A program made the translations under genes and the position numbers. Shown one piece after another: positions 1 to 64,000 of a stretch of 64,000 nt of DNA; position 1 is the stretch's first letter; every line of letters begins with the position of its first letter. The notes beneath the pieces are model-generated. The model saw only the letters and a list, made by a program, of their open reading frames with translations. It was not told the origin of the DNA and searched no databases. Source of the DNA: Macrostomum hystrix (lineage: Eukaryota; Animalia; Platyhelminthes). The stretch spans positions 8,122,001-8,186,000 of the forward strand of contig CATNEN010000025.1 in NCBI GenBank assembly GCA_950097015.1. The letters are read 5' to 3'.

Positions 1-12278: not shown

Positions 12279-13862
12279 ATAGACTGTGATAATCGCTGGA
12301 TAGACTGTGATAATCGCTGGATAGACTGTGATAATCGCTGGATAGACTGTGATAATCGCTGGATAGACTGTGATAATCGCTGGATAGACTGTGATAATCG
12401 CTGGATAGACTGTGATAATCGCTGGATAGACTGTGATAATCGCTGGATAGACTGTGATAATCGCTGGATAAAATTTAATAATCCGATTGATAAACGATTG
12501 ATAAACTGTGATAATCTGATTGATAAAACTGTGATAATCCAATTGATAAACTGTGATAATCCGATTGATAAACTGTGATAATCCGATTGATAAACTGTGA
12601 TAATCCAATTGATAAAACTGTGATAATCCGATTGATAAACTGTGATAATCCAATTGATAAACTGTGATAATCCAATTGATAAAACTGTGATAATCCGATT
12701 GATAAACTGTGATAATCCGATTGATAAACTGTGATAATCCAATTGATAAACTGTGATAATCCGATTGATAAACTGTGATAATCCGATTGATAAACTGTGA
12801 TAATCCAATTGATAAACTGTGATAATCCGATTGATAAACTTTGATAATCCAATTGATAAACTGTGATAATCCGATTGATAAACTGTGATAATCCAATTGA
12901 TAAACTGTGATAATCCAATTGATTAAACTGTGATAATCCGATTGATAAACTGTGATAATCCGATTGTTAAACTGTGATAATCCAATTGATAAACTGTGAT
13001 AATCCGATTGATAAACTGTGATAATCCAATTGATAAACTGTGATAATCCGATTGATAAACTGTGATAATCCAATTGATAAAACTGTGATAATCCGATTGA
13101 TAAACTGTGATAATCCGATTGATAAACTGTGATAATCCGATTGATAAACTGTGATGATCCAATTGATAAACTGTGATAATCCGATTGATAAACTGTGATA
13201 ATCCAATTGATAAACTGTGATAATCCAATTGATAAACTGTGATAATCCGATTGATAAACTGTGATAATCCAATTGATAAACTGTGATAATCCGATTGATA
13301 AACTGTGATAATCCGATTGATAAACTGTGATAATCCGATTGATAAACTGTGGTAATCCAATTGATAAACTGTGATAATCCGATTGATAAACTGTGATAAT
13401 CCAATTGATAAACTGTGATAATCCAATTGATAAACTGTGATAATCCGATTGATAAACTGTGATAATCCAATTGAGAAACTGTGATAATCCAATTGATAAA
13501 CTGTGATAATCCGATTGATAAACTGTGATAATCCGATTGATAAACTGTGATAATCCGATTGATAAACTGTGATAAACCGATTGATAAACTGTGATAATCC
13601 GATTGATAAACTGTGATAATCCGATTGATAAACTGTGATAACCGCTGGATAAACTGTGATAATCCGATTGATAAAACTGTGATAATCCGATTGATAAACT
13701 GTGATAATCCGATTGATAAACTGTGATAATCCGATTGATAAACTGTGATAATCCGATTGATAAACTGTGATAATCCAATTGATAAACTGTGATAATCTAA
13801 TTGATAAACTGTGATAATCCGATTGATAAACTGTGATAACCCGATTGATAAACTGTGATAAT
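12279..13862. repeat. 21/22-bp tandem repeat GATAAACTGTGATAATCCGATT
   Basis: 21-bp variant block at 12279-12470, then the 22-bp unit. Confidence 0.95.
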
Positions 13863-14465
13863 CAGAAAGGATCTTTTCTACAATAATCAGATCGAAGATA
13901 ATTTGGGAGAAAGTCCTTGGTTCATATTTTCGATTAAATAACGCTTTGTGAAGTTCTAGATTTCTACTAAAATCCATTTATTTTTAGCAAATAATTATTT
14001 CTGATTTTATACACTTGAAACACAAATGATTGCATAAAAATTAATAGTACATATTTAAAACTAATTGCAAAACACATCAACACACAGTTGCATCAACAAT
14101 AATTAAGCAATGTGATTGTATTCGAATAGATAATTCATTTTTTATATACGAGCGTTGAAATGAAATTGAAAGTGAAATGGATCCTTGCATTTTTGAAACA
14201 GTTTTTTTACGATTTTAGTTTTGGCAGTGCGAACGATGAGAAAAAGCTACTTGTTAAATACATTCAGCATTATTGTTCTTCAATAAAATTCACTAAAAAT
14301 GTCTTGTTCAGCTCCTAGTAATACTGGTACTTTGGTTTAAAAATTTTTTTAATCTAAAGTTTATCGACTTAAGCAACAAAACAATCTGGTAAAATTTATT
14401 TTTTTAAATTTTACTACAAATGTTTAATATCTAATCATGTTCAATTTCAGTCACGATAAATTTTA

Positions 14466-14742
14466 GTCATAATGAATTTAGGTTGTAATTAATTTCGGTC
14501 ATAATGAATTTCGGTCATAATGAATTTCAGTCATTATGAATTTCGGTCATAATGAATTTCGGTCATAATGAATTTCAGTCATTATGAATTTCGGTCATTA
14601 TGAATTTCGGTCATAATGAATTTCGGTCATTATGAATTTCGGTCATAATGAATTTAGGTCATAATGAATTTCGGTTATAATTGATTTCAGTCATAATGAA
14701 TTTCAGTCAGTATTAATTTTGATCATTAATAATTTTGGTCAT
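14466..14742. repeat. 16-bp tandem repeat CATAATGAATTTCGGT
   Basis: Period 16. Confidence 0.92.
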
Positions 14743-14770
14743 GAAAACGTTTTATGTTGAGTAACCTCTA

Positions 14771-17067
14771 TCAGACGCAGGCCGGATCAGTGGACTGAAC
14801 GATGTCGGCCAGTTCAACAGACTCTGCGGTGGCTCCCGCAGCTGCTGGGTCTCCTTGACAAAGCAGCAGCATTGTGGGCCGCTCAAAATCATTTACAGTC
14901 TCTCCATAGTTTGTTGGCGGACGGGACCTTGTCGAAGATCTGTCCCAGAGTCGCGGTGGCGGAGGCGGAGGCGACTCGTCGACTTCACGTTTCCTAGAAT
15001 CAACAATTCGCGGCCCCGGCAGGGACTGCGGAGAGTTTGGCTTCGCGTCTGAGCTGATTGGCGATTGCTGATTGGCTGACACTGAAACCGACGCTGCCTG
15101 AGCTGGTGATGGGGCACCCCTGTGTGTTGGTTGGATTGAGTGAGCGGCGAGACTTCAAAGGATTGAGTGAGCGGCGAGACTTCAAAGGATTGAGTGAGCG
15201 GCGAGACTTCAAAGGATTGAGTGAGCGGCGAGACTTCAAAGGATTGAGTGAGCGGCGAGACTTCAAAGGATTGAATGAGCGGCGAGACTTCAAAGGATTG
15301 AGTGAGCGGCGAGACTTCAAAGGATTGAGTGAGCGGCGAGACTTCAAAGGATTGAGTGAGCGGTCAGACTTCAAAGGATTGAGTGAGCGGCGAGACTTCA
15401 AAGGATTGAGTGAGCGGTCAGACTTCAAAGGATTGAGTGAGCGGCGAGACTTCAAAGGATTGAGTGAGCGGTCAGACTTCAAAGGATTGAATGAGCGGCG
15501 AGACTTCAAAGGATTGAGTGAGCGGCGAGACTTCAAAGGATTGAGTGAGCGGCGAGACTTCAAAGGATTGAGTGAGCGGCGAGACTTCAAAGGATTGAGT
15601 GAGCGGTCAGACTTCAAAGGATTGAATGAGCGGCGAGACTTCAAAGGATTGAGTGAGCGGCGAGACTTCAAAGGATTGAGTGAGCGGCGAGACTTCAAAG
15701 GATTGAATGAGCGGCGAAACTTCAAAGGATTGAGTGAGCGGCGAGACTTCAAAGGATTGAGTGAGCGGCGAGACTTCAAAGGATTGAGTGAGCGGCGAGA
15801 CTTCAAAGGATTGAGTGAGCGGCGAGACTTCAAAGGATTGAGTGAGCGGAGGACTTCAAAGGATTGAGTGAGCGGCGAGACTTCAAAGGATTGAGTGAGC
15901 GGAGGACTTCAAAGGATTGAATGAGCGGCGAGACTTCAAAGGATTGAGTGAGAACAGGCTGCAAAAGAGCCGTTAGCCCCACAATATATAGATTTTATAT
16001 TTGAATTAGCGCTCGAAAAGTCCACCAACCCTTGAGTCTGCTGTTGCTGTTGCTGCTGCCTGCGAGGTCTCTCCCCCAATCTCCATCTGTCAAAGTCATC
16101 GTCCGCTTCGTCTTCATCGTCGCTCTGCCGGTCGCCGCCCCGGTGGTCCGAGTAGCTCAGCTTGTAGTCATAGTCATCGTCGATGTCCAACTCCCTCTTC
16201 TGGGAGCAGATTTTGGCCAGAGCGAATGCCAGTACGATTGGCACCGCTCCGAACGCAAGCCAGGGAAAGTTTCTGGACAGCCAGGAGCTTCCGCCGCCGC
16301 CGCCGCCCCAGCCATTGCCGTAGTGCAACTGTGTGGAGCGGTTTCCGCCGCCGTCGCCAGTCCACAATGGCCCGTAGGGACACTTGTTCGGCTCCTCAAA
16401 CAGGTCGAAACAGTCGCTTTGAAAGCTGCAACTACCCGGCGCAATGCAGACTCCTTGCTGCTGCTGCTGCTGCTGCTGCTGGCACCAGACGTGGCCGAAT
16501 CTTTCACACAGATATCGACGACTAGTAAAATTGAGGCTGTCGCTAAATAGAGCATACCTGGACACAGTGATATTGACTTGCGGCCCAGGTGGCTTGCTGT
16601 CAGTCCAGAACAGCCTGGCGTATCGGATACTTAAGCTTCATTTCGGCTGGGAAAGTCAAAGTGGAGCTGCTGACCTCGTGATAGTGATCCTGGGCGATGA
16701 TGAACGAATCCATAGTCGGCTTGTCCAGTGCCACCACTACGAGCTTCTGACCCGGCGACAGCCTGGTAACTCGCAGCCGCAGGTACCAGAACTTGATGCC
16801 GCGGGGATCCCTGATGAGCTCACCGAATGGGACAATGGGATTTGAGCACAGTTTGTAGCCTGCGCTGTGCTCAGAAGCTTTTGTAGTTAGCTTCAGCGCG
16901 CCGTCCACTGACAGCGGGGCGGCGTTCTCGTCCCTCTGCTGACAGTCCGGGTGGCTGGAGTTGAGCAAGGTGTTGACAATGCGATGCAGCCGAGTTGGCC
17001 GATAGATGCTGGACGATGCGCCGACTGAGACTACAATCAGAACCAGCCGCAGCAATTGAAAACGCAT
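14771..17067 (-). CDS. Type I membrane protein: signal peptide, CUB-like domain, LDLa-like module, TM helix, acidic cytoplasmic tail (NETO/LEV-10/MIG-13-like architecture); exons 16030-17067 (apparent frameshift near 16600-16640) and 14771-15119
   Basis: Leader MRFQLLRLVLIVVSVGASS. Six-Cys module CERFGHVWC(Q9)GVCIAPGSCSFQSDCFDLFEEPNKC. TM segment FPWLAFGAVPIVLAFALAKIC. A phase-2 intron at 15120-16029 (GT..AG) joins in frame to ORF 14771-15082. The CUB assignment is a visual judgement only. Confidence 0.6.
15133..15951. repeat. 27-bp tandem repeat GAGTGAGCGGCGAGACTTCAAAGGATT filling the intron of the CUB/LDLa gene
   Basis: Lies inside intron 15120-16029. Confidence 0.96.
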
Positions 17068-17149
17068 GCTTCCGTGCCTGAAAACCAGAAAACATTAGCT
17101 TGGAGACACAAGGGACAGAAAGGGGAGATAGAGCTTTGATGTGGGAGAC

Positions 17150-19213
17150 AGCAGTGAGTGGTGACGTTTGAGAAAGAGCAGTAAGAAGGGAGAAAGAGCA
17201 TTGAGAGGGGAGAAAGAGCAGTGAGAGGGGAGAAAAGAGGATTAAGAGGGGAGAAAGAGCAGTGAGAGGGGAGAAAGAGCAGTGAGAGGGGAGAAAGAGC
17301 AGTGAGAGGGGAGAAAGAGCAGTGAGAGGGGAGAAAGAGCAGTGAGAGTGGAGAAAGAGCAGTGAGAGGGGAGAAAGAGCAGTGAGAGGGGAGAAAGAGC
17401 AGTGAGAGGGGAGAAAGAGCATTGAGAGGGGAGAAAGAGCAGTGAGAGGGGAGAAAGAGCAGTGAGAGGGGAGAAAGAGCAGTGAGAGGGGAGAAAGAGC
17501 AGTGAGAGGGGAGAAAGAGCAGTGAGAGGGGAGAAAGAGCAGTGAGAGTGGAGAAAGAGCAGTGAGAGGGGAGAAAGAGCAGTGAGAGGGGAGAAAGAGC
17601 AGTGAGAGGGGAGAAAAGAGGATTGAGAGGGGAGAAAGAGCAGTGAGAGGAGAAAAAGAGCAGTGAGAGGGGAGATAGAGCAGTGAGAGGGGAGAAAGAG
17701 CAGTGAGAGGAGAAAAAGAGCAGTGAGAGGGGAGAAAGAGCAGTGAGAGGGGAGAAAGAGCAGTGAGAGGGGAGAAAAAGCATTGAGAGGGGAGAAAGAG
17801 CAGTGAGAGGGGAGAAAGAGCAGTGAGAGGGGAGAAAAGAGGATTGAGAGGGGAGAAAGAGCAGTGAGAGGAGAAAAAGAGCAGTGAGAGGGGAGATAGA
17901 GCAGTGAGAGGGGAGAAAGAGCAGTGAGAGGAGAAAAAGAGCAGTGAGAGGGGAGAAAGAGCAGTGAGAGGGGAGAAAGAGCAGTGAGAGGGGAGAAAAA
18001 GCATTGAGAGGGGAGAAAGAGCAGTGAGAGGGGAGAAAGAGCAGTGAGAGGGGAGAAAGAGCAGTGAGAGGGGAGAAAGAGCAGTGAGAGGGGAGAAAGA
18101 GCAGTGAGAGTGGAGAAAGAGCAGTGAGAGGGGAGAAAGAGCAGTGAGAGGGGAGAAAGAGCAGTGAGAGGGGAGAAAAGAGGATTGAGAGGGGAGAAAG
18201 AGCAGTGAGAGGAGAAAAAGAGCAGTGAGAGGGGAGAAAGAGCAGTGAGAGGAGAGAAAGAGCAGTGAGAAGAGAGAAAGAGCAGTGAGAGGCGAGAAAG
18301 AGCAGTGAGAGTGGAGAAAGAGCAGTGAGAGGGGAGAAAGAGCAGTGAGAGGGGAGAAAGAGCAGTGAGAGGGGAGAAAGAGCAGTGAGAGTGGAGAAAG
18401 AGCAGTGAGAGGGGAGAAAGAGCAGTGAGAGGGGAGAAAGAGCAGTGAGAGGGGAGAAAAGAGGATTGAGAGGGGAGAAAGAGCAGTGAGAGGAGAAAAA
18501 GAGCAGTGAGAGGGGAGATAGAGCAGTGAGAGGGGAGAAAGAGCAGTGAGAGGGGAGAAAGAGCAGTGAGAAGAGAGAAAGAGCAGTGAGAGGCGAGAAA
18601 GAGCAGTGAGAGTGGAGAAAGAGCAGTGAGAGGGGAGAAAGAGCAGTAAGAGTGGAGAAAGAGCAGTAAGAGGGGAGAAAGAGCATTGAGAGGGGAGAAA
18701 GAGCAGTGAGAGTGGAGAAAGAGCAGTGAGAGGGGAGAAAGAGCAGTGAGAGGGGAGAAAGAGCAGTAAGAGTGGAGAAAGAGCAGTAAGAGGGGAGAAA
18801 GAGCATTGAGAGGGGAGAAAGAGCAGTGAGAGTGGAGAAAGAGCAGTGAGAGGGGAGAAAGAGCAGTGAGAGGGGAGAAAGAGCAGTGAGAGGGGAGAAA
18901 GAGCAGTGAGAGGGGAGAAAGAGCAGTGAGAGGCGAGAAAGAGCAGTGAGAGGGGAGAAAGAGCAGTGAGAGGGGAGAAAGAGCAGTGAGAGGGGAGAAA
19001 GAGCATTGAGAGGGGAGAAAGAGCATTGAGAGGGGAGAAAGAGCATTGAGAGGGGAGAAAGAGCATTGAGAGGGGAGAAAGAGCATTGAGAGGGGAGAAA
19101 GAGCAGTGAGAGGGGAGAAAGAGCAGTGAGAGGGGAGAAAGAGCAGTGAGAGTGGAGAAAGAGCAGTGAGAGGGGAGAAAGAGCAGTAAGAGGCGAGAAA
19201 GAGCAGTGAGAGG
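17150..19213. repeat. 20-bp purine-rich tandem repeat GAGAGGGGAGAAAGAGCAGT
   Basis: Direct inspection. Confidence 0.96.
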
Positions 19214-19956
19214 AAGAAGCCAAGAGCAGCCTAGAGGCCCAGCAACAGAAGCAGGCTCTGAGCTCATTCGTAAATCTTTGATCACAAAAAGAGACGGTAA
19301 AAGAAGGAGGCCTCAAAGGGTTTTCATTGCGGTGCCACTGAGCAGAAACTTCTGCTGGCAGGGGGGACTTCATCAGTCAATCCAACCAGCCAATCTGTGT
19401 CTGTCCGTCTCTCTGCAATTTATTCCTCATAGTTGGTGGATGGGGGGTGGGGCAGACCAAGAGCTACTCAAGTCGAAACGAAGCGGTCAGCAGAGCATAT
19501 CGCAGCAGGGGTGGTGGGGGGTCGCACACTTTCCACTGTCTGTCTCTCCCCTTCGCTCGGGTAGCTCCACCGAAGATCTGCCATGGAAACCCGCGAAGTT
19601 GGGGCGCCCGCCCCTCCCTGCAGTCCACTTCTGTACCCGGGAGAATCATCTTTCTTTCCTGTTGGACGCATTTCTCCTATTTCTCATTCCGGGTACCTTC
19701 CCAAAACGAATCTTTTGAGCAGTGGCTCATTGCGCTTAAATTACCAGTCGAACCGCTTTTTGGCTTCATCCGCATCCCACAATCCATGCGAAACAGTAAA
19801 TAAATCCCCCACCCTCAACTACAGCTTCTGATCCCAACTCATGCTAGCTGGTTGTTACGCAACTCACTGATCCCACAGTCCATCTCTAACCGAATCTCGG
19901 AGATTCGGAGCCTATTTTGCTAACAACTCAATTTTCCTGGTGACTGTTCTTTGCGT

Positions 19957-21095
19957 CTGTTCTAGATCCCCAACCGTCTGTTCTAGATCTCCAACTGTCT
20001 GTTCTAGATCTCCAACTGTCTGTTCTAGATCCCCAACCGTCTGTTCTAGATCTCCAACTGTCTGTTCTAGATCCCCAACTGTCTGTTCTAGATCTCCAAC
20101 TGTCTGTTCTAGATCTCCAACTGTCTGTTCTAGATCTCCAACTGTCTGTTCCAGATCCCCAACCGTCTGTTCTAGATCTCCAACTGTCTGTTCTAGATCT
20201 CCAACTGTCTGTTCCAGATCCCCAACTGTCTGTTCCAGATCCCCAACCGTCTGTTCTAGATCCCCAACTGTCTGTTCTAGATCTCCAACTGTCTGTTCCA
20301 GATCTCCAACTGTCTGTTCTAGATCCCCAACTGTCTGTTCTAGATCTCCAACTGTCTGTTCTAGATCCCCAACTGTCTGTTCTAGATCTCCAACTGTCTG
20401 TTCCAGATCCCCAACTGTCTGTTCTAGATCTACAACTGTCTGTTCCAGATCTCCAACTGTCTGTTCCAGATCCCCAAATGTCTGTTCCAGATCCCCAACT
20501 GTCTGTTCTAGATCCCCAAATGTCTGTTCTAGATCTCCAACTGTCTGTTCTAGATCTCCAACTGTCTGTTCCAGATCCCCAACTGTCTGTTCTAGATCCC
20601 CAAATGTCTGTTCTAGATCCCCAACTGTCTGTTCTAGATCTCCAACTGTCTTGTCTAGATCTCCAACTGTCTGTTCTGGATCTACAACTGTCTGTTCTAG
20701 ATGTTTATATGTCTGTTCTAGATGTTTATCTGTCGGTTCTAGATATTTATCTGTCTGTTCTAGATGTTTATCTGTCTGTTCTAGATGTTTATATGTCTGT
20801 TCTAGATGTTTATCTGTCGGTTCTAGATATTTATCTGTCTGTTCTAGATGTTTATCTGTCTGTTCTAGATGTTTATCTGTCTGTTCTAGATGTCTGTCTG
20901 CTTGTTCTAGATGTCTGTCTGTTCTAGATTTCTAACTGTCTGTTCTAGATCTCTAACTGTCTGTTCTAGATTTCTAACTGTCTGTTCTAGATCTCTAACT
21001 GTCTGTTCTAGATCTACAACTGTCTGTTCTAGATCTCTAACTGTCTGTTCTAGATCTACAACTGTCTGTTCTAGATCTCTAACTGTCTGTTCGAG
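19957..21095. repeat. 21-bp tandem repeat TGTCTGTTCTAGATCTCCAAC with zoned variants
   Basis: Direct inspection. Confidence 0.96.
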
Positions 21096-21824
21096 ATGTC
21101 TGTCATTTATAATACCTTCGTTCACCTTCGACAAGGCATCGCTGTTGCCGTATCAAAGTCAAAGCCAGATAAAGAAAAATAATGACAAATCTCATTCCTG
21201 ATCAACAGTAGTGAGACTAACAAAACCTTGCGATACTCCGAGGCCATAGGAAGGGAAACTGTAAAACATAGAGACATGTAAAACATCAATAAACTTGTCC
21301 CGACAGGGTAACAGAGCTCAGACAAATCTATAACCTAGGAGAATAATATGGGTCTGTTTCTGGATCAATTTAAATTTAATCTCGCACCTTCCGCTTCTCA
21401 AAGTTGGCAGACAACTAAGCGTTTGGGTTCGATTTAGGGATTTTTATGACTCGCAAGGTCCAGAAAAAAATCGATTTTTTCGACTTTCTGAACTTTCTGT
21501 CTCTGGCTCACTTCTTTCAATTAACTTTCTCTTTTTTTTCTTCCTCTTCAGAATCAATTTAGACCCGAAGAAAAGTTTCAGTAGGCTCTCTGCTCTTGCT
21601 GGGGTCAATTATTAGAGCTAGTATGCTTTGATTAATCTATCTTAACAGAGACTGAATGGGAAGCCGTTCATTCCCTATATTTCAATATTTCACTGTTGGC
21701 TGCTGTCCTACGCTTGTAAGTCGTAGGTTCCTGGTCTCTGTTAAGTAACAGTTATAAGCATTTTTACGCTAAATTCAAGTATTATGACTTTATTAACTCT
21801 GAATTTGTGTGATTCATTCCTGAA

Positions 21825-22706
21825 GTCTCTCACCCAGAGGTTTCTCATCCCTCTAAAGAACTTCTCATCCATGAAAATTTTTCATCCATGAACTTTCTCT
21901 TTCCTGAAGTTGTCTTCCCTGAAGTTTTTCATCCCCGAAGTTTCTCATCCCTGGAGTTTCTCAATCATGAAGTTTCTCATCCCTGAAGTTTCTTAACCTG
22001 AAGTTTCTCATCCCTGAAGTTTCTCATCCCTGAAGTTTCTCATCCCTGAAGTTTCTCATCCCCGAAGTTTCTCATCCCTGAAGTTTCTGATCCTAGTAGT
22101 TTATTGTCCCTGAAGTTTCTCATCTCTGAATTTTGTCATCCTTGTAGTTTCTCATCCCTGAAGTTTCTCAATCATGAAGTTTCTCAATCATGAATTTTCT
22201 CATCCATGATGTTTCTTAACCTGAAGTTTCTCATCTCTGAAGTTTCTCATCCCCGAAGTTTCTCATCCCTGAAGATTCTCAATCCTGAAGGTTTTCATCC
22301 CTGTAGTTTCTTAACCTGAAGATTATCATTCCTGAAGTTTCTCATCTTTGAACTTTCTCATCATTGAAGTTTCTCAACCTGAAGTTTCTCAACCTGAAGT
22401 TTCTCATCCCTGAAGTTTGACTTTCCTGAAGTTTCTCATCCCTGAAGTTTGACTTTCCTGAAGTTTCTCATCCCTGAAGTTTGACTTTCCTGAAGTTTCT
22501 CATCCCTGAAGTTTGACTTTCCTGAAGTTTCTCATCCCTGAAGTTTGACTTTCCTGAAGTTTCTCATCCCTGAAGTTTGACTTTCCTGAAGTTTCTCATC
22601 CCTGAAGTTTGACTTTCCTGAAGTTTCTCATCCCTGAAGTTTGACTTTCCTGAAGTTTCTCATCCCTGAAGTTTGACTTTCCTGAAGTTTCTCATCCCTG
22701 AAGTTT
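21825..22706. repeat. 16-bp degenerate repeat CCTGAAGTTTCTCATC
   Basis: Same family as 28222-29060. Confidence 0.92.
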
Positions 22707-23419
22707 AATATGCCAGATATTTTCATTTCTGAAGTTGCAATCTTTTACAATCTGCCGAAGTATTGGAAAACTAAATGATTTAGCATGAAAATACACACGG
22801 GCATTAATTTCTATTAAAAACTTACCCTGGAGTTGCCTTGCTAAAGCAATCACCTATGAAACAGCTGGTCTAGGGACAATGATTGTTAAGTGGATTTCAG
22901 TCTATGAAGGCCAGTATAGTTAATGTAACATGAGGGGGTTGCAATGTGGGTGGAAAGAAGTGAAGGTTAGTCTCTTGCTTGCCAAAATCAAGTTGATTTC
23001 CTGCTCTCCGGCACTGACTATATATCACTTCCTTCGATTCTCAGGCCAAAATCACTGCACAGCTGCATTCTGATTGGCTGAGACAAATCCTGGGATCTGT
23101 ACTGCTTCTTTGGAATTGAAACGCAGAATGCGAAACCACTCACTCTCTCTCCAAGTCTCACTCAATACTCAACAACTCCATCATCCCAACACTGTCTTAC
23201 CGTTTTCCCTTTTTTGTGTTTTTTTCAAGTGTCTAACGAATGCCACAGCGCACGCAGTTCAGTGGGTAGAACAAAAGATTTTTTCATTGGTAGAACAATG
23301 CGAGGATAGGATTTGAAAACCTGGAACCTGCCTTCAGTCTCCCTTGCTCTTCCTTGCTCTAATGGGAGGAAGGACGCGTCGCTTCCGCCGTGATTTTTTT
23401 ATAAATTGTACTTTTAAAT

Positions 23420-24852
23420 AGTCACCCACTGTGTCTCATGTTAGTTTGTGACAGTCACCCACTGTGTCTCATGTTAGTTTGTGACAGTCACCCACTGTGT
23501 CTCATGTTAGTTTGTGACAGTCACCCACTGGGTCTCATGTTAGTTTGTGACAGTCACCCACTGTGTCTCATGTTAGTTTGTGACAGTCACCCACTGTGTC
23601 TCATGTTAGTTTGTGACAGTCACCCACTGTGTCTCATGTTAGTTTGTGACAGTCACCCACTGTGTCTCATTTTAGTTTGTGACAGTCACCCACTGTGTCT
23701 CATTTTAGTTTGTGACAATCACCCACTGTGTCTCATGTTAGTTTGTGACAGTCACCCACTGGGTCTCATTTTAGTTTGTGACTGTCACCCACTGTGTCTC
23801 ATGTTAGTTTGTGACAGTCACCCACTGTGTCTCATTTTAGTTTGTGACTGTCACCCACTGTGTCTCATTTTAGTTTGTGACAGTCACCCACTGTGTCTCA
23901 TTTTAGTTTGTGACAGTCACCCACTGTGTCTCATGTTAGTTTGTGACAGTCACCCACTGTGTCTCATTTTAGTTTGTGACAGTCACCCACTGTGTCTCAT
24001 TTTAGTTTGTGACAATCACCCACTGTGTCTCATTTTAGTTTGTGACAGTCACCCACTGTGTCTCATGTTAGTTTGTGACAATCACCCACTGTGTCTCATT
24101 TTAGTTTGTGACAGTCACCCACTGTGTCTCATTTTAGTTTGTGACAATCACCCACTGTGTCTCATGTTAGTTTGTGACAGTCACCCACTGTGTCTCATGT
24201 TAGTTTGTGACAGTCACCCACTGTGTCTCATGTTAGTTTGTGACAATCACCCACTGTGTCTCATGTTAGTTTGTGACAGTCACCCACTGTGTCTCATTTT
24301 AGTTTGTGACAGTCACCCACTGTGTCTCATTTTAGTTTGTGACAATCACCCACTGTGTCTCATGTTAGTTTGTGACAGTCACCCACTGGGTCTCATTTTA
24401 GTTTGTGACTGTCACCCACTGTGTCTCATGTTAGTTTGTGACAGTCACCCACTGTGTCTCATTTTAGTTTGTGACAATCACCCACTGTGTCTCATGTTAG
24501 TTTGTGACAGTCACCCACTGGGTCTCATTTTAGTTTGTGACTGTCACCCACTGTGTCTCATGTTAGTTTGTGACAGTCACCCACTGTGTCTCATGTTAGT
24601 TTGTGACAATCACCCACTGTGTCTCATGTTAGTTTGTGACAGTCACCCACTGTGTCTCATTTTAGTTTGTGACAGTCACCCACTGTGTCTCATTTTAGTT
24701 TGTGACAATCACCCACTGTGTCTCATTTTAGTTTGTGACAGTCACCCACTGTGTCTCATTTTAGTTTGTGACAATCACCCACTGTGTCTCATGTTAGTTT
24801 GTGACAGTCACCCACTGGGTCTCATTTTAGTTTGTGACAGTCACTCACTGTA
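23420..24852. repeat. 33-bp tandem repeat CAGTCACCCACTGTGTCTCATGTTAGTTTGTGA
   Basis: Period 33; contains the palindrome GTGAC-A-GTCAC. Confidence 0.97.
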
Positions 24853-25274
24853 ACAGTCAATAAAATGGTAATATTCCTTTAATTATACATGTTAATATAA
24901 AAAGTTTTGTTATTATCTATACAGGGTAGTTAACTATTTTTAAATCGTTTGCTGTTTGCTAATGAGAGGACAAAAATTGACTAAAAAACTACGGTATTTT
25001 TTCTAGTCTTTCAGTCTTCATGTCTTTCAGTGATGCTGACTGATGTAGCTTAGTTAAAAGTACATTGCAATAAAAAACCAGTCAAGCATAAACTGTCGCC
25101 CCAATGTGCTGTTAGATTTTAGTCGACATCCGAAGCGCAGACCAGATATATATTGCAATTATAAATGGGTTTTCTGAGATCGGTCAAAAAAACGATAATG
25201 CAGCCAGCACTGCGTTTCCGGGCACGATAGCCGAACATGCTGCTTGACTCAGCTTTTTTCTACCTAGGGGGCAG

Positions 25275-25802
25275 GGTGTGAGTAGACAGAGTGTGAGTAG
25301 ACAGAGTGTGAGTAGACAGGGTGTGAGTAGACAGGGTGTGAGTAGACAGGGTGTGAGTAGACAGGGTGTGAGTAGACAGGGTGTGAGTAGACAGGGTGTG
25401 AGTAGACAGGGAGAGAGTAGACAGGGAGAGAGTAGACAGGGAGAGAGTAGACAGGGAGAGAGTAGACAAAGATAGAGTAGACAGGGATAGAGTGGACAGG
25501 GAGGGAGTAGACAAAGATAGAGTAGATAGGGAGAGAGTAGACAGGGATAGAGTAGACAGGGAGAGAGTGGACAGGGAGAGAGTAGACAAAGATAGAGTAG
25601 ATAGGGAGAGAGTAGACAGGGATAGAGTGGACAGGGAGGGAGTAGACAGGGATAGAGTGGACAGGGAGAGAGTAGACAGGGATAGAGTAGACAGGGATAG
25701 AGTAGACAGGGAGAGAGTAGACAGGGATAGAGTGGACAGGAAGAGAGTAGACAGGGATAGAGTGGACAGGGAGAGAGTAGACCGGGAGAGAGTGGACAGG
25801 GA
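25275..25802. repeat. 15-bp tandem repeat AGTAGACAGGGTGTG / ...GGGAGAG
   Basis: Direct inspection. Confidence 0.93.
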
Positions 25803-26754
25803 AATAAAGGGGAGAGAAAATAGGGAGAAGTCCGAGATGGGAGAAGGTAGATCGAACAGAGTTTGAGATGGCTATCGGCAGCGTAGATGGAGAGATAAGA
25901 ACAGATGTAGAAAAGCAATGGTTGAAGAAAATTATCTGGTTTGTTGATTAAAATAATGCAAACAGTAGCATTTTAGCTGCAAAATAAAAAGTATCGAAAA
26001 AAATCCAGAAAAAAGAGAAAAAATGAAAAGCCTGATTTTAGCCGACTCAAATCAAAGCCAGGTCAAGCTAGCTGCATCGAATTGAGAACAATCCTTGTGA
26101 GTGAGTCCTTCGGCCGTCCTTAGGAGAAGTAGTCTGCATGTCACAGACATGCTGGATGCGTTTATTTTTCCCTATCGGTACTCACAGATATCCCAACCAG
26201 AAACCTCCCTCCCTCCCACTGGCTGCCTTGGGGGGTTCTAGAATCTGGGAGATGGGTTTGCGGTACGGGATCGGTGGAGTGGAGGGTGGAACAAAATCCT
26301 CAACGCTCTGTGGCATCAAGCCTCTAATCCAGTGTTTTGTGTGTCTCTGTTGGCTCAGCTTTCGCAGGTTCAAGTCGCCGTCCTGTCCGCTGACTAGACA
26401 GTCTGACTAGGGACAGACCAGACAGAAATTTCTCCCCCCCCTTCAGACCAAGCAGGCCCGTCCCATCTGTCCCGCTGATCCCTCGCGGGCGCAATTAAAT
26501 TGCCACCTATAGCCAAAGGTCCACAGCCCGCAGCCTGAGTGACATGAAATGCAAACCCGGGGATTTGGGTTGGGAGCTGGAATGCTAGGATATGGGATGT
26601 GCGATTGAGGCCGGAGACTGACTCAAATACACTTCTGCTCTGATGGAACTCGGCTCTGCCTCATCAATCATAAATCTTAGAAAAAAAATAAGCTGGAACA
26701 CTTGCGGGATTCGTAATAAACGACTTCATCCATCCATCCATCAATCCATCTTCG

Positions 26755-27723
26755 AAGATATAGATTAGCAATCCACTATTGAAAGGATAGATTAGCAATC
26801 CATTTTTTGAAAGGATAGATTAGCAATCCATTTTTTGAAAGGATCGATTAGCAATCCATTTTTTGAAAGGATCGATTAGCAATCCATTTTTTTAAAGGAT
26901 AGATTAGCAATCCATTTTTTGAAAGAATCGATTAGCAATCCTTTTTTTGAAAGGATCGATTAGCAATCCATTTTTTGAAAGGATAGATTAGCAATCCATT
27001 TTTTGAAAGGATCGATTAGCAATCCATTTTTTGAAAGGATCGATTAGCAATCCTTTTTTTTTAAAGGATAGATTAGCAATCCATTTTTTTGAAAGGATAG
27101 ATTAGCAATCCATTTTTGAAAGGATAGATTAGGAATCCATTTTTAAAAGGATAGATTAGCAATCCATTTTTGAAAGGATAGAATAGCAATCCATTTTTGA
27201 AAGGATAGATTAGCAATCCATTTTTTGAAAGGATAGATTAGCAATCCATTTTTTTGAAAGGATAGTTTAGCAATCCATTTTTTGAAAGGATAGATTAGCA
27301 ATCCATTTTTTTGAAAGGATAGATTAGCAATCCATTTTTTGAAAGGATCGATTAGCAATCCTTTTTTTTAAAGGATAGATTAGCAATCCATTTTTTTGAA
27401 AGGATAGATTAGCAATCCATTTTTGAAAGGATAGATTAGGAATCCATTTTTAAAGGATAGATTAGCAATCCATTTTTGAAAGGATAGAATAGCAATCCAT
27501 TTTTGAAAGGATAGATTAGCAATCCATTTTTTGAAAGGATAGATTAGCAATCCATTTTTTTGAAAGGATAGATTAGCAATCCATTTTTTGAAAGGATAGA
27601 TTAGCAATCCATTTTTGAAAGGATAGATTAGCAATCCATTTTTTGAAAGGATAGATTGGCAATCCATTTTTTGAAAGGATAGATTAGCAATCCATTTTTT
27701 TAAAGGATAGATTAGCAATCCAT
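26755..27723. repeat. 27-29-bp tandem repeat AAAGGATAGATTAGCAATCCATTTTTTG
   Basis: Variable T tract; GGAT..ATCC stem in each unit. Confidence 0.95.
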
Positions 27724-28221
27724 TCTATTCCCCAACGCATATTAGATGAAATAATGGCATAACTCATCCGAGTACCATAACAAGTTTCATACTTTAGCTC
27801 GATCAATTTTGTTACCAAGCATGATGCTCTTCATAGAGCAGTGTAACAGCTAGCTGGATGAAATTTAATTTTGTAGCCAGATTACATGGGACACAATGCT
27901 ATGGGACTCATCGCATTACAGACTTCCTACTGCACAGCAAATAACGAGAACGAGACGCTGGCTATATGTAGAATTTTAGCCGTCGGCCAAATTTCGCGTT
28001 GATGCGATCTTGTTATTGAATCCAAACTCAACTAACGACTCATAGGATTTGAGCATCCATTACCGACATGAAACTTTGCCCGGATCGAAGTATTCAGTAT
28101 TTAGTGGGAGAAAAAATACTGACAAGAAACATAAGATGGAGGATATGCGATATTTAGCTTCTAATAATTCTAGCCAACTTAAAACGGAGTCTAAAATTTC
28201 TATTGTATAGAAACTATATGT

Positions 28222-29060
28222 GCCTGAAATTTCTCATTCCTGAAGTTTCTCTGCTCTGAAGCTTCTCAACCATGAAGTTTCTCATCCCTGAGGTTTCTCT
28301 GCTCTGAAGCTTCTCAACCATGAAGTTTCTCATCCCTGAAGTTTCTCATCCCTGAAGTTTCTCATCCCTGAAGTTTCTCATCCCTGAAGTTTCTCATCCC
28401 TGAGGTTTCTCTGCTCTGAAGCTTCTCAACCATGAAGTTTCTCATCCCTGAAGTTTCTCAATCCTGAAGTTTTTCATCCTTGAAATTTCTCATCCCTGAA
28501 GTTTTTCCACCCTGAAGTTTCTTATCCCTGAAGTTTCTCTGCTCTGAAGTTTCTCATCCCTGAAGTTTCTCATACCTGAAGTTTCTCTGCTCTGAAGCTT
28601 CTCAATAATGAAGTTTCTCATCCCGGAAGTTTCTCATTCCTCATATTTCTCTGCTCTGAAGCTTTTCAATAATGAAGTTTCTCATCCCTGAATTTTCTCA
28701 TCCCTGAAGTTTCTCAATCCTGAACTTTTTCATTTTTGAAGTTTCTCATCCCTGAAGTTTCTCATCCATGAAGTTTCTCAATCCTGAAGTTTTTCATACT
28801 TGAAGTTTCTCATACCTGAAGTTTCTCATCCATGAAGTTTCTCAATCCTGAAGTTTCTCATACCTGAAGTTTCTCTGCTCTGAAGCTTCTCAATAATGAA
28901 GCTTCTTATCCCTGAAGCTTCTCATCCCTGAATTTTCTCATCCCTGAAGTTTCTCAATCCTGAAGTTTTTCATCCTTGAAGCTTTTCATCCCTGAAGTTT
29001 CTCATCCCTGATGTTTCTTATTCCTGATGATTCTCACCCTGAAGTTTTCTTCTCAGTCCT
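28222..29060. repeat. 16-bp degenerate repeat CCTGAAGTTTCTCATC
   Basis: Same family as 21825-22706. Confidence 0.92.
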
Positions 29061-29524
29061 GATGTTTTTAATCCCTGAAAAATTGCTAAATATTATTTAC
29101 TTTACATTTTAGATTTTAGATTTTACTGCTTTTTTACTTATTTGCCGAATATAGAATAGTTCAAATGGCAAATAATTCAGCAAGTCTTTCTGCTTTTTTC
29201 GTCGTAAAGTACATTTACTCAATTAGGCCTCTGTTCGGCAGATATTTAACTGTTTCTTATGCTAGTTTATTTACTTTTTTTTCGCTGGCAAACAACCAGG
29301 GACTTCTTGTAGCGCCTAGGTCAAGCCTATGAGAATCCAGTTATAACAGAGACAAGATCTGAAAGCTGAGAATTTACAGAAATCCAAGCATGATTGATAG
29401 GCCCTAACAACTCCTGAAATGTCCGAGACAGATCAGAAAACTTTGGTTAGTTGTTGCTTACTACCGCTAAACCTAGACTGGGCCTCTGCTGCCATTATGG
29501 GTAAGACGATTCGATCTACGGTTC

Positions 29525-30510
29525 CTGCTGCGATTCTAGCTGCGATTCTAGCTGCGATTCTAGCTGCGATTCTAGCTGCGATTCTAGCTGCGATTCTAGC
29601 TGCGATTCTAGGTGTGATTCTAGGTACCATTCTAGCTGCGATTCTAGCTGCGATTCTAGCTGCGATTCTAGGTGTGATTCTAGGTACGATTCTAGCTGCG
29701 ATTCTAGCTGCGATTCTAGCTGCGATTCTAACTGCGACTCTAGCTGCGATTCTAGCTGCGATTCTAGGTACCATTCTAGCTGCGATTCTAGCTGCGATTC
29801 TAGCTGCGATTCTAGGTGTGATTCTAGCTGCGATTCTAGGTGTGATTCTAGCTGCGATTCTAGCTGCGATTCTAGGTACCATTCTAGCTGTGATTCTAGC
29901 TGCGATTCTAGCTGCGATTCTAGCTGCGATTCTAGCTGCGATTCTAGGTGTGATTCTAGCTGCGATTCTAGGTGTGATTCTAGCTGCGATTCTAGCTGCG
30001 ATTCTAGGTACCATTCTAGCTGTGATTCTAGCTGCGATTCTAGCTGCGATTCTAGCTGCGATTCTAGCTGCGATTCTAGGTGTGATTCTAGGTACCATTC
30101 TAGCTGCGATTCTAGCTGCGATTCTAGCTGCGATTCTAGCTGCGATTCTAGCTGCGATTCTAGCTGCGATTCTAGCTGCGATTCTAGCTGCGATTCTAGC
30201 TGCGATTCTAGCTGCGATTCTAGCTGCGATTCTAGCTGCGATTCTAGCTGCGATTCTAGCTGCGATTCTAGCTGCGATTCTAGCTGCGATTCTAGCTGCG
30301 ATTCTAGCTGCGATTCTAGCTGCGATTCTTGCTGCGATTCTAGCTGCGATTCTATCTGTGATTCTAGCTACGATTCTAGCTGCGATTCTATGTGCGATTC
30401 TAGGTGTGATTCTAGGTACCATTCTAGCTGCGATTCTAGCTGCGATTCTAGCTGCGATTCTAGCTGCGATTCTGTCTACAATTACAGCTACGATTCCTGC
30501 TGTGGTTAAA
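29525..30510. repeat. 12-bp tandem repeat GCGATTCTAGCT
   Basis: Reverse complement AGCTAGAATCGC differs by one base from the 4.0-7.1 kb unit. Confidence 0.95.
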
Positions 30511-30804
30511 ATATTCCACTAGCGATCCTAGGAACGATTCAGTCTATGATTCTAAGCTGTTTTGAAAAAACGGTCCTGAAAAAATCGGAAGTCAGCTATA
30601 GAAGAAGCTCGTATAGAATATTTACGAATATCGAAGCGGGTTTATAGAACAAAGCTTGCTATGCTGTCTGAGATAAAAGAGATGTTTGACTCAAAACCTA
30701 TACAAATATACTCAACTCAGGGGCAGGCAGTCCTTCTAGTCCAATTAATGCATCAAACTTGGTCCGACCATTTAATAACAGACGCCACTCTAATTCATTG
30801 CAAT

Positions 30805-30842
<38 letters not shown>

Positions 30843-31014
30843 TTAAGATAATGACTTCGAATTTTTTTCTGTCGAACGAAGCTTGATAACTTTCGTGCGA
30901 GTTAGAAAATTGTCAGAGAGCTTCGTTATATTCTCGATTTTTATAACAATAAAAACTATATTTTTATCTATCATTTTCACAATCATACGCGCTCGTAGAT
31001 GTTTACAAACAACG

Positions 31015-31258
31015 TCCTGGAGCTCGATTCCGCGGCGAGGCCACATTCATTTTGGGGCGAAGCCGCAGAGAGAAGGCTTGGCGGCATGTCGTGCAATTTT
31101 CGCCCTTTAAGGGCCAACTCCATCACAAGGTTAAAGTGTAAACACCTGTGTGCGTGTGTGCTCAGGACTCATCGAAATGGGCAGAATTGCCTCCTCGCTG
31201 GCTGCGGGTCTAAAGTCACCAAATGATGTGCCATTGCCCGCAGTCCTCCTGCAAATTT
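31015..31258 (+). mobile_element. SINE family A copy (5'-truncated)
   Basis: GAGCTCGATTCCGCGGCGAGGCCACATT... through CTCCTGCAAATT matches the other copies. Confidence 0.8.
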
Positions 31259-31299
31259 AGGAGGCCTGGAGACCAAAAAGTCATAAATAAAGAAGCCTA

Positions 31300-31560
31300 G
31301 GGGCTTTTAGGTCGGGGGTTCGATTCCCGACTCAGGTGGAACAATTTGTGTCCTTTAGCAAGACGCTTAACCCTGCATTGCTTCATGTCACACAGCTTTT
31401 AAATGGGTACCAGCATTAGCTGCGGGTAATTGAGGGTGGGTGTGGCGTCCACCCAGTCCATGGACTGAACAGCCGTACGCAGCCTTCAGATGCGCCGCGC
31501 AATAGTTGGGGCCCCAATTAGTTCATGAGTAATCAGTTATTATAAATTATTAAATAAATA
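31300..31560 (+). mobile_element. Second SINE-like element (family B), CORE-like central segment
   Basis: B-box GGTTCGATTCC, then GTGTCCTTTAGCAAGACGCTTAACCC and AAATGGGTACC, ending in an AT-rich tail; single copy in the window; resemblance to the CORE consensus is from memory. Confidence 0.5.
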
Positions 31561-32083
31561 ATAGAGGTTTATTTATGTTTAAAATCCCCAGGATTCAGTT
31601 CATACAGGATCTTGCTGGTTCCCCTGGGTCTTGGATTGAAAGGCTAATGATGATAGCAAGTTCATCTCTAACTCAGCAGAGGCCTACCAAAATATCTTTC
31701 TCTGTCTTTCCACTAGAAGTTATTCTTATAGCCTTGGAGTCAGTTCACTTTTGCAGCTCGGAATGGATGTGTGTGTGTGTGAGTGAGTTTCCCTTTCTCA
31801 AACCAGATCTCCCAACGGATTTCATGAGATACCAGATCAGGAAAATCGATAAATAATTCAAAAGCGGTCGGCGAAATGTTCTAAAATGCGAACACCGAGC
31901 GACAATTTCTGTCACCAAAAATAGAAATACAAAAAACTGATGGACTTGTGACACAGGGGGGATCTATTGCATACTAATTATCTTGAGGCTGTCGATAGCA
32001 GCTAGCCAAACCAAGCTAGTGACTACTGCTATAGTGACTACTGCAAGTAAAATAAGCGAAACAATGACCGACAAAAATAATTA

Positions 32084-33457
32084 TTCCGGGTGTCCGGAAA
32101 GTCATGAGAAAACTACAAAAGGTTAATTATAAAAACGCGCAGACCAGTGAAACTTTACTAATCAGTAATGTAATTTCCCCTGAAGTCAATCACAGATTGG
32201 CAGTGCTCCACGAGCCGTAGAACCTCGCGTTTCAAGCAGTTTGCATCCAGACCCCTCGCCCACTGCAACGCGGCCTCGCGGACCTCATCGTGGCTGCTGA
32301 ACTCCCGCTTCGAGAAGTCCGATTTCAGCCAATTGAAGAAAAAACGGTCGCATAAATTGAAATCAGGGCTGTAGGGACTCTGAAAAAGCAGTTGAACTCC
32401 ACGAGTCTCCATGTACTGCTGCACAGGCTGGGCCACATGAGGTCGTGCGTTGTCCCACTGCCACAAGACTTCGGACAAATGAATTGGCTGTGATCTGAGG
32501 CTCCGCCATAGGTCACCTGTGTGTCGAACGAATTCAACGATGCGATTGGCATCAACAGTCTGCTTTGGCGCCGTTGACATGATAGAGAATCTCTTGCTTG
32601 GGGTGAAAGCGACTACCAGCATTGTCTTTATTGGGTCCCCGACTGAGTGTCTCACAACTTGAGGTCTATGGTCGCCTTGACCCAGCCAGCACCGGTTGTT
32701 CTGCCGTGTACCAGTGTTTTTAAGGTACACCCACGTCTCGTCCTCCACCACGTACTTGTTGCAGAAGCTGGTCATGCCCTCGGTATGAAAAATCCGACGA
32801 ATTTGCTTGGCACAATTGACGCGAGCAACCTTGTTCTCTTCGGAGAGAACATGCGGGACCCACACGGCAGACACATTGCGAAGTTGCAGGTCTTCAGTCA
32901 ATATTTCATGCACTGTTGATTTCCCAACCTCCATGAAGTCAGCAAGATCTCTGACACTCACTTTTGGGTCTTCTCTCACGAGATTTCTGCAGGTCTCGAT
33001 CAGCTCTGGTGTTCTCGTCGATCTCGGCCGGCCAGTACGGGCAGCTTGGGCCAGTGGGTACGACTCGTCACGGAACCTTGTGTACCATCGGTACACTGAC
33101 GACAGACCAGGCGCCACATCTCCATGCACATTCAGCAGTTCTCCATGGCAATCAGGAGCACATATACCAAGCTTATACCTGGTATAAGCATAAGCTTGAA
33201 ACTCGTCCATCTCAAAGCAGCAGCAAGGATCAATGAAGAAAAAAGTAACGATAGATGCTTGCTTTGCCTCTGCGTTGCAGTGGCCTAGACTTCTAAGTTA
33301 TAACCATCAGCCTTACCCCCAAATTTGAAGCTAGAATCTAGCTCTTTCAGCCATAGACATATATTAAGTCAAGTGTTAAAATGGTACAGTATCTTGTCAA
33401 TAGCTTGTGTCTAAGTAGTTAGAATAACACATTCTCATGACTTTCCGGACACCCGAA
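32084..33457 (-). mobile_element. Tc1/mariner DNA transposon, DD34D mariner type, apparently intact
   Basis: Perfect 24-bp inverted repeats CGGGTGTCCGGAAAGTCATGAGAA at 32087-32110 and 33432-33455, extendable by TT(C); they enclose the transposase ORF. Confidence 0.95.
32158..33210 (-). CDS. Mariner transposase (350 aa)
   Basis: N-terminal HTH region with GRPR; WVPHVL; EDETW; WDNARPH; YSPDFNLCD; 34 residues counted between the second and third Asp. Confidence 0.96.
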   Translation of the reverse strand: MDEFQAYAYTRYKLGICAPDCHGELLNVHGDVAPGLSSVYRWYTRFRDESYPLAQAARTGRPRSTRTPELIETCRNLVREDPKVSVRDLADFMEVGKSTVHEILTEDLQLRNVSAVWVPHVLSEENKVARVNCAKQIRRIFHTEGMTSFCNKYVVEDETWVYLKNTGTRQNNRCWLGQGDHRPQVVRHSVGDPIKTMLVVAFTPSKRFSIMSTAPKQTVDANRIVEFVRHTGDLWRSLRSQPIHLSEVLWQWDNARPHVAQPVQQYMETRGVQLLFQSPYSPDFNLCDRFFFNWLKSDFSKREFSSHDEVREAALQWARGLDANCLKREVLRLVEHCQSVIDFRGNYITD

Positions 33458-33675
33458 GATTCGTCCGGATCTATATAGGAATATAGATTCCTATATCTAG
33501 GAAGTAGATATAATGTATGAGGCGACACATGTCAAATGGGATACTGGGATAACTAAATCTCAAATGGGATTACTGGAATCTAGCATCTCAAATGGGATTA
33601 CTAGGATTTACACCCTCAAATGGGTGTTACTGGGACCTCAACTCCCAAATGGGATTGTTTTGGCAAGATGATCAA

Positions 33676-33775
33676 ACCTGTGTGAGCGTGTGCCTGCGTA
33701 CAATATCGGTGTGCGTGTGTGCTCAGTAGTCAGCGGAAAGGGCAGAATTGCCTCATCGCTGGCTGCGGGTCTAGT
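33676..33775 (+). mobile_element. SINE family A fragment
   Basis: TGTGAGCGTGTGCCTGCGTAC...GGCAGAATTGCCTCATCGCTGGCTGCGGGTCTAG. Confidence 0.75.
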
Positions 33776-34385
33776 CGTACTGTCACAAAATACTGTCACT
33801 TTTCAAAAACGTCAATTTATTTAATTTTGAAAAGAAAATGGTCAGCAATAGAAGTTCATCAAACAATTGAGTAGCACTCAGACAGTCGAGTCCCTACGGC
33901 TGATCTGTCACCCCCACTGCTGGTCAGTGTTGGCACGCTGCTGACTCGCTCCTGTACCCGATCAGCCGCGTCTTCACCTTGATCAAGGCGAGTTGGCGAT
34001 GCCTTTCGAAGCAGGTTCCAAATATAGGTCAGATACAATCAGAACGGCTGTGATGATGGTGACTGACAACAGCCAGGCCTGAGTGGCGGTGAGGGCGCCG
34101 CTCTTGTCTCCATGACAACTCGACGATGTTGACGAAGCCGCAGACGAATTGACTAGGATGTCACTTGTTACCATGGCAACGCAAAGACTCGGCTTGGACT
34201 CGGTATATCTTTTCTCGTATTTATATGAAGCAAAGCAGCCTTTGAAACAACTGTACGTGACTGTCTTACAAAGTAATTGTCTTTGAAGATCTTTGTAAAA
34301 TTGGAAGCTTACAAATAATTTATCAACTTGCAATTATGTAACTTTCTTATTTGCTTCTATAATTGGGACTTTGTTTATACTAATT

Positions 34386-34586
34386 TAGGACTATCTAGGA
34401 CTATCTAGGACTATCTAGGACTATCTAGGACTATCTAGGACTATCTAGGACTATCTAGGACTATCTAGGATTATCTAAGACTATCTAAGACTATCTAGGA
34501 CTATCTAGGACTATCTAGGACTATATAGGACTATCTAGGACTATCTAGGACTATCTAGGACTATCTAGGACTATCTAGGTCTATCT
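34386..34586. repeat. 10-bp tandem repeat CTAGGACTAT
   Basis: Direct inspection. Confidence 0.95.
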
Positions 34587-35279
34587 ATTTCATGCTACTA
34601 CTGTGTTATCAGCTAAGTAGGGTGTTTAGGATTTTACAGACATGTGGGATTACTCCTGAGCTGTCAGTAAAATAAATAATATTTTTAGAGAATGAAGAAT
34701 ATTCCATTGAAAATGGATAATCATTTTGCCTATTGACATTGGGAATCCACTGTACCCATAATGTTCTTCCCTGCTAAACAGATCCCACAGCCAGGCAATA
34801 ATTTTGGCAGACCTTAATCCCCCAACAACCCACCCAGTAAAAGCAAAATGGATTTTTTCCTGGCTCCGTACGTCAAACTTAGAGCTTCAACACTGACAGG
34901 TGGGCCAATCAAAGATCAACTTAAAATTTTAAGCAGTTTTTTTAATTTCCTCCTCGCTTTAAAATGAGGAGATTAAAATTTGGTAGTAGCGTTAGGGAGA
35001 AAGCACCCGTTGCTATGACAACCGGAATTAAAAATCGACGCATTTTTTTGTAGGCTTAAATATATAGTAGATAAAACTTTTTAATATTTCTTAACCGGGT
35101 CAGGCTATGATTAAGAAAAAGCACTGACGGTTTTTGAGTTGTACTCAATGAGGCGCTACAGTACAGCGACTGGCCATCGAGTTGACGGTAGACGACGGAG
35201 CGAAGCCGTTTCGGCTGTCTCGTCTGGTGCTGGTAGAAGATCTAGCACTCTACCATTGTTATCTAACCCTGGTGTCAGA

Positions 35280-35321
<42 letters not shown>

Positions 35322-35476
35322 ATTAAAAGGTTAGATCGTTTGACCTCTGCATGAATGATTTAAGGAAAGATGAGTGCTAAATGATAATACTCAACTCAGG
35401 GTCATTTGGGGTAGAAACTTAAAATAGGTAAAATTGGAATAACCAGCTGGGTAGATTTTTATGGGTGAAAAAAAAA

Positions 35477-35582
35477 ATAATTGCAGGAGGGCTGCACATC
35501 ATTTGGTGACACTAGACCTGCAGCCAGCGAGGAGGCAGGCACACACTCACACAGGTGTGTACATCTGCCCTGATACTCTCAT
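35477..35582 (-). mobile_element. SINE family A fragment
   Basis: AATTGCAGGAGGGCTGC...GACACTAGACCTGCAGCCAGCGAGGAGGC. Confidence 0.75.
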
Positions 35583-36143
35583 AATCTGGCATGTACAGTC
35601 TCAATGTATCACTGTAAAATACGGGTTCTAGAGTTTTAAAGCAACGATTAATCTAGAAATTTTAAACAATTCTAAGTAGATTCTGAGATAAAGTTTGAAT
35701 AAAATTACTAAAACTAAACGGCACTAAATATTCGTTTCCATGACAACCTTGGACTATAAATGGAGCGCGTAAAAAAAACCGGAAATGAAATTTCCTATCA
35801 CCAGCCCACCGTATACCTGGCGTGTCTCAGTGTTTGTGCTTGACTGAGTTTGCCAGAACTGATGACTTTGAGCACAAAAAACGCCTGTTCCACCCACCTG
35901 TGGCAGCTGTTTGGCCTTGACTGCTCATGTTTGCCAAGCTGCTCAGCTTAAATATTAAAAGGGGATCCGAAACCCTCCGACTTTTCTTAAATCCGCATCC
36001 CATTTTGATCCCAAGCAGTGAAGACTTGTCTGAATGATGCAGTCAGGCCGCAGAAGAATGAACAGCATTGTTGCGATCGGATTGTAAGTTGCTGATTATA
36101 TTTTCTCAGCCTAAAAAAATAATACTATGTACTTTTGCCGTCT

Positions 36144-36340
36144 CATTTGGTGATGCAGTAGATCCGCAGCCAGCCAGGAGGCAATTCTGCCCATTCCGCT
36201 GACTCCTGAGCACACACTCACACAGGTGTGTACATCTCATCGTCGGGCTGTGTACACTCTCACAGGGCCTTGGAGTTTGGCCCACAAGGGCATGAATTGC
36301 TCGACCTAAATGAACGTGGCCTCGCCGCGGAATCGAGCTG
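36144..36340 (-). mobile_element. SINE family A copy (truncated)
   Basis: GCAGCCAGCCAGGAGGCAATTCTGCCC...GTGGCCTCGCCGCGGAATCGAGCT. Confidence 0.78.
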
Positions 36341-36900
36341 ACGGACTTTTGTAAAAAAATAATTTTCCTTTCTTAAACAAAATCACTTTCTAGTCAGTCT
36401 CCATAGCAATATTTCGTTGCTATAGCAACACAGCCGAGCAGCTCAATTCGGTTGCGTTTAAAGAAATATAGTAATTCGGAGTTCATTTGTGTGTTTAGAA
36501 AAAGCTTTAAGATCAACTGGCAAACGATAGAGAAATAGATAGAAAGATTCTAAGCAAACTTGAAAACCAAACTGGTAGAGCAGTAGTGTGTGCTACTCAC
36601 AAACTGTGCTCATGCATACATGCGAGTGACCCTCCCATCTCTAAGATCAATAGCATGCAAGCAACAGGAAACTTGGGGTGGGCCGCATGAGTATGAGTAG
36701 GGGCTGACTGTTATTTTGCAGCCAGACTGTCAGCACTTTCACTTCTGTCTTTAACGGACAGAGTATTGTTGGATTTCACAATAAATTCAAACATCTGACC
36801 CACCTAAGCCATCTCTGTCTTCGTGTCAAACGAGCCACAAGGCTTTGAACGGCCGGAGAAAGTCCAGCCATAGAGTGAGTTTCTTAGAAACGCTGTCAAA

Positions 36901-37451
36901 ATGTCCGCCAAACCGCGCGCCGGTTCGCTGCATCCTGCGACGCGCGGCGGTTCCAAGACTGGAGGCTCGCGGTCGCGCTTGAAAAGCGACGCCGCCGTCT
37001 TGTCCGCAGCGGCCGCGTTCGCCAGCGGTCAGGCCGGCTGGCCGGATGAGGCAACAGCGGCTGCGGCCGCGGCAGCCGCCGGCGCACCAGACCCTGCCAA
37101 AGAGGTCTTCCACCGAGTTCGAGTTCAAATCCAGACTCCGCAGGCTCCGCCGGATCTTCTGCTGTGCTTCGCCGGACCGAGGCATCGCGGCTCGGACGAC
37201 CATACTGAGGCCGGCGTCGCGGCGGCTGCTATGTCAGCGGACGGCGGAGGCGCCACCGGGCGACGGACTCCGGGCAGGTCTCGCGGCGCGTCCATTGCGC
37301 CGGCATCTGTCTCATCCGCTGCGGCCTCAGCTAAGTTCGCGTCGTCGTCGAAAAAGTTGCCAGCAACGCTGGAGAGCGGCGGCGGCGGAGGGTCAGGTTC
37401 GGCTCGCCCGCTGTCGGTTCACTCCTCAGCTGATGAGGCTCAGCAGCTGGG
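36901..37451 (+). CDS. ADGB: ADGB exon 1 (low-complexity N-terminus)
   Basis: ATG-initiated GC-rich ORF; phase-2 GTAAGG donor matches the exon 2 acceptor phase; downstream of the X-boxes; no recognisable motif, so the assignment rests on position and phase. Confidence 0.65.
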
Positions 37452-40400
37452 GTAAGGCGACGATGGAGCTGCGATTCGAATGATTGTCAGCCGATTCAGT
37501 TGTCTTGGAAACCGTTGTCAAGCGGGTGGAATCTTGTCAGTAAAGTCAGTAGATACTTTTCTAGAAAAGCCAGGATCCGTATCCTCCAGTCCGCGGGCAA
37601 AATGCGGCCCTCGATGCTGCTGAAGTCAGCCTCCTACAACATCTATGAGCAATCATCCCATATCTGCCGTATCTCATCTCTCCTGTGTCTCATATCTGTT
37701 CCGTGTCTCATCTCTCCCCAGTCTCATCTCTCCTCTGTCTTATCTCTCCCGTGTCTCATCTCTCCCGTGTCTTATCTCTCCCGTGTCTTATCTCTCCTGT
37801 GTCTTATCTCTCCCGTGTCTTATCTCTCCCGTGTCTTATCTCTCCTGTGTCTTATCTCTCCCGTGTCTTATCTCTCCCGTGTCTTATCTCTCCCGTGTCT
37901 TATCTCTCCCGTGTCTTATTAATATGTCCTATTAAAATACGAAATAAACAAACGAGGCGCCGGACGAGGTGCCAAAGCCAATGAATGAGCGGGTTTCTTG
38001 AGGGTTTCTAGAGGGTTTCCTGAGGGTTTCATGAGGGTTTCTAGAGGGTTTCGAGAGGGTTTCTAGAGGGTTTCTAGAGGGTTTCGAGAGGGTTTCTAGA
38101 GGGTTTCTAGAGGGTTTCTAGAGGGTTTCTAGAGGGTTTCTAGAGGGTTTCTAGAGGGTTTCTAGAGGGTTTCTAGAGGGTTTCTAGAGGGTTTCTAGAG
38201 GGTTTCTTGAGGGTTTCTAGAAGGTTTCTTGAGGGTTTCATGAGGGTTCTTCAGGGTTTCTAGAGGGTTTCTAGAGGGTTTCTATAGGGTTTCTATAGGG
38301 TTTCTAGAGGGTTTCTAGAGGGTTTCTAGAGGGTTTCTAGAGGGTTTCTATAGGGTTTCTAGAGGGTTTCTAGAGGGTTTCGAGAGGGTTTCTAGAGGGT
38401 TTCTATAGGGTTTCGATAGGGTTTCTATAGGGTTTCGAGAGGGTTTCGAGAGGGTTTCTAGAGGGTTTCGAGAGGGTTTCTAGTGGGTTTCTAGAGGGTT
38501 TCTAGAGGGTTTCTAGAGGGTTTCTATAGGGTTTCGAGAGGGTTTCTATAGGGTTTCGAGAGGGTTTCTATAGGATTTCTAGAGGGTTTCGAGAAGGTTT
38601 CGAGAGGGTTTCTAGAGGGTTTCGAGAGGGTTTCTAGAGGGTTCAGGGCGCAACTGAAGCTTACTGATCGTTAGTCAATTTTCGTCGGCGAGTGTAGAAT
38701 TAAAAAATTCGCTGGGAAGATAGCTCAGACAGGGACGGAGTCCAGTCACGCAACGTCAGGTAACTCGTAGGTGGAAATTTCTGACTGCTCAGGGAGACTC
38801 AGCGCGTGACTAAATCAAAGGAAGGCCGACTCAAGACTGCAACCCGGTCACACACTAGCCTATGCCGGGATCTGGCTGAATTAATTTGTGAAATCGTTAA
38901 ATTTTTAATGCCTTCGGGTGCTTCCGGACAGTGTACAGATCTCTACAGAAATCTCTCCCGTGTCTCATCTCTCCCTAGTCTCATCTCTCTCGTGTCTTAT
39001 CTGTTCCGTTTCTCATCTCTTCCGTGTCTTATCTGTTCCGTGTCTCATCTCTCCCTAGTCTCATCTCTCTCGTGTCTCATCTCTCCCGTGTCTCATCTCT
39101 CCCGTGTCTCATCTCTCCCGTGTCTCATCTCTCCCGTGTCTCATCTCTCCCGTGTCTCATCTCTCCCGTGTCTCATCTCTCCTGTGTCTCATCTCTCCCG
39201 TGTCTCATCTCTCCCGTGTCTCATCTCTCCCGTGTCTCATCTCTCCCGTGTCTCATCTCTCCCGTGTCTCATCTCTCCCGTGTCTCATCTCTCCCGTGTC
39301 TCATCTCTCCCGTGTCTCATCTCTCCCGTGTCTCATCTCTCCCGTGTCTCATCTCTCCCGTGTCTCATCTCTCCCGTGTCTCATCTCTCCCGTGTCTCAT
39401 CTCTCCCGTGTCTCATCTCTCCCGTGTCTCATCTCTCCCGTGTCTCATCTCTCCCATGTCTCATCTCTCCCGTGTCTTATCTGTTCCGTGTCTGATCTCT
39501 CCCTAGTCTCATCTCCACCCAGTGAGTACTGTTTTTTTTGGCTTTCCTGTTAGGCCCGCGATGCAAATAGGGTGGCAACCCCTGTTTTAAAAAACATAAT
39601 TCTGTAGAATTGCTTAAACTGACCCTTGGCCATGACTATATTTGACGAACTGATAGGGCCGATTTTGATAGAAAATTGCTTACATTTATATTTATATCCA
39701 GAGCGGGCAAAAAAATGCGAAACACCGTTTCCTTTTCATGGATTTGAAATATCCCATTTCGGGATCTGAACGGGCAAAGAGGATCCAAGTCTAGGGAAGA
39801 AGATGACACATACCGTGCGTGTCGAATTTTCTTCCTTTCCCACTCGCAGCCGCCCCCACCTCCGCCGCCGAGTCCGCCTCATCTTGCAGTCACCGCGATT
39901 CGTTTTCCCCCTATCCCATTTTGTTTTAATACTAGTCGTCACGCGAATCGTCACGAAATAATCCCCAAAATCCCCTTTGTAGGATTCGGGCTCTGGTTGG
40001 GTCTGGCCAGTGCTTTGAGGGCGTGGCACTGCAGCTAATATTTTACATATTTTAAGTGTTAAGCTCAAATAATACAATTTGTAAGGGAGATTATAAGGGG
40101 TCAGTGGCAGAGCGGTCTAAACCATTTGCCTCTCGCACCAAGGTCCCTGAGTTCGATTCCGCGGCGAGTCCACATTAATTTCTGTCGCAGCCGCAGTGCG
40201 AAGACTTTGAGGAATTTTCGCCATTGATAGCCAACCTCCAAGGCACAGTGAGAGTGTACACTGCCTGACGATGAGAAAGTCAGGGCAGTTGTACACACCT
40301 GAGGGCTCAGGAGTCAGCGAAACGGGCTGAATTGCCTCCTTGCTTGCTGCGTGTCATCAAATAATGTGAGATTGGCAACTTCACAGCAAGCATCCCACTT

Positions 40401-43400
40401 TCTCTCTTATATAGACCATCAATTCATTCACATGTTCTCATTTTCCAAGCTAGTCAGCATTGACTCAGTGACTCCCTAACCACCCCACTTCACCTCCTCC
40501 CAGCCAAGATCGGAAGAGAATAGAAAGAAGGGAGCTGGGAAATGACCGAGTAGCCGGGGGGGGGCGAATAAAAAAGGTAAGCAATGAGCCAAAAGCATCT
40601 GCGAGAGAGAAAGAGGGAGAGAGAGACTTGGGGGGGGGGCGAAGTGGCCTGCCAGACCGGCTATGCAGAATGATGAATCGCCTGTTCTGATCCAGGAAGT
40701 GCCCAGCGCTCTCTCTCTCGCACACCCACTCCGTGCAAGCAGTCCCGCCTCCTGATTTTTACCCCATACCCACGTGTTCGCCTTGCAAACCAGCCGAGCC
40801 CTCATTATTTACGACTATGGCTCAGGTGCTCAAACTGGTTGAGCATAGACGGAGGCAGCGGATGCGGAGAGGAGAGACGAGGCAGCTAGAGTATAGGGAT
40901 GAGTGGAGGTGGGTGGAGGAGCCTCTATACTTTTTTTTCTCTACCTTTCGACTAGAAGCCAGAGCCTCACAAATTACTTCGGGCTTCGGGTTGAGAAGGA
41001 TTGTCGGACCTGTCCGGCTGTCTCTCCGTCTCACGTTGCGCTCATCCGCGCCTAAAATCCTCCCTTTTTGACAACGAACAAATCCCTTTCTCCCTTTGTG
41101 ATTTTTTTCTTGGTTCACAAAAGGTGACTGATAATGGTCAAGAAAGCCCCCAGCAAGTCCGAGGCTCAATCCCTACTACTCACCGATTTTGTGCTCACAA
41201 TTCTCAGTTTTCCTCAGACCATGACACCCACCCCAGCCCATTTTATAGCCTCAGTGCGTTTCCTAATTACCTAGCTGCTTCTTCTACTTGACTACGTGAG
41301 GATTAGCACGGACTCTCACGCACTCAGACTCACACAATACTCTAATCCGTTTACTAAAACTTATATATGTAAGATTTTGAAGTCGATACAATACTATCCT
41401 GCATCCCTCTTTCAGTTACCCCCCATTCCCCGTCCTTCAGTAACTCCATTCCCCGTCCTTCAGTTACCCCATTCCCCATCCTTCAGTTACCCCATTCCCC
41501 GTCCTTCAGTAACTCCATTCCCCATCCTTCAGTTACCCCATTCCCCGTCCTTCAGTTACCCCATTCCCCATCCTTCAGTTACCACATTCCCCATCTTTCA
41601 GTTACCCCATTCCCCGTCCTTCAGTTACCCCATTCTCCATCCTTCAGTTACCCCATTCCCCGTCCTTCAGTTACCCCATTCCCCGTCCTTCAGTTACCCC
41701 ATTCCCCATCCTTCAGTTACCACATTCCCCATCTTTCAGTTACCCCATTCCCCGTCCTTCAGTTACCCCATTCTCCATCCTTCAGTTACCCCATTCCCCG
41801 TCCTTCAGTTACCCCATTCTCCATCCTTCAGTTACCCCATTCCCCGTCCTTCAGTTACCCCATTCCCCATACTTCAGTTACCCCATTCCCCATCCTTCAG
41901 TTACCCCATTCCCCGTCCTTCAGTTACCCCATTCCCCGTCCTTCAGTTACCCCATTCCCCATCCTTCAGTTACCCCATTCCCCGTCCTTCAGTTACCCCA
42001 TTCCCCATCCTTCAGTTACCCCATTCCCCATCCTTCAGTTACCCCATTCCCCGTCCTTCAGTTACCCCATTCCCCATCCTTCAGTTACCCCATTCCCCAT
42101 ACTTCAGTTACCCCATTCCCCGTCCTTCAGTTACCCCATTCCCCATCCTTCAGTTACCCCATTCCCCATCCTTCAGTTACCCCATTCCCCATCCTTCAGT
42201 TACCCAATTCCGCATCCTTCAGTTACCACATTCCCCATCTTTCAGTTACCCCATTCCCCGTCCTTCATTCACAGTTTCCCATCCTTCATTCACAGTTTCC
42301 CATCCTTCATTCACAGTTTCCCATCCTTCATTCACAGTTTCCCATCCTTCATTCACAGTTTCCCATCCTTCATTCACAGTTTCCCATCCTTCATTCACAG
42401 TTTCCCATCCTTCATTCACAGTTTCCCCATCCTTCATTCACAGTTTCCCCATCCTTCATTCACAGTTTCCCCATCCTTCATTCACAGTTTTCCCATCCTT
42501 CAATCGCAGTTTCCCCATCCACCATCTTTATCCCTCTTTTTCAATTAAGATTTTCTGTAGAGATCTGTACACTGTCCGGAAGCACCCGAAGGCATTAAAA
42601 ATTTAACGATTTCACAAATTAATTCAGCCAGATCCCGGCATAGGCTAGTGTGTGACCGGGTTGCAGTCTTGAGTCGGCCTTCCTTTGATTTAGTCACGCG
42701 CTGAGTCTCCCTGAGCAGTCAGAAATTTCCACCTACGAGTTACCTGACGTTGCGTGACTGGACTCCGTCCCTGTCTGAGCTATCTTCCCAGCGAATTTTT
42801 TAATTCTACACTCGCCGACGAAAATTGACTAACGATCAGTAAGCTTCAGTTGCGCCCTGAACCCTCTAGAAACCCTCTCGAAACCCTCTAGAAACCCTCT
42901 CGAAACCCTCTAGAAACCATCTAGAAACCCTCAAGAAACCCTCAAGAAACCCTCAAGAAACCCTCAAGAAACCCTCAAGAAACCCTCAAGAAACCCTCAA
43001 GAAACCCTCAAGAAACCCTCTAGAAACCTTCTAGAAACCCTCTAGAAACCCTCAAGAAACCCTCTAGAAACCCTCTAGAAACCCTCTAGAAACCCTCTAG
43101 AAACCGTCTAGAAACCCTCTAGAAACCCTCTAGAAACCCTCTAGAAACCCTCTAGAAACCCTCTAGAAACCCTCTAGAAATCCTCTCGAAACCCTCTAGA
43201 AACCCTCTAGAAACCCTCTAGAAAGCCCTGAAGAAACCCTCTAGAAACCCTCTAGAAACCCTCAAGAAACCCTCTAAAAACCCTCTAGAAACCTTCTAGA
43301 AACCCTCTAGAAACCCTCTAGAAACCCTCTAGAAACCCTCTGGAAACCCTCTAGAAACCCTCTAGAAACCCTCTAGAAACCCTCTAGAAACCCTCTAGAA

Positions 43401-44497
43401 ACCCTCTAGAAACCCTGAAGAAACCCTCTAGAAACCCTCTAGAAACCCTCTAGAAACCCTCTAGAAACCCTCTAGAAACCCTCTAGAAACCTTATAGAAA
43501 CCCTCTCGAAACCCTATAGAAACCCTCTAGAAACCCTCTAGAAACCCTCTAGAAATCCTCTCGAAACCCTCTAGAAACCCTCTAGAAACCCTCTAGAAAC
43601 CCTGAGAAACCCTCTAGAAACCCTCTAGAAACCCTCTAGAAACCCTCTAGAAACCCTCTAGAAACCCTCTAGAAACCCTCTAGAAACCTTATAGAAACCC
43701 TCTCGAAACCCTATAGAAACCCTCTAGAAACCCTCTAGAAACCCTCTGGAAACCTTATAGAAACCCTCTCGAAACCCTCTAGAAACCCTCTCGAAACCCT
43801 CTCGAAACCCTCTAGAAACCCTCTAGAAACCCTCTAGAAACCTTATAGAAACCCTCTCGAAACCCTATAGAAACCCTATAGAAACCCTATAGAAACCCTA
43901 TAGAAACCCTATAGAAACCCTATAGAAACCCTATAGAAACCCTCTAGAAACCCTCTCGAAACCCTATAGAAACCCTATAGAAACCCTATCGAAACCCTAT
44001 AGAAACCCTATAGAAACCCTATAGAAACCCTTAGAAACCCGCTCATTCACTAGCTTTGGCGCCTCATTTTTTTATTTCGAATTTCGAACAGTTTTTGTCG
44101 CTAAAATCGAGATGGGTAAATTGTATTTGATACACAAAATCTAGCTCGTAGCAAATTTGATAAATTCAATTCGTTTTCTATTTAAGGTTGGTTTCATCAA
44201 TAGCAGGTAAATTGATTTAATCTGCATAATCTGTATACAGGAAATCTTCAATTGCTGATAGAAGCTATCGAGCTCTCGAGCCTTGAAGACTGATACATTT
44301 TTTTCTGCTCTGGTTTCTGGTTTCCAAGGCCCCAGCTTACCTCTAATCCTTATCGCTCAGTCTCCCAAACTGGGCGTGGTTGAAAAAGAAACACAAACAC
44401 AACTGTTAGGGCAAATACTAGCGGGATAAAACTAGAAGCAGAAGGGGGAAATTTGATATGGGGAAGAAATACGAGGATATTATCGATGAGTTTTTTG

Positions 44498-44535
<38 letters not shown>

Positions 44536-47500
44536 ATTACAGATCCCCAGATTAAATCCCTAAGAGTATAGTTGGGGCTAACAATGCGCAGTCGATATGA
44601 TAAGCCGATTTCTTCGATTTTACCTATTCAATATGAATCTATTCGCTGAGCATAGAGACTGTATAGAGAATATTGAGGTGCGCAGCAGCAGCGGTGAGAA
44701 TTGGATGCTTGATTAAAACTGTGGGGGAAAACTAGGGATCACAGTTGGGAGAATGGGATAGGATCTGATGGATTGGGAATAATCAAGATGTGGCGAGAGA
44801 AACAGTAAGATCAGTGTCTTGATCGGTATCGAGTGACAAGTGAGAGGGATATTTTGGAAAAATTGAAGCCAGTCAGAGGGAGATTTCGGGAAAACTGAGG
44901 GGGAAGTCAGAGGGAGATTTCGGGAAAACTGACGGGAAGTCAGAGGGAGATTTCGGGAAAACTGACGGGGAAGTCAGAGGGAGATTTCGGGAAAACTGAA
45001 GGGGAAGTCAGAGGGAGATTTCGGGAAAACTGACGGGGAAGTCAGAGGAGATTTCGGGAAAACTGAAGGGGAAGTCAGAGGGAGATTTCGGGAAAACTGA
45101 GGGGGAAGTCAGAGGGAGATTTTGGGATAACTGACGGGGAAGTCAGAGGGAGATTTCGGGAAAACTGAGGGGGGAAGTCAGAGAGAGATTTCGGGTAAAC
45201 TGAGGGGGAAGTGAGAGGGAGATTTCGGGAAAACTGAGGGGGAAGTCAGAGGGAGATTTTGGGATAACTGACGGGGAAGTCAGAGGGAGATTTCGGGAAA
45301 ACTGAGGGGGGAAGTCAGAGAGAGATTTCGGGTAAACTGAGGGGGAAGTGAGAGGGAGATTTCGGGAAAACTGAGGGGGAAGTCAGAGGGAGATTTTGTG
45401 AAAAAAGCTGGAGTGACTCATGCAAAATTTGCATGCGCACCTGCATTGCATACTCAGACACAGGAAATGAATTTTTGAGACTAAAAAAAATTGAAGACCC
45501 CTCAAAAAATGTGATTTCAGTTTCTCACACCAAGGCCTCCAGCTGCCCCAGGTGGGCGAGGACTCGCGGGTGTACCAGGTGTGGCCGGAATTCAACGAGG
45601 CCGAAGTCAACAATGAGAAATGGGTGAGTTGGGCAACCGCATGATCAGGGGATGCCAATAATTAACTCCCTGGCTCGCACTAGGCAGGTGGGAACAAGGT
45701 GCGGCGTAGGCAGAGGAAGCCGGCTTGGGTGGGATTTTTCCCCCACTGGCGAGAGTCGGAATCCCAATTAATTTTTTTCCTCCCCTTCACTGGACTAATT
45801 GGCATCTGCGCTCTTTCTTCCTCTTCCTCCTTCTCCTAGTAGATTCGGTTCCAGTCTATTGGCGGCTTGGGGCACGACACAGACGTTGCGGTGGAAGATT
45901 CAGCAAGAAATAGAGAAAGTGATGAGTAGAAAGAAAGAAGCGGAAAAATTTGATTTGAGATCTCCCTCTGGGAGTTGGGAATTCTCAGCGACCAGATTTC
46001 TATTATTAGCATCTCCACCTAACCGGGGGATTCCAAATCCCATGTGTACAGGTGCAATCCCAATGATTTTGAGGATATTTAAGGATTTTTTATGAGCAGT
46101 TGCATACGGCTGTTCTGTCCACGGACTGGGGGACGCCACAAACCCTCAATTATCCCGTCAGAGCCAGCATCGTCGAGATATCCCCGGGGTATTTCTACTG
46201 TTAAACAGCTGGATAGAGTGAAGCGACGCACAGTTAAGTGTTTTGCTAATAGGATGCTGAGTCGGGATTCGAACTCCTGACCTTAATTTCAAGAATCCGT
46301 CTCTAGAACCAGAAACCCACCTAATGGAAAGAACCGAGTCTAAGTCAGTTTAGCTCAGGCTTTTAAGCTTAGAGAAAAGGTAGAGCAAGGACTGCTCACC
46401 TGGGTTGTGCCCATACGGTCTCAGCCAGGAACATGAGCCCCTCCCACCGGCCCAGCCAATCAGAGCCGAGCAGCTCAATTGCAAGCCGTTCTGGACCCGC
46501 ATCCAGTGTCTCACAATGTCCCGGCTGAGATAGCCTCATCCTCCGCTTCCAAGTTGCCGGCTCTGCTTCGAGAGAAAGGAAGAGAGAGAGAGAGAGAACT
46601 CGCTCTCACAAAGGTGGAAGAAGGATGGTGGACAGGGAAGGTAGAGGAGCAGACCCAAGCCGACGCCCTTGAGCACCCACCCCAACGCCGCCAAAATCCC
46701 CGCCCACCCCACCGGAGCACAGGTTGACGGATTGGGGTTGGCGCGAGCTGTGTCCCAATTAGAAAAAGGTATTTCACATTGTGCTCACCGAGGAACATTT
46801 TGCTAAGTCTGGAGGGCGGGGCTTCGGCCCCCCAGCACCATGTGAGCAGGGCAAAATCGATTTTATTTATTTTCATCCCAATTATCTAACTGAGGACTCA
46901 ACAATCGGGCATCAGCAACAGGGAGGCGGCAGATCAAAGGGCACCGATAAGGCGCCGAAGGGGACTGGAGGTGCGGCTGCTGCTGCTGCTGCTGCTGCTG
47001 CCGCGGTATGTATACAAATGCTTGATGCAAGAATAGTTACTGGTGCTGTGTTAGACACTCACTAGCTTGTGTTAGATACTCACTAGATTGTGTTAGACAC
47101 TCACTAGATTGTGTTAGACACTCACTAGATTGTGTTAGACACTCACTAGCTTGTGTTAGACACTCACTAGATTGTGTTAGATACTCACTAGATTGTGATA
47201 GACACTCACTAGCTTGTGTTAGACACTCACTAGGATGTCTTAGACACTCACTAGATTGTGTTAGATACTCATTAGGTTGTGTTAGACACTCACTAGATTG
47301 TGTTCTAATTAAGATTGTGTTAGACACTCATTAGGTTGTGTTAGACACTCACTATATTGTGTTAGACACTCACTATATTGTGTTAGACACTCACTATATT
47401 GTGTTAGACACTCACTAGGTTGTGTTAGACACTCACTAGGTTGTGTTAGACACTCACTAGGTTGTGTTAGACACTCACTAGATTGTGTTAGACACTCATT

Positions 47501-47805
47501 AGGTTGTGTTAGACACTCACTATATTGTGTTAGACACTCACTAGGTTGTGTTAGACACTCACTATATTGTGTTAGACACTCACTAGGTTGTGTTAGACAC
47601 TCACTATATTGTGTTAGACACTCACTAGGTTGTGTTAGACACTCACTAGATTGATTAGACGATGACCACGAAACATCATTGCCTGCAGGCAACTCAGCAG
47701 TACTTCGAAGATCCAGACGGTCCTCTGATGATGCCTCAAGCACTGAGGCCAACACGTTGGGTGCGACCGATGGAGTGGTGGCAGCAGCAGCAGCAACAAC
47801 AACAA

Positions 47806-47855
<50 letters not shown>

Positions 47856-47874
47856 GCAACAACAACAACAACAA

Positions 47875-47910
<36 letters not shown>

Positions 47911-48026
47911 CAGAAACAGCAACAGCAACAAAAGCAACAGCAGCAGCAGCTGCAACAGCCAGCAATAAATTCCCAGCAACAAAAACAGCAAGAGAAACAG
48001 TTGACCCAGCCTCAGAAGCAGCAATC

Positions 48027-48079
<53 letters not shown>

Positions 48080-51000
48080 TAGACGAGCCAGCTCCAGTGC
48101 CAACCGTCGTCGACGGTGAAAACGGTGGCTACTTCAGCTTCGATCTTATGTCCACAAATGAGCACATTTTGCATTGCGAGGTATGAACATATTTAAACAA
48201 AAATATTATTTGCTATACCTTTTTTCTGCGTAAGTTTTTGACTTCCCCAAAAATCACAATCATTTTCTTTTTATCCGTTATCTCTCACTCTCTTTATCGC
48301 TAACTTTGCATGTCACTCCATTTAAATTACCCCTACTATCTGTCACTATCTGTCACTCCTCTTATCTGTCACTCCTCATATCTGTCACTCCTCTTATCCG
48401 TCACTACTCATATCTGTCACTCCTCTTATCTGTCACTCCTCTTATCCGTCACTCCTCTTATCTGTCACTCTTATCTGTCACTCTTATCTGTCACTCCTCT
48501 TATCTGTCACTCCTCTTATCTGTCACTCCTCTTATCTGTCACTCCTCTTATCTGTCACTCCTCTTATCTGTCACTCTTATCTGTCACTCTTATCTGTCAC
48601 TCCTCTTATCTGTCACTCCTCTTATCTGTCACTCCTCTTATCTGTCACTCCTCTTATCTGTCACTCCTCTTATCTGTCACTCCTCTTATCTGTCACTCCT
48701 CTTATCTGTCACTCCTCTTATCTGTCACTCCTCTTATCTGTCACTCCTCTTATCTGTCACTCCTCTTATCTGTCACTCCTCTTATCTGTCACTCCTCTTA
48801 TCTGTCACTCCTCTTATCTGTCACTCTTATCTGTCACTCTTATCTGTCACTCCTCTTATCTGTCACTCCTCTTATCTGTCACTCCTCTTATCTGTCACTC
48901 CTCTTATCCGGCACTCCTCTTATCCGTCACTCCTCTTATCTGTCACTCCTCTTATCTGTCACTCTTATCTGTCACTCCTCTTATCGCTCACTCTTATCTG
49001 TCACTCCTCTTATCGCTCACTCTTATCTGTAAATTGTCTAGCCCGTTCTCTCATTTCGATAGTTTTAATTCTCGTTATCAATTCTCAATCCTTTCAATGT
49101 CACTCCGTACATACAGCTACTTAGGATTAGAATTTTGAAATGGCAGCATCCCCATGTGTGCTCAATTAGGAGAATTCTGTTCCGAGCACGATTCCATTAA
49201 AGGCAGCGAAAATAAAATGAAAATGAGGAAGAAATTTGCTTCGCAGCTTAAAGCGGGGAAGCTCACGAGATGCGGGGGATGAAAAAAATGGGAGAGAGGA
49301 AAAATATGTGAGTTCATGTGCCAAGCGGATTAGAGGAAGAACTTTCGTCGCTATTCCACCTGTCCCAGTCTAATCTATAGACCTGGCTGGCAGGGCTGAG
49401 ATAGCGACAGGGAGTCATGGATCAGGATTAGAAAGGCAAGGAGGAGATAATGATGGGGCAGCGAGAGGCTGGGCAAGCCTTTTGGGAAGCCCGCAGAGAA
49501 GAAGATTGAAGGGATTTGAATCAGTCAGTCAATCAGTCAGCCAGTAGGATTGCTCCCTCACCCTAGTCGTTATCCTGACCCTAGATCAACTCTCGCACAC
49601 GAAATGATGAAAGTATGGATTTATTACACATACATATATATATATAAATCGAAGACCCCCTGCATGCTCGCATTACCATTCAGAAACTAAAATAAATGAG
49701 AGTATGAGCTGGAGGTTAGAATTAAATAGAATACTATCGGGTGAGGACAAAAATAATTATCCTAGGTGGGTGTGAGCAGGGAATAATCCATCAGCTAAGG
49801 GATCAGAACTGACAGCCGCACTACTCAGCCCCGCAAACTGGTTTAACCGAAAAAAAATTTACTGAAGCAAATTAGACTAATCAAAATCCCATATTTCCAG
49901 TAAAACTCACCTGCTACACCGGCCCCAATACCCAATTTCAGCAGTCCTAGCTCAGTGGGCTGTCAGGGGCCATTTCCTGAGTCCATTATTAAATTGCCGC
50001 TGAGTCTCTCACCGGCCCGGGAAAAAGAAACAAAAAAATACTTCCTGTGGATTCTGGAGCAGAGATTTTTTTGCTGTGCGTGTCAAAAGCCCGGAAAAAA
50101 CGAAGCTTAGTTAGCGTCGGTCTGTCATTCCGCTTTCCCTCTAATTGGGATTCAAATTACTCAAGGGCCTCTCTTTTTATCTAAGGCGTCTAATTTTAAC
50201 ACCTTTGAGTGCCACCTTGCCTTGTCCTCCTATTTCTCTTTGATGCTTTCCTGTCTATTTTGTCGCGAGCGGCCTAAATAGCAAATCCAATGCAGATATA
50301 ATGACTCAGTAGGTTCATGCCTGCGTTTAACATTCAATATTGCTGAACAGCTACAAGAAAGGCAACTTAAAAAGAGGCTTAGAATAGTTATCAGATTTAA
50401 GCGCTTAAGCTTTTGCGTGGAGTAAGTGATTCTAAACACAGCAACGATATCGTTGACCAATCAGCTAACAACCGTTTAGCAAAAATTAGACCGGGTGACT
50501 CATAATAATCTATTCAATCCCAACATCGCTGGCCAATCAGCGCACAGAAAAGTTCTCAACAAGTTTCTATAAATAGATTCCGCAATAATAAATAAAGTGA
50601 CTCATTTTTCACCCACTCCAAACATTTGGCATCGCTGGCCAATCAGCGCGCAGCAAAGTTCTTAGCAAGTTTCTATAAATAGATTCTACAAAAATGAATC
50701 AAGTGAGTCACTTTTCATCCACTCCAACTCTTTAGCATCGCTGGCCAATTAGCGCACAGCAAAGTTCCAAAGAAGTTTCTGTAAATGGAAATCACAAAAA
50801 TGAATTAAGGAATCCAATTCACCCACCCAACCCCTTAAAAATCGTTGTCCCATCAGCGCGCCGGAAAATATCTTAAAAAGACCAACCTTTTAATCCCACA
50901 GCTGATCAGGTGGATTGTGACGCAAGTGGATGCACTTTTCCGACTTCACGCGGTGAAAGCTACGGGAAGCGAACCGTCAGAAGTTCTCGTCTCACCCGGC

Positions 51001-52644
51001 GGTCTGGTGTTCGGCTTCAGGCCCTGGGAGCACATCTACTCGGTTGGCAAGCTGGGAAAGGCGCCAAACATTCCACTGTACAATCCCTACGGGAAGTACA
51101 TTGTACGACTATTCTGGCTGGTGAGTTTGATGGGTTAAATTTTGGTCATCAACAAAGATCGCAAAATTGAAATGAACTGATTTGCAGGGCCAGTGGCGGA
51201 AGATCTACGTGGATGACAGTCTGCCGTTGGACGAGAACGACAAGTGCCTGCTGCCCATGACAACCCGGCCTTTGGAGCTGTGGCCAGCTCTCCTTAGCAA
51301 AGCTCTAATTAAAGTAGCAGCTCTAGAGTAAGCTCATTAATAAATTCCTACTGTTTCATCTTCAGTAGAGCTACTGATGAAAATATTGGCAAATAAATGA
51401 CTGGAATTTTCAATGGCCTCAAACAGCTATGGAGGCGGCAGCGGAACACAAGAGTTTGGCGACTTCAGCCCGATCCACTGCCTCACCGGCTGGCTGCCGC
51501 AAACCATTGCTGTCAGGTGATTTTTCCCCTGGGCGAAATTCACGATTGCTTTCAAACCGAATGACCGATTTTCATGAAAGTCCAGGTTGAATATTTTAGG
51601 AGTCTAATAAATAATGTGATTATTTGAAATGCCACGTAGTCTTTCTACCGTTAACGGATAATGCCCAACTTGAAGTAGTCAGGAAGTTAACAATAATGTT
51701 TTCAACACTCTTTAGAAAGGAGAGCTGCGAAAAATTGTGGCAGCTTCTGCAGAGAATTCTACCCAAGTGGAAGCCGCCAGAGATTAATAATAAAACTGCT
51801 GCGGAAGAGACAGTAAAACCTGACGGATTGGTAAGATTGCTGATTGATTAGAATTTAGATGGATTAATTTTCTACCCCAAACTTTCCTGTGATTGGCTGA
51901 GAAAATTCTTTCTCGTACTTCTACCCCGAACTTGCATCTCATTGGCCGAGAAAAGTCCTAATTACTTTTACCCCAAACTCGTCTCTGATTGGCTAATAAA
52001 ACTTTGCATCATTAACACTAAGTTTTTGCTTATTATTTATCACTTATTTGCGCCCCTACAGGCACAGGAACAGTCAGACAAGCTACATGCTTCAGACAGC
52101 AAACCATCGGTCAAGATAAGTTCTGACGGCAAAGCAAAAGGCAAATCAACTGCTTATTATAATATCAAATATGCATCATAATAGTAGAAACCAGTGTAAC
52201 AAATTTCTGATACATTTTTTATTAGGCAAGGAAGACAAGAAGCCGACTAGAAGTGAAAAAAATAGTAAGTGTAAATCTCTTCGATGCCCCTACTGATTAC
52301 CTCGATGACCTCCCAAATAACCAACTCTATGACCTCCCTAAATGACAAGCTATATGAATTCAAACCTCTCTGAACTTAACAATAATAATAATACTTTCTG
52401 GATGGCTGTGGACAATGGAGCATCATTTGGTGACACTAGACCCGCAGCCAGCGAGGAGGCAATTCTGCCCATTTCGCTGACTCCGCGGCTGCGACTTAAA
52501 TGAATGTGGCCTCGCCGCGGAATCGAGCTTAGGGACCTTTGGTGCGAGAGGCAAACGTGTTAGACCGCTCTGCCACTGACCACCCCTCACTATCTGACCT
52601 TTCTACTGAAAACGATCTTCAACTTTCTAGAAGAAGACCCATCT

Positions 52645-52681
<37 letters not shown>

Positions 52682-55600
52682 GTCCAGAAACTGTCGTATT
52701 CGCTTCTTTTTACGACGCTAGCCGACGCCAACCGCTCCTGCTGGCCTCCCTAGCCGACGGCGCCGACAAAAGCGAACGATTACGGCAGCACGGCCTGTCG
52801 TACCTGTTGAGCCACCCGGTGCTGCTCGCGCAGTGCCGGTCGCAGCCGCTGAAACCGTTGCCCGGCGCGCCTCCGCCGCCTCCGCCCTGGCAGTTGATCC
52901 GGCCGCGCCCCGGCAAGCAGAATTTGCCGACCAGTGAACCGACAGCTGTTGATGGTGGACACGATGGACCAGTGGAGGACGAGGAAGAGAACTCGAACTC
53001 GCCAATTCGAGCTGTGGAGATCGTGTCACCGTTCATTGGCTACAAGGTTGGTAAATTGAATCGCATTTCAAGTTATTCAACCGCCTTTGGATTTCTGTTA
53101 GATGTCTATGGGCTTAAACTATTGGATGAAAAAAGGATATTGAAGGAATGAAATCTCGACGAAGCAAGATTTTGAAGCAAAATGGGATTTCAACTCGATC
53201 TATGGAATTGCAGGAAAAATTCTCGACAAAATGGGATTTCGAAGATTATCGGAAGATTCGATACGAAAAAAAGGATTTTTACAGAAATTGATTTAAAAAA
53301 TTGATTTCGAAAAAATGTAAATTAGCTAAATGGGATTTTGCCAAACTGGGATTTCGACAAAATGGGATTTAGACAAAAGATATTTCGAAAAATGTGACTT
53401 CGGCAAAAGTGTATTTAAAACAATAGAGCTTTGAAAAAATGGGATTAAGAAAAATGATTTAAGAAGTAGTAACGATTTTCAAGTAGGGTAAAGTACGGTT
53501 TTAATGAATTTATCACTCAATTCGCGCATCTGACAGGTGAGCGCCGAACCTATGCCAAATCGTATAACTAGTCGTCCGGTGTCGTCGCTGAGTCGCCGAT
53601 CGACACGTCGTGAGTTGTCCAGTCGTCTGTACATCGGCGAGTCGGACTTCGAGACAACTGGCCAGCTTCCGCCGCCACCGCCGCCTCCGCCACCGCCGCC
53701 TCCGCCACCGCCGCAAGCTCAGCCCTCCGCCAGTGTAGAAAAATCTGTTGTAAGAGACACGAAAAAATTTTGATTTTAAAAAGAAAAAATCATTCAATGA
53801 GCATACTCACTCATCCATAAAAATGTCTGCAGACACTCCTGTTGCCGCAGCAGCAGCGAATTAGAAAGAATTCACGTGCGTCGGTAAGGCATTCCTTAAT
53901 GTTTACTGCTGCAAAATCATTTTCAATAATCCCAAGATTTGATAATACCAAGATTCGATTATCCAAAGATTCGATAATCTTAAGATTTGCTAATCCTAAG
54001 ATTCGATAATCCCAAGATTCGATAATCCCAAGATTCGATAATCCCAAGATTCGATAATCCCAAGATTCGATAATCCCAAGATTCGATAATCCCAAGATTA
54101 GATAATCCCAAGATTCGATAATCCCAAGACTCGATAATCCAAAGATTAGATAATCCCAAGATTCGATAATCCCAAGATTCGATAATCCCAAGATTCGATA
54201 ATCCCAAGATTCGATAATCCAAAGATTAGATAATCCCAAGATTCGACAGTCCAAAGATAAGATAATGCCTAGATTCGATAATCCCAAGATGCGATAATCC
54301 CAAGATTCGATAATCCCAAGATTCGATAATCCCAAGATTCGATGATCCCAAAGTATAATAGATGCTTAAAATCTAGATTCTATAGTGTCTAATTTTAGGA
54401 TCTCATTATCAAATTCCATGAATACAGAAGTTGCAACCCAAAAATCTGTGCCAGTTTTTCTTCCCAATAAACTGTTTTAGCCCAACGAAAAGGCCGCTGT
54501 GACTGGGTTGGCGACAAAGCCAGTGCCGAATGGCGGCAAATTGACGACTTCGGGTGGCCTTGAGTCGTCGAAACTCCATGCGGATTCGAAGGATCCTCTG
54601 GCTGAGGCGGCGGCTGCCTCTGCGGCTGCCTCTGCCGCTGCTGCTGCGGCTGAGGCCGAGCAAGAAAAGAAGAAAAAAAAATGGCTGACTATGGACGAAC
54701 TTTTGGAGTGCTTTCAGTGAGTTTATTGATTCAAAATCTGCCTTCATTAGTTGAATGACTATAAAACACTTTGAGTCTCAGGTTGCGAAATGAGACCCTG
54801 TGATTGGAATTGAGACCCTGTAATAATAATAATTAATAATTGCAGGAGGGCTGCGGGCAATGGCTTATCATTTGGTGACACTAGACCCGCAGCCAGCGAG
54901 GAGGCAATTCTGCCCATTTCGCTGACTCCTGAGCACACACGCACACAGATACTGTACGCAGGCACACGCTCACACAGGTGTGTACATCTGCCCTGACTTT
55001 CTCATCGTCAGGCAGTTACACTCTCACTGTGCCTTAGAGGTTGGCCCTCAACGGCGTAAATTGCACGACAAGCCCCCAAGCCTTCTCTCCGCGGCTGCGC
55101 CCCAAATAAATGTGGTCTCGCCTTGGAATCGAACTTAGGGACCTTGGTCGAGAGGTAAACACATTAAACCGCTCTGCCACTGACCCCTAATTGAAATTGG
55201 AGTTGAGACCGAGACCCTGAGATTTGATGTGAGACCCTGAGATTTGATGTGAGACCCTGAGATTTGATGTGAGACCCTGATATTTGATGTGAGACCCTGA
55301 GATTTGATGTGAGACCCTGAGATTTGATGTGAGACCCTGAGATTTGATGTGAGACCCTGAGATTTGATGTGAGACCCTGAGATTTGAATTGAGACCCAGA
55401 GATTTGATGTGAGACCCTGAGAGTAGATGTGAGACCCTGAGATTTGAATTGAGACCCTGAGATTTGAATTGAGACCCTGAGATTTGAATTGAGACCCAGA
55501 GATTTGATGTGAGACCCTGAGAGTAGATGTGTGACCCTGAGAGTAGATGTGTGACCCTGAGATTGATGCAAGACCCTGAGAGTAGATGTGTGACCCTGAG

Positions 55601-58600
55601 ATTTGAATTGAGATTCTAAGAATGAGGGAGATGAGAAGCTGAAGAGAAGCTGAGAAATTGAGACTCCAAGATTTTGTGATCTGATGGTATGAAACATTAG
55701 TTCTTGTTAGCATTGATTTATATTTATAAAGTTATCAGCAAAATAAAAAACATGTCATTCCTTCATTACAGCTGCATCCATGTCTATCACAAAGTGAGCA
55801 GTTATCAGTTCAAGCACACGTTCACCGATCTAAGAGTAAGCATCTACTAACTTCGCTTTTGGGAAAAATCACGGGTATTTAAATGTGAACCAAAATGGAT
55901 TAGCCATAGAGGTTCACACAGTGGCGGCGCAGCACCTCCAGCTGGGGGGCGGTGGTTGGGTGGTCACCCCCCCCGGCCACCAAAAAAAAAAGGTCTCAGG
56001 TGACCACCCCCATGCCCCATGGGGTGACCACACTTTTGAAAAAATATGGTAAAGTACCAATTTTTTTTAAGTGGGTGGTCACCCCCTGAGGGTGGTGAGG
56101 GTGGTCACCCGGGGGCAGCCCGCCCCCCCCCCCCCGCCCCCCCCCTGCGCCGCCACTGGGTTCACACATAGCAATGTTAGTTGCCCTTGTCACCAGGGTC
56201 TTTGACAAGAATCGCTGAGTATGTTAGAAATTTAGTTCATCATAATCATAAGCGGAAAATTTTGATCCAAATGATGGAACTTAACGAAAATCAGTCATTC
56301 GGTTCGGGAGCAAATCGTGAAGTAGGCAGTGGGTATTTGAAATACCCTGTGGTCTTTCCCCAGGGTAAAAAAGCGTGTTTAAGCATGTTTAACTGTAACC
56401 GATACCAACAGAGCATTGCGCCCTCGTCAGCAAAGGATGCCACACCAAGCAAAAAGGCAGTGGCCAGCGGCAGCGGCGGAGTTGTAAGTCAACGATTTAA
56501 AAAAATAATGACTAAAAATGGTTGAGGAGACACGAGTATAAAAATAATTGCAGTCACCAAACTTGCTGTGCTAATTAAAGTAGAAATATGAGAATGCGTA
56601 TGACTTAAATTAATAAAATGATCCTTTAGCAGGCGCACAGCGACCGGGATGATCGTAGCAGCACTCAAGGACCCATCTACCTGTTCGTAGACTCGCTAGC
56701 GCCAACTGAGATCATCCTGAGCATGTCTGTGCTCAGCCGATGGCCTGAGACCTACTCGGCAGTCAATGCTGCTAGTTCTTCTGCCAGAGTAGGCGGAACA
56801 TCAGTTGTCGCCGACGAGGCAATCAACTCGATGGTTGGGACTACAGCGAAGCCGAAGGATCAGCTGGTACCCGGAAGCTGCGTTGCTGGTACGAACCATA
56901 TAAATGTAATCGGATATTTCTATATTTCTGGTTCGATGTGAAATCAGATGGTTCTATGTGAAGTCAGATGGTTCGATGTAATTCATGTCTAAGCTTAGTT
57001 TCTTCTATTCTGCCTGCAGAGCAGCACAGCTGGAAGTCCTCCCGCCTCGGTCAACAGTTCAAGCGACTCCGCACAACGGGCACCAAGGCGATGTCACTTC
57101 AGCTGCCGGCCGGACGGCACACTCTGCGCCTGTCCGCCCGAGCTCCTGCCGCATTCGTCTGCTGCTTGGCTTCGGCCAGCGAATTCTTCGCCGGCACTGA
57201 GGAGGAAATTCTGCCGCTGTTGAAGTCGACCCCAGTGCGTCAGCAGCAATGGGCCACCAGTTTCAGTCGGGCTCTAGCTGAGCTAATCGACGTGTTTGAC
57301 AGCGAAGAGAAGATCGGCGTCAATCTGTCCAAGGCCGAAACGGCTCTGTGGCGTCTCCATGGAAACGACGCCAGCGTCGGACGTCCCAGAGAGCGTCGAC
57401 AACATCGAGAGAATTTCAGAGCTGTCATGTACGACCTGCTGGGCCGGGCGCTGGAAGGGGCGCCATTTGACGAGGCCGCTGAGTCCGTGCTGGCCTGGAG
57501 GTTGCTACTGTGCGACCCCGCGACACCCAATCCGCTGCACCTCGGGTTTCGACAGCTGAGGCCCGGGACGGCTCGGAGTGAGTGACGTCATTGACGCTAT
57601 TTGTTAATTAATAATTAATTGTACTCGTATAATAATTAATCAATGCAATATTAATAGCCGACATGGCTACATGGTGAAACTTTGTGAGCAGAAAAACGAA
57701 GCCTTTTTCGGTCTTTGAATCATAAAATAACTCGCCGATGCCTATGTTATTTGACACGGGAAGTTGTTTCATCGGCTTTTGCAGAAAATTTTAGCCTGGG
57801 TTCTGGGTTTTCCTGGCAATTGGTGAAATATTTTGGAATATTCGAGTAGAAAGAAAGAAAATGTGGGTATTTAAAATGGCCGCCATGGTTTTTTTACTGT
57901 CAAAAGAAAATTTATATACGAGTTCTACCAAAAATTGGCCAATTTCGAGTTCACAAAAGCACCTGCAATTTGCCTGGGCCGCGCAGAGTCGTCGGGTGTC
58001 CAGCTGGCGCAGCCGACGCCGCAGCCGACGCCGCATCCGACTGGTCGAGGCCGCGGGAAACAACAAGCCGCAGCCGCCGCAGCCGCCGCAGCCGCAGCAG
58101 CCGCAGCGGCCGCTCACGAAGCCGAGCACTCGCCTGAGCTGGACTTGCTTGAAAGTGCGTTTCGCTAAAAACAAAACTTTTTTCGAGCATCCCTCCCAAG
58201 ACAAGACTTGAACGCCTTGAAACTCAATATTCAAATTTCAACATCCGCAATCAGGGCTAGAGCGGGACCCGGACAGCTGGCTCAATCGAGCACCAACACC
58301 GGCGGACCATCTGGCAGCCGTTCGTCTGCAGCGGTGCTGGCGTGGTGCCCGAACTCGCCGGCTGTTGCGAGTCAGACAAGGCGGCGGCTCGCAGCCTGAG
58401 ACGCGCCGCGCCGTCGAACGACTGCGTCGCGCCTGGCGCCGAGTTGAATCGATTGGCGCCGAGGAGCTGAGCCTGCGCCTACTCCGCCAACTCATCGCCA
58501 TCCAGCCCGATGGGACACCGACGCTGCCGTTGCTGCCTCTGGCCCAGGACCAGGCCGGTCGAGCCGCTTATCGGGACTTTTTCGGCGCCTGCCCGGAGCA

Positions 58601-61600
58601 GGCGGCGGGCACCGGTCCCTACCCAGTGTTCCGCGAGATCCTTCGACCCAGCGCCGACTGCACCGTGCTGGTGCGGCTGACTAGCAGTCTACCCAGCTGC
58701 CACCTGCGCATTCTGGACAATGACAATGGCTATCGGGAGCTGGAGCGCGGTCTCGGCCACAGGATGCCGGCTCATCGACTTCGCGGCGGGGGCCGGCGCG
58801 GATACACTTTTCTGGCGTTGGCCACTGCGCCGGTGGACCGACCGGCACCGCCCGGACGGTGGCGCCTTCGACTGATTGGAGACGATACCGAGTCACTGCC
58901 GACACCTCTGCTGCACGGCAGAACGACCGATTTGAATGCAAACTTTTCCATTCGACAAGTGCAGGTTAGTTAGTTGTCGATGTACACTTGTACACTACCT
59001 AACGGGGGGTCGGTGGCAGAGCGGTTATCGCGTTTGCCTCTCGCATCACGGTCCCTAAGTTCGATTCCACGGTGAGGCCACATTTATTTGGGACGCTGCT
59101 GCGGAGAGAAGGCTTGAGGGCTTGTCGTGCAATTTATGCCCTTGAGGGCCAACCTCCAAGGCACAGTGAAATGTACACTGCCTGACGGTGAGAAAGTCAG
59201 GGCAAATGTACACACCTGTGTGAGCGTGTGCCTGCGTACAGTATCTGTGTGCGTGTGTGCTCAGGAGTCAGCGAAATGGGCAGAATTGCCTCCTCGCTGG
59301 CTGCGGGTCTAGTGTCACCAAATGATAAGCCATTGCCTGCAGCCCTCTAGCCATTATTATTATCATTTCCAGGGCTACTACGTCCCGGATCAGCAAGGCC
59401 GAGGCGTACTATTTCGTCAAAGCGTTCGAGTCACTGAGGATCACCTTGCCACAGTGCATCTTCGCCTCTCAAATCCGGGACTGATGGTGGCCCTGGAGAT
59501 TCTGGACAATGAACAGGTGGTCCTCGCTGTCGAGGGTCGAGGCCAGGCCCTTCTGCCGGCGTTTATCTTCGCCAGGGATAGCGGCGGACGGCGATTAGAC
59601 GGCGACGCGACAGAAGAACCGGTTTCAGCCACGTCTCCCAGCAGAAGCCCGTCCCGGAGTTCCGGTGGACCAACAGCGCGCAGTTCCAATGTAAGGGGCC
59701 ATGCACCTGGTCAGCGCGGACGCGGCGGCAGTAAGGAAGGAAAATTGTCGGTGAGTTCAAGTTTTTTTAATTAATGCCTGATAAAAAAATGCTTAATGTG
59801 CTCTAATATAACCTACTCCAGCTAATAAGCGAGGACTTTGAAATGTTCAGTCTGAAATAAATAAATTCCTGTCACCAGCCAGCCAATAAGCGAGGACTTT
59901 CTACTGCTTAGCTTTTAATCAATAAAATTTCTATCCTGAGCCAGCCAATAAGCGAGGACTTTCTACTGCTTAGCTTTTAATCAATAAAATTTCTATCCTG
60001 AGCTAGCCAATAAGCGAGGACGTTCTACTGCTTAGCTTTTAATCAATAAAATTTCTGTCCTGAGCTAGCCAATAAGCGAGGACTTTCTACTCCTTAGCTT
60101 TTAATCAATAAAACTTCTGTCCTGAGCCAACCAATAAGCGAGGACTTAAGACTGTTCCGATTTTTATCGATAAATTTATGTCCCCAGCCAGCCAATAAGC
60201 GAGGACTTAAACGTCCGATATTTATCGATAAATTCCTGTCCAGGTCTAGCCAATAAGCGGGGACTTCAGACTGTTCAGCTTTTAATCAATAAAACTTCTA
60301 TCCTGAGCCAACCAATAAGCGAGGACTTTGGCCTGTTCAGTCTTTAGGAGCTAATTCCTGTCCCCCATCAAGAAAACGACAAGGCAAAAAAAAAATTAAA
60401 ATAAAATTAAATTAAATTAATAAAAAATAGCGGCACTATTTTTATAGCACGCTAGCAGCGTCTCCAGCACGACACCGGATCTCATAGATTCCGATGGCGA
60501 GCCGCATAAGTACATCATCCAGGCCAGACTGCTGGATTCCGTTTGGCCCCTCACTGCGGATAACTGGGCTATTGTTCAACAGGTGCAGGAGCAGAACAAA
60601 GAGGACTTGAAGGGTAGGCATTCGGCATGGATATTTGACAGTTTTTAACATTCAAGAAGCAACTTGCATTTTTATCTCTCCCGTCAGTGTTCTCAAAGCC
60701 GAGAAGTGAGACACGGTTAGAAGATCAGCAGCAGCAGCAGCAGCTGCAGACAAAGACACTGGCCTCTCTAAGCGACGCGCCATCTGCTGCGGCAGCACCA
60801 AAGCGAGCAAGAGGCAGCCGGGCCGGAGGCGGACGTGCAGCTAGCGGAGCAGCCACTGCCGCTGCCACCGCCGCCGCAGACGCCGCCGCAGCCGCTGCAG
60901 CCGCGGCCGCCGCTGCGGCAGCTGCGTTCGACGATCGCAGGGCACACTGGGTGTTGCGTGTGGTGTCGGACGCTGCTCAGGGCGACGGTATCCAGGTCAA
61001 GCGCGACACCGAGGCGGCTGATCGGCTGCGAATGATGAAGCGCGCCTGGGAAGAAATGGAGCCTGGCCGGGCGGAGAAAGCTCGACAGAGTCGCTTGAGG
61101 TACTTAATTACTCATATTAGTGGTCTTTGTTTTATTGTAACGTCCGTTTATTGCCTTGAATATTTCGTACGTTTAGTTACGGTACAAAGACCACTCTTCT
61201 TTCCCTCCGGGGTAAGGTAAGGTAAAGTTGCTGAAACGGCCCTTTTTAGGCACACACGTAGCTTAAGTTTGGAACAAAAACAGAAACAGTTTCAGGGAGA
61301 TTCCTTGACCTGAACGTTGAAGTCTCATATATAATTCCCACAGATTCCTGAGCACCCACATGATAAAAAATCCCAATGCTGGCCAAGACAACCGCCAGCA
61401 GCAGCAGCTATCTGAGCTGCTCCTCGACCGTCCGCCGACGCCGCCGCCGCCCCAGGAGCTGCTCCGACCATTGGATATCGACGCGCTTCAACGAAAGGAG
61501 CCTGGCTCCGATGGCGCTTGCCGACGCAGCTTCGCCGACATTCAAGTCGAGGAGGACGCGGCTGCCGAGGAGCGGATGGCGCGCTTCGCCGACTTCCTGG

Positions 61601-62524
61601 CCGACTGGGAGCGCCGGATTGAAGCCGACAAGCGGGCTAGGAATGAGGAGAACAGGGCCTACCTGGGATTCGTGCAGGGACTCCAGGTGAGACAGAGAAA
61701 AAAATCCCCAATGTAATTTAGCCCCTTGTTACCTATCCCAATTCTCAGCAGGCCGAAATTTCCCAATACTTCGCTGATAATAATAATAATAATTGCAGGA
61801 GGGCTGCGGGCAATGGCACATCATCTGGTAACACTAGACCCGCAGCCAGTGAGGAGGCAATCCTGAGCAAACATGCACGCAAATACTGTACGCAGGCACA
61901 CGCTCACATTGTAGACCTACGATTCTACGAGCTTTCTCGTAACTTTCGCACCAAGGTCCCTGAGCTCAATTTCTCGGCGAGGGCGCAGCCGCGTGTAGAG
62001 AAGGCTTGGCGACCTTGTCGTGCAATTTACGCCCTTGAGGGCACAGTGAGAGTGCACACTGCCTGACGATAAGAAAGTCAAGGCAGGTGTACACACCTGT
62101 GTGAGCATGTGCCAGTGTGCGTGTTTGCTCAGCAGAAAGTAGAGTGAGCAGAATCGTCTCGTCGCTGGCTGCTGATCGGCACATAGCGCTAGCACTCACA
62201 GTCCCTGAAAGTTTTACATGAGTGCCAATTATAATTTATCCCTAAGTCCACACAAATCTCCACAAATGGCCGCAGAGGCGCACGGATGCCTACCGACAGG
62301 CCTACTTCCGGTCCCGCGAGTCCTACCGCCGCCGCTGCCTGCTTGCCGAACGCGAACGACAGCGCCTTCTGGCCGAAGCCGCAGAAGCCGAAGCGGCTGC
62401 AGCCGCCGCGGCTGCCGAAGCAGCCAAAGCCGAGAAGAAGCGGCTGCTGCGAGAGGCTAAGCGAGGAGCCGGCGGGAAACTGGCCAGACAGAGGTCGACT
62501 TCCGGTGGGAAAGCTCGGAAATAG
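36901..62524 (+). CDS. ADGB: Androglobin (calpain-like protease domain + circularly permuted globin split by an IQ motif + C-terminal coiled coil), 24 exons, about 2,059 aa
   Basis: Exons: 36901-37451, 45521-45623, 46895-47005, 47689-48180, 50902-51120, 51188-51327, 51427-51516, 51716-51830, 52062-52140, 52226-52264, 52631-53046, 53537-53749, 54481-54716, 55772-55835, 56412-56483, 56633-56888, 57020-57577, 57987-58154, 58255-58964, 59373-59750, 60448-60613, 60688-61099, 61344-61686, 62276-62524. Total 6180 nt, all phases compatible. ADGB-like motifs: VWPEFNEAEVNNEKWD, FEDPDG, PWEHIYS, YNPYGKYIVRLFWLGQWRKIYVDD, ELWPALLSKALIK, IHCLTGWLP, IQ motif AVRLQRCWRGARTRR, KRDTEAADRLRMMKRAWEEMEPGRAEKA. 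Confidence 0.93.
37660..39515. repeat. 16-bp repeat TCTCCCGTGTCTCATC in two parts (37660-37920, 38953-39515) separated by the left foldback arm
   Basis: Same unit on both sides of the arm. Confidence 0.92.
37990..38644. repeat. 12-bp repeat GGGTTTCTAGAG (left arm)
   Basis: Direct inspection. Confidence 0.95.
40097..40366 (+). mobile_element. SINE family A copy
   Basis: GGGGTCAGTGGCAGAGCGG head, GAGTTCGATTCC, shared body. Confidence 0.82.
41410..42520. repeat. Pyrimidine-rich 23-bp then 21/22-bp tandem repeats (CCCCATTCCCCATCCTTCAGTTA; CCCATCCTTCATTCACAGTTT)
   Basis: Direct inspection. Confidence 0.93.
42860..44040. repeat. 12-bp repeat CTCTAGAAACCC (right arm, inverted)
   Basis: Reverse complement of the left-arm array. 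Confidence 0.95.
44870..45398. repeat. About 31-34-bp G-rich tandem repeat GGGGGAAGTCAGAGGGAGATTTCGGGAAAACTGA
   Basis: Direct inspection; (GT)n microsatellite nearby at about 44500-44534. Confidence 0.92.
45521..45623 (+). CDS. ADGB: ADGB exon 2
   Basis: ATTTCAG acceptor; ...QVWPEFNEAEVNNEKW; GTGAGT donor. Confidence 0.88.
46895..47005 (+). CDS. ADGB: ADGB exon 3
   Basis: DSTIGHQQQGGGRSKGTDKAPKGTGG(A)n; GTATGT donor; weak acceptor (CTGAG). Confidence 0.7.
47047..47651. repeat. 21-bp tandem repeat TGTTAGACACTCACTAGATTG (ADGB intron 3)
   Basis: Direct inspection. Confidence 0.95.
47689..48180 (+). CDS. ADGB: ADGB exon 4 (start of calpain-like domain, with polyQ insertion)
   Basis: YFEDPDGPLMMPQALRPTRWVRP...FDLMSTNEHILHCE; CTGCAG acceptor; GTATGA donor. 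Confidence 0.9.
48330..49030. repeat. Variable tandem repeat CTTATCTGTCACTCCT (about 14-17 bp)
   Basis: Direct inspection. Confidence 0.95.
50490..50860. repeat. 106-bp tandem repeat (three copies plus a partial one) with TGACTCA, CCAAT and TATA-like motifs
   Basis: CATCGCTGGCC at 50524, 50630 and 50736. Confidence 0.88.
50902..51830 (+). CDS. ADGB: ADGB exons 5-8 (calpain-like core): 50902-51120, 51188-51327, 51427-51516, 51716-51830
   Basis: LIRWIVTQV, PWEHIYS, GKYIVRLFWL/GQWRKIYVDD, LWPALLSKALIK, EFGDFSPIHCLTGWLP, KLWQLLQRILP; canonical junctions. Confidence 0.93.
52062..53749 (+). CDS. ADGB: ADGB exons 9-12: 52062-52140, 52226-52264, 52631-53046, 53537-53749
   Basis: Phase-consistent chain; exon 11 has ETVVFASF, ERLRQHGLSYLLSHPVL, PPPWQLIRP, VEIVSPFIGYK; exon 9 needs a GC donor. 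Confidence 0.8.
52422..52585 (-). mobile_element. SINE family A copy with internal deletion
   Basis: 3' body joined directly to the tRNA-like head (...ACCGCTCTGCCACTGACC). Confidence 0.8.
53930..54352. repeat. 16-bp tandem repeat GATAATCCCAAGATTC
   Basis: Direct inspection. Confidence 0.95.
54481..56888 (+). CDS. ADGB: ADGB exons 13-16: 54481-54716, 55772-55835, 56412-56483, 56633-56888
   Basis: KWLTMDELLECF/HCIHVYHK..., PIYLFVDSLAPTEIILSMSVLSRW; canonical junctions, consistent phases. Confidence 0.85.
54820..55187 (-). mobile_element. tRNA-derived SINE family A, near full-length copy
   Basis: Head with A-box TGGCAGAGCGG and B-box GTTCGATTCC; conserved body GCAGAATTGCCTCCTCGCTGGCTGCGGGTCTAG; (ATT)n tail. 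Confidence 0.85.
55200..55615. repeat. 20-bp tandem repeat GAGACCCTGAGATTTGATGT
   Basis: Direct inspection. Confidence 0.95.
55919..56158 (+). mobile_element. Non-autonomous hAT-type MITE (240 bp) in ADGB intron 14
   Basis: 14-bp TIR CAGTGGCGGCGCAG / CTGCGCCGCCACTG; perfect 8-bp target-site duplication GGTTCACA (55911-55918, 56159-56166); internal GGTGGTCACCC repeats. Confidence 0.9.
57020..58964 (+). CDS. ADGB: ADGB exons 17-19 (C2-like segment, permuted globin, IQ motif): 57020-57577, 57987-58154, 58255-58964
   Basis: LPAGRHTLRL; helical globin-like segment FSRALAELIDVF...; IQ motif LQRCWRGARTRR; YPVFREIL; GYTFLA; GRWRLRLIG. The exon 18 acceptor is weak. Confidence 0.88.
59004..59364 (+). 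mobile_element. tRNA-derived SINE family A, near full-length copy
   Basis: GGGGGTCGGTGGCAGAGCGGTT head; GTTCGATTCC B-box; same body; ATTATTATT tail. Confidence 0.85.
59373..62524 (+). CDS. ADGB: ADGB exons 20-24: 59373-59750, 60448-60613, 60688-61099, 61344-61686, 62276-62524 (TAG stop)
   Basis: GYYVPDQ..LFRQSVRV, EGRGQALLPAF, HKYIIQA..WPLT, HWVLRVVSD, KRAWEEMEPGRAEKA; basic C-terminus. Confidence 0.88.
59815..60362. repeat. About 62-bp tandem repeat (nine copies) with conserved core AGCCAATAAGCGAGGACTT
   Basis: Direct inspection; ADGB intron 20. Confidence 0.92.
61776..62172. mobile_element. Two divergently oriented SINE family A fragments (minus about 61776-61908; plus about 61946-62172)
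   Basis: (TAA)n TTGCAGGAGGGCTGCGGGCAATGGC...; then TCGCACCAAGGTCCCTGAGCTC...TCGCTGGCTGC. Confidence 0.75.
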
Positions 62525-64000
62525 TTGCTACGGAAAAAGGTTCAAATGTTGGTGTTCGTTTTATTCATTGGCTGCTTACAGTAGTACAGCAACTACATTT
62601 TTTATTGTGTTGGCTTTCTTGCGTTTTTTCATTGCAATTGTTTTGCTAAAACCAATCAAACAAAAACTGATCGGTCTATTTTTCAAGCTTCGGTTGAACA
62701 CAAATCAGACATATTTTTATATATGCGTCAAATGGCGAATCTATTCAAACAAATTCTGATTTGATACTTCAAATGCGAGCTAAATCAGACTGGCAGTTTT
62801 TGTTTTTGATTACAACATCATCTAGGCTCATCGCGCTGTGACTTTGTACAGGTTTTCTACTTGTGTTGGTACTTTTGTGAGAATTGGCACATTAATGTGT
62901 TTTCTTAATGCACATTTTACATTTCTGTACATGTCAAACCAGACACCACAGAAGATCTAGAACTATAGAACTTCAAAGGTTGAACATTGAAATTAGATTA
63001 CTATTTAGCAGCAAAGTGGTTGATTAAAGTCAATTTCATTTAGGGATAGCGTCAAATCTCTTTATTGTACTTGCTAGTACAATTTAATATACTGATATCA
63101 CACAAAAATCCTTTTATGGGACCCGGTTCCGTCCTGATTGTAAAAAATATTTGTGTCCACCCATCCTAAATTTGTTGTCTTGTCTGTTCGTTCTAACAAA
63201 CGAATTATCTTTTTAAATTGATTTTTTGCAAGGCCATAAAGTAAAATATACAATCGTGCTTTGCTGTGCAACTGGAAAATTGCTGGACAAAATTGGTTGT
63301 AAAATTTTGATCGGTTTTAATTTACTTTAAAAGAAATTAGAATTCGTTGACGATGTTCTCTGGATATTTTGTTTATTATAATCGGTTCTATTTGTGCTTT
63401 TTGTTTTATTTCCATGGAAACCACGTGACTTGACCTAAACTTATTCGGGTCAATTAATCTGGTTATCAACCACTTCAACACATTCCTTGTTGCTGTACAG
63501 AAGGGCTCGGTAAAACAGAAAATGTTTTCGTCTGTTTTTTTATGTATTGATTTATTACTATTCTGTATTTTTTATAGGAAAACGTTCACTGTCCAATAAA
63601 ACAAAAAAGAGCAAATTTTGCACACAAAAACCAAGATATTCTCCATATTGATGTCAAGGTAAATTTAAGTATATTTAATCTAATTAAGTTTTAACGCTTA
63701 AATATTTAATTAATGAATTTACCTTAAAAATTCACCGATTTTTGTTTATAGGACAAGTGAATATTTCCGATTTTTTCGATTTGCTCACACCGATAGTTGG
63801 TAGACCCAAAGCTTTTCTGTCTTATCTGTTTTATGTACTCGTATGAGTAAGGATCAGTTTTGTCAAAAATCTATTTACAGTATAAAAGTAGATTGCTAAT
63901 ACGAGCGTACATTGCATTAAAAATCTTTTATAAAGACACCTATAATGTTCTTAGGTTCACATGCTTTACCTCCAATAATAGCTGAGCTATTTACGAACAT

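Follow-up and report, generated by a model that had tools for sequence, protein, structure and literature searches.

A foldback-like inverted repeat near an androglobin gene is probably a one-off local inverted duplication

Foldback transposons, such as TU in sea urchins and FB in Drosophila, are characterized by modular arms. In Tetris, a foldback element of Drosophila virilis, each arm is composed of a flanking domain, a tandem-repeat domain and an inner domain (PMC4079207). The locus that we describe here, at positions 37935-44084 of a 64-kb window (the whole stretch of DNA that was analysed), is reminiscent of Tetris in having long inverted arms, each with an outer piece, a variable tandem repeat and an inner unique domain, on both sides of a non-coding middle (PMC4079207). 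However, the repeat unit is about 220 bp in Tetris and 11 bp here (PMC4079207), and in contrast to Tetris, TU and FB, there is no family, the two arms being alone in the genome, no target-site duplication (TSD) surrounds the structure, and the left arm was inserted singly, in a MITE. The arm layout is thus a resemblance to Tetris and does not amount to membership. We consider that the locus probably arose by a locus-specific, one-off inverted duplication and is not a foldback transposon, since there are just two copies genome-wide and one of the arms sits alone in an older MITE. The Tetris-like layout counts against this reading.

The source for the whole analysis is a single genome assembly of 220 Mb in 42 contigs, and the window was compared with itself by masked self-BLAST. 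The two inverted arms described in the original prediction are real, lie where it had placed them and match each other far above chance (Table 1). In the arm pair 38276-38951/42552-43227, 676 nt are 95% complementary, with 3600 nt between them. As predicted, an inner domain of about 310 bp is identical between the arms, and the arms have matching outer ends, which show 5 mismatches over 44 aligned bp and one 12-bp indel. The arrays between these parts have the anticipated lengths of about 0.65 and 1.18 kb, but their period, which had been given as 12 bp, is 11 bp according to TRF, with the unit GGGTTTCTAGA.

Table 1. Coordinates of the inverted arms, of the spacer between them and of the MITE that hosts the left arm
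Feature	Coordinates	Strand	Remark
Host MITE head (5' end)	37571-37662	+	Homologous to L036/L034 MITE heads
MITE 16-bp minisatellite, left part	37663-37919	+	TRF: period 16, 15.9 copies
Filler between MITE array and left arm, ~15 bp	37920-37934	.	No right-arm counterpart
Left arm	37935-38951	+	1017 bp
Left arm outer end, 56 bp	37935-37990	+	Aligns to 44084-44041
Left arm 11-bp minisatellite, 59 units, 653 bp	37991-38643	+	TRF and unit map
Left arm inner unique domain, 311 bp	38641-38951	+	100% identical to reverse complement of 42552-42862
MITE 16-bp minisatellite, right part	38952-39515	+	TRF (from 38951); in phase again past left arm
Host MITE tail (3' end)	39516-39584	+	Homologous to L036 and L034 tails
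Single-copy spacer DNA	39585-41410	.	Genome search finds itself alone, SINE segment excepted
tRNA-derived SINE within spacer	40097-40375		A and B boxes read
Private 23/21-bp minisatellite beside inner end of right arm	41411-42520	+	TRF
Right arm inner unique domain, 311 bp	42552-42862	-	Pairs with 38641-38951
Right arm 11-bp minisatellite, 107 units, 1181 bp	42860-44040	-	TRF and unit map
Right arm outer end, 44 bp	44041-44084	-	DNA beyond is single copy
Right arm	44084-42552	-	1533 bp

Identity between the arms is complete over 356 bp from the inner end and drops to 88-92% farther out, in the arrays. The innermost 356 bp contain 0 mismatches, while the 44 aligned bp of the outer end contain 5 (Fisher p = 1.3e-5). 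The unit map reveals that only the last 4 units of the two 11-bp arrays are in shared register, and that besides their length, the arrays are unlike in block order over their whole extent. This pattern suggests that the inner 356 bp may have been homogenised by gene conversion. A recent duplication without any gene conversion would also account for the perfect identity of these 356 bp, the outer divergence, 12-bp slippage, filler and array change resulting from error-prone copying that was followed by fast minisatellite turnover. The changes do cluster toward one junction, beside the filler, and mutation clusters near breakpoints have been described for break-induced and template-switch replication. 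However, this explanation would need many separate events because block order differs all along the arrays, and 5 substitutions in 44 bp is a high number even under error-prone synthesis. We therefore regard it as unlikely.

The same features bear on whether the inverted repeat is artificial, a mis-join or chimeric fold-back read having entered the assembly. The structure is known from the assembled sequence of one assembly, and 356 bp at 100% identity would fit a technical copy. Yet fold-back artefacts are typically almost perfect palindromes in which a spacer is short or missing, while here the arrays are unlike in length (653 versus 1181 bp) and in unit pattern, the outer ends differ, 3.6 kb of largely unique DNA separates the arms, and ordinary sequence is found at both outer junctions. 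An artefact is therefore very improbable.

As for the left arm, its surroundings strengthen the prediction that it splits a 16-bp array as a lone insertion, since the two parts of that array are flanked by the head and the tail of a single element. This host, at 37571-39584, is a hAT-like MITE with a family head, an internal 16-bp array and a tail. The local alignment score of the head is 45, compared with a shuffle maximum of 26, while the tail scores 41 against its counterpart at locus L036 and 38 against that at locus L034, compared with shuffle maxima of 30 and 25, respectively. In each case, the score is reached by 0 of 1000 shuffles. Uninterrupted copies of the MITE are found elsewhere with 8-bp TSDs, GTCTAAAT at L034 and GTTTAGAC at L036, and the terminal inverted repeats (TIRs) of copies elsewhere start with CAGGGG. 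The family is large, with 1171 head candidates and 40 copies scored as 100% identical, and its 16-bp unit is a dispersed family genome-wide. The copy in the window is old, its head and tail having diverged and its 8-bp TSD being no longer recognisable. Since the left arm breaks one MITE of which intact copies with 8-bp TSDs exist elsewhere, it arrived alone, the right arm being the likely parent. Moreover, the MITE array and tail continue right after the left arm, inside the spacer, and the two arms were therefore not inserted together.

Searches of the whole 220-Mb genome uncovered no other copies of any arm component. With the inner domain as a query (313 bp), the first-look candidates were the two arms and nothing else (2 of 2). 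A 40-mer from the 11-bp array has 103 matches in the genome, and all 100 of those listed fall in the two arms, while a 32-mer from the outer end has one forward and one reverse match, both at this locus. Across the 220-Mb genome there are thus no further copies of the unique domain, of the outer end or, among the matches listed, of the 11-bp array. The search readily detects dispersed sequences, as seen with three positive controls: the SINE of the spacer yielded 2696 first-look candidates at 76-86% identity, a 41-mer from the 16-bp array 38,737 matches, and another array of the window, with a 12-bp unit, 878 matches over many contigs.

The spacer between the arms is 3600 bp long and has the content that had been proposed for it, some 3.6 kb with a SINE and other arrays and without a transposase. 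The 23/21-bp pattern of the array next to the right arm is private, since 34 of its 34 genome matches lie within 41411-42520. None of the ORFs in the spacer has a Pfam match, and no transposase domain was found among them. ARAGORN predicts no tRNA gene, and the arms are free of any ARAGORN or Rfam match. The lone Rfam match, to MIR815 at 40472-40542 in the spacer (E 0.34), is at chance level. An RNA gene within the 311-bp domain was accordingly dropped as a candidate, there being neither an Rfam match nor a tRNA gene in it.

Next to the copy number, the junctions are informative. On its outer side, the left arm is separated from the MITE array by the filler, which is near-palindromic and has no source within the 64-kb window. 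Across the junctions of the left-arm insertion, 1-2 bp (T/AT) are repeated, and at the inner junction there is an overlap of 1-4 nt, whose exact length is ambiguous, as a run of A is 1 nt longer in one arm than in the other. No direct repeat of at least 7 bp brackets the whole structure, the longest one shared by the outer flanks being a misplaced 6-mer, and the search for a TSD that had been suggested as a check was thus negative. When each arm was considered as a unit, alignment scores for TIRs were 7-8, compared with a shuffle mean of 8, and a mobile unit with TIRs was dropped for this reason. A retroposed copy or SINE was rejected as the identity of the arms, since neither end has gained an A tail, there is no TSD, and ARAGORN and Rfam have no match in the arms. 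So was a Helitron, as the ends of the unit, TAATATG... and ...CTACAGAAA on one strand and TTTCTGTAG... and ...CATATTA on the other, lack those of the Helitron type (5'-TC, 3'-CTRR).

These findings bear on the two possibilities between which the original prediction had wavered. The first was a new foldback family, which we rejected because the genome search, including the segment 38641-38953 that had been singled out for it, found only the two arms, no TSD was detected, and the left arm was inserted alone. Long inverted arms with a tandem-repeat domain are present, as expected of a foldback element (1017 bp on the left and 1533 bp on the right, with arrays of 11-bp units), while an 8-9 bp TSD, a family sharing termini and joint insertion of the arms are not seen at this locus. 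It is most improbable that 37935-44084 is nevertheless a genuine foldback transposon of the Tetris/TU/FB type that is single-copy in this assembly. The modular arms, with outer end, tandem repeats and inner domain, do reproduce the TIR layout of Tetris (PMC4079207). However, MITE array and tail, which would be expected outside such an element, sit in the spacer directly past the left arm, and neither a bracketing TSD, nor a transposase, nor further genome copies of the arm parts (for the array, among the matches listed) were found.

The second possibility was that the arms are two inverted copies of a satellite-carrying mobile unit, of which the two inverted copies stand while nothing points to mobility, there being 2 copies and no TIRs, TSD or poly(A). 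In a variant that we consider quite unlikely, each arm would be a very low-copy non-autonomous unit that was mobilised in trans and moved over a short distance, on one occasion into the MITE array. The left arm is indeed a discrete insertion in a known element, and transposons of the cut-and-paste type, hAT elements for instance, frequently land close to their former site. The genome also has active DNA transposons, including the hAT-like MITE with its 100%-identical copies, and a Tc1/mariner-type transposase ORF is present in the window at 32158-33210. Against such a unit are its mere two copies in the genome, a lack of TIRs with 1-2 bp repeated at the insertion, a lack of a poly(A) tail and of Helitron-type ends, and the 15-bp filler at one junction.

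An inverted duplication of local origin would explain these observations as follows. The parent would be the right arm, a private 11-bp minisatellite together with its two flanks, one of 311 bp and one of about 45-55 bp. This unit would have been copied, reversed, into the 16-bp array of the older hAT-like MITE 3.6 kb away, generating the left arm. What we found at the junctions is what is expected of a template switch or a templated insertion, with a template 3.6 kb off, an overlap of 1-4 nt, a 15-bp filler and no element termini. The copying might thus have occurred when replication or repair switched template (FoSTeS/MMBIR-like), or through templated insertion at a break in a hard-to-replicate array, a mechanism that we infer from sequence. 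Afterwards, the arms would have become different in the length and unit pattern of their arrays and in their outer ends, and later still, their innermost 356 bp would recently have been homogenised through gene conversion between them. Because paralogous copies of the same MITE serve as empty sites, one assembly is enough to deduce in which order the events took place. The order would have been MITE insertion, insertion of the inverted copy, divergence of the arrays and finally arm-to-arm conversion. Structure, right-to-left copying and timing are all deduced from that one assembly.

We also considered whether the locus might reflect a recurrent process. Locus L042, 280 kb away, displays private 21-bp twin inverted arrays with matching outer ends of ~30 bp. 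Being of the same design, it hints at a recurrent process that would be missed when the present structure is read as a one-off accident. Such a process would copy private minisatellites with some of their flank nearby, in inverted orientation, and generate foldback-like structures de novo. We regard this as improbable, but if true, such structures could supply the material from which the arms of foldback transposons are built. Among the 33 arrays that TRF finds in the window, there are 5 same-unit pairs, 2 inverted and 3 direct. The other inverted pair, of 12-bp arrays, is no second case because its unit belongs to a dispersed family (878 matches).

ADGB is encoded on the + strand, and the first of its coding exons that could be recognised (51182-51331) follows the structure at a distance of 7.1 kb on the downstream side. 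When exons were searched singly, none was recognised upstream of the structure, and its placement inside ADGB intron 1 was therefore not confirmed. Neither Pfam nor Atlas yielded a match for the Ala/Gly-rich ORF at 36901-37455, and the ORFs between 45433 and 51170 show no match to ADGB. A stem such as the one of about 1 kb envisaged in the ADGB pre-mRNA is physically feasible, the arms being predicted to form 355 perfect pairs at -740 kcal/mol. If transcribed, they would give a long RNA hairpin, and its perfect duplex of 355 bp, close to the androglobin gene, could enter RNA editing or small-RNA pathways. At the DNA level, likely consequences of the arms are further gene conversion and possibly recombination between them that would flip the 3.6-kb spacer.

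The chief value of these findings is a correction, a foldback look-alike probably being a single local rearrangement, which should therefore stay out of repeat libraries as a mobile element. In addition, the locus is a clean natural example for reading the order of events. Among known systems, MITEs with internal tandem repeats have been reviewed (PMC9659126), and the host at 37571-39584, with its 16-bp array, is similar to them. This likeness concerns the host of the left arm, while the arms themselves are different and not of that kind. Short-range inverted insertional duplications (FoSTeS/MMBIR, templated insertions) are alike in the inverted copy nearby, at 3.6 kb, the repetitive and hard-to-replicate target, the overlap of 1-4 nt, the short filler and the absence of element termini. 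However, templated insertions in the literature are mostly far shorter than 1 kb, and the mechanism here is read from the junctions alone. Finally, in contrast to human Y-chromosome palindromes and plastid inverted repeats, the scale here is tiny, the putative conversion tract is confined to the inner portion of each arm, and the arms contain no genes. Nevertheless, as in these systems of arm-to-arm conversion, the locus exhibits a block of identity (356 bp) within diverged arms.

The inverted repeat of the original prediction is real. A repeat search recovered inverted arms of 676 nt (38276-38951 and 42552-43227), which are 95% complementary and separated by 3600 nt, along with numerous shifted array-on-array matches. 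Both arms have a common layout, in which an outer end is followed by an 11-bp array and a 311-bp unique domain, and a spacer of 3600 bp lies between them. The array unit had been put at 12 bp, but its TRF period is 11 bp. The unique domain, which is 100% identical in left and right arms, agrees with the inner domain of about 310 bp originally described. The outer ends, originally described as matching, measure 56 bp in the left arm vs. 44 bp in the right, and can be aligned over 44 bp with five substitutions and a 12-bp indel. Perfect identity between the arms extends 356 bp from the inner end, dropping to 88-92% further out, within the arrays. None of the spacer ORFs has a match in Pfam. Rfam yielded nothing significant (one chance-level spacer match, E 0.34), and nothing was found by ARAGORN.

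The window corresponds to C25:8122001-8186000 of the assembly. Whole-genome searches, covering all 220 Mb in 42 contigs, identified no locus beyond this one for the inner domain, the array (among the matches listed) or the outer end. For the 313-bp inner domain, both first-look candidates were confirmed as matches, and these are exactly the left and right arms. A 40-mer from the 11-bp array has 103 matches with at most two mismatches, all 100 of those listed falling in the two arms, while a 32-mer from the outer end has one forward and one reverse match with at most three mismatches. As controls, the same tool returned 2696 candidates of 76-86% identity for the spacer SINE, the 16-bp array gave 38,737 41-mer matches genome-wide, and another array of the window, with a 12-bp unit, gave 878 pattern matches across many contigs. 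The right outer flank, the spacer apart from its SINE and the 23-bp array are single-locus in the genome, and the assembly contains no alternative haplotig of the locus. The arms are thus not a family, contrary to one of the two readings originally offered.

The left arm lies within a 16-bp array, and this array belongs to the interior of a hAT-like MITE. Elsewhere in the genome, this array stands between a conserved head and tail, which form TIRs starting CAGGGG, and intact copies at two other loci are flanked by 8-bp TSDs, GTCTAAAT (L034) and GTTTAGAC (L036). The family is large, with 1171 genome candidates for the head, and recently active since the 40 scored copies are all 100% identical. 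In the window, a diverged head and tail, whose similarity scores to L036 and L034 were reached by 0 of 1000 shuffles, surround the split array. Therefore, this is a single MITE with the left arm set into its array, in line with the original view that the arm had inserted by itself. Beyond the left arm the 16-bp array continues in phase, with just 1-2 bp (T or AT) repeated. Insertion of a complete foldback element was rejected because it would put the remainder of the MITE past the right arm, when it is actually found directly after the left arm. The derived copy is thus the left arm, which alone interrupts the MITE and for which uninterrupted copies elsewhere act as paralogous empty sites. The most economical reading is that the right arm, which is set in single-copy DNA, is the parent.

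As for the copying mechanism, TIRs are absent from both arm units, whose alignment scores were at shuffle level, and no direct repeat of at least 7 bp was found around the whole structure. Reading of the sequence revealed no added A tail, a sign of retroposition, at the arm ends, and no Helitron-type ends in the arm units. At the inner junction, TCT or ATCT is common to the sequence following the right arm and the MITE array where the left arm stops; since the arms differ by one base in the length of an A run, this overlap can be read as 1-4 nt. The outer junction contains a 15-bp filler, for which the window offers no source. From the nearby template, the inverted orientation, the tandem-array target, the short overlap and the filler, we infer that the copy arose when replication or repair switched template, or as a templated insertion into a break, and not by transposition.

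Between the arms, 5/44 positions are mismatched at the outer end and 0/356 at the inner end (Fisher p = 1.3e-5), and the arrays are in register over their last four units only, with similar motifs in another block order elsewhere. Both observations are best explained if the duplication is older and its inner 356 bp were recently covered by a gene-conversion tract. We keep as a rival the alternative that the copy is recent and that its synthesis was error-prone near one junction. Overall, the structure is genuine but unremarkable, a local inverted duplication with probable conversion between its arms, and no new foldback family.

A second twin inverted-array locus (L042) lies 280 kb downstream, at 8466.5-8471.4 kb of the same contig. 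Its private 21-bp minisatellite is confined to two arrays in inverted orientation, separated by 2.9 kb, whose arms have a matching outer end of ~30 bp and enclose a 16-bp array related to that of the MITE. Same-unit array pairs in the window are two inverted and three direct, with no evident excess of inverted pairs there. One of these inverted pairs, the 12-bp arrays at 4117-7075 and 29527-30473 (81% complementary, 22-24 kb apart), was rejected as a local duplication: their unit is a dispersed family, with 878 matches on many contigs, and the two arrays are members of it. Minisatellite arrays (n=33, units of 10-62 bp) occupy ~41% of the window, some of the units being private to one locus (11-bp and 23-bp) and others belonging to dispersed families (16-bp and 12-bp). 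A 243-bp direct repeat (7452-7694 and 9121-9363, 98.8% identical) has each copy just upstream of a different minisatellite, with 23-bp and 18-bp units. The tRNA-derived SINE has nine copies or fragments in the window and thousands of copies in the genome. Upstream of the structure, an uninterrupted 350-aa ORF (32158-33210, minus strand) encodes a Tc1/mariner-type transposase with HTH_32 and DDE_3 domains.

The structure had been placed in intron 1 of ADGB. When ADGB exons were searched separately by reference, none was recognised on the upstream side, so that the placement in intron 1 is at most tentative. An Ala/Gly-rich ORF located there has no match in Pfam or Atlas and may represent either noise or a 5' exon. 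Calpain-domain matches at C10:411802-412625 and C41:265872-266695 have the same scores, and these two contigs could represent haplotigs or else a duplication of very recent date. Were the region transcribed, its RNA could fold into a stem, for which computation predicts 355 perfect pairs between the arms (-740 kcal/mol) or 641 pairs over 676 nt (-1251 kcal/mol).

Coordinates of features in the window, unless another locus is named
Feature	Position	Strand	Remarks
Left arm	37935-38951		1017 bp; both arms read on one strand
Right arm	44084-42552		1533 bp; both arms read on one strand
Left-arm 11-bp array	37991-38643		59.5 copies (TRF)
Right-arm 11-bp array, inverted	42860-44040		107.5 copies (TRF)
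MITE copies	37571-39584; L034 about 1808-2117; L036 1695-2481		
Diverged MITE head	37571-37662		similar to L036 and L034
Diverged MITE tail	39516-39584		similar to L036 and L034
tRNA-derived SINE in spacer	40097-40375		A and B boxes recognisable
Other SINE copies or fragments	31010, 33662, 35470, 36143, 52377, 54823, 59004, 61777		
21-bp arrays of L042	L042 3020-4530 and 7403-7871		
184-aa ATG ORF	36901-37455	+	rich in Ala, Gly, Ser; GC-rich patch just upstream of MITE
Earliest recognisable ADGB exon	51182-51331		Peptidase_C2 fragment
ADGB domain II	56968-57585	+	ORF match
ADGB domain IV	58365-58973	+	ORF match
ADGB domain V	59322-59774	+	ORF match

MITEs bearing tandem repeats are well known (PMC9659126). 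In Tetris, a foldback transposon of Drosophila virilis, the arm consists of a flanking domain, a tandem-repeat domain and an inner domain (PMC4079207). The structure described here has the same modular arm layout, with its domains in the same order. However, it differs from foldback elements such as Tetris in TSD, family and joint arm insertion, tests that all gave a negative outcome. Its likeness to Tetris is therefore one of resemblance, not membership.

What the first reader, a model, noticed from the sequence alone, without database searches (positions are those of the whole stretch)
57241..57360. Androglobin globin domain appears to have lost both heme-ligand residues
Seen: exon 17 encodes VRQQQWATSFSRALAELIDVFDSEEKIGVNLSKAETALWRLHG. 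Recalled from the literature and not verified here: human ADGB has a distal Gln (E7) and a proximal His (F8) 32 residues apart, in ...EQSLLIMKAIGNVIANF...LQTAHYP. A gapless alignment puts Trp (57250-57252) at E7 and Leu (57346-57348) at F8, with a His four residues downstream (57358-57360). Inference: this ADGB may not bind heme, or may use a shifted ligand. That would separate its ciliary role from heme chemistry.
Basis: partly seen in the sequence, partly recalled or inferred. Interest (0 to 1): 0.75.

Follow-up and report, generated by a model that had tools for sequence, protein, structure and literature searches.

The report
Flatworm androglobin: distal Trp, proximal His probably kept
This is an expressed androglobin gene of a macrostomid flatworm in which tryptophan replaces the usual distal glutamine, while the proximal histidine is probably still present, displaced four residues by a small insertion; such changes are common in this protein family, so the finding is largely ordinary.

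Summary
The peptide and coordinates are correct. The exon (57020-57577, + strand) belongs to a spliced, transcribed androglobin (ADGB) gene. Its closest relatives are Macrostomum lignano gene models.

E7 is Trp (57250-57252). That stretch aligns without gaps, is anchored on both sides, and M. lignano also has Trp there.

The claimed loss of F8 depends on where a 5-residue length difference between helices E and G is placed:
- HMMER and HH-suite profile alignments place a 4-residue insertion in the EF corner and put His 57358-57360 on F8.
- The 12 columns before F8, scored without the His, favour that register by 7.5 bits (P about 0.016 after allowing nine registers).
- That register gives the canonical Leu-x-x-x-His pattern, with Gly ending the helix.
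- AlphaFold2 of the half domain could not decide.

Other globin determinants and the IQ motif are kept: A12 Trp, B9/B10 Leu, C2 Pro, CD1 Phe. M. lignano has Leu at the His position.

F8 His is missing in many other ADGBs (teleosts, a shark, a finch, a rotifer). Loss of both E7 and F8 is already published for hexapods.

Verdict: E7 change confirmed, F8 loss probably an alignment artefact here (about 65%), low novelty.

The parts
51188..51328 (+). Part of the calpain-like protease domain of the same gene
   Evidence: Pfam Peptidase_C2, E 2.3e-6, 27.3 bits against a cutoff of 23.8. tblastn of Patella, Babylonia and Glandiceps ADGB maps here.
57020..57577 (+). Exon encoding the end of Androglobin domain II and globin helices E to H
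   Evidence: Pfam Androglobin_II at residues 2-63 of the exon, E 2.6e-16. Exon borders come from spliced transcript contigs of runs X1, X3 and X4. The family profile of this part hits cytoglobin and other globins in the PDB.
57250..57252 (+). Trp at globin position E7 (Gln in most ADGBs)
   Evidence: Gapless alignment, same column in MAFFT, hmmalign and hhalign. M. lignano also has Trp.
57262..57264 (+). Phe at E11 (Ile/Val/Leu/Met in other ADGBs)
   Evidence: Same gapless E-helix alignment. M. lignano also has Phe.
57313..57330 (+). Approximate site of a 4-residue insertion in the EF corner or start of helix F
   Evidence: hmmalign inserts IGVN and hhalign inserts VNLS. The E-to-G spacing is 35 residues against 30 in most ADGBs.
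57346..57348 (+). Leu: F8 by gapless/MAFFT alignment, F4 by profile alignment
57358..57360 (+). His (CAT): probable proximal F8 histidine
   Evidence: hmmalign posterior about 0.9. hhalign gives the same register. Register score is +6.5 against -2.8 bits. Without the His column it is +6.74 against -0.78 bits, shuffle P 0.002, or 0.016 for the best of nine registers. The transcript contig of run X1 is identical to the exon.
57403..57405 (+). Second His, just before helix G, conserved in most ADGBs (role unknown)
   Evidence: The column holds His in most representatives, more often than the F8 column does.
57987..58154 (+). Small exon encoding a low-complexity (Pro/Gln, poly-Ala) linker between helix H and the IQ motif
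   Evidence: Present in the spliced transcript contigs. The six joined exons give an open frame of 746 codons. M. lignano model P0005 carries the same HEAEHS motif.
58255..58961 (+). Exon encoding the IQ motif, globin helices A to C, and Androglobin domain IV
   Evidence: Transcript contigs. Pfam Androglobin_IV E 2.3e-18 and a weak IQ hit. hmmalign to the family A-C profile has high posteriors.
58326..58361 (+). IQ calmodulin-binding motif (LQRCWRGARTRR)
   Evidence: Read directly from the sequence, it fits [ILV]QxxxRGxxxR. The Pfam IQ hit is 13.8 bits, below the 20.3 cutoff. It aligns with the IQ motif of other ADGBs.
58578..58580 (+). Phe at CD1 (Tyr in about 82% of ADGBs, Phe in most others, per PMC11077535)
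   Evidence: hmmalign of the A-C part puts RDF on ADY.

Best explanation
The exon is part of an intact, transcribed androglobin (ADGB) orthologue of a macrostomid flatworm. The gene has a calpain-like domain, Androglobin domains II, IV and V, and a circularly permuted globin domain (helices E-H, linker, IQ motif, helices A-C). Trp occupies distal position E7 and Phe occupies E11, which gives a bulky, apolar distal pocket. M. lignano shares both residues. The proximal histidine is most probably kept. A 4-residue insertion, about one helical turn, at the EF corner moves it four residues down the sequence. A gapless alignment therefore puts Leu (really F4) on F8 and leaves the true F8 His (57358-57360) apparently 'downstream'. 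Inferred, not shown: the domain still binds heme through this His, with hindered or altered distal ligand chemistry, and calmodulin still binds the IQ motif.
For: Gene identity:
- Pfam Androglobin_II, IV and V and Peptidase_C2.
- 60 ADGB relatives, the closest from M. lignano.

Expression and splicing:
- Transcript contigs from two studies join exons 56630-56888, 57020-57577, 57987-58154, 58255-58961, 59370-59749 and 60447-60612, mostly with no mismatches (0 in X1, 1-2 in exon 57020-57577 of X3 and X4).
- The joined exons give an open frame of 746 codons.

Family E7 and F8 columns:
- The ADGB profile aligns to cytoglobin 6q6p (E 5.7e-4), with consensus Gln on E7 His and consensus His on F8 His.

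E7 Trp:
- The alignment is gapless in every method.

F8 His:
- hmmalign to a profile built without Macrostomum gives a posterior of about 0.9.
- hhalign of a Macrostomum profile, in which two of three rows have Leu there, gives the same register.
- The register score is +6.5 against -2.8 bits.
- The 12 preceding columns alone score +6.74 against -0.78 bits. This is the best of 15 registers, with shuffle P 0.002, or 0.016 for the best of nine.
- The register matches the conserved Ala at -8 and Leu at -4 (Glu at -7 also matches, but adds only 0.4 bits), and Gly follows the His as a helix cap.

Other determinants kept:
- A12 Trp, B9/B10 Leu-Leu, C2 Pro, CD1 Phe and the IQ motif.
Against: - MAFFT, with one gap instead of two, puts Leu on F8.
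- M. lignano has Leu at the position of the His in both of its gene variants. The His is therefore not conserved within the genus and could be a chance residue.
- The Fasciola ADGB has no recognisable F8 motif. Loss may therefore be old in flatworms.
- The closest non-Macrostomum hit, P0004, has a 5-residue longer FG loop. If WIN shared that insertion, the Leu register would fit.
- AlphaFold2 of the half domain ends helix F two residues after the Leu and two before the His. It was also fed the MAFFT register, so it decides nothing.
- Trp E7 plus Phe E11 could fill the pocket instead of heme.
- No heme-binding data exist.
Confidence: 0.6

Rival explanations
1. Both heme ligands are gone (E7 Trp, F8 Leu), the downstream His is a chance residue, and the permuted globin domain is a heme-free structural or calmodulin-binding scaffold, as proposed for hexapod ADGBs.
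For: - MAFFT and gapless alignments put Leu on F8.
- M. lignano has Leu at both candidate positions and Trp at E7.
- The bulky E7 Trp and E11 Phe could fill the pocket.
- The F8 His is absent in many ADGBs: Lota, Lampris, Cyprinodon, Paramormyrops, Pristiophorus, Lonchura and Rotaria. It is also absent in all hexapods (PMC7457136). Heme is therefore dispensable for whatever is conserved.
- The globin part is 47% identical to M. lignano, against 72-78% for domain II.
Against: - Profile alignments and the His-independent register score favour the His register.
- The other heme-pocket determinants (CD1 Phe, F4 Leu, B10 Leu, C2 Pro) are kept.
Confidence: 0.3
2. Heme is bound through another histidine, such as the widely conserved His just before helix G (57403-57405), so the canonical F8 position is irrelevant.
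For: That His column is conserved in more ADGB representatives than the F8 column, including several that lack the F8 His.
Against: - In ADGBs with a canonical F8 His it coexists with that His about 14 residues later, at the FG/G boundary. This position is more consistent with a propionate contact than with iron ligation (inference from globin structure knowledge).
- One M. lignano variant has Leu there.
- No experimental support.
Confidence: 0.05
3. The copy is a decaying pseudogene, so the residue changes are meaningless.
For: Fast divergence of the globin part. Repeats and minisatellites crowd the introns.
Against: - Correctly spliced transcripts in two studies.
- An open frame of 746 codons over six exons.
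- All flanking ADGB domains pass Pfam thresholds.
Confidence: 0.03

Closest known systems
Vertebrate androglobin (human ADGB: distal Gln792, proximal His824, CD1 Tyr976; PMC9249397, PMC11077535)
   Same: Same architecture: calpain-like domain, domains II/IV/V, and a permuted globin with helices E-H, IQ motif, then helices A-C. The probable F8 His, F4 Leu and IQ consensus are also shared.
   Different: E7 is Trp instead of Gln. E11 is Phe. CD1 is Phe instead of Tyr. There is a 4-residue insertion before helix F, E7-F8 spacing of 36 instead of 32, an extra poly-Ala linker exon, and no Cys at the E2 position of the proposed disulfide.
Hexapod androglobins with degenerate globin domains (Prothmann et al. 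2020, PMC7457136)
   Same: The distal E7 Gln/His is missing. They show that ADGB persists without canonical heme ligands.
   Different: Hexapod proteins lack both E7 and F8 and are not recognised as globins by domain searches. Here the E-H part still aligns over its full length with the ADGB family profile, which itself retrieves globins from the PDB. A His also fits F8.
Macrostomum lignano ADGB gene models (UniRef A0A1I8FAX4, A0A1I8FFU8, A0A1I8FJD0 and others)
   Same: Closest relatives (46-78% identity). They share E7 Trp, E11 Phe, the ALW motif in helix F and the linker exon.
   Different: M. lignano has Leu where this genome has the candidate F8 His. The M. lignano models are fragmentary and fused to unrelated genes.

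Membership tests
Androglobin (ADGB) | N-terminal calpain-like cysteine protease domain | tested here: met
   Pfam Peptidase_C2 at 51188-51328, 27.3 bits against a cutoff of 23.8. tblastn of full-length ADGBs maps to 50884-51517.
Androglobin (ADGB) | Androglobin-specific domains II, IV and V in order | tested here: met
   PF22068 E 2.6e-16, PF22069 E 1.6e-18, PF22070 E 6.3e-12 in successive exons.
Androglobin (ADGB) | Circularly permuted globin domain: helices E-H, then IQ motif, then helices A-C | tested here: met
   The order is seen in the spliced product. The family profile of the E-H part hits PDB globins. The A-C part aligns with high posterior.
Androglobin (ADGB) | IQ calmodulin-binding motif inside the globin domain | tested here: met
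   LQRCWRGARTRR at 58326-58361 fits the consensus. The Pfam IQ hit is only 13.8 bits, below cutoff.
Heme-binding globin | Proximal His at F8 | tested here: inconclusive
   Profile methods put His 57358-57360 on F8. MAFFT puts Leu there. AlphaFold2 did not decide.
Heme-binding globin | Distal His or Gln at E7 | tested here: not met
   Trp at 57250-57252 in every alignment. E7 is variable among ADGBs (Asn, Ser, His, Thr, Lys, Leu, Val) and is not needed for heme binding as such.
Heme-binding globin | Aromatic residue at CD1 | tested here: met
   Phe at 58578-58580 on the CD1 column as defined in PMC11077535.
Heme-binding globin | Actual heme binding (Soret spectrum) | not testable with these tools
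   Needs recombinant protein.

The most novel reading that the evidence does not exclude
Within one flatworm genus the proximal histidine of androglobin is kept in this species and replaced by Leu in M. lignano, while both share a Trp at E7. That would be a natural pair of heme-capable and heme-free ADGBs in a clade with a transgenic model. It would let one test directly whether ADGB's ciliary or sperm role needs heme.
Probability: 0.3. Interest if true: 0.4.

Novelty: new member of a known kind. Interest (0 to 1): 0.2.

Why it matters
Androglobin's function in cilia and sperm is poorly understood, and whether it needs heme is open. This gene adds little to that question. Ligand-less ADGBs are already described for hexapods, and my alignment shows the F8 His missing in teleosts, a shark, a finch and a rotifer. 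The useful points are methodological and local. A gapless alignment mis-assigns F8 here because of a one-turn insertion. Macrostomid flatworms also carry an unusual Trp E7 / Phe E11 distal pocket, and their proximal His seems to differ between species.

Tried and rejected
- **Word search with the exon**: found nothing because of the length filter. A second word search with M. lignano P0002, region 579-720, returned only M. lignano models, so no other macrostomid orthologues were available.
- **My first gene model:** it used an acceptor at 58318 and no linker exon. The transcript contigs showed it was wrong, so I corrected it.
- **AlphaFold2 of the E-H half domain and of the Patella equivalent:** both gave good helices. 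The helix-F end falls midway between the two registers, and the input alignment carried the MAFFT register, so they are not decisive.
- **Structure searches with the half-domain model:** Foldseek against the PDB and VIA-align wide returned only generic helical hairpins or bundles. They are uninformative because half a globin does not fold like a globin on its own.
- **Full permuted domain:** it could not be folded. The spliced sequence has no reference, and I did not paste long sequences.
- **PDB sequence search with the exon alone**: no ADGB structure found.
- **Hoogewijs 2012** is not held in the library.
- **ARAGORN on the intronic repeat** found no tRNA.
- **Pseudogene reading:** rejected on transcript and open-frame evidence.
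- **Human sequences:** no human contig was met or used. Human residue numbers are from papers only.

Full report
**Observation**

The window encodes the quoted peptide on the + strand in the frame of 57022.

The exon runs from 57020 to 57577, with a GTGAGT donor at 57578. Pfam places the end of Androglobin domain II at residues 2-63 of the exon. Domains IV and V lie in the next large exons. A calpain (Peptidase_C2) hit lies upstream at 51188-51328. The gene is therefore an androglobin on the + strand. I could not verify the label 'exon 17'.

**Organism and expression**

- A full HMMER scan with the exon found 60 ADGB relatives.
- The closest are fragmentary Macrostomum lignano gene models, 46-78% identical. 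Molluscs, a hemichordate, tunicates and vertebrates follow.
- The genome is therefore a macrostomid flatworm other than M. lignano.
- Contigs of public runs from two studies are spliced. They join 56630-56888, 57020-57577, 57987-58154, 58255-58961, 59370-59749 and 60447-60612, mostly without mismatches.
- The six exons give an open frame of 746 codons.
- This corrected my first model and revealed a 56-codon poly-Ala/Pro-Gln linker exon between helix H and the IQ motif.
- The gene is expressed and intact over this span.

**What the family columns are**

A profile of the E-H part of 25 ADGBs retrieves canonical globins from the PDB. Cytoglobin 6q6p scores E 5.7e-4. The alignment puts the consensus Gln on the E7 His and the consensus His of the A-H-C-P motif on the F8 His. 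This agrees with the published human assignments, Gln792 and His824 (PMC9249397, PMC11077535).

**E7**

From the GDEE motif through helix E the alignment has no gaps in MAFFT, hmmalign or hhalign.

- The window has Trp on E7 and Phe on E11, and M. lignano has the same.
- Three Gln residues precede the Trp, at E4-E6.
- E7 is variable in ADGBs: Asn in molluscs, His in Glandiceps and Fasciola, and Ser, Thr, Lys, Leu or Val elsewhere.

**F8**

The stretch between the end of helix E and the start of helix G is 35 residues here and in M. lignano, against 30 in most ADGBs.

The evidence for the other register is as follows:
- hmmalign to a profile built without any Macrostomum sequence inserts four residues (IGVN) in the EF corner and one in the FG loop. 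It puts the His of LWRLH on F8 with posterior about 0.9.
- hhalign of a Macrostomum profile, in which two of three rows carry Leu at that place, gives the same register against the family.
- Scoring fixed registers against the profile gives +6.5 bits for the His register and -2.8 for the Leu register.
- With the F8 column and all later columns left out, the 12 preceding columns score +6.74 against -0.78. This is the best of 15 registers tried.
- Shuffles of the local residues reach this score in 0.2% of cases at one register, and in 1.6% when the best of nine registers is taken.
- The His register matches the conserved Ala at -8 and Leu at -4 (globin F4). Glu at -7 also matches, but adds only 0.4 bits. 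Gly follows directly as a helix cap, where other ADGBs have Cys-Pro.

AlphaFold2 of the half domain (pLDDT 84.7) ends helix F at residue 59 of the segment, two after the Leu and two before the His. In the Patella control the helix ends on the F8 His. The input alignment carried the MAFFT register, so this is not independent and decides nothing. Structure searches with the half-domain model were uninformative.

**The rest of the domain**

The A-C part aligns with high posteriors:
- A12 Trp, B9/B10 Leu-Leu and C2 Pro are kept.
- Phe sits on the CD1 column. That column is Tyr in about 82% of ADGBs and Phe in most of the others (PMC11077535).
- The IQ motif LQRCWRGARTRR fits the consensus, though the Pfam IQ score is below cutoff.

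**Against the main reading**

- M. lignano has Leu where this genome has the candidate F8 His, in both of its gene variants.
- The Fasciola ADGB has a roughly 70-residue insertion and no A-H-C-P motif.
- The nearest non-Macrostomum hit, P0004 (an unnamed Logan contig), has a clear S-H-C-P-P motif with an FG loop five residues longer. An FG insertion is therefore possible in related lineages.
- I put about 65% on the His being the homologue of F8, and about 50% on the domain binding heme.

**Context and novelty**

- Among cluster representatives the F8 His is replaced in Lota (Cys), Lampris (Tyr), Cyprinodon (Leu), Paramormyrops (Cys), Pristiophorus, Lonchura (Tyr), Rotaria (Tyr) and several unnamed fragments.
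- Prothmann et al. 2020 report that all hexapod ADGBs lack both E7 and F8 (PMC7457136).
- I found no paper on flatworm ADGB.

**Mechanism, with shown and inferred steps marked**

Shown:
- ADGB identity and transcription.
- The permuted domain order.
- Trp at E7.
- A His that fits F8 in profile alignments.

Inferred:
- The domain binds heme through that His.
- The Trp/Phe distal pocket hinders or alters ligand binding.
- Calmodulin binds the IQ motif.

No human contig was met or used. Long sequences were passed by reference only, which is why the spliced full domain was not folded.

Noticed in passing
window 58990-59345; copies at 54848-55187, 40097-40355, 52404-52586, 31021-31243, 33662-33775, 35498-35607, 36143-36305, 61801-62172: An interspersed repeat of about 340 bp lies in ADGB introns and elsewhere in the window, at 80-93% identity. 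Contig depth there is hundreds to thousands of times that of the exons in the RNA-derived runs. ARAGORN finds no tRNA in it, although part looks tRNA-like by eye.
   Followed up: partly
window 57403-57405: A His just before helix G (consensus x-x-H-F-x-V-F-N) is conserved in more ADGB representatives than the F8 His itself, including several that lack F8. Its role is unknown to me. It may be a heme-propionate contact or a non-heme function.
   Followed up: partly
window 57987-58154: A 56-codon exon encodes a Pro/Gln-rich and 16-residue poly-Ala linker between globin helix H and the IQ motif. It is present in transcripts and shared in part with M. lignano P0005.
   Followed up: partly
window 47037-49124, 53811-54335, 55135-55713: Long minisatellite arrays in introns give spurious repetitive ORFs on both strands (for example SECLTQ repeats and WDYRILGLSNLGIIES repeats).
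   Followed up: no
P0014, P0045, P0049, P0056 (teleosts), P0054 (sawshark), P0050 (finch), P0039 (rotifer): The F8 His of ADGB is replaced in many vertebrate and invertebrate lineages. E7 Gln is kept in the teleosts and the finch (the sawshark has Lys, the rotifer Arg). I did not find this pattern discussed in the papers read.
   Followed up: partly
P0089 (Fasciola hepatica androglobin), residues about 890-960: Trematode ADGB has His at E7, and a roughly 70-residue insertion replaces the EF/F region. No A-H-C-P motif is recognisable.
   Followed up: partly
window 60687-60950: A poly-Gln/poly-Ala coding stretch in a downstream ADGB exon gives many conflicting contig joints and very high summed depth in the runs. 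This is probably low-complexity cross-mapping.
   Followed up: no
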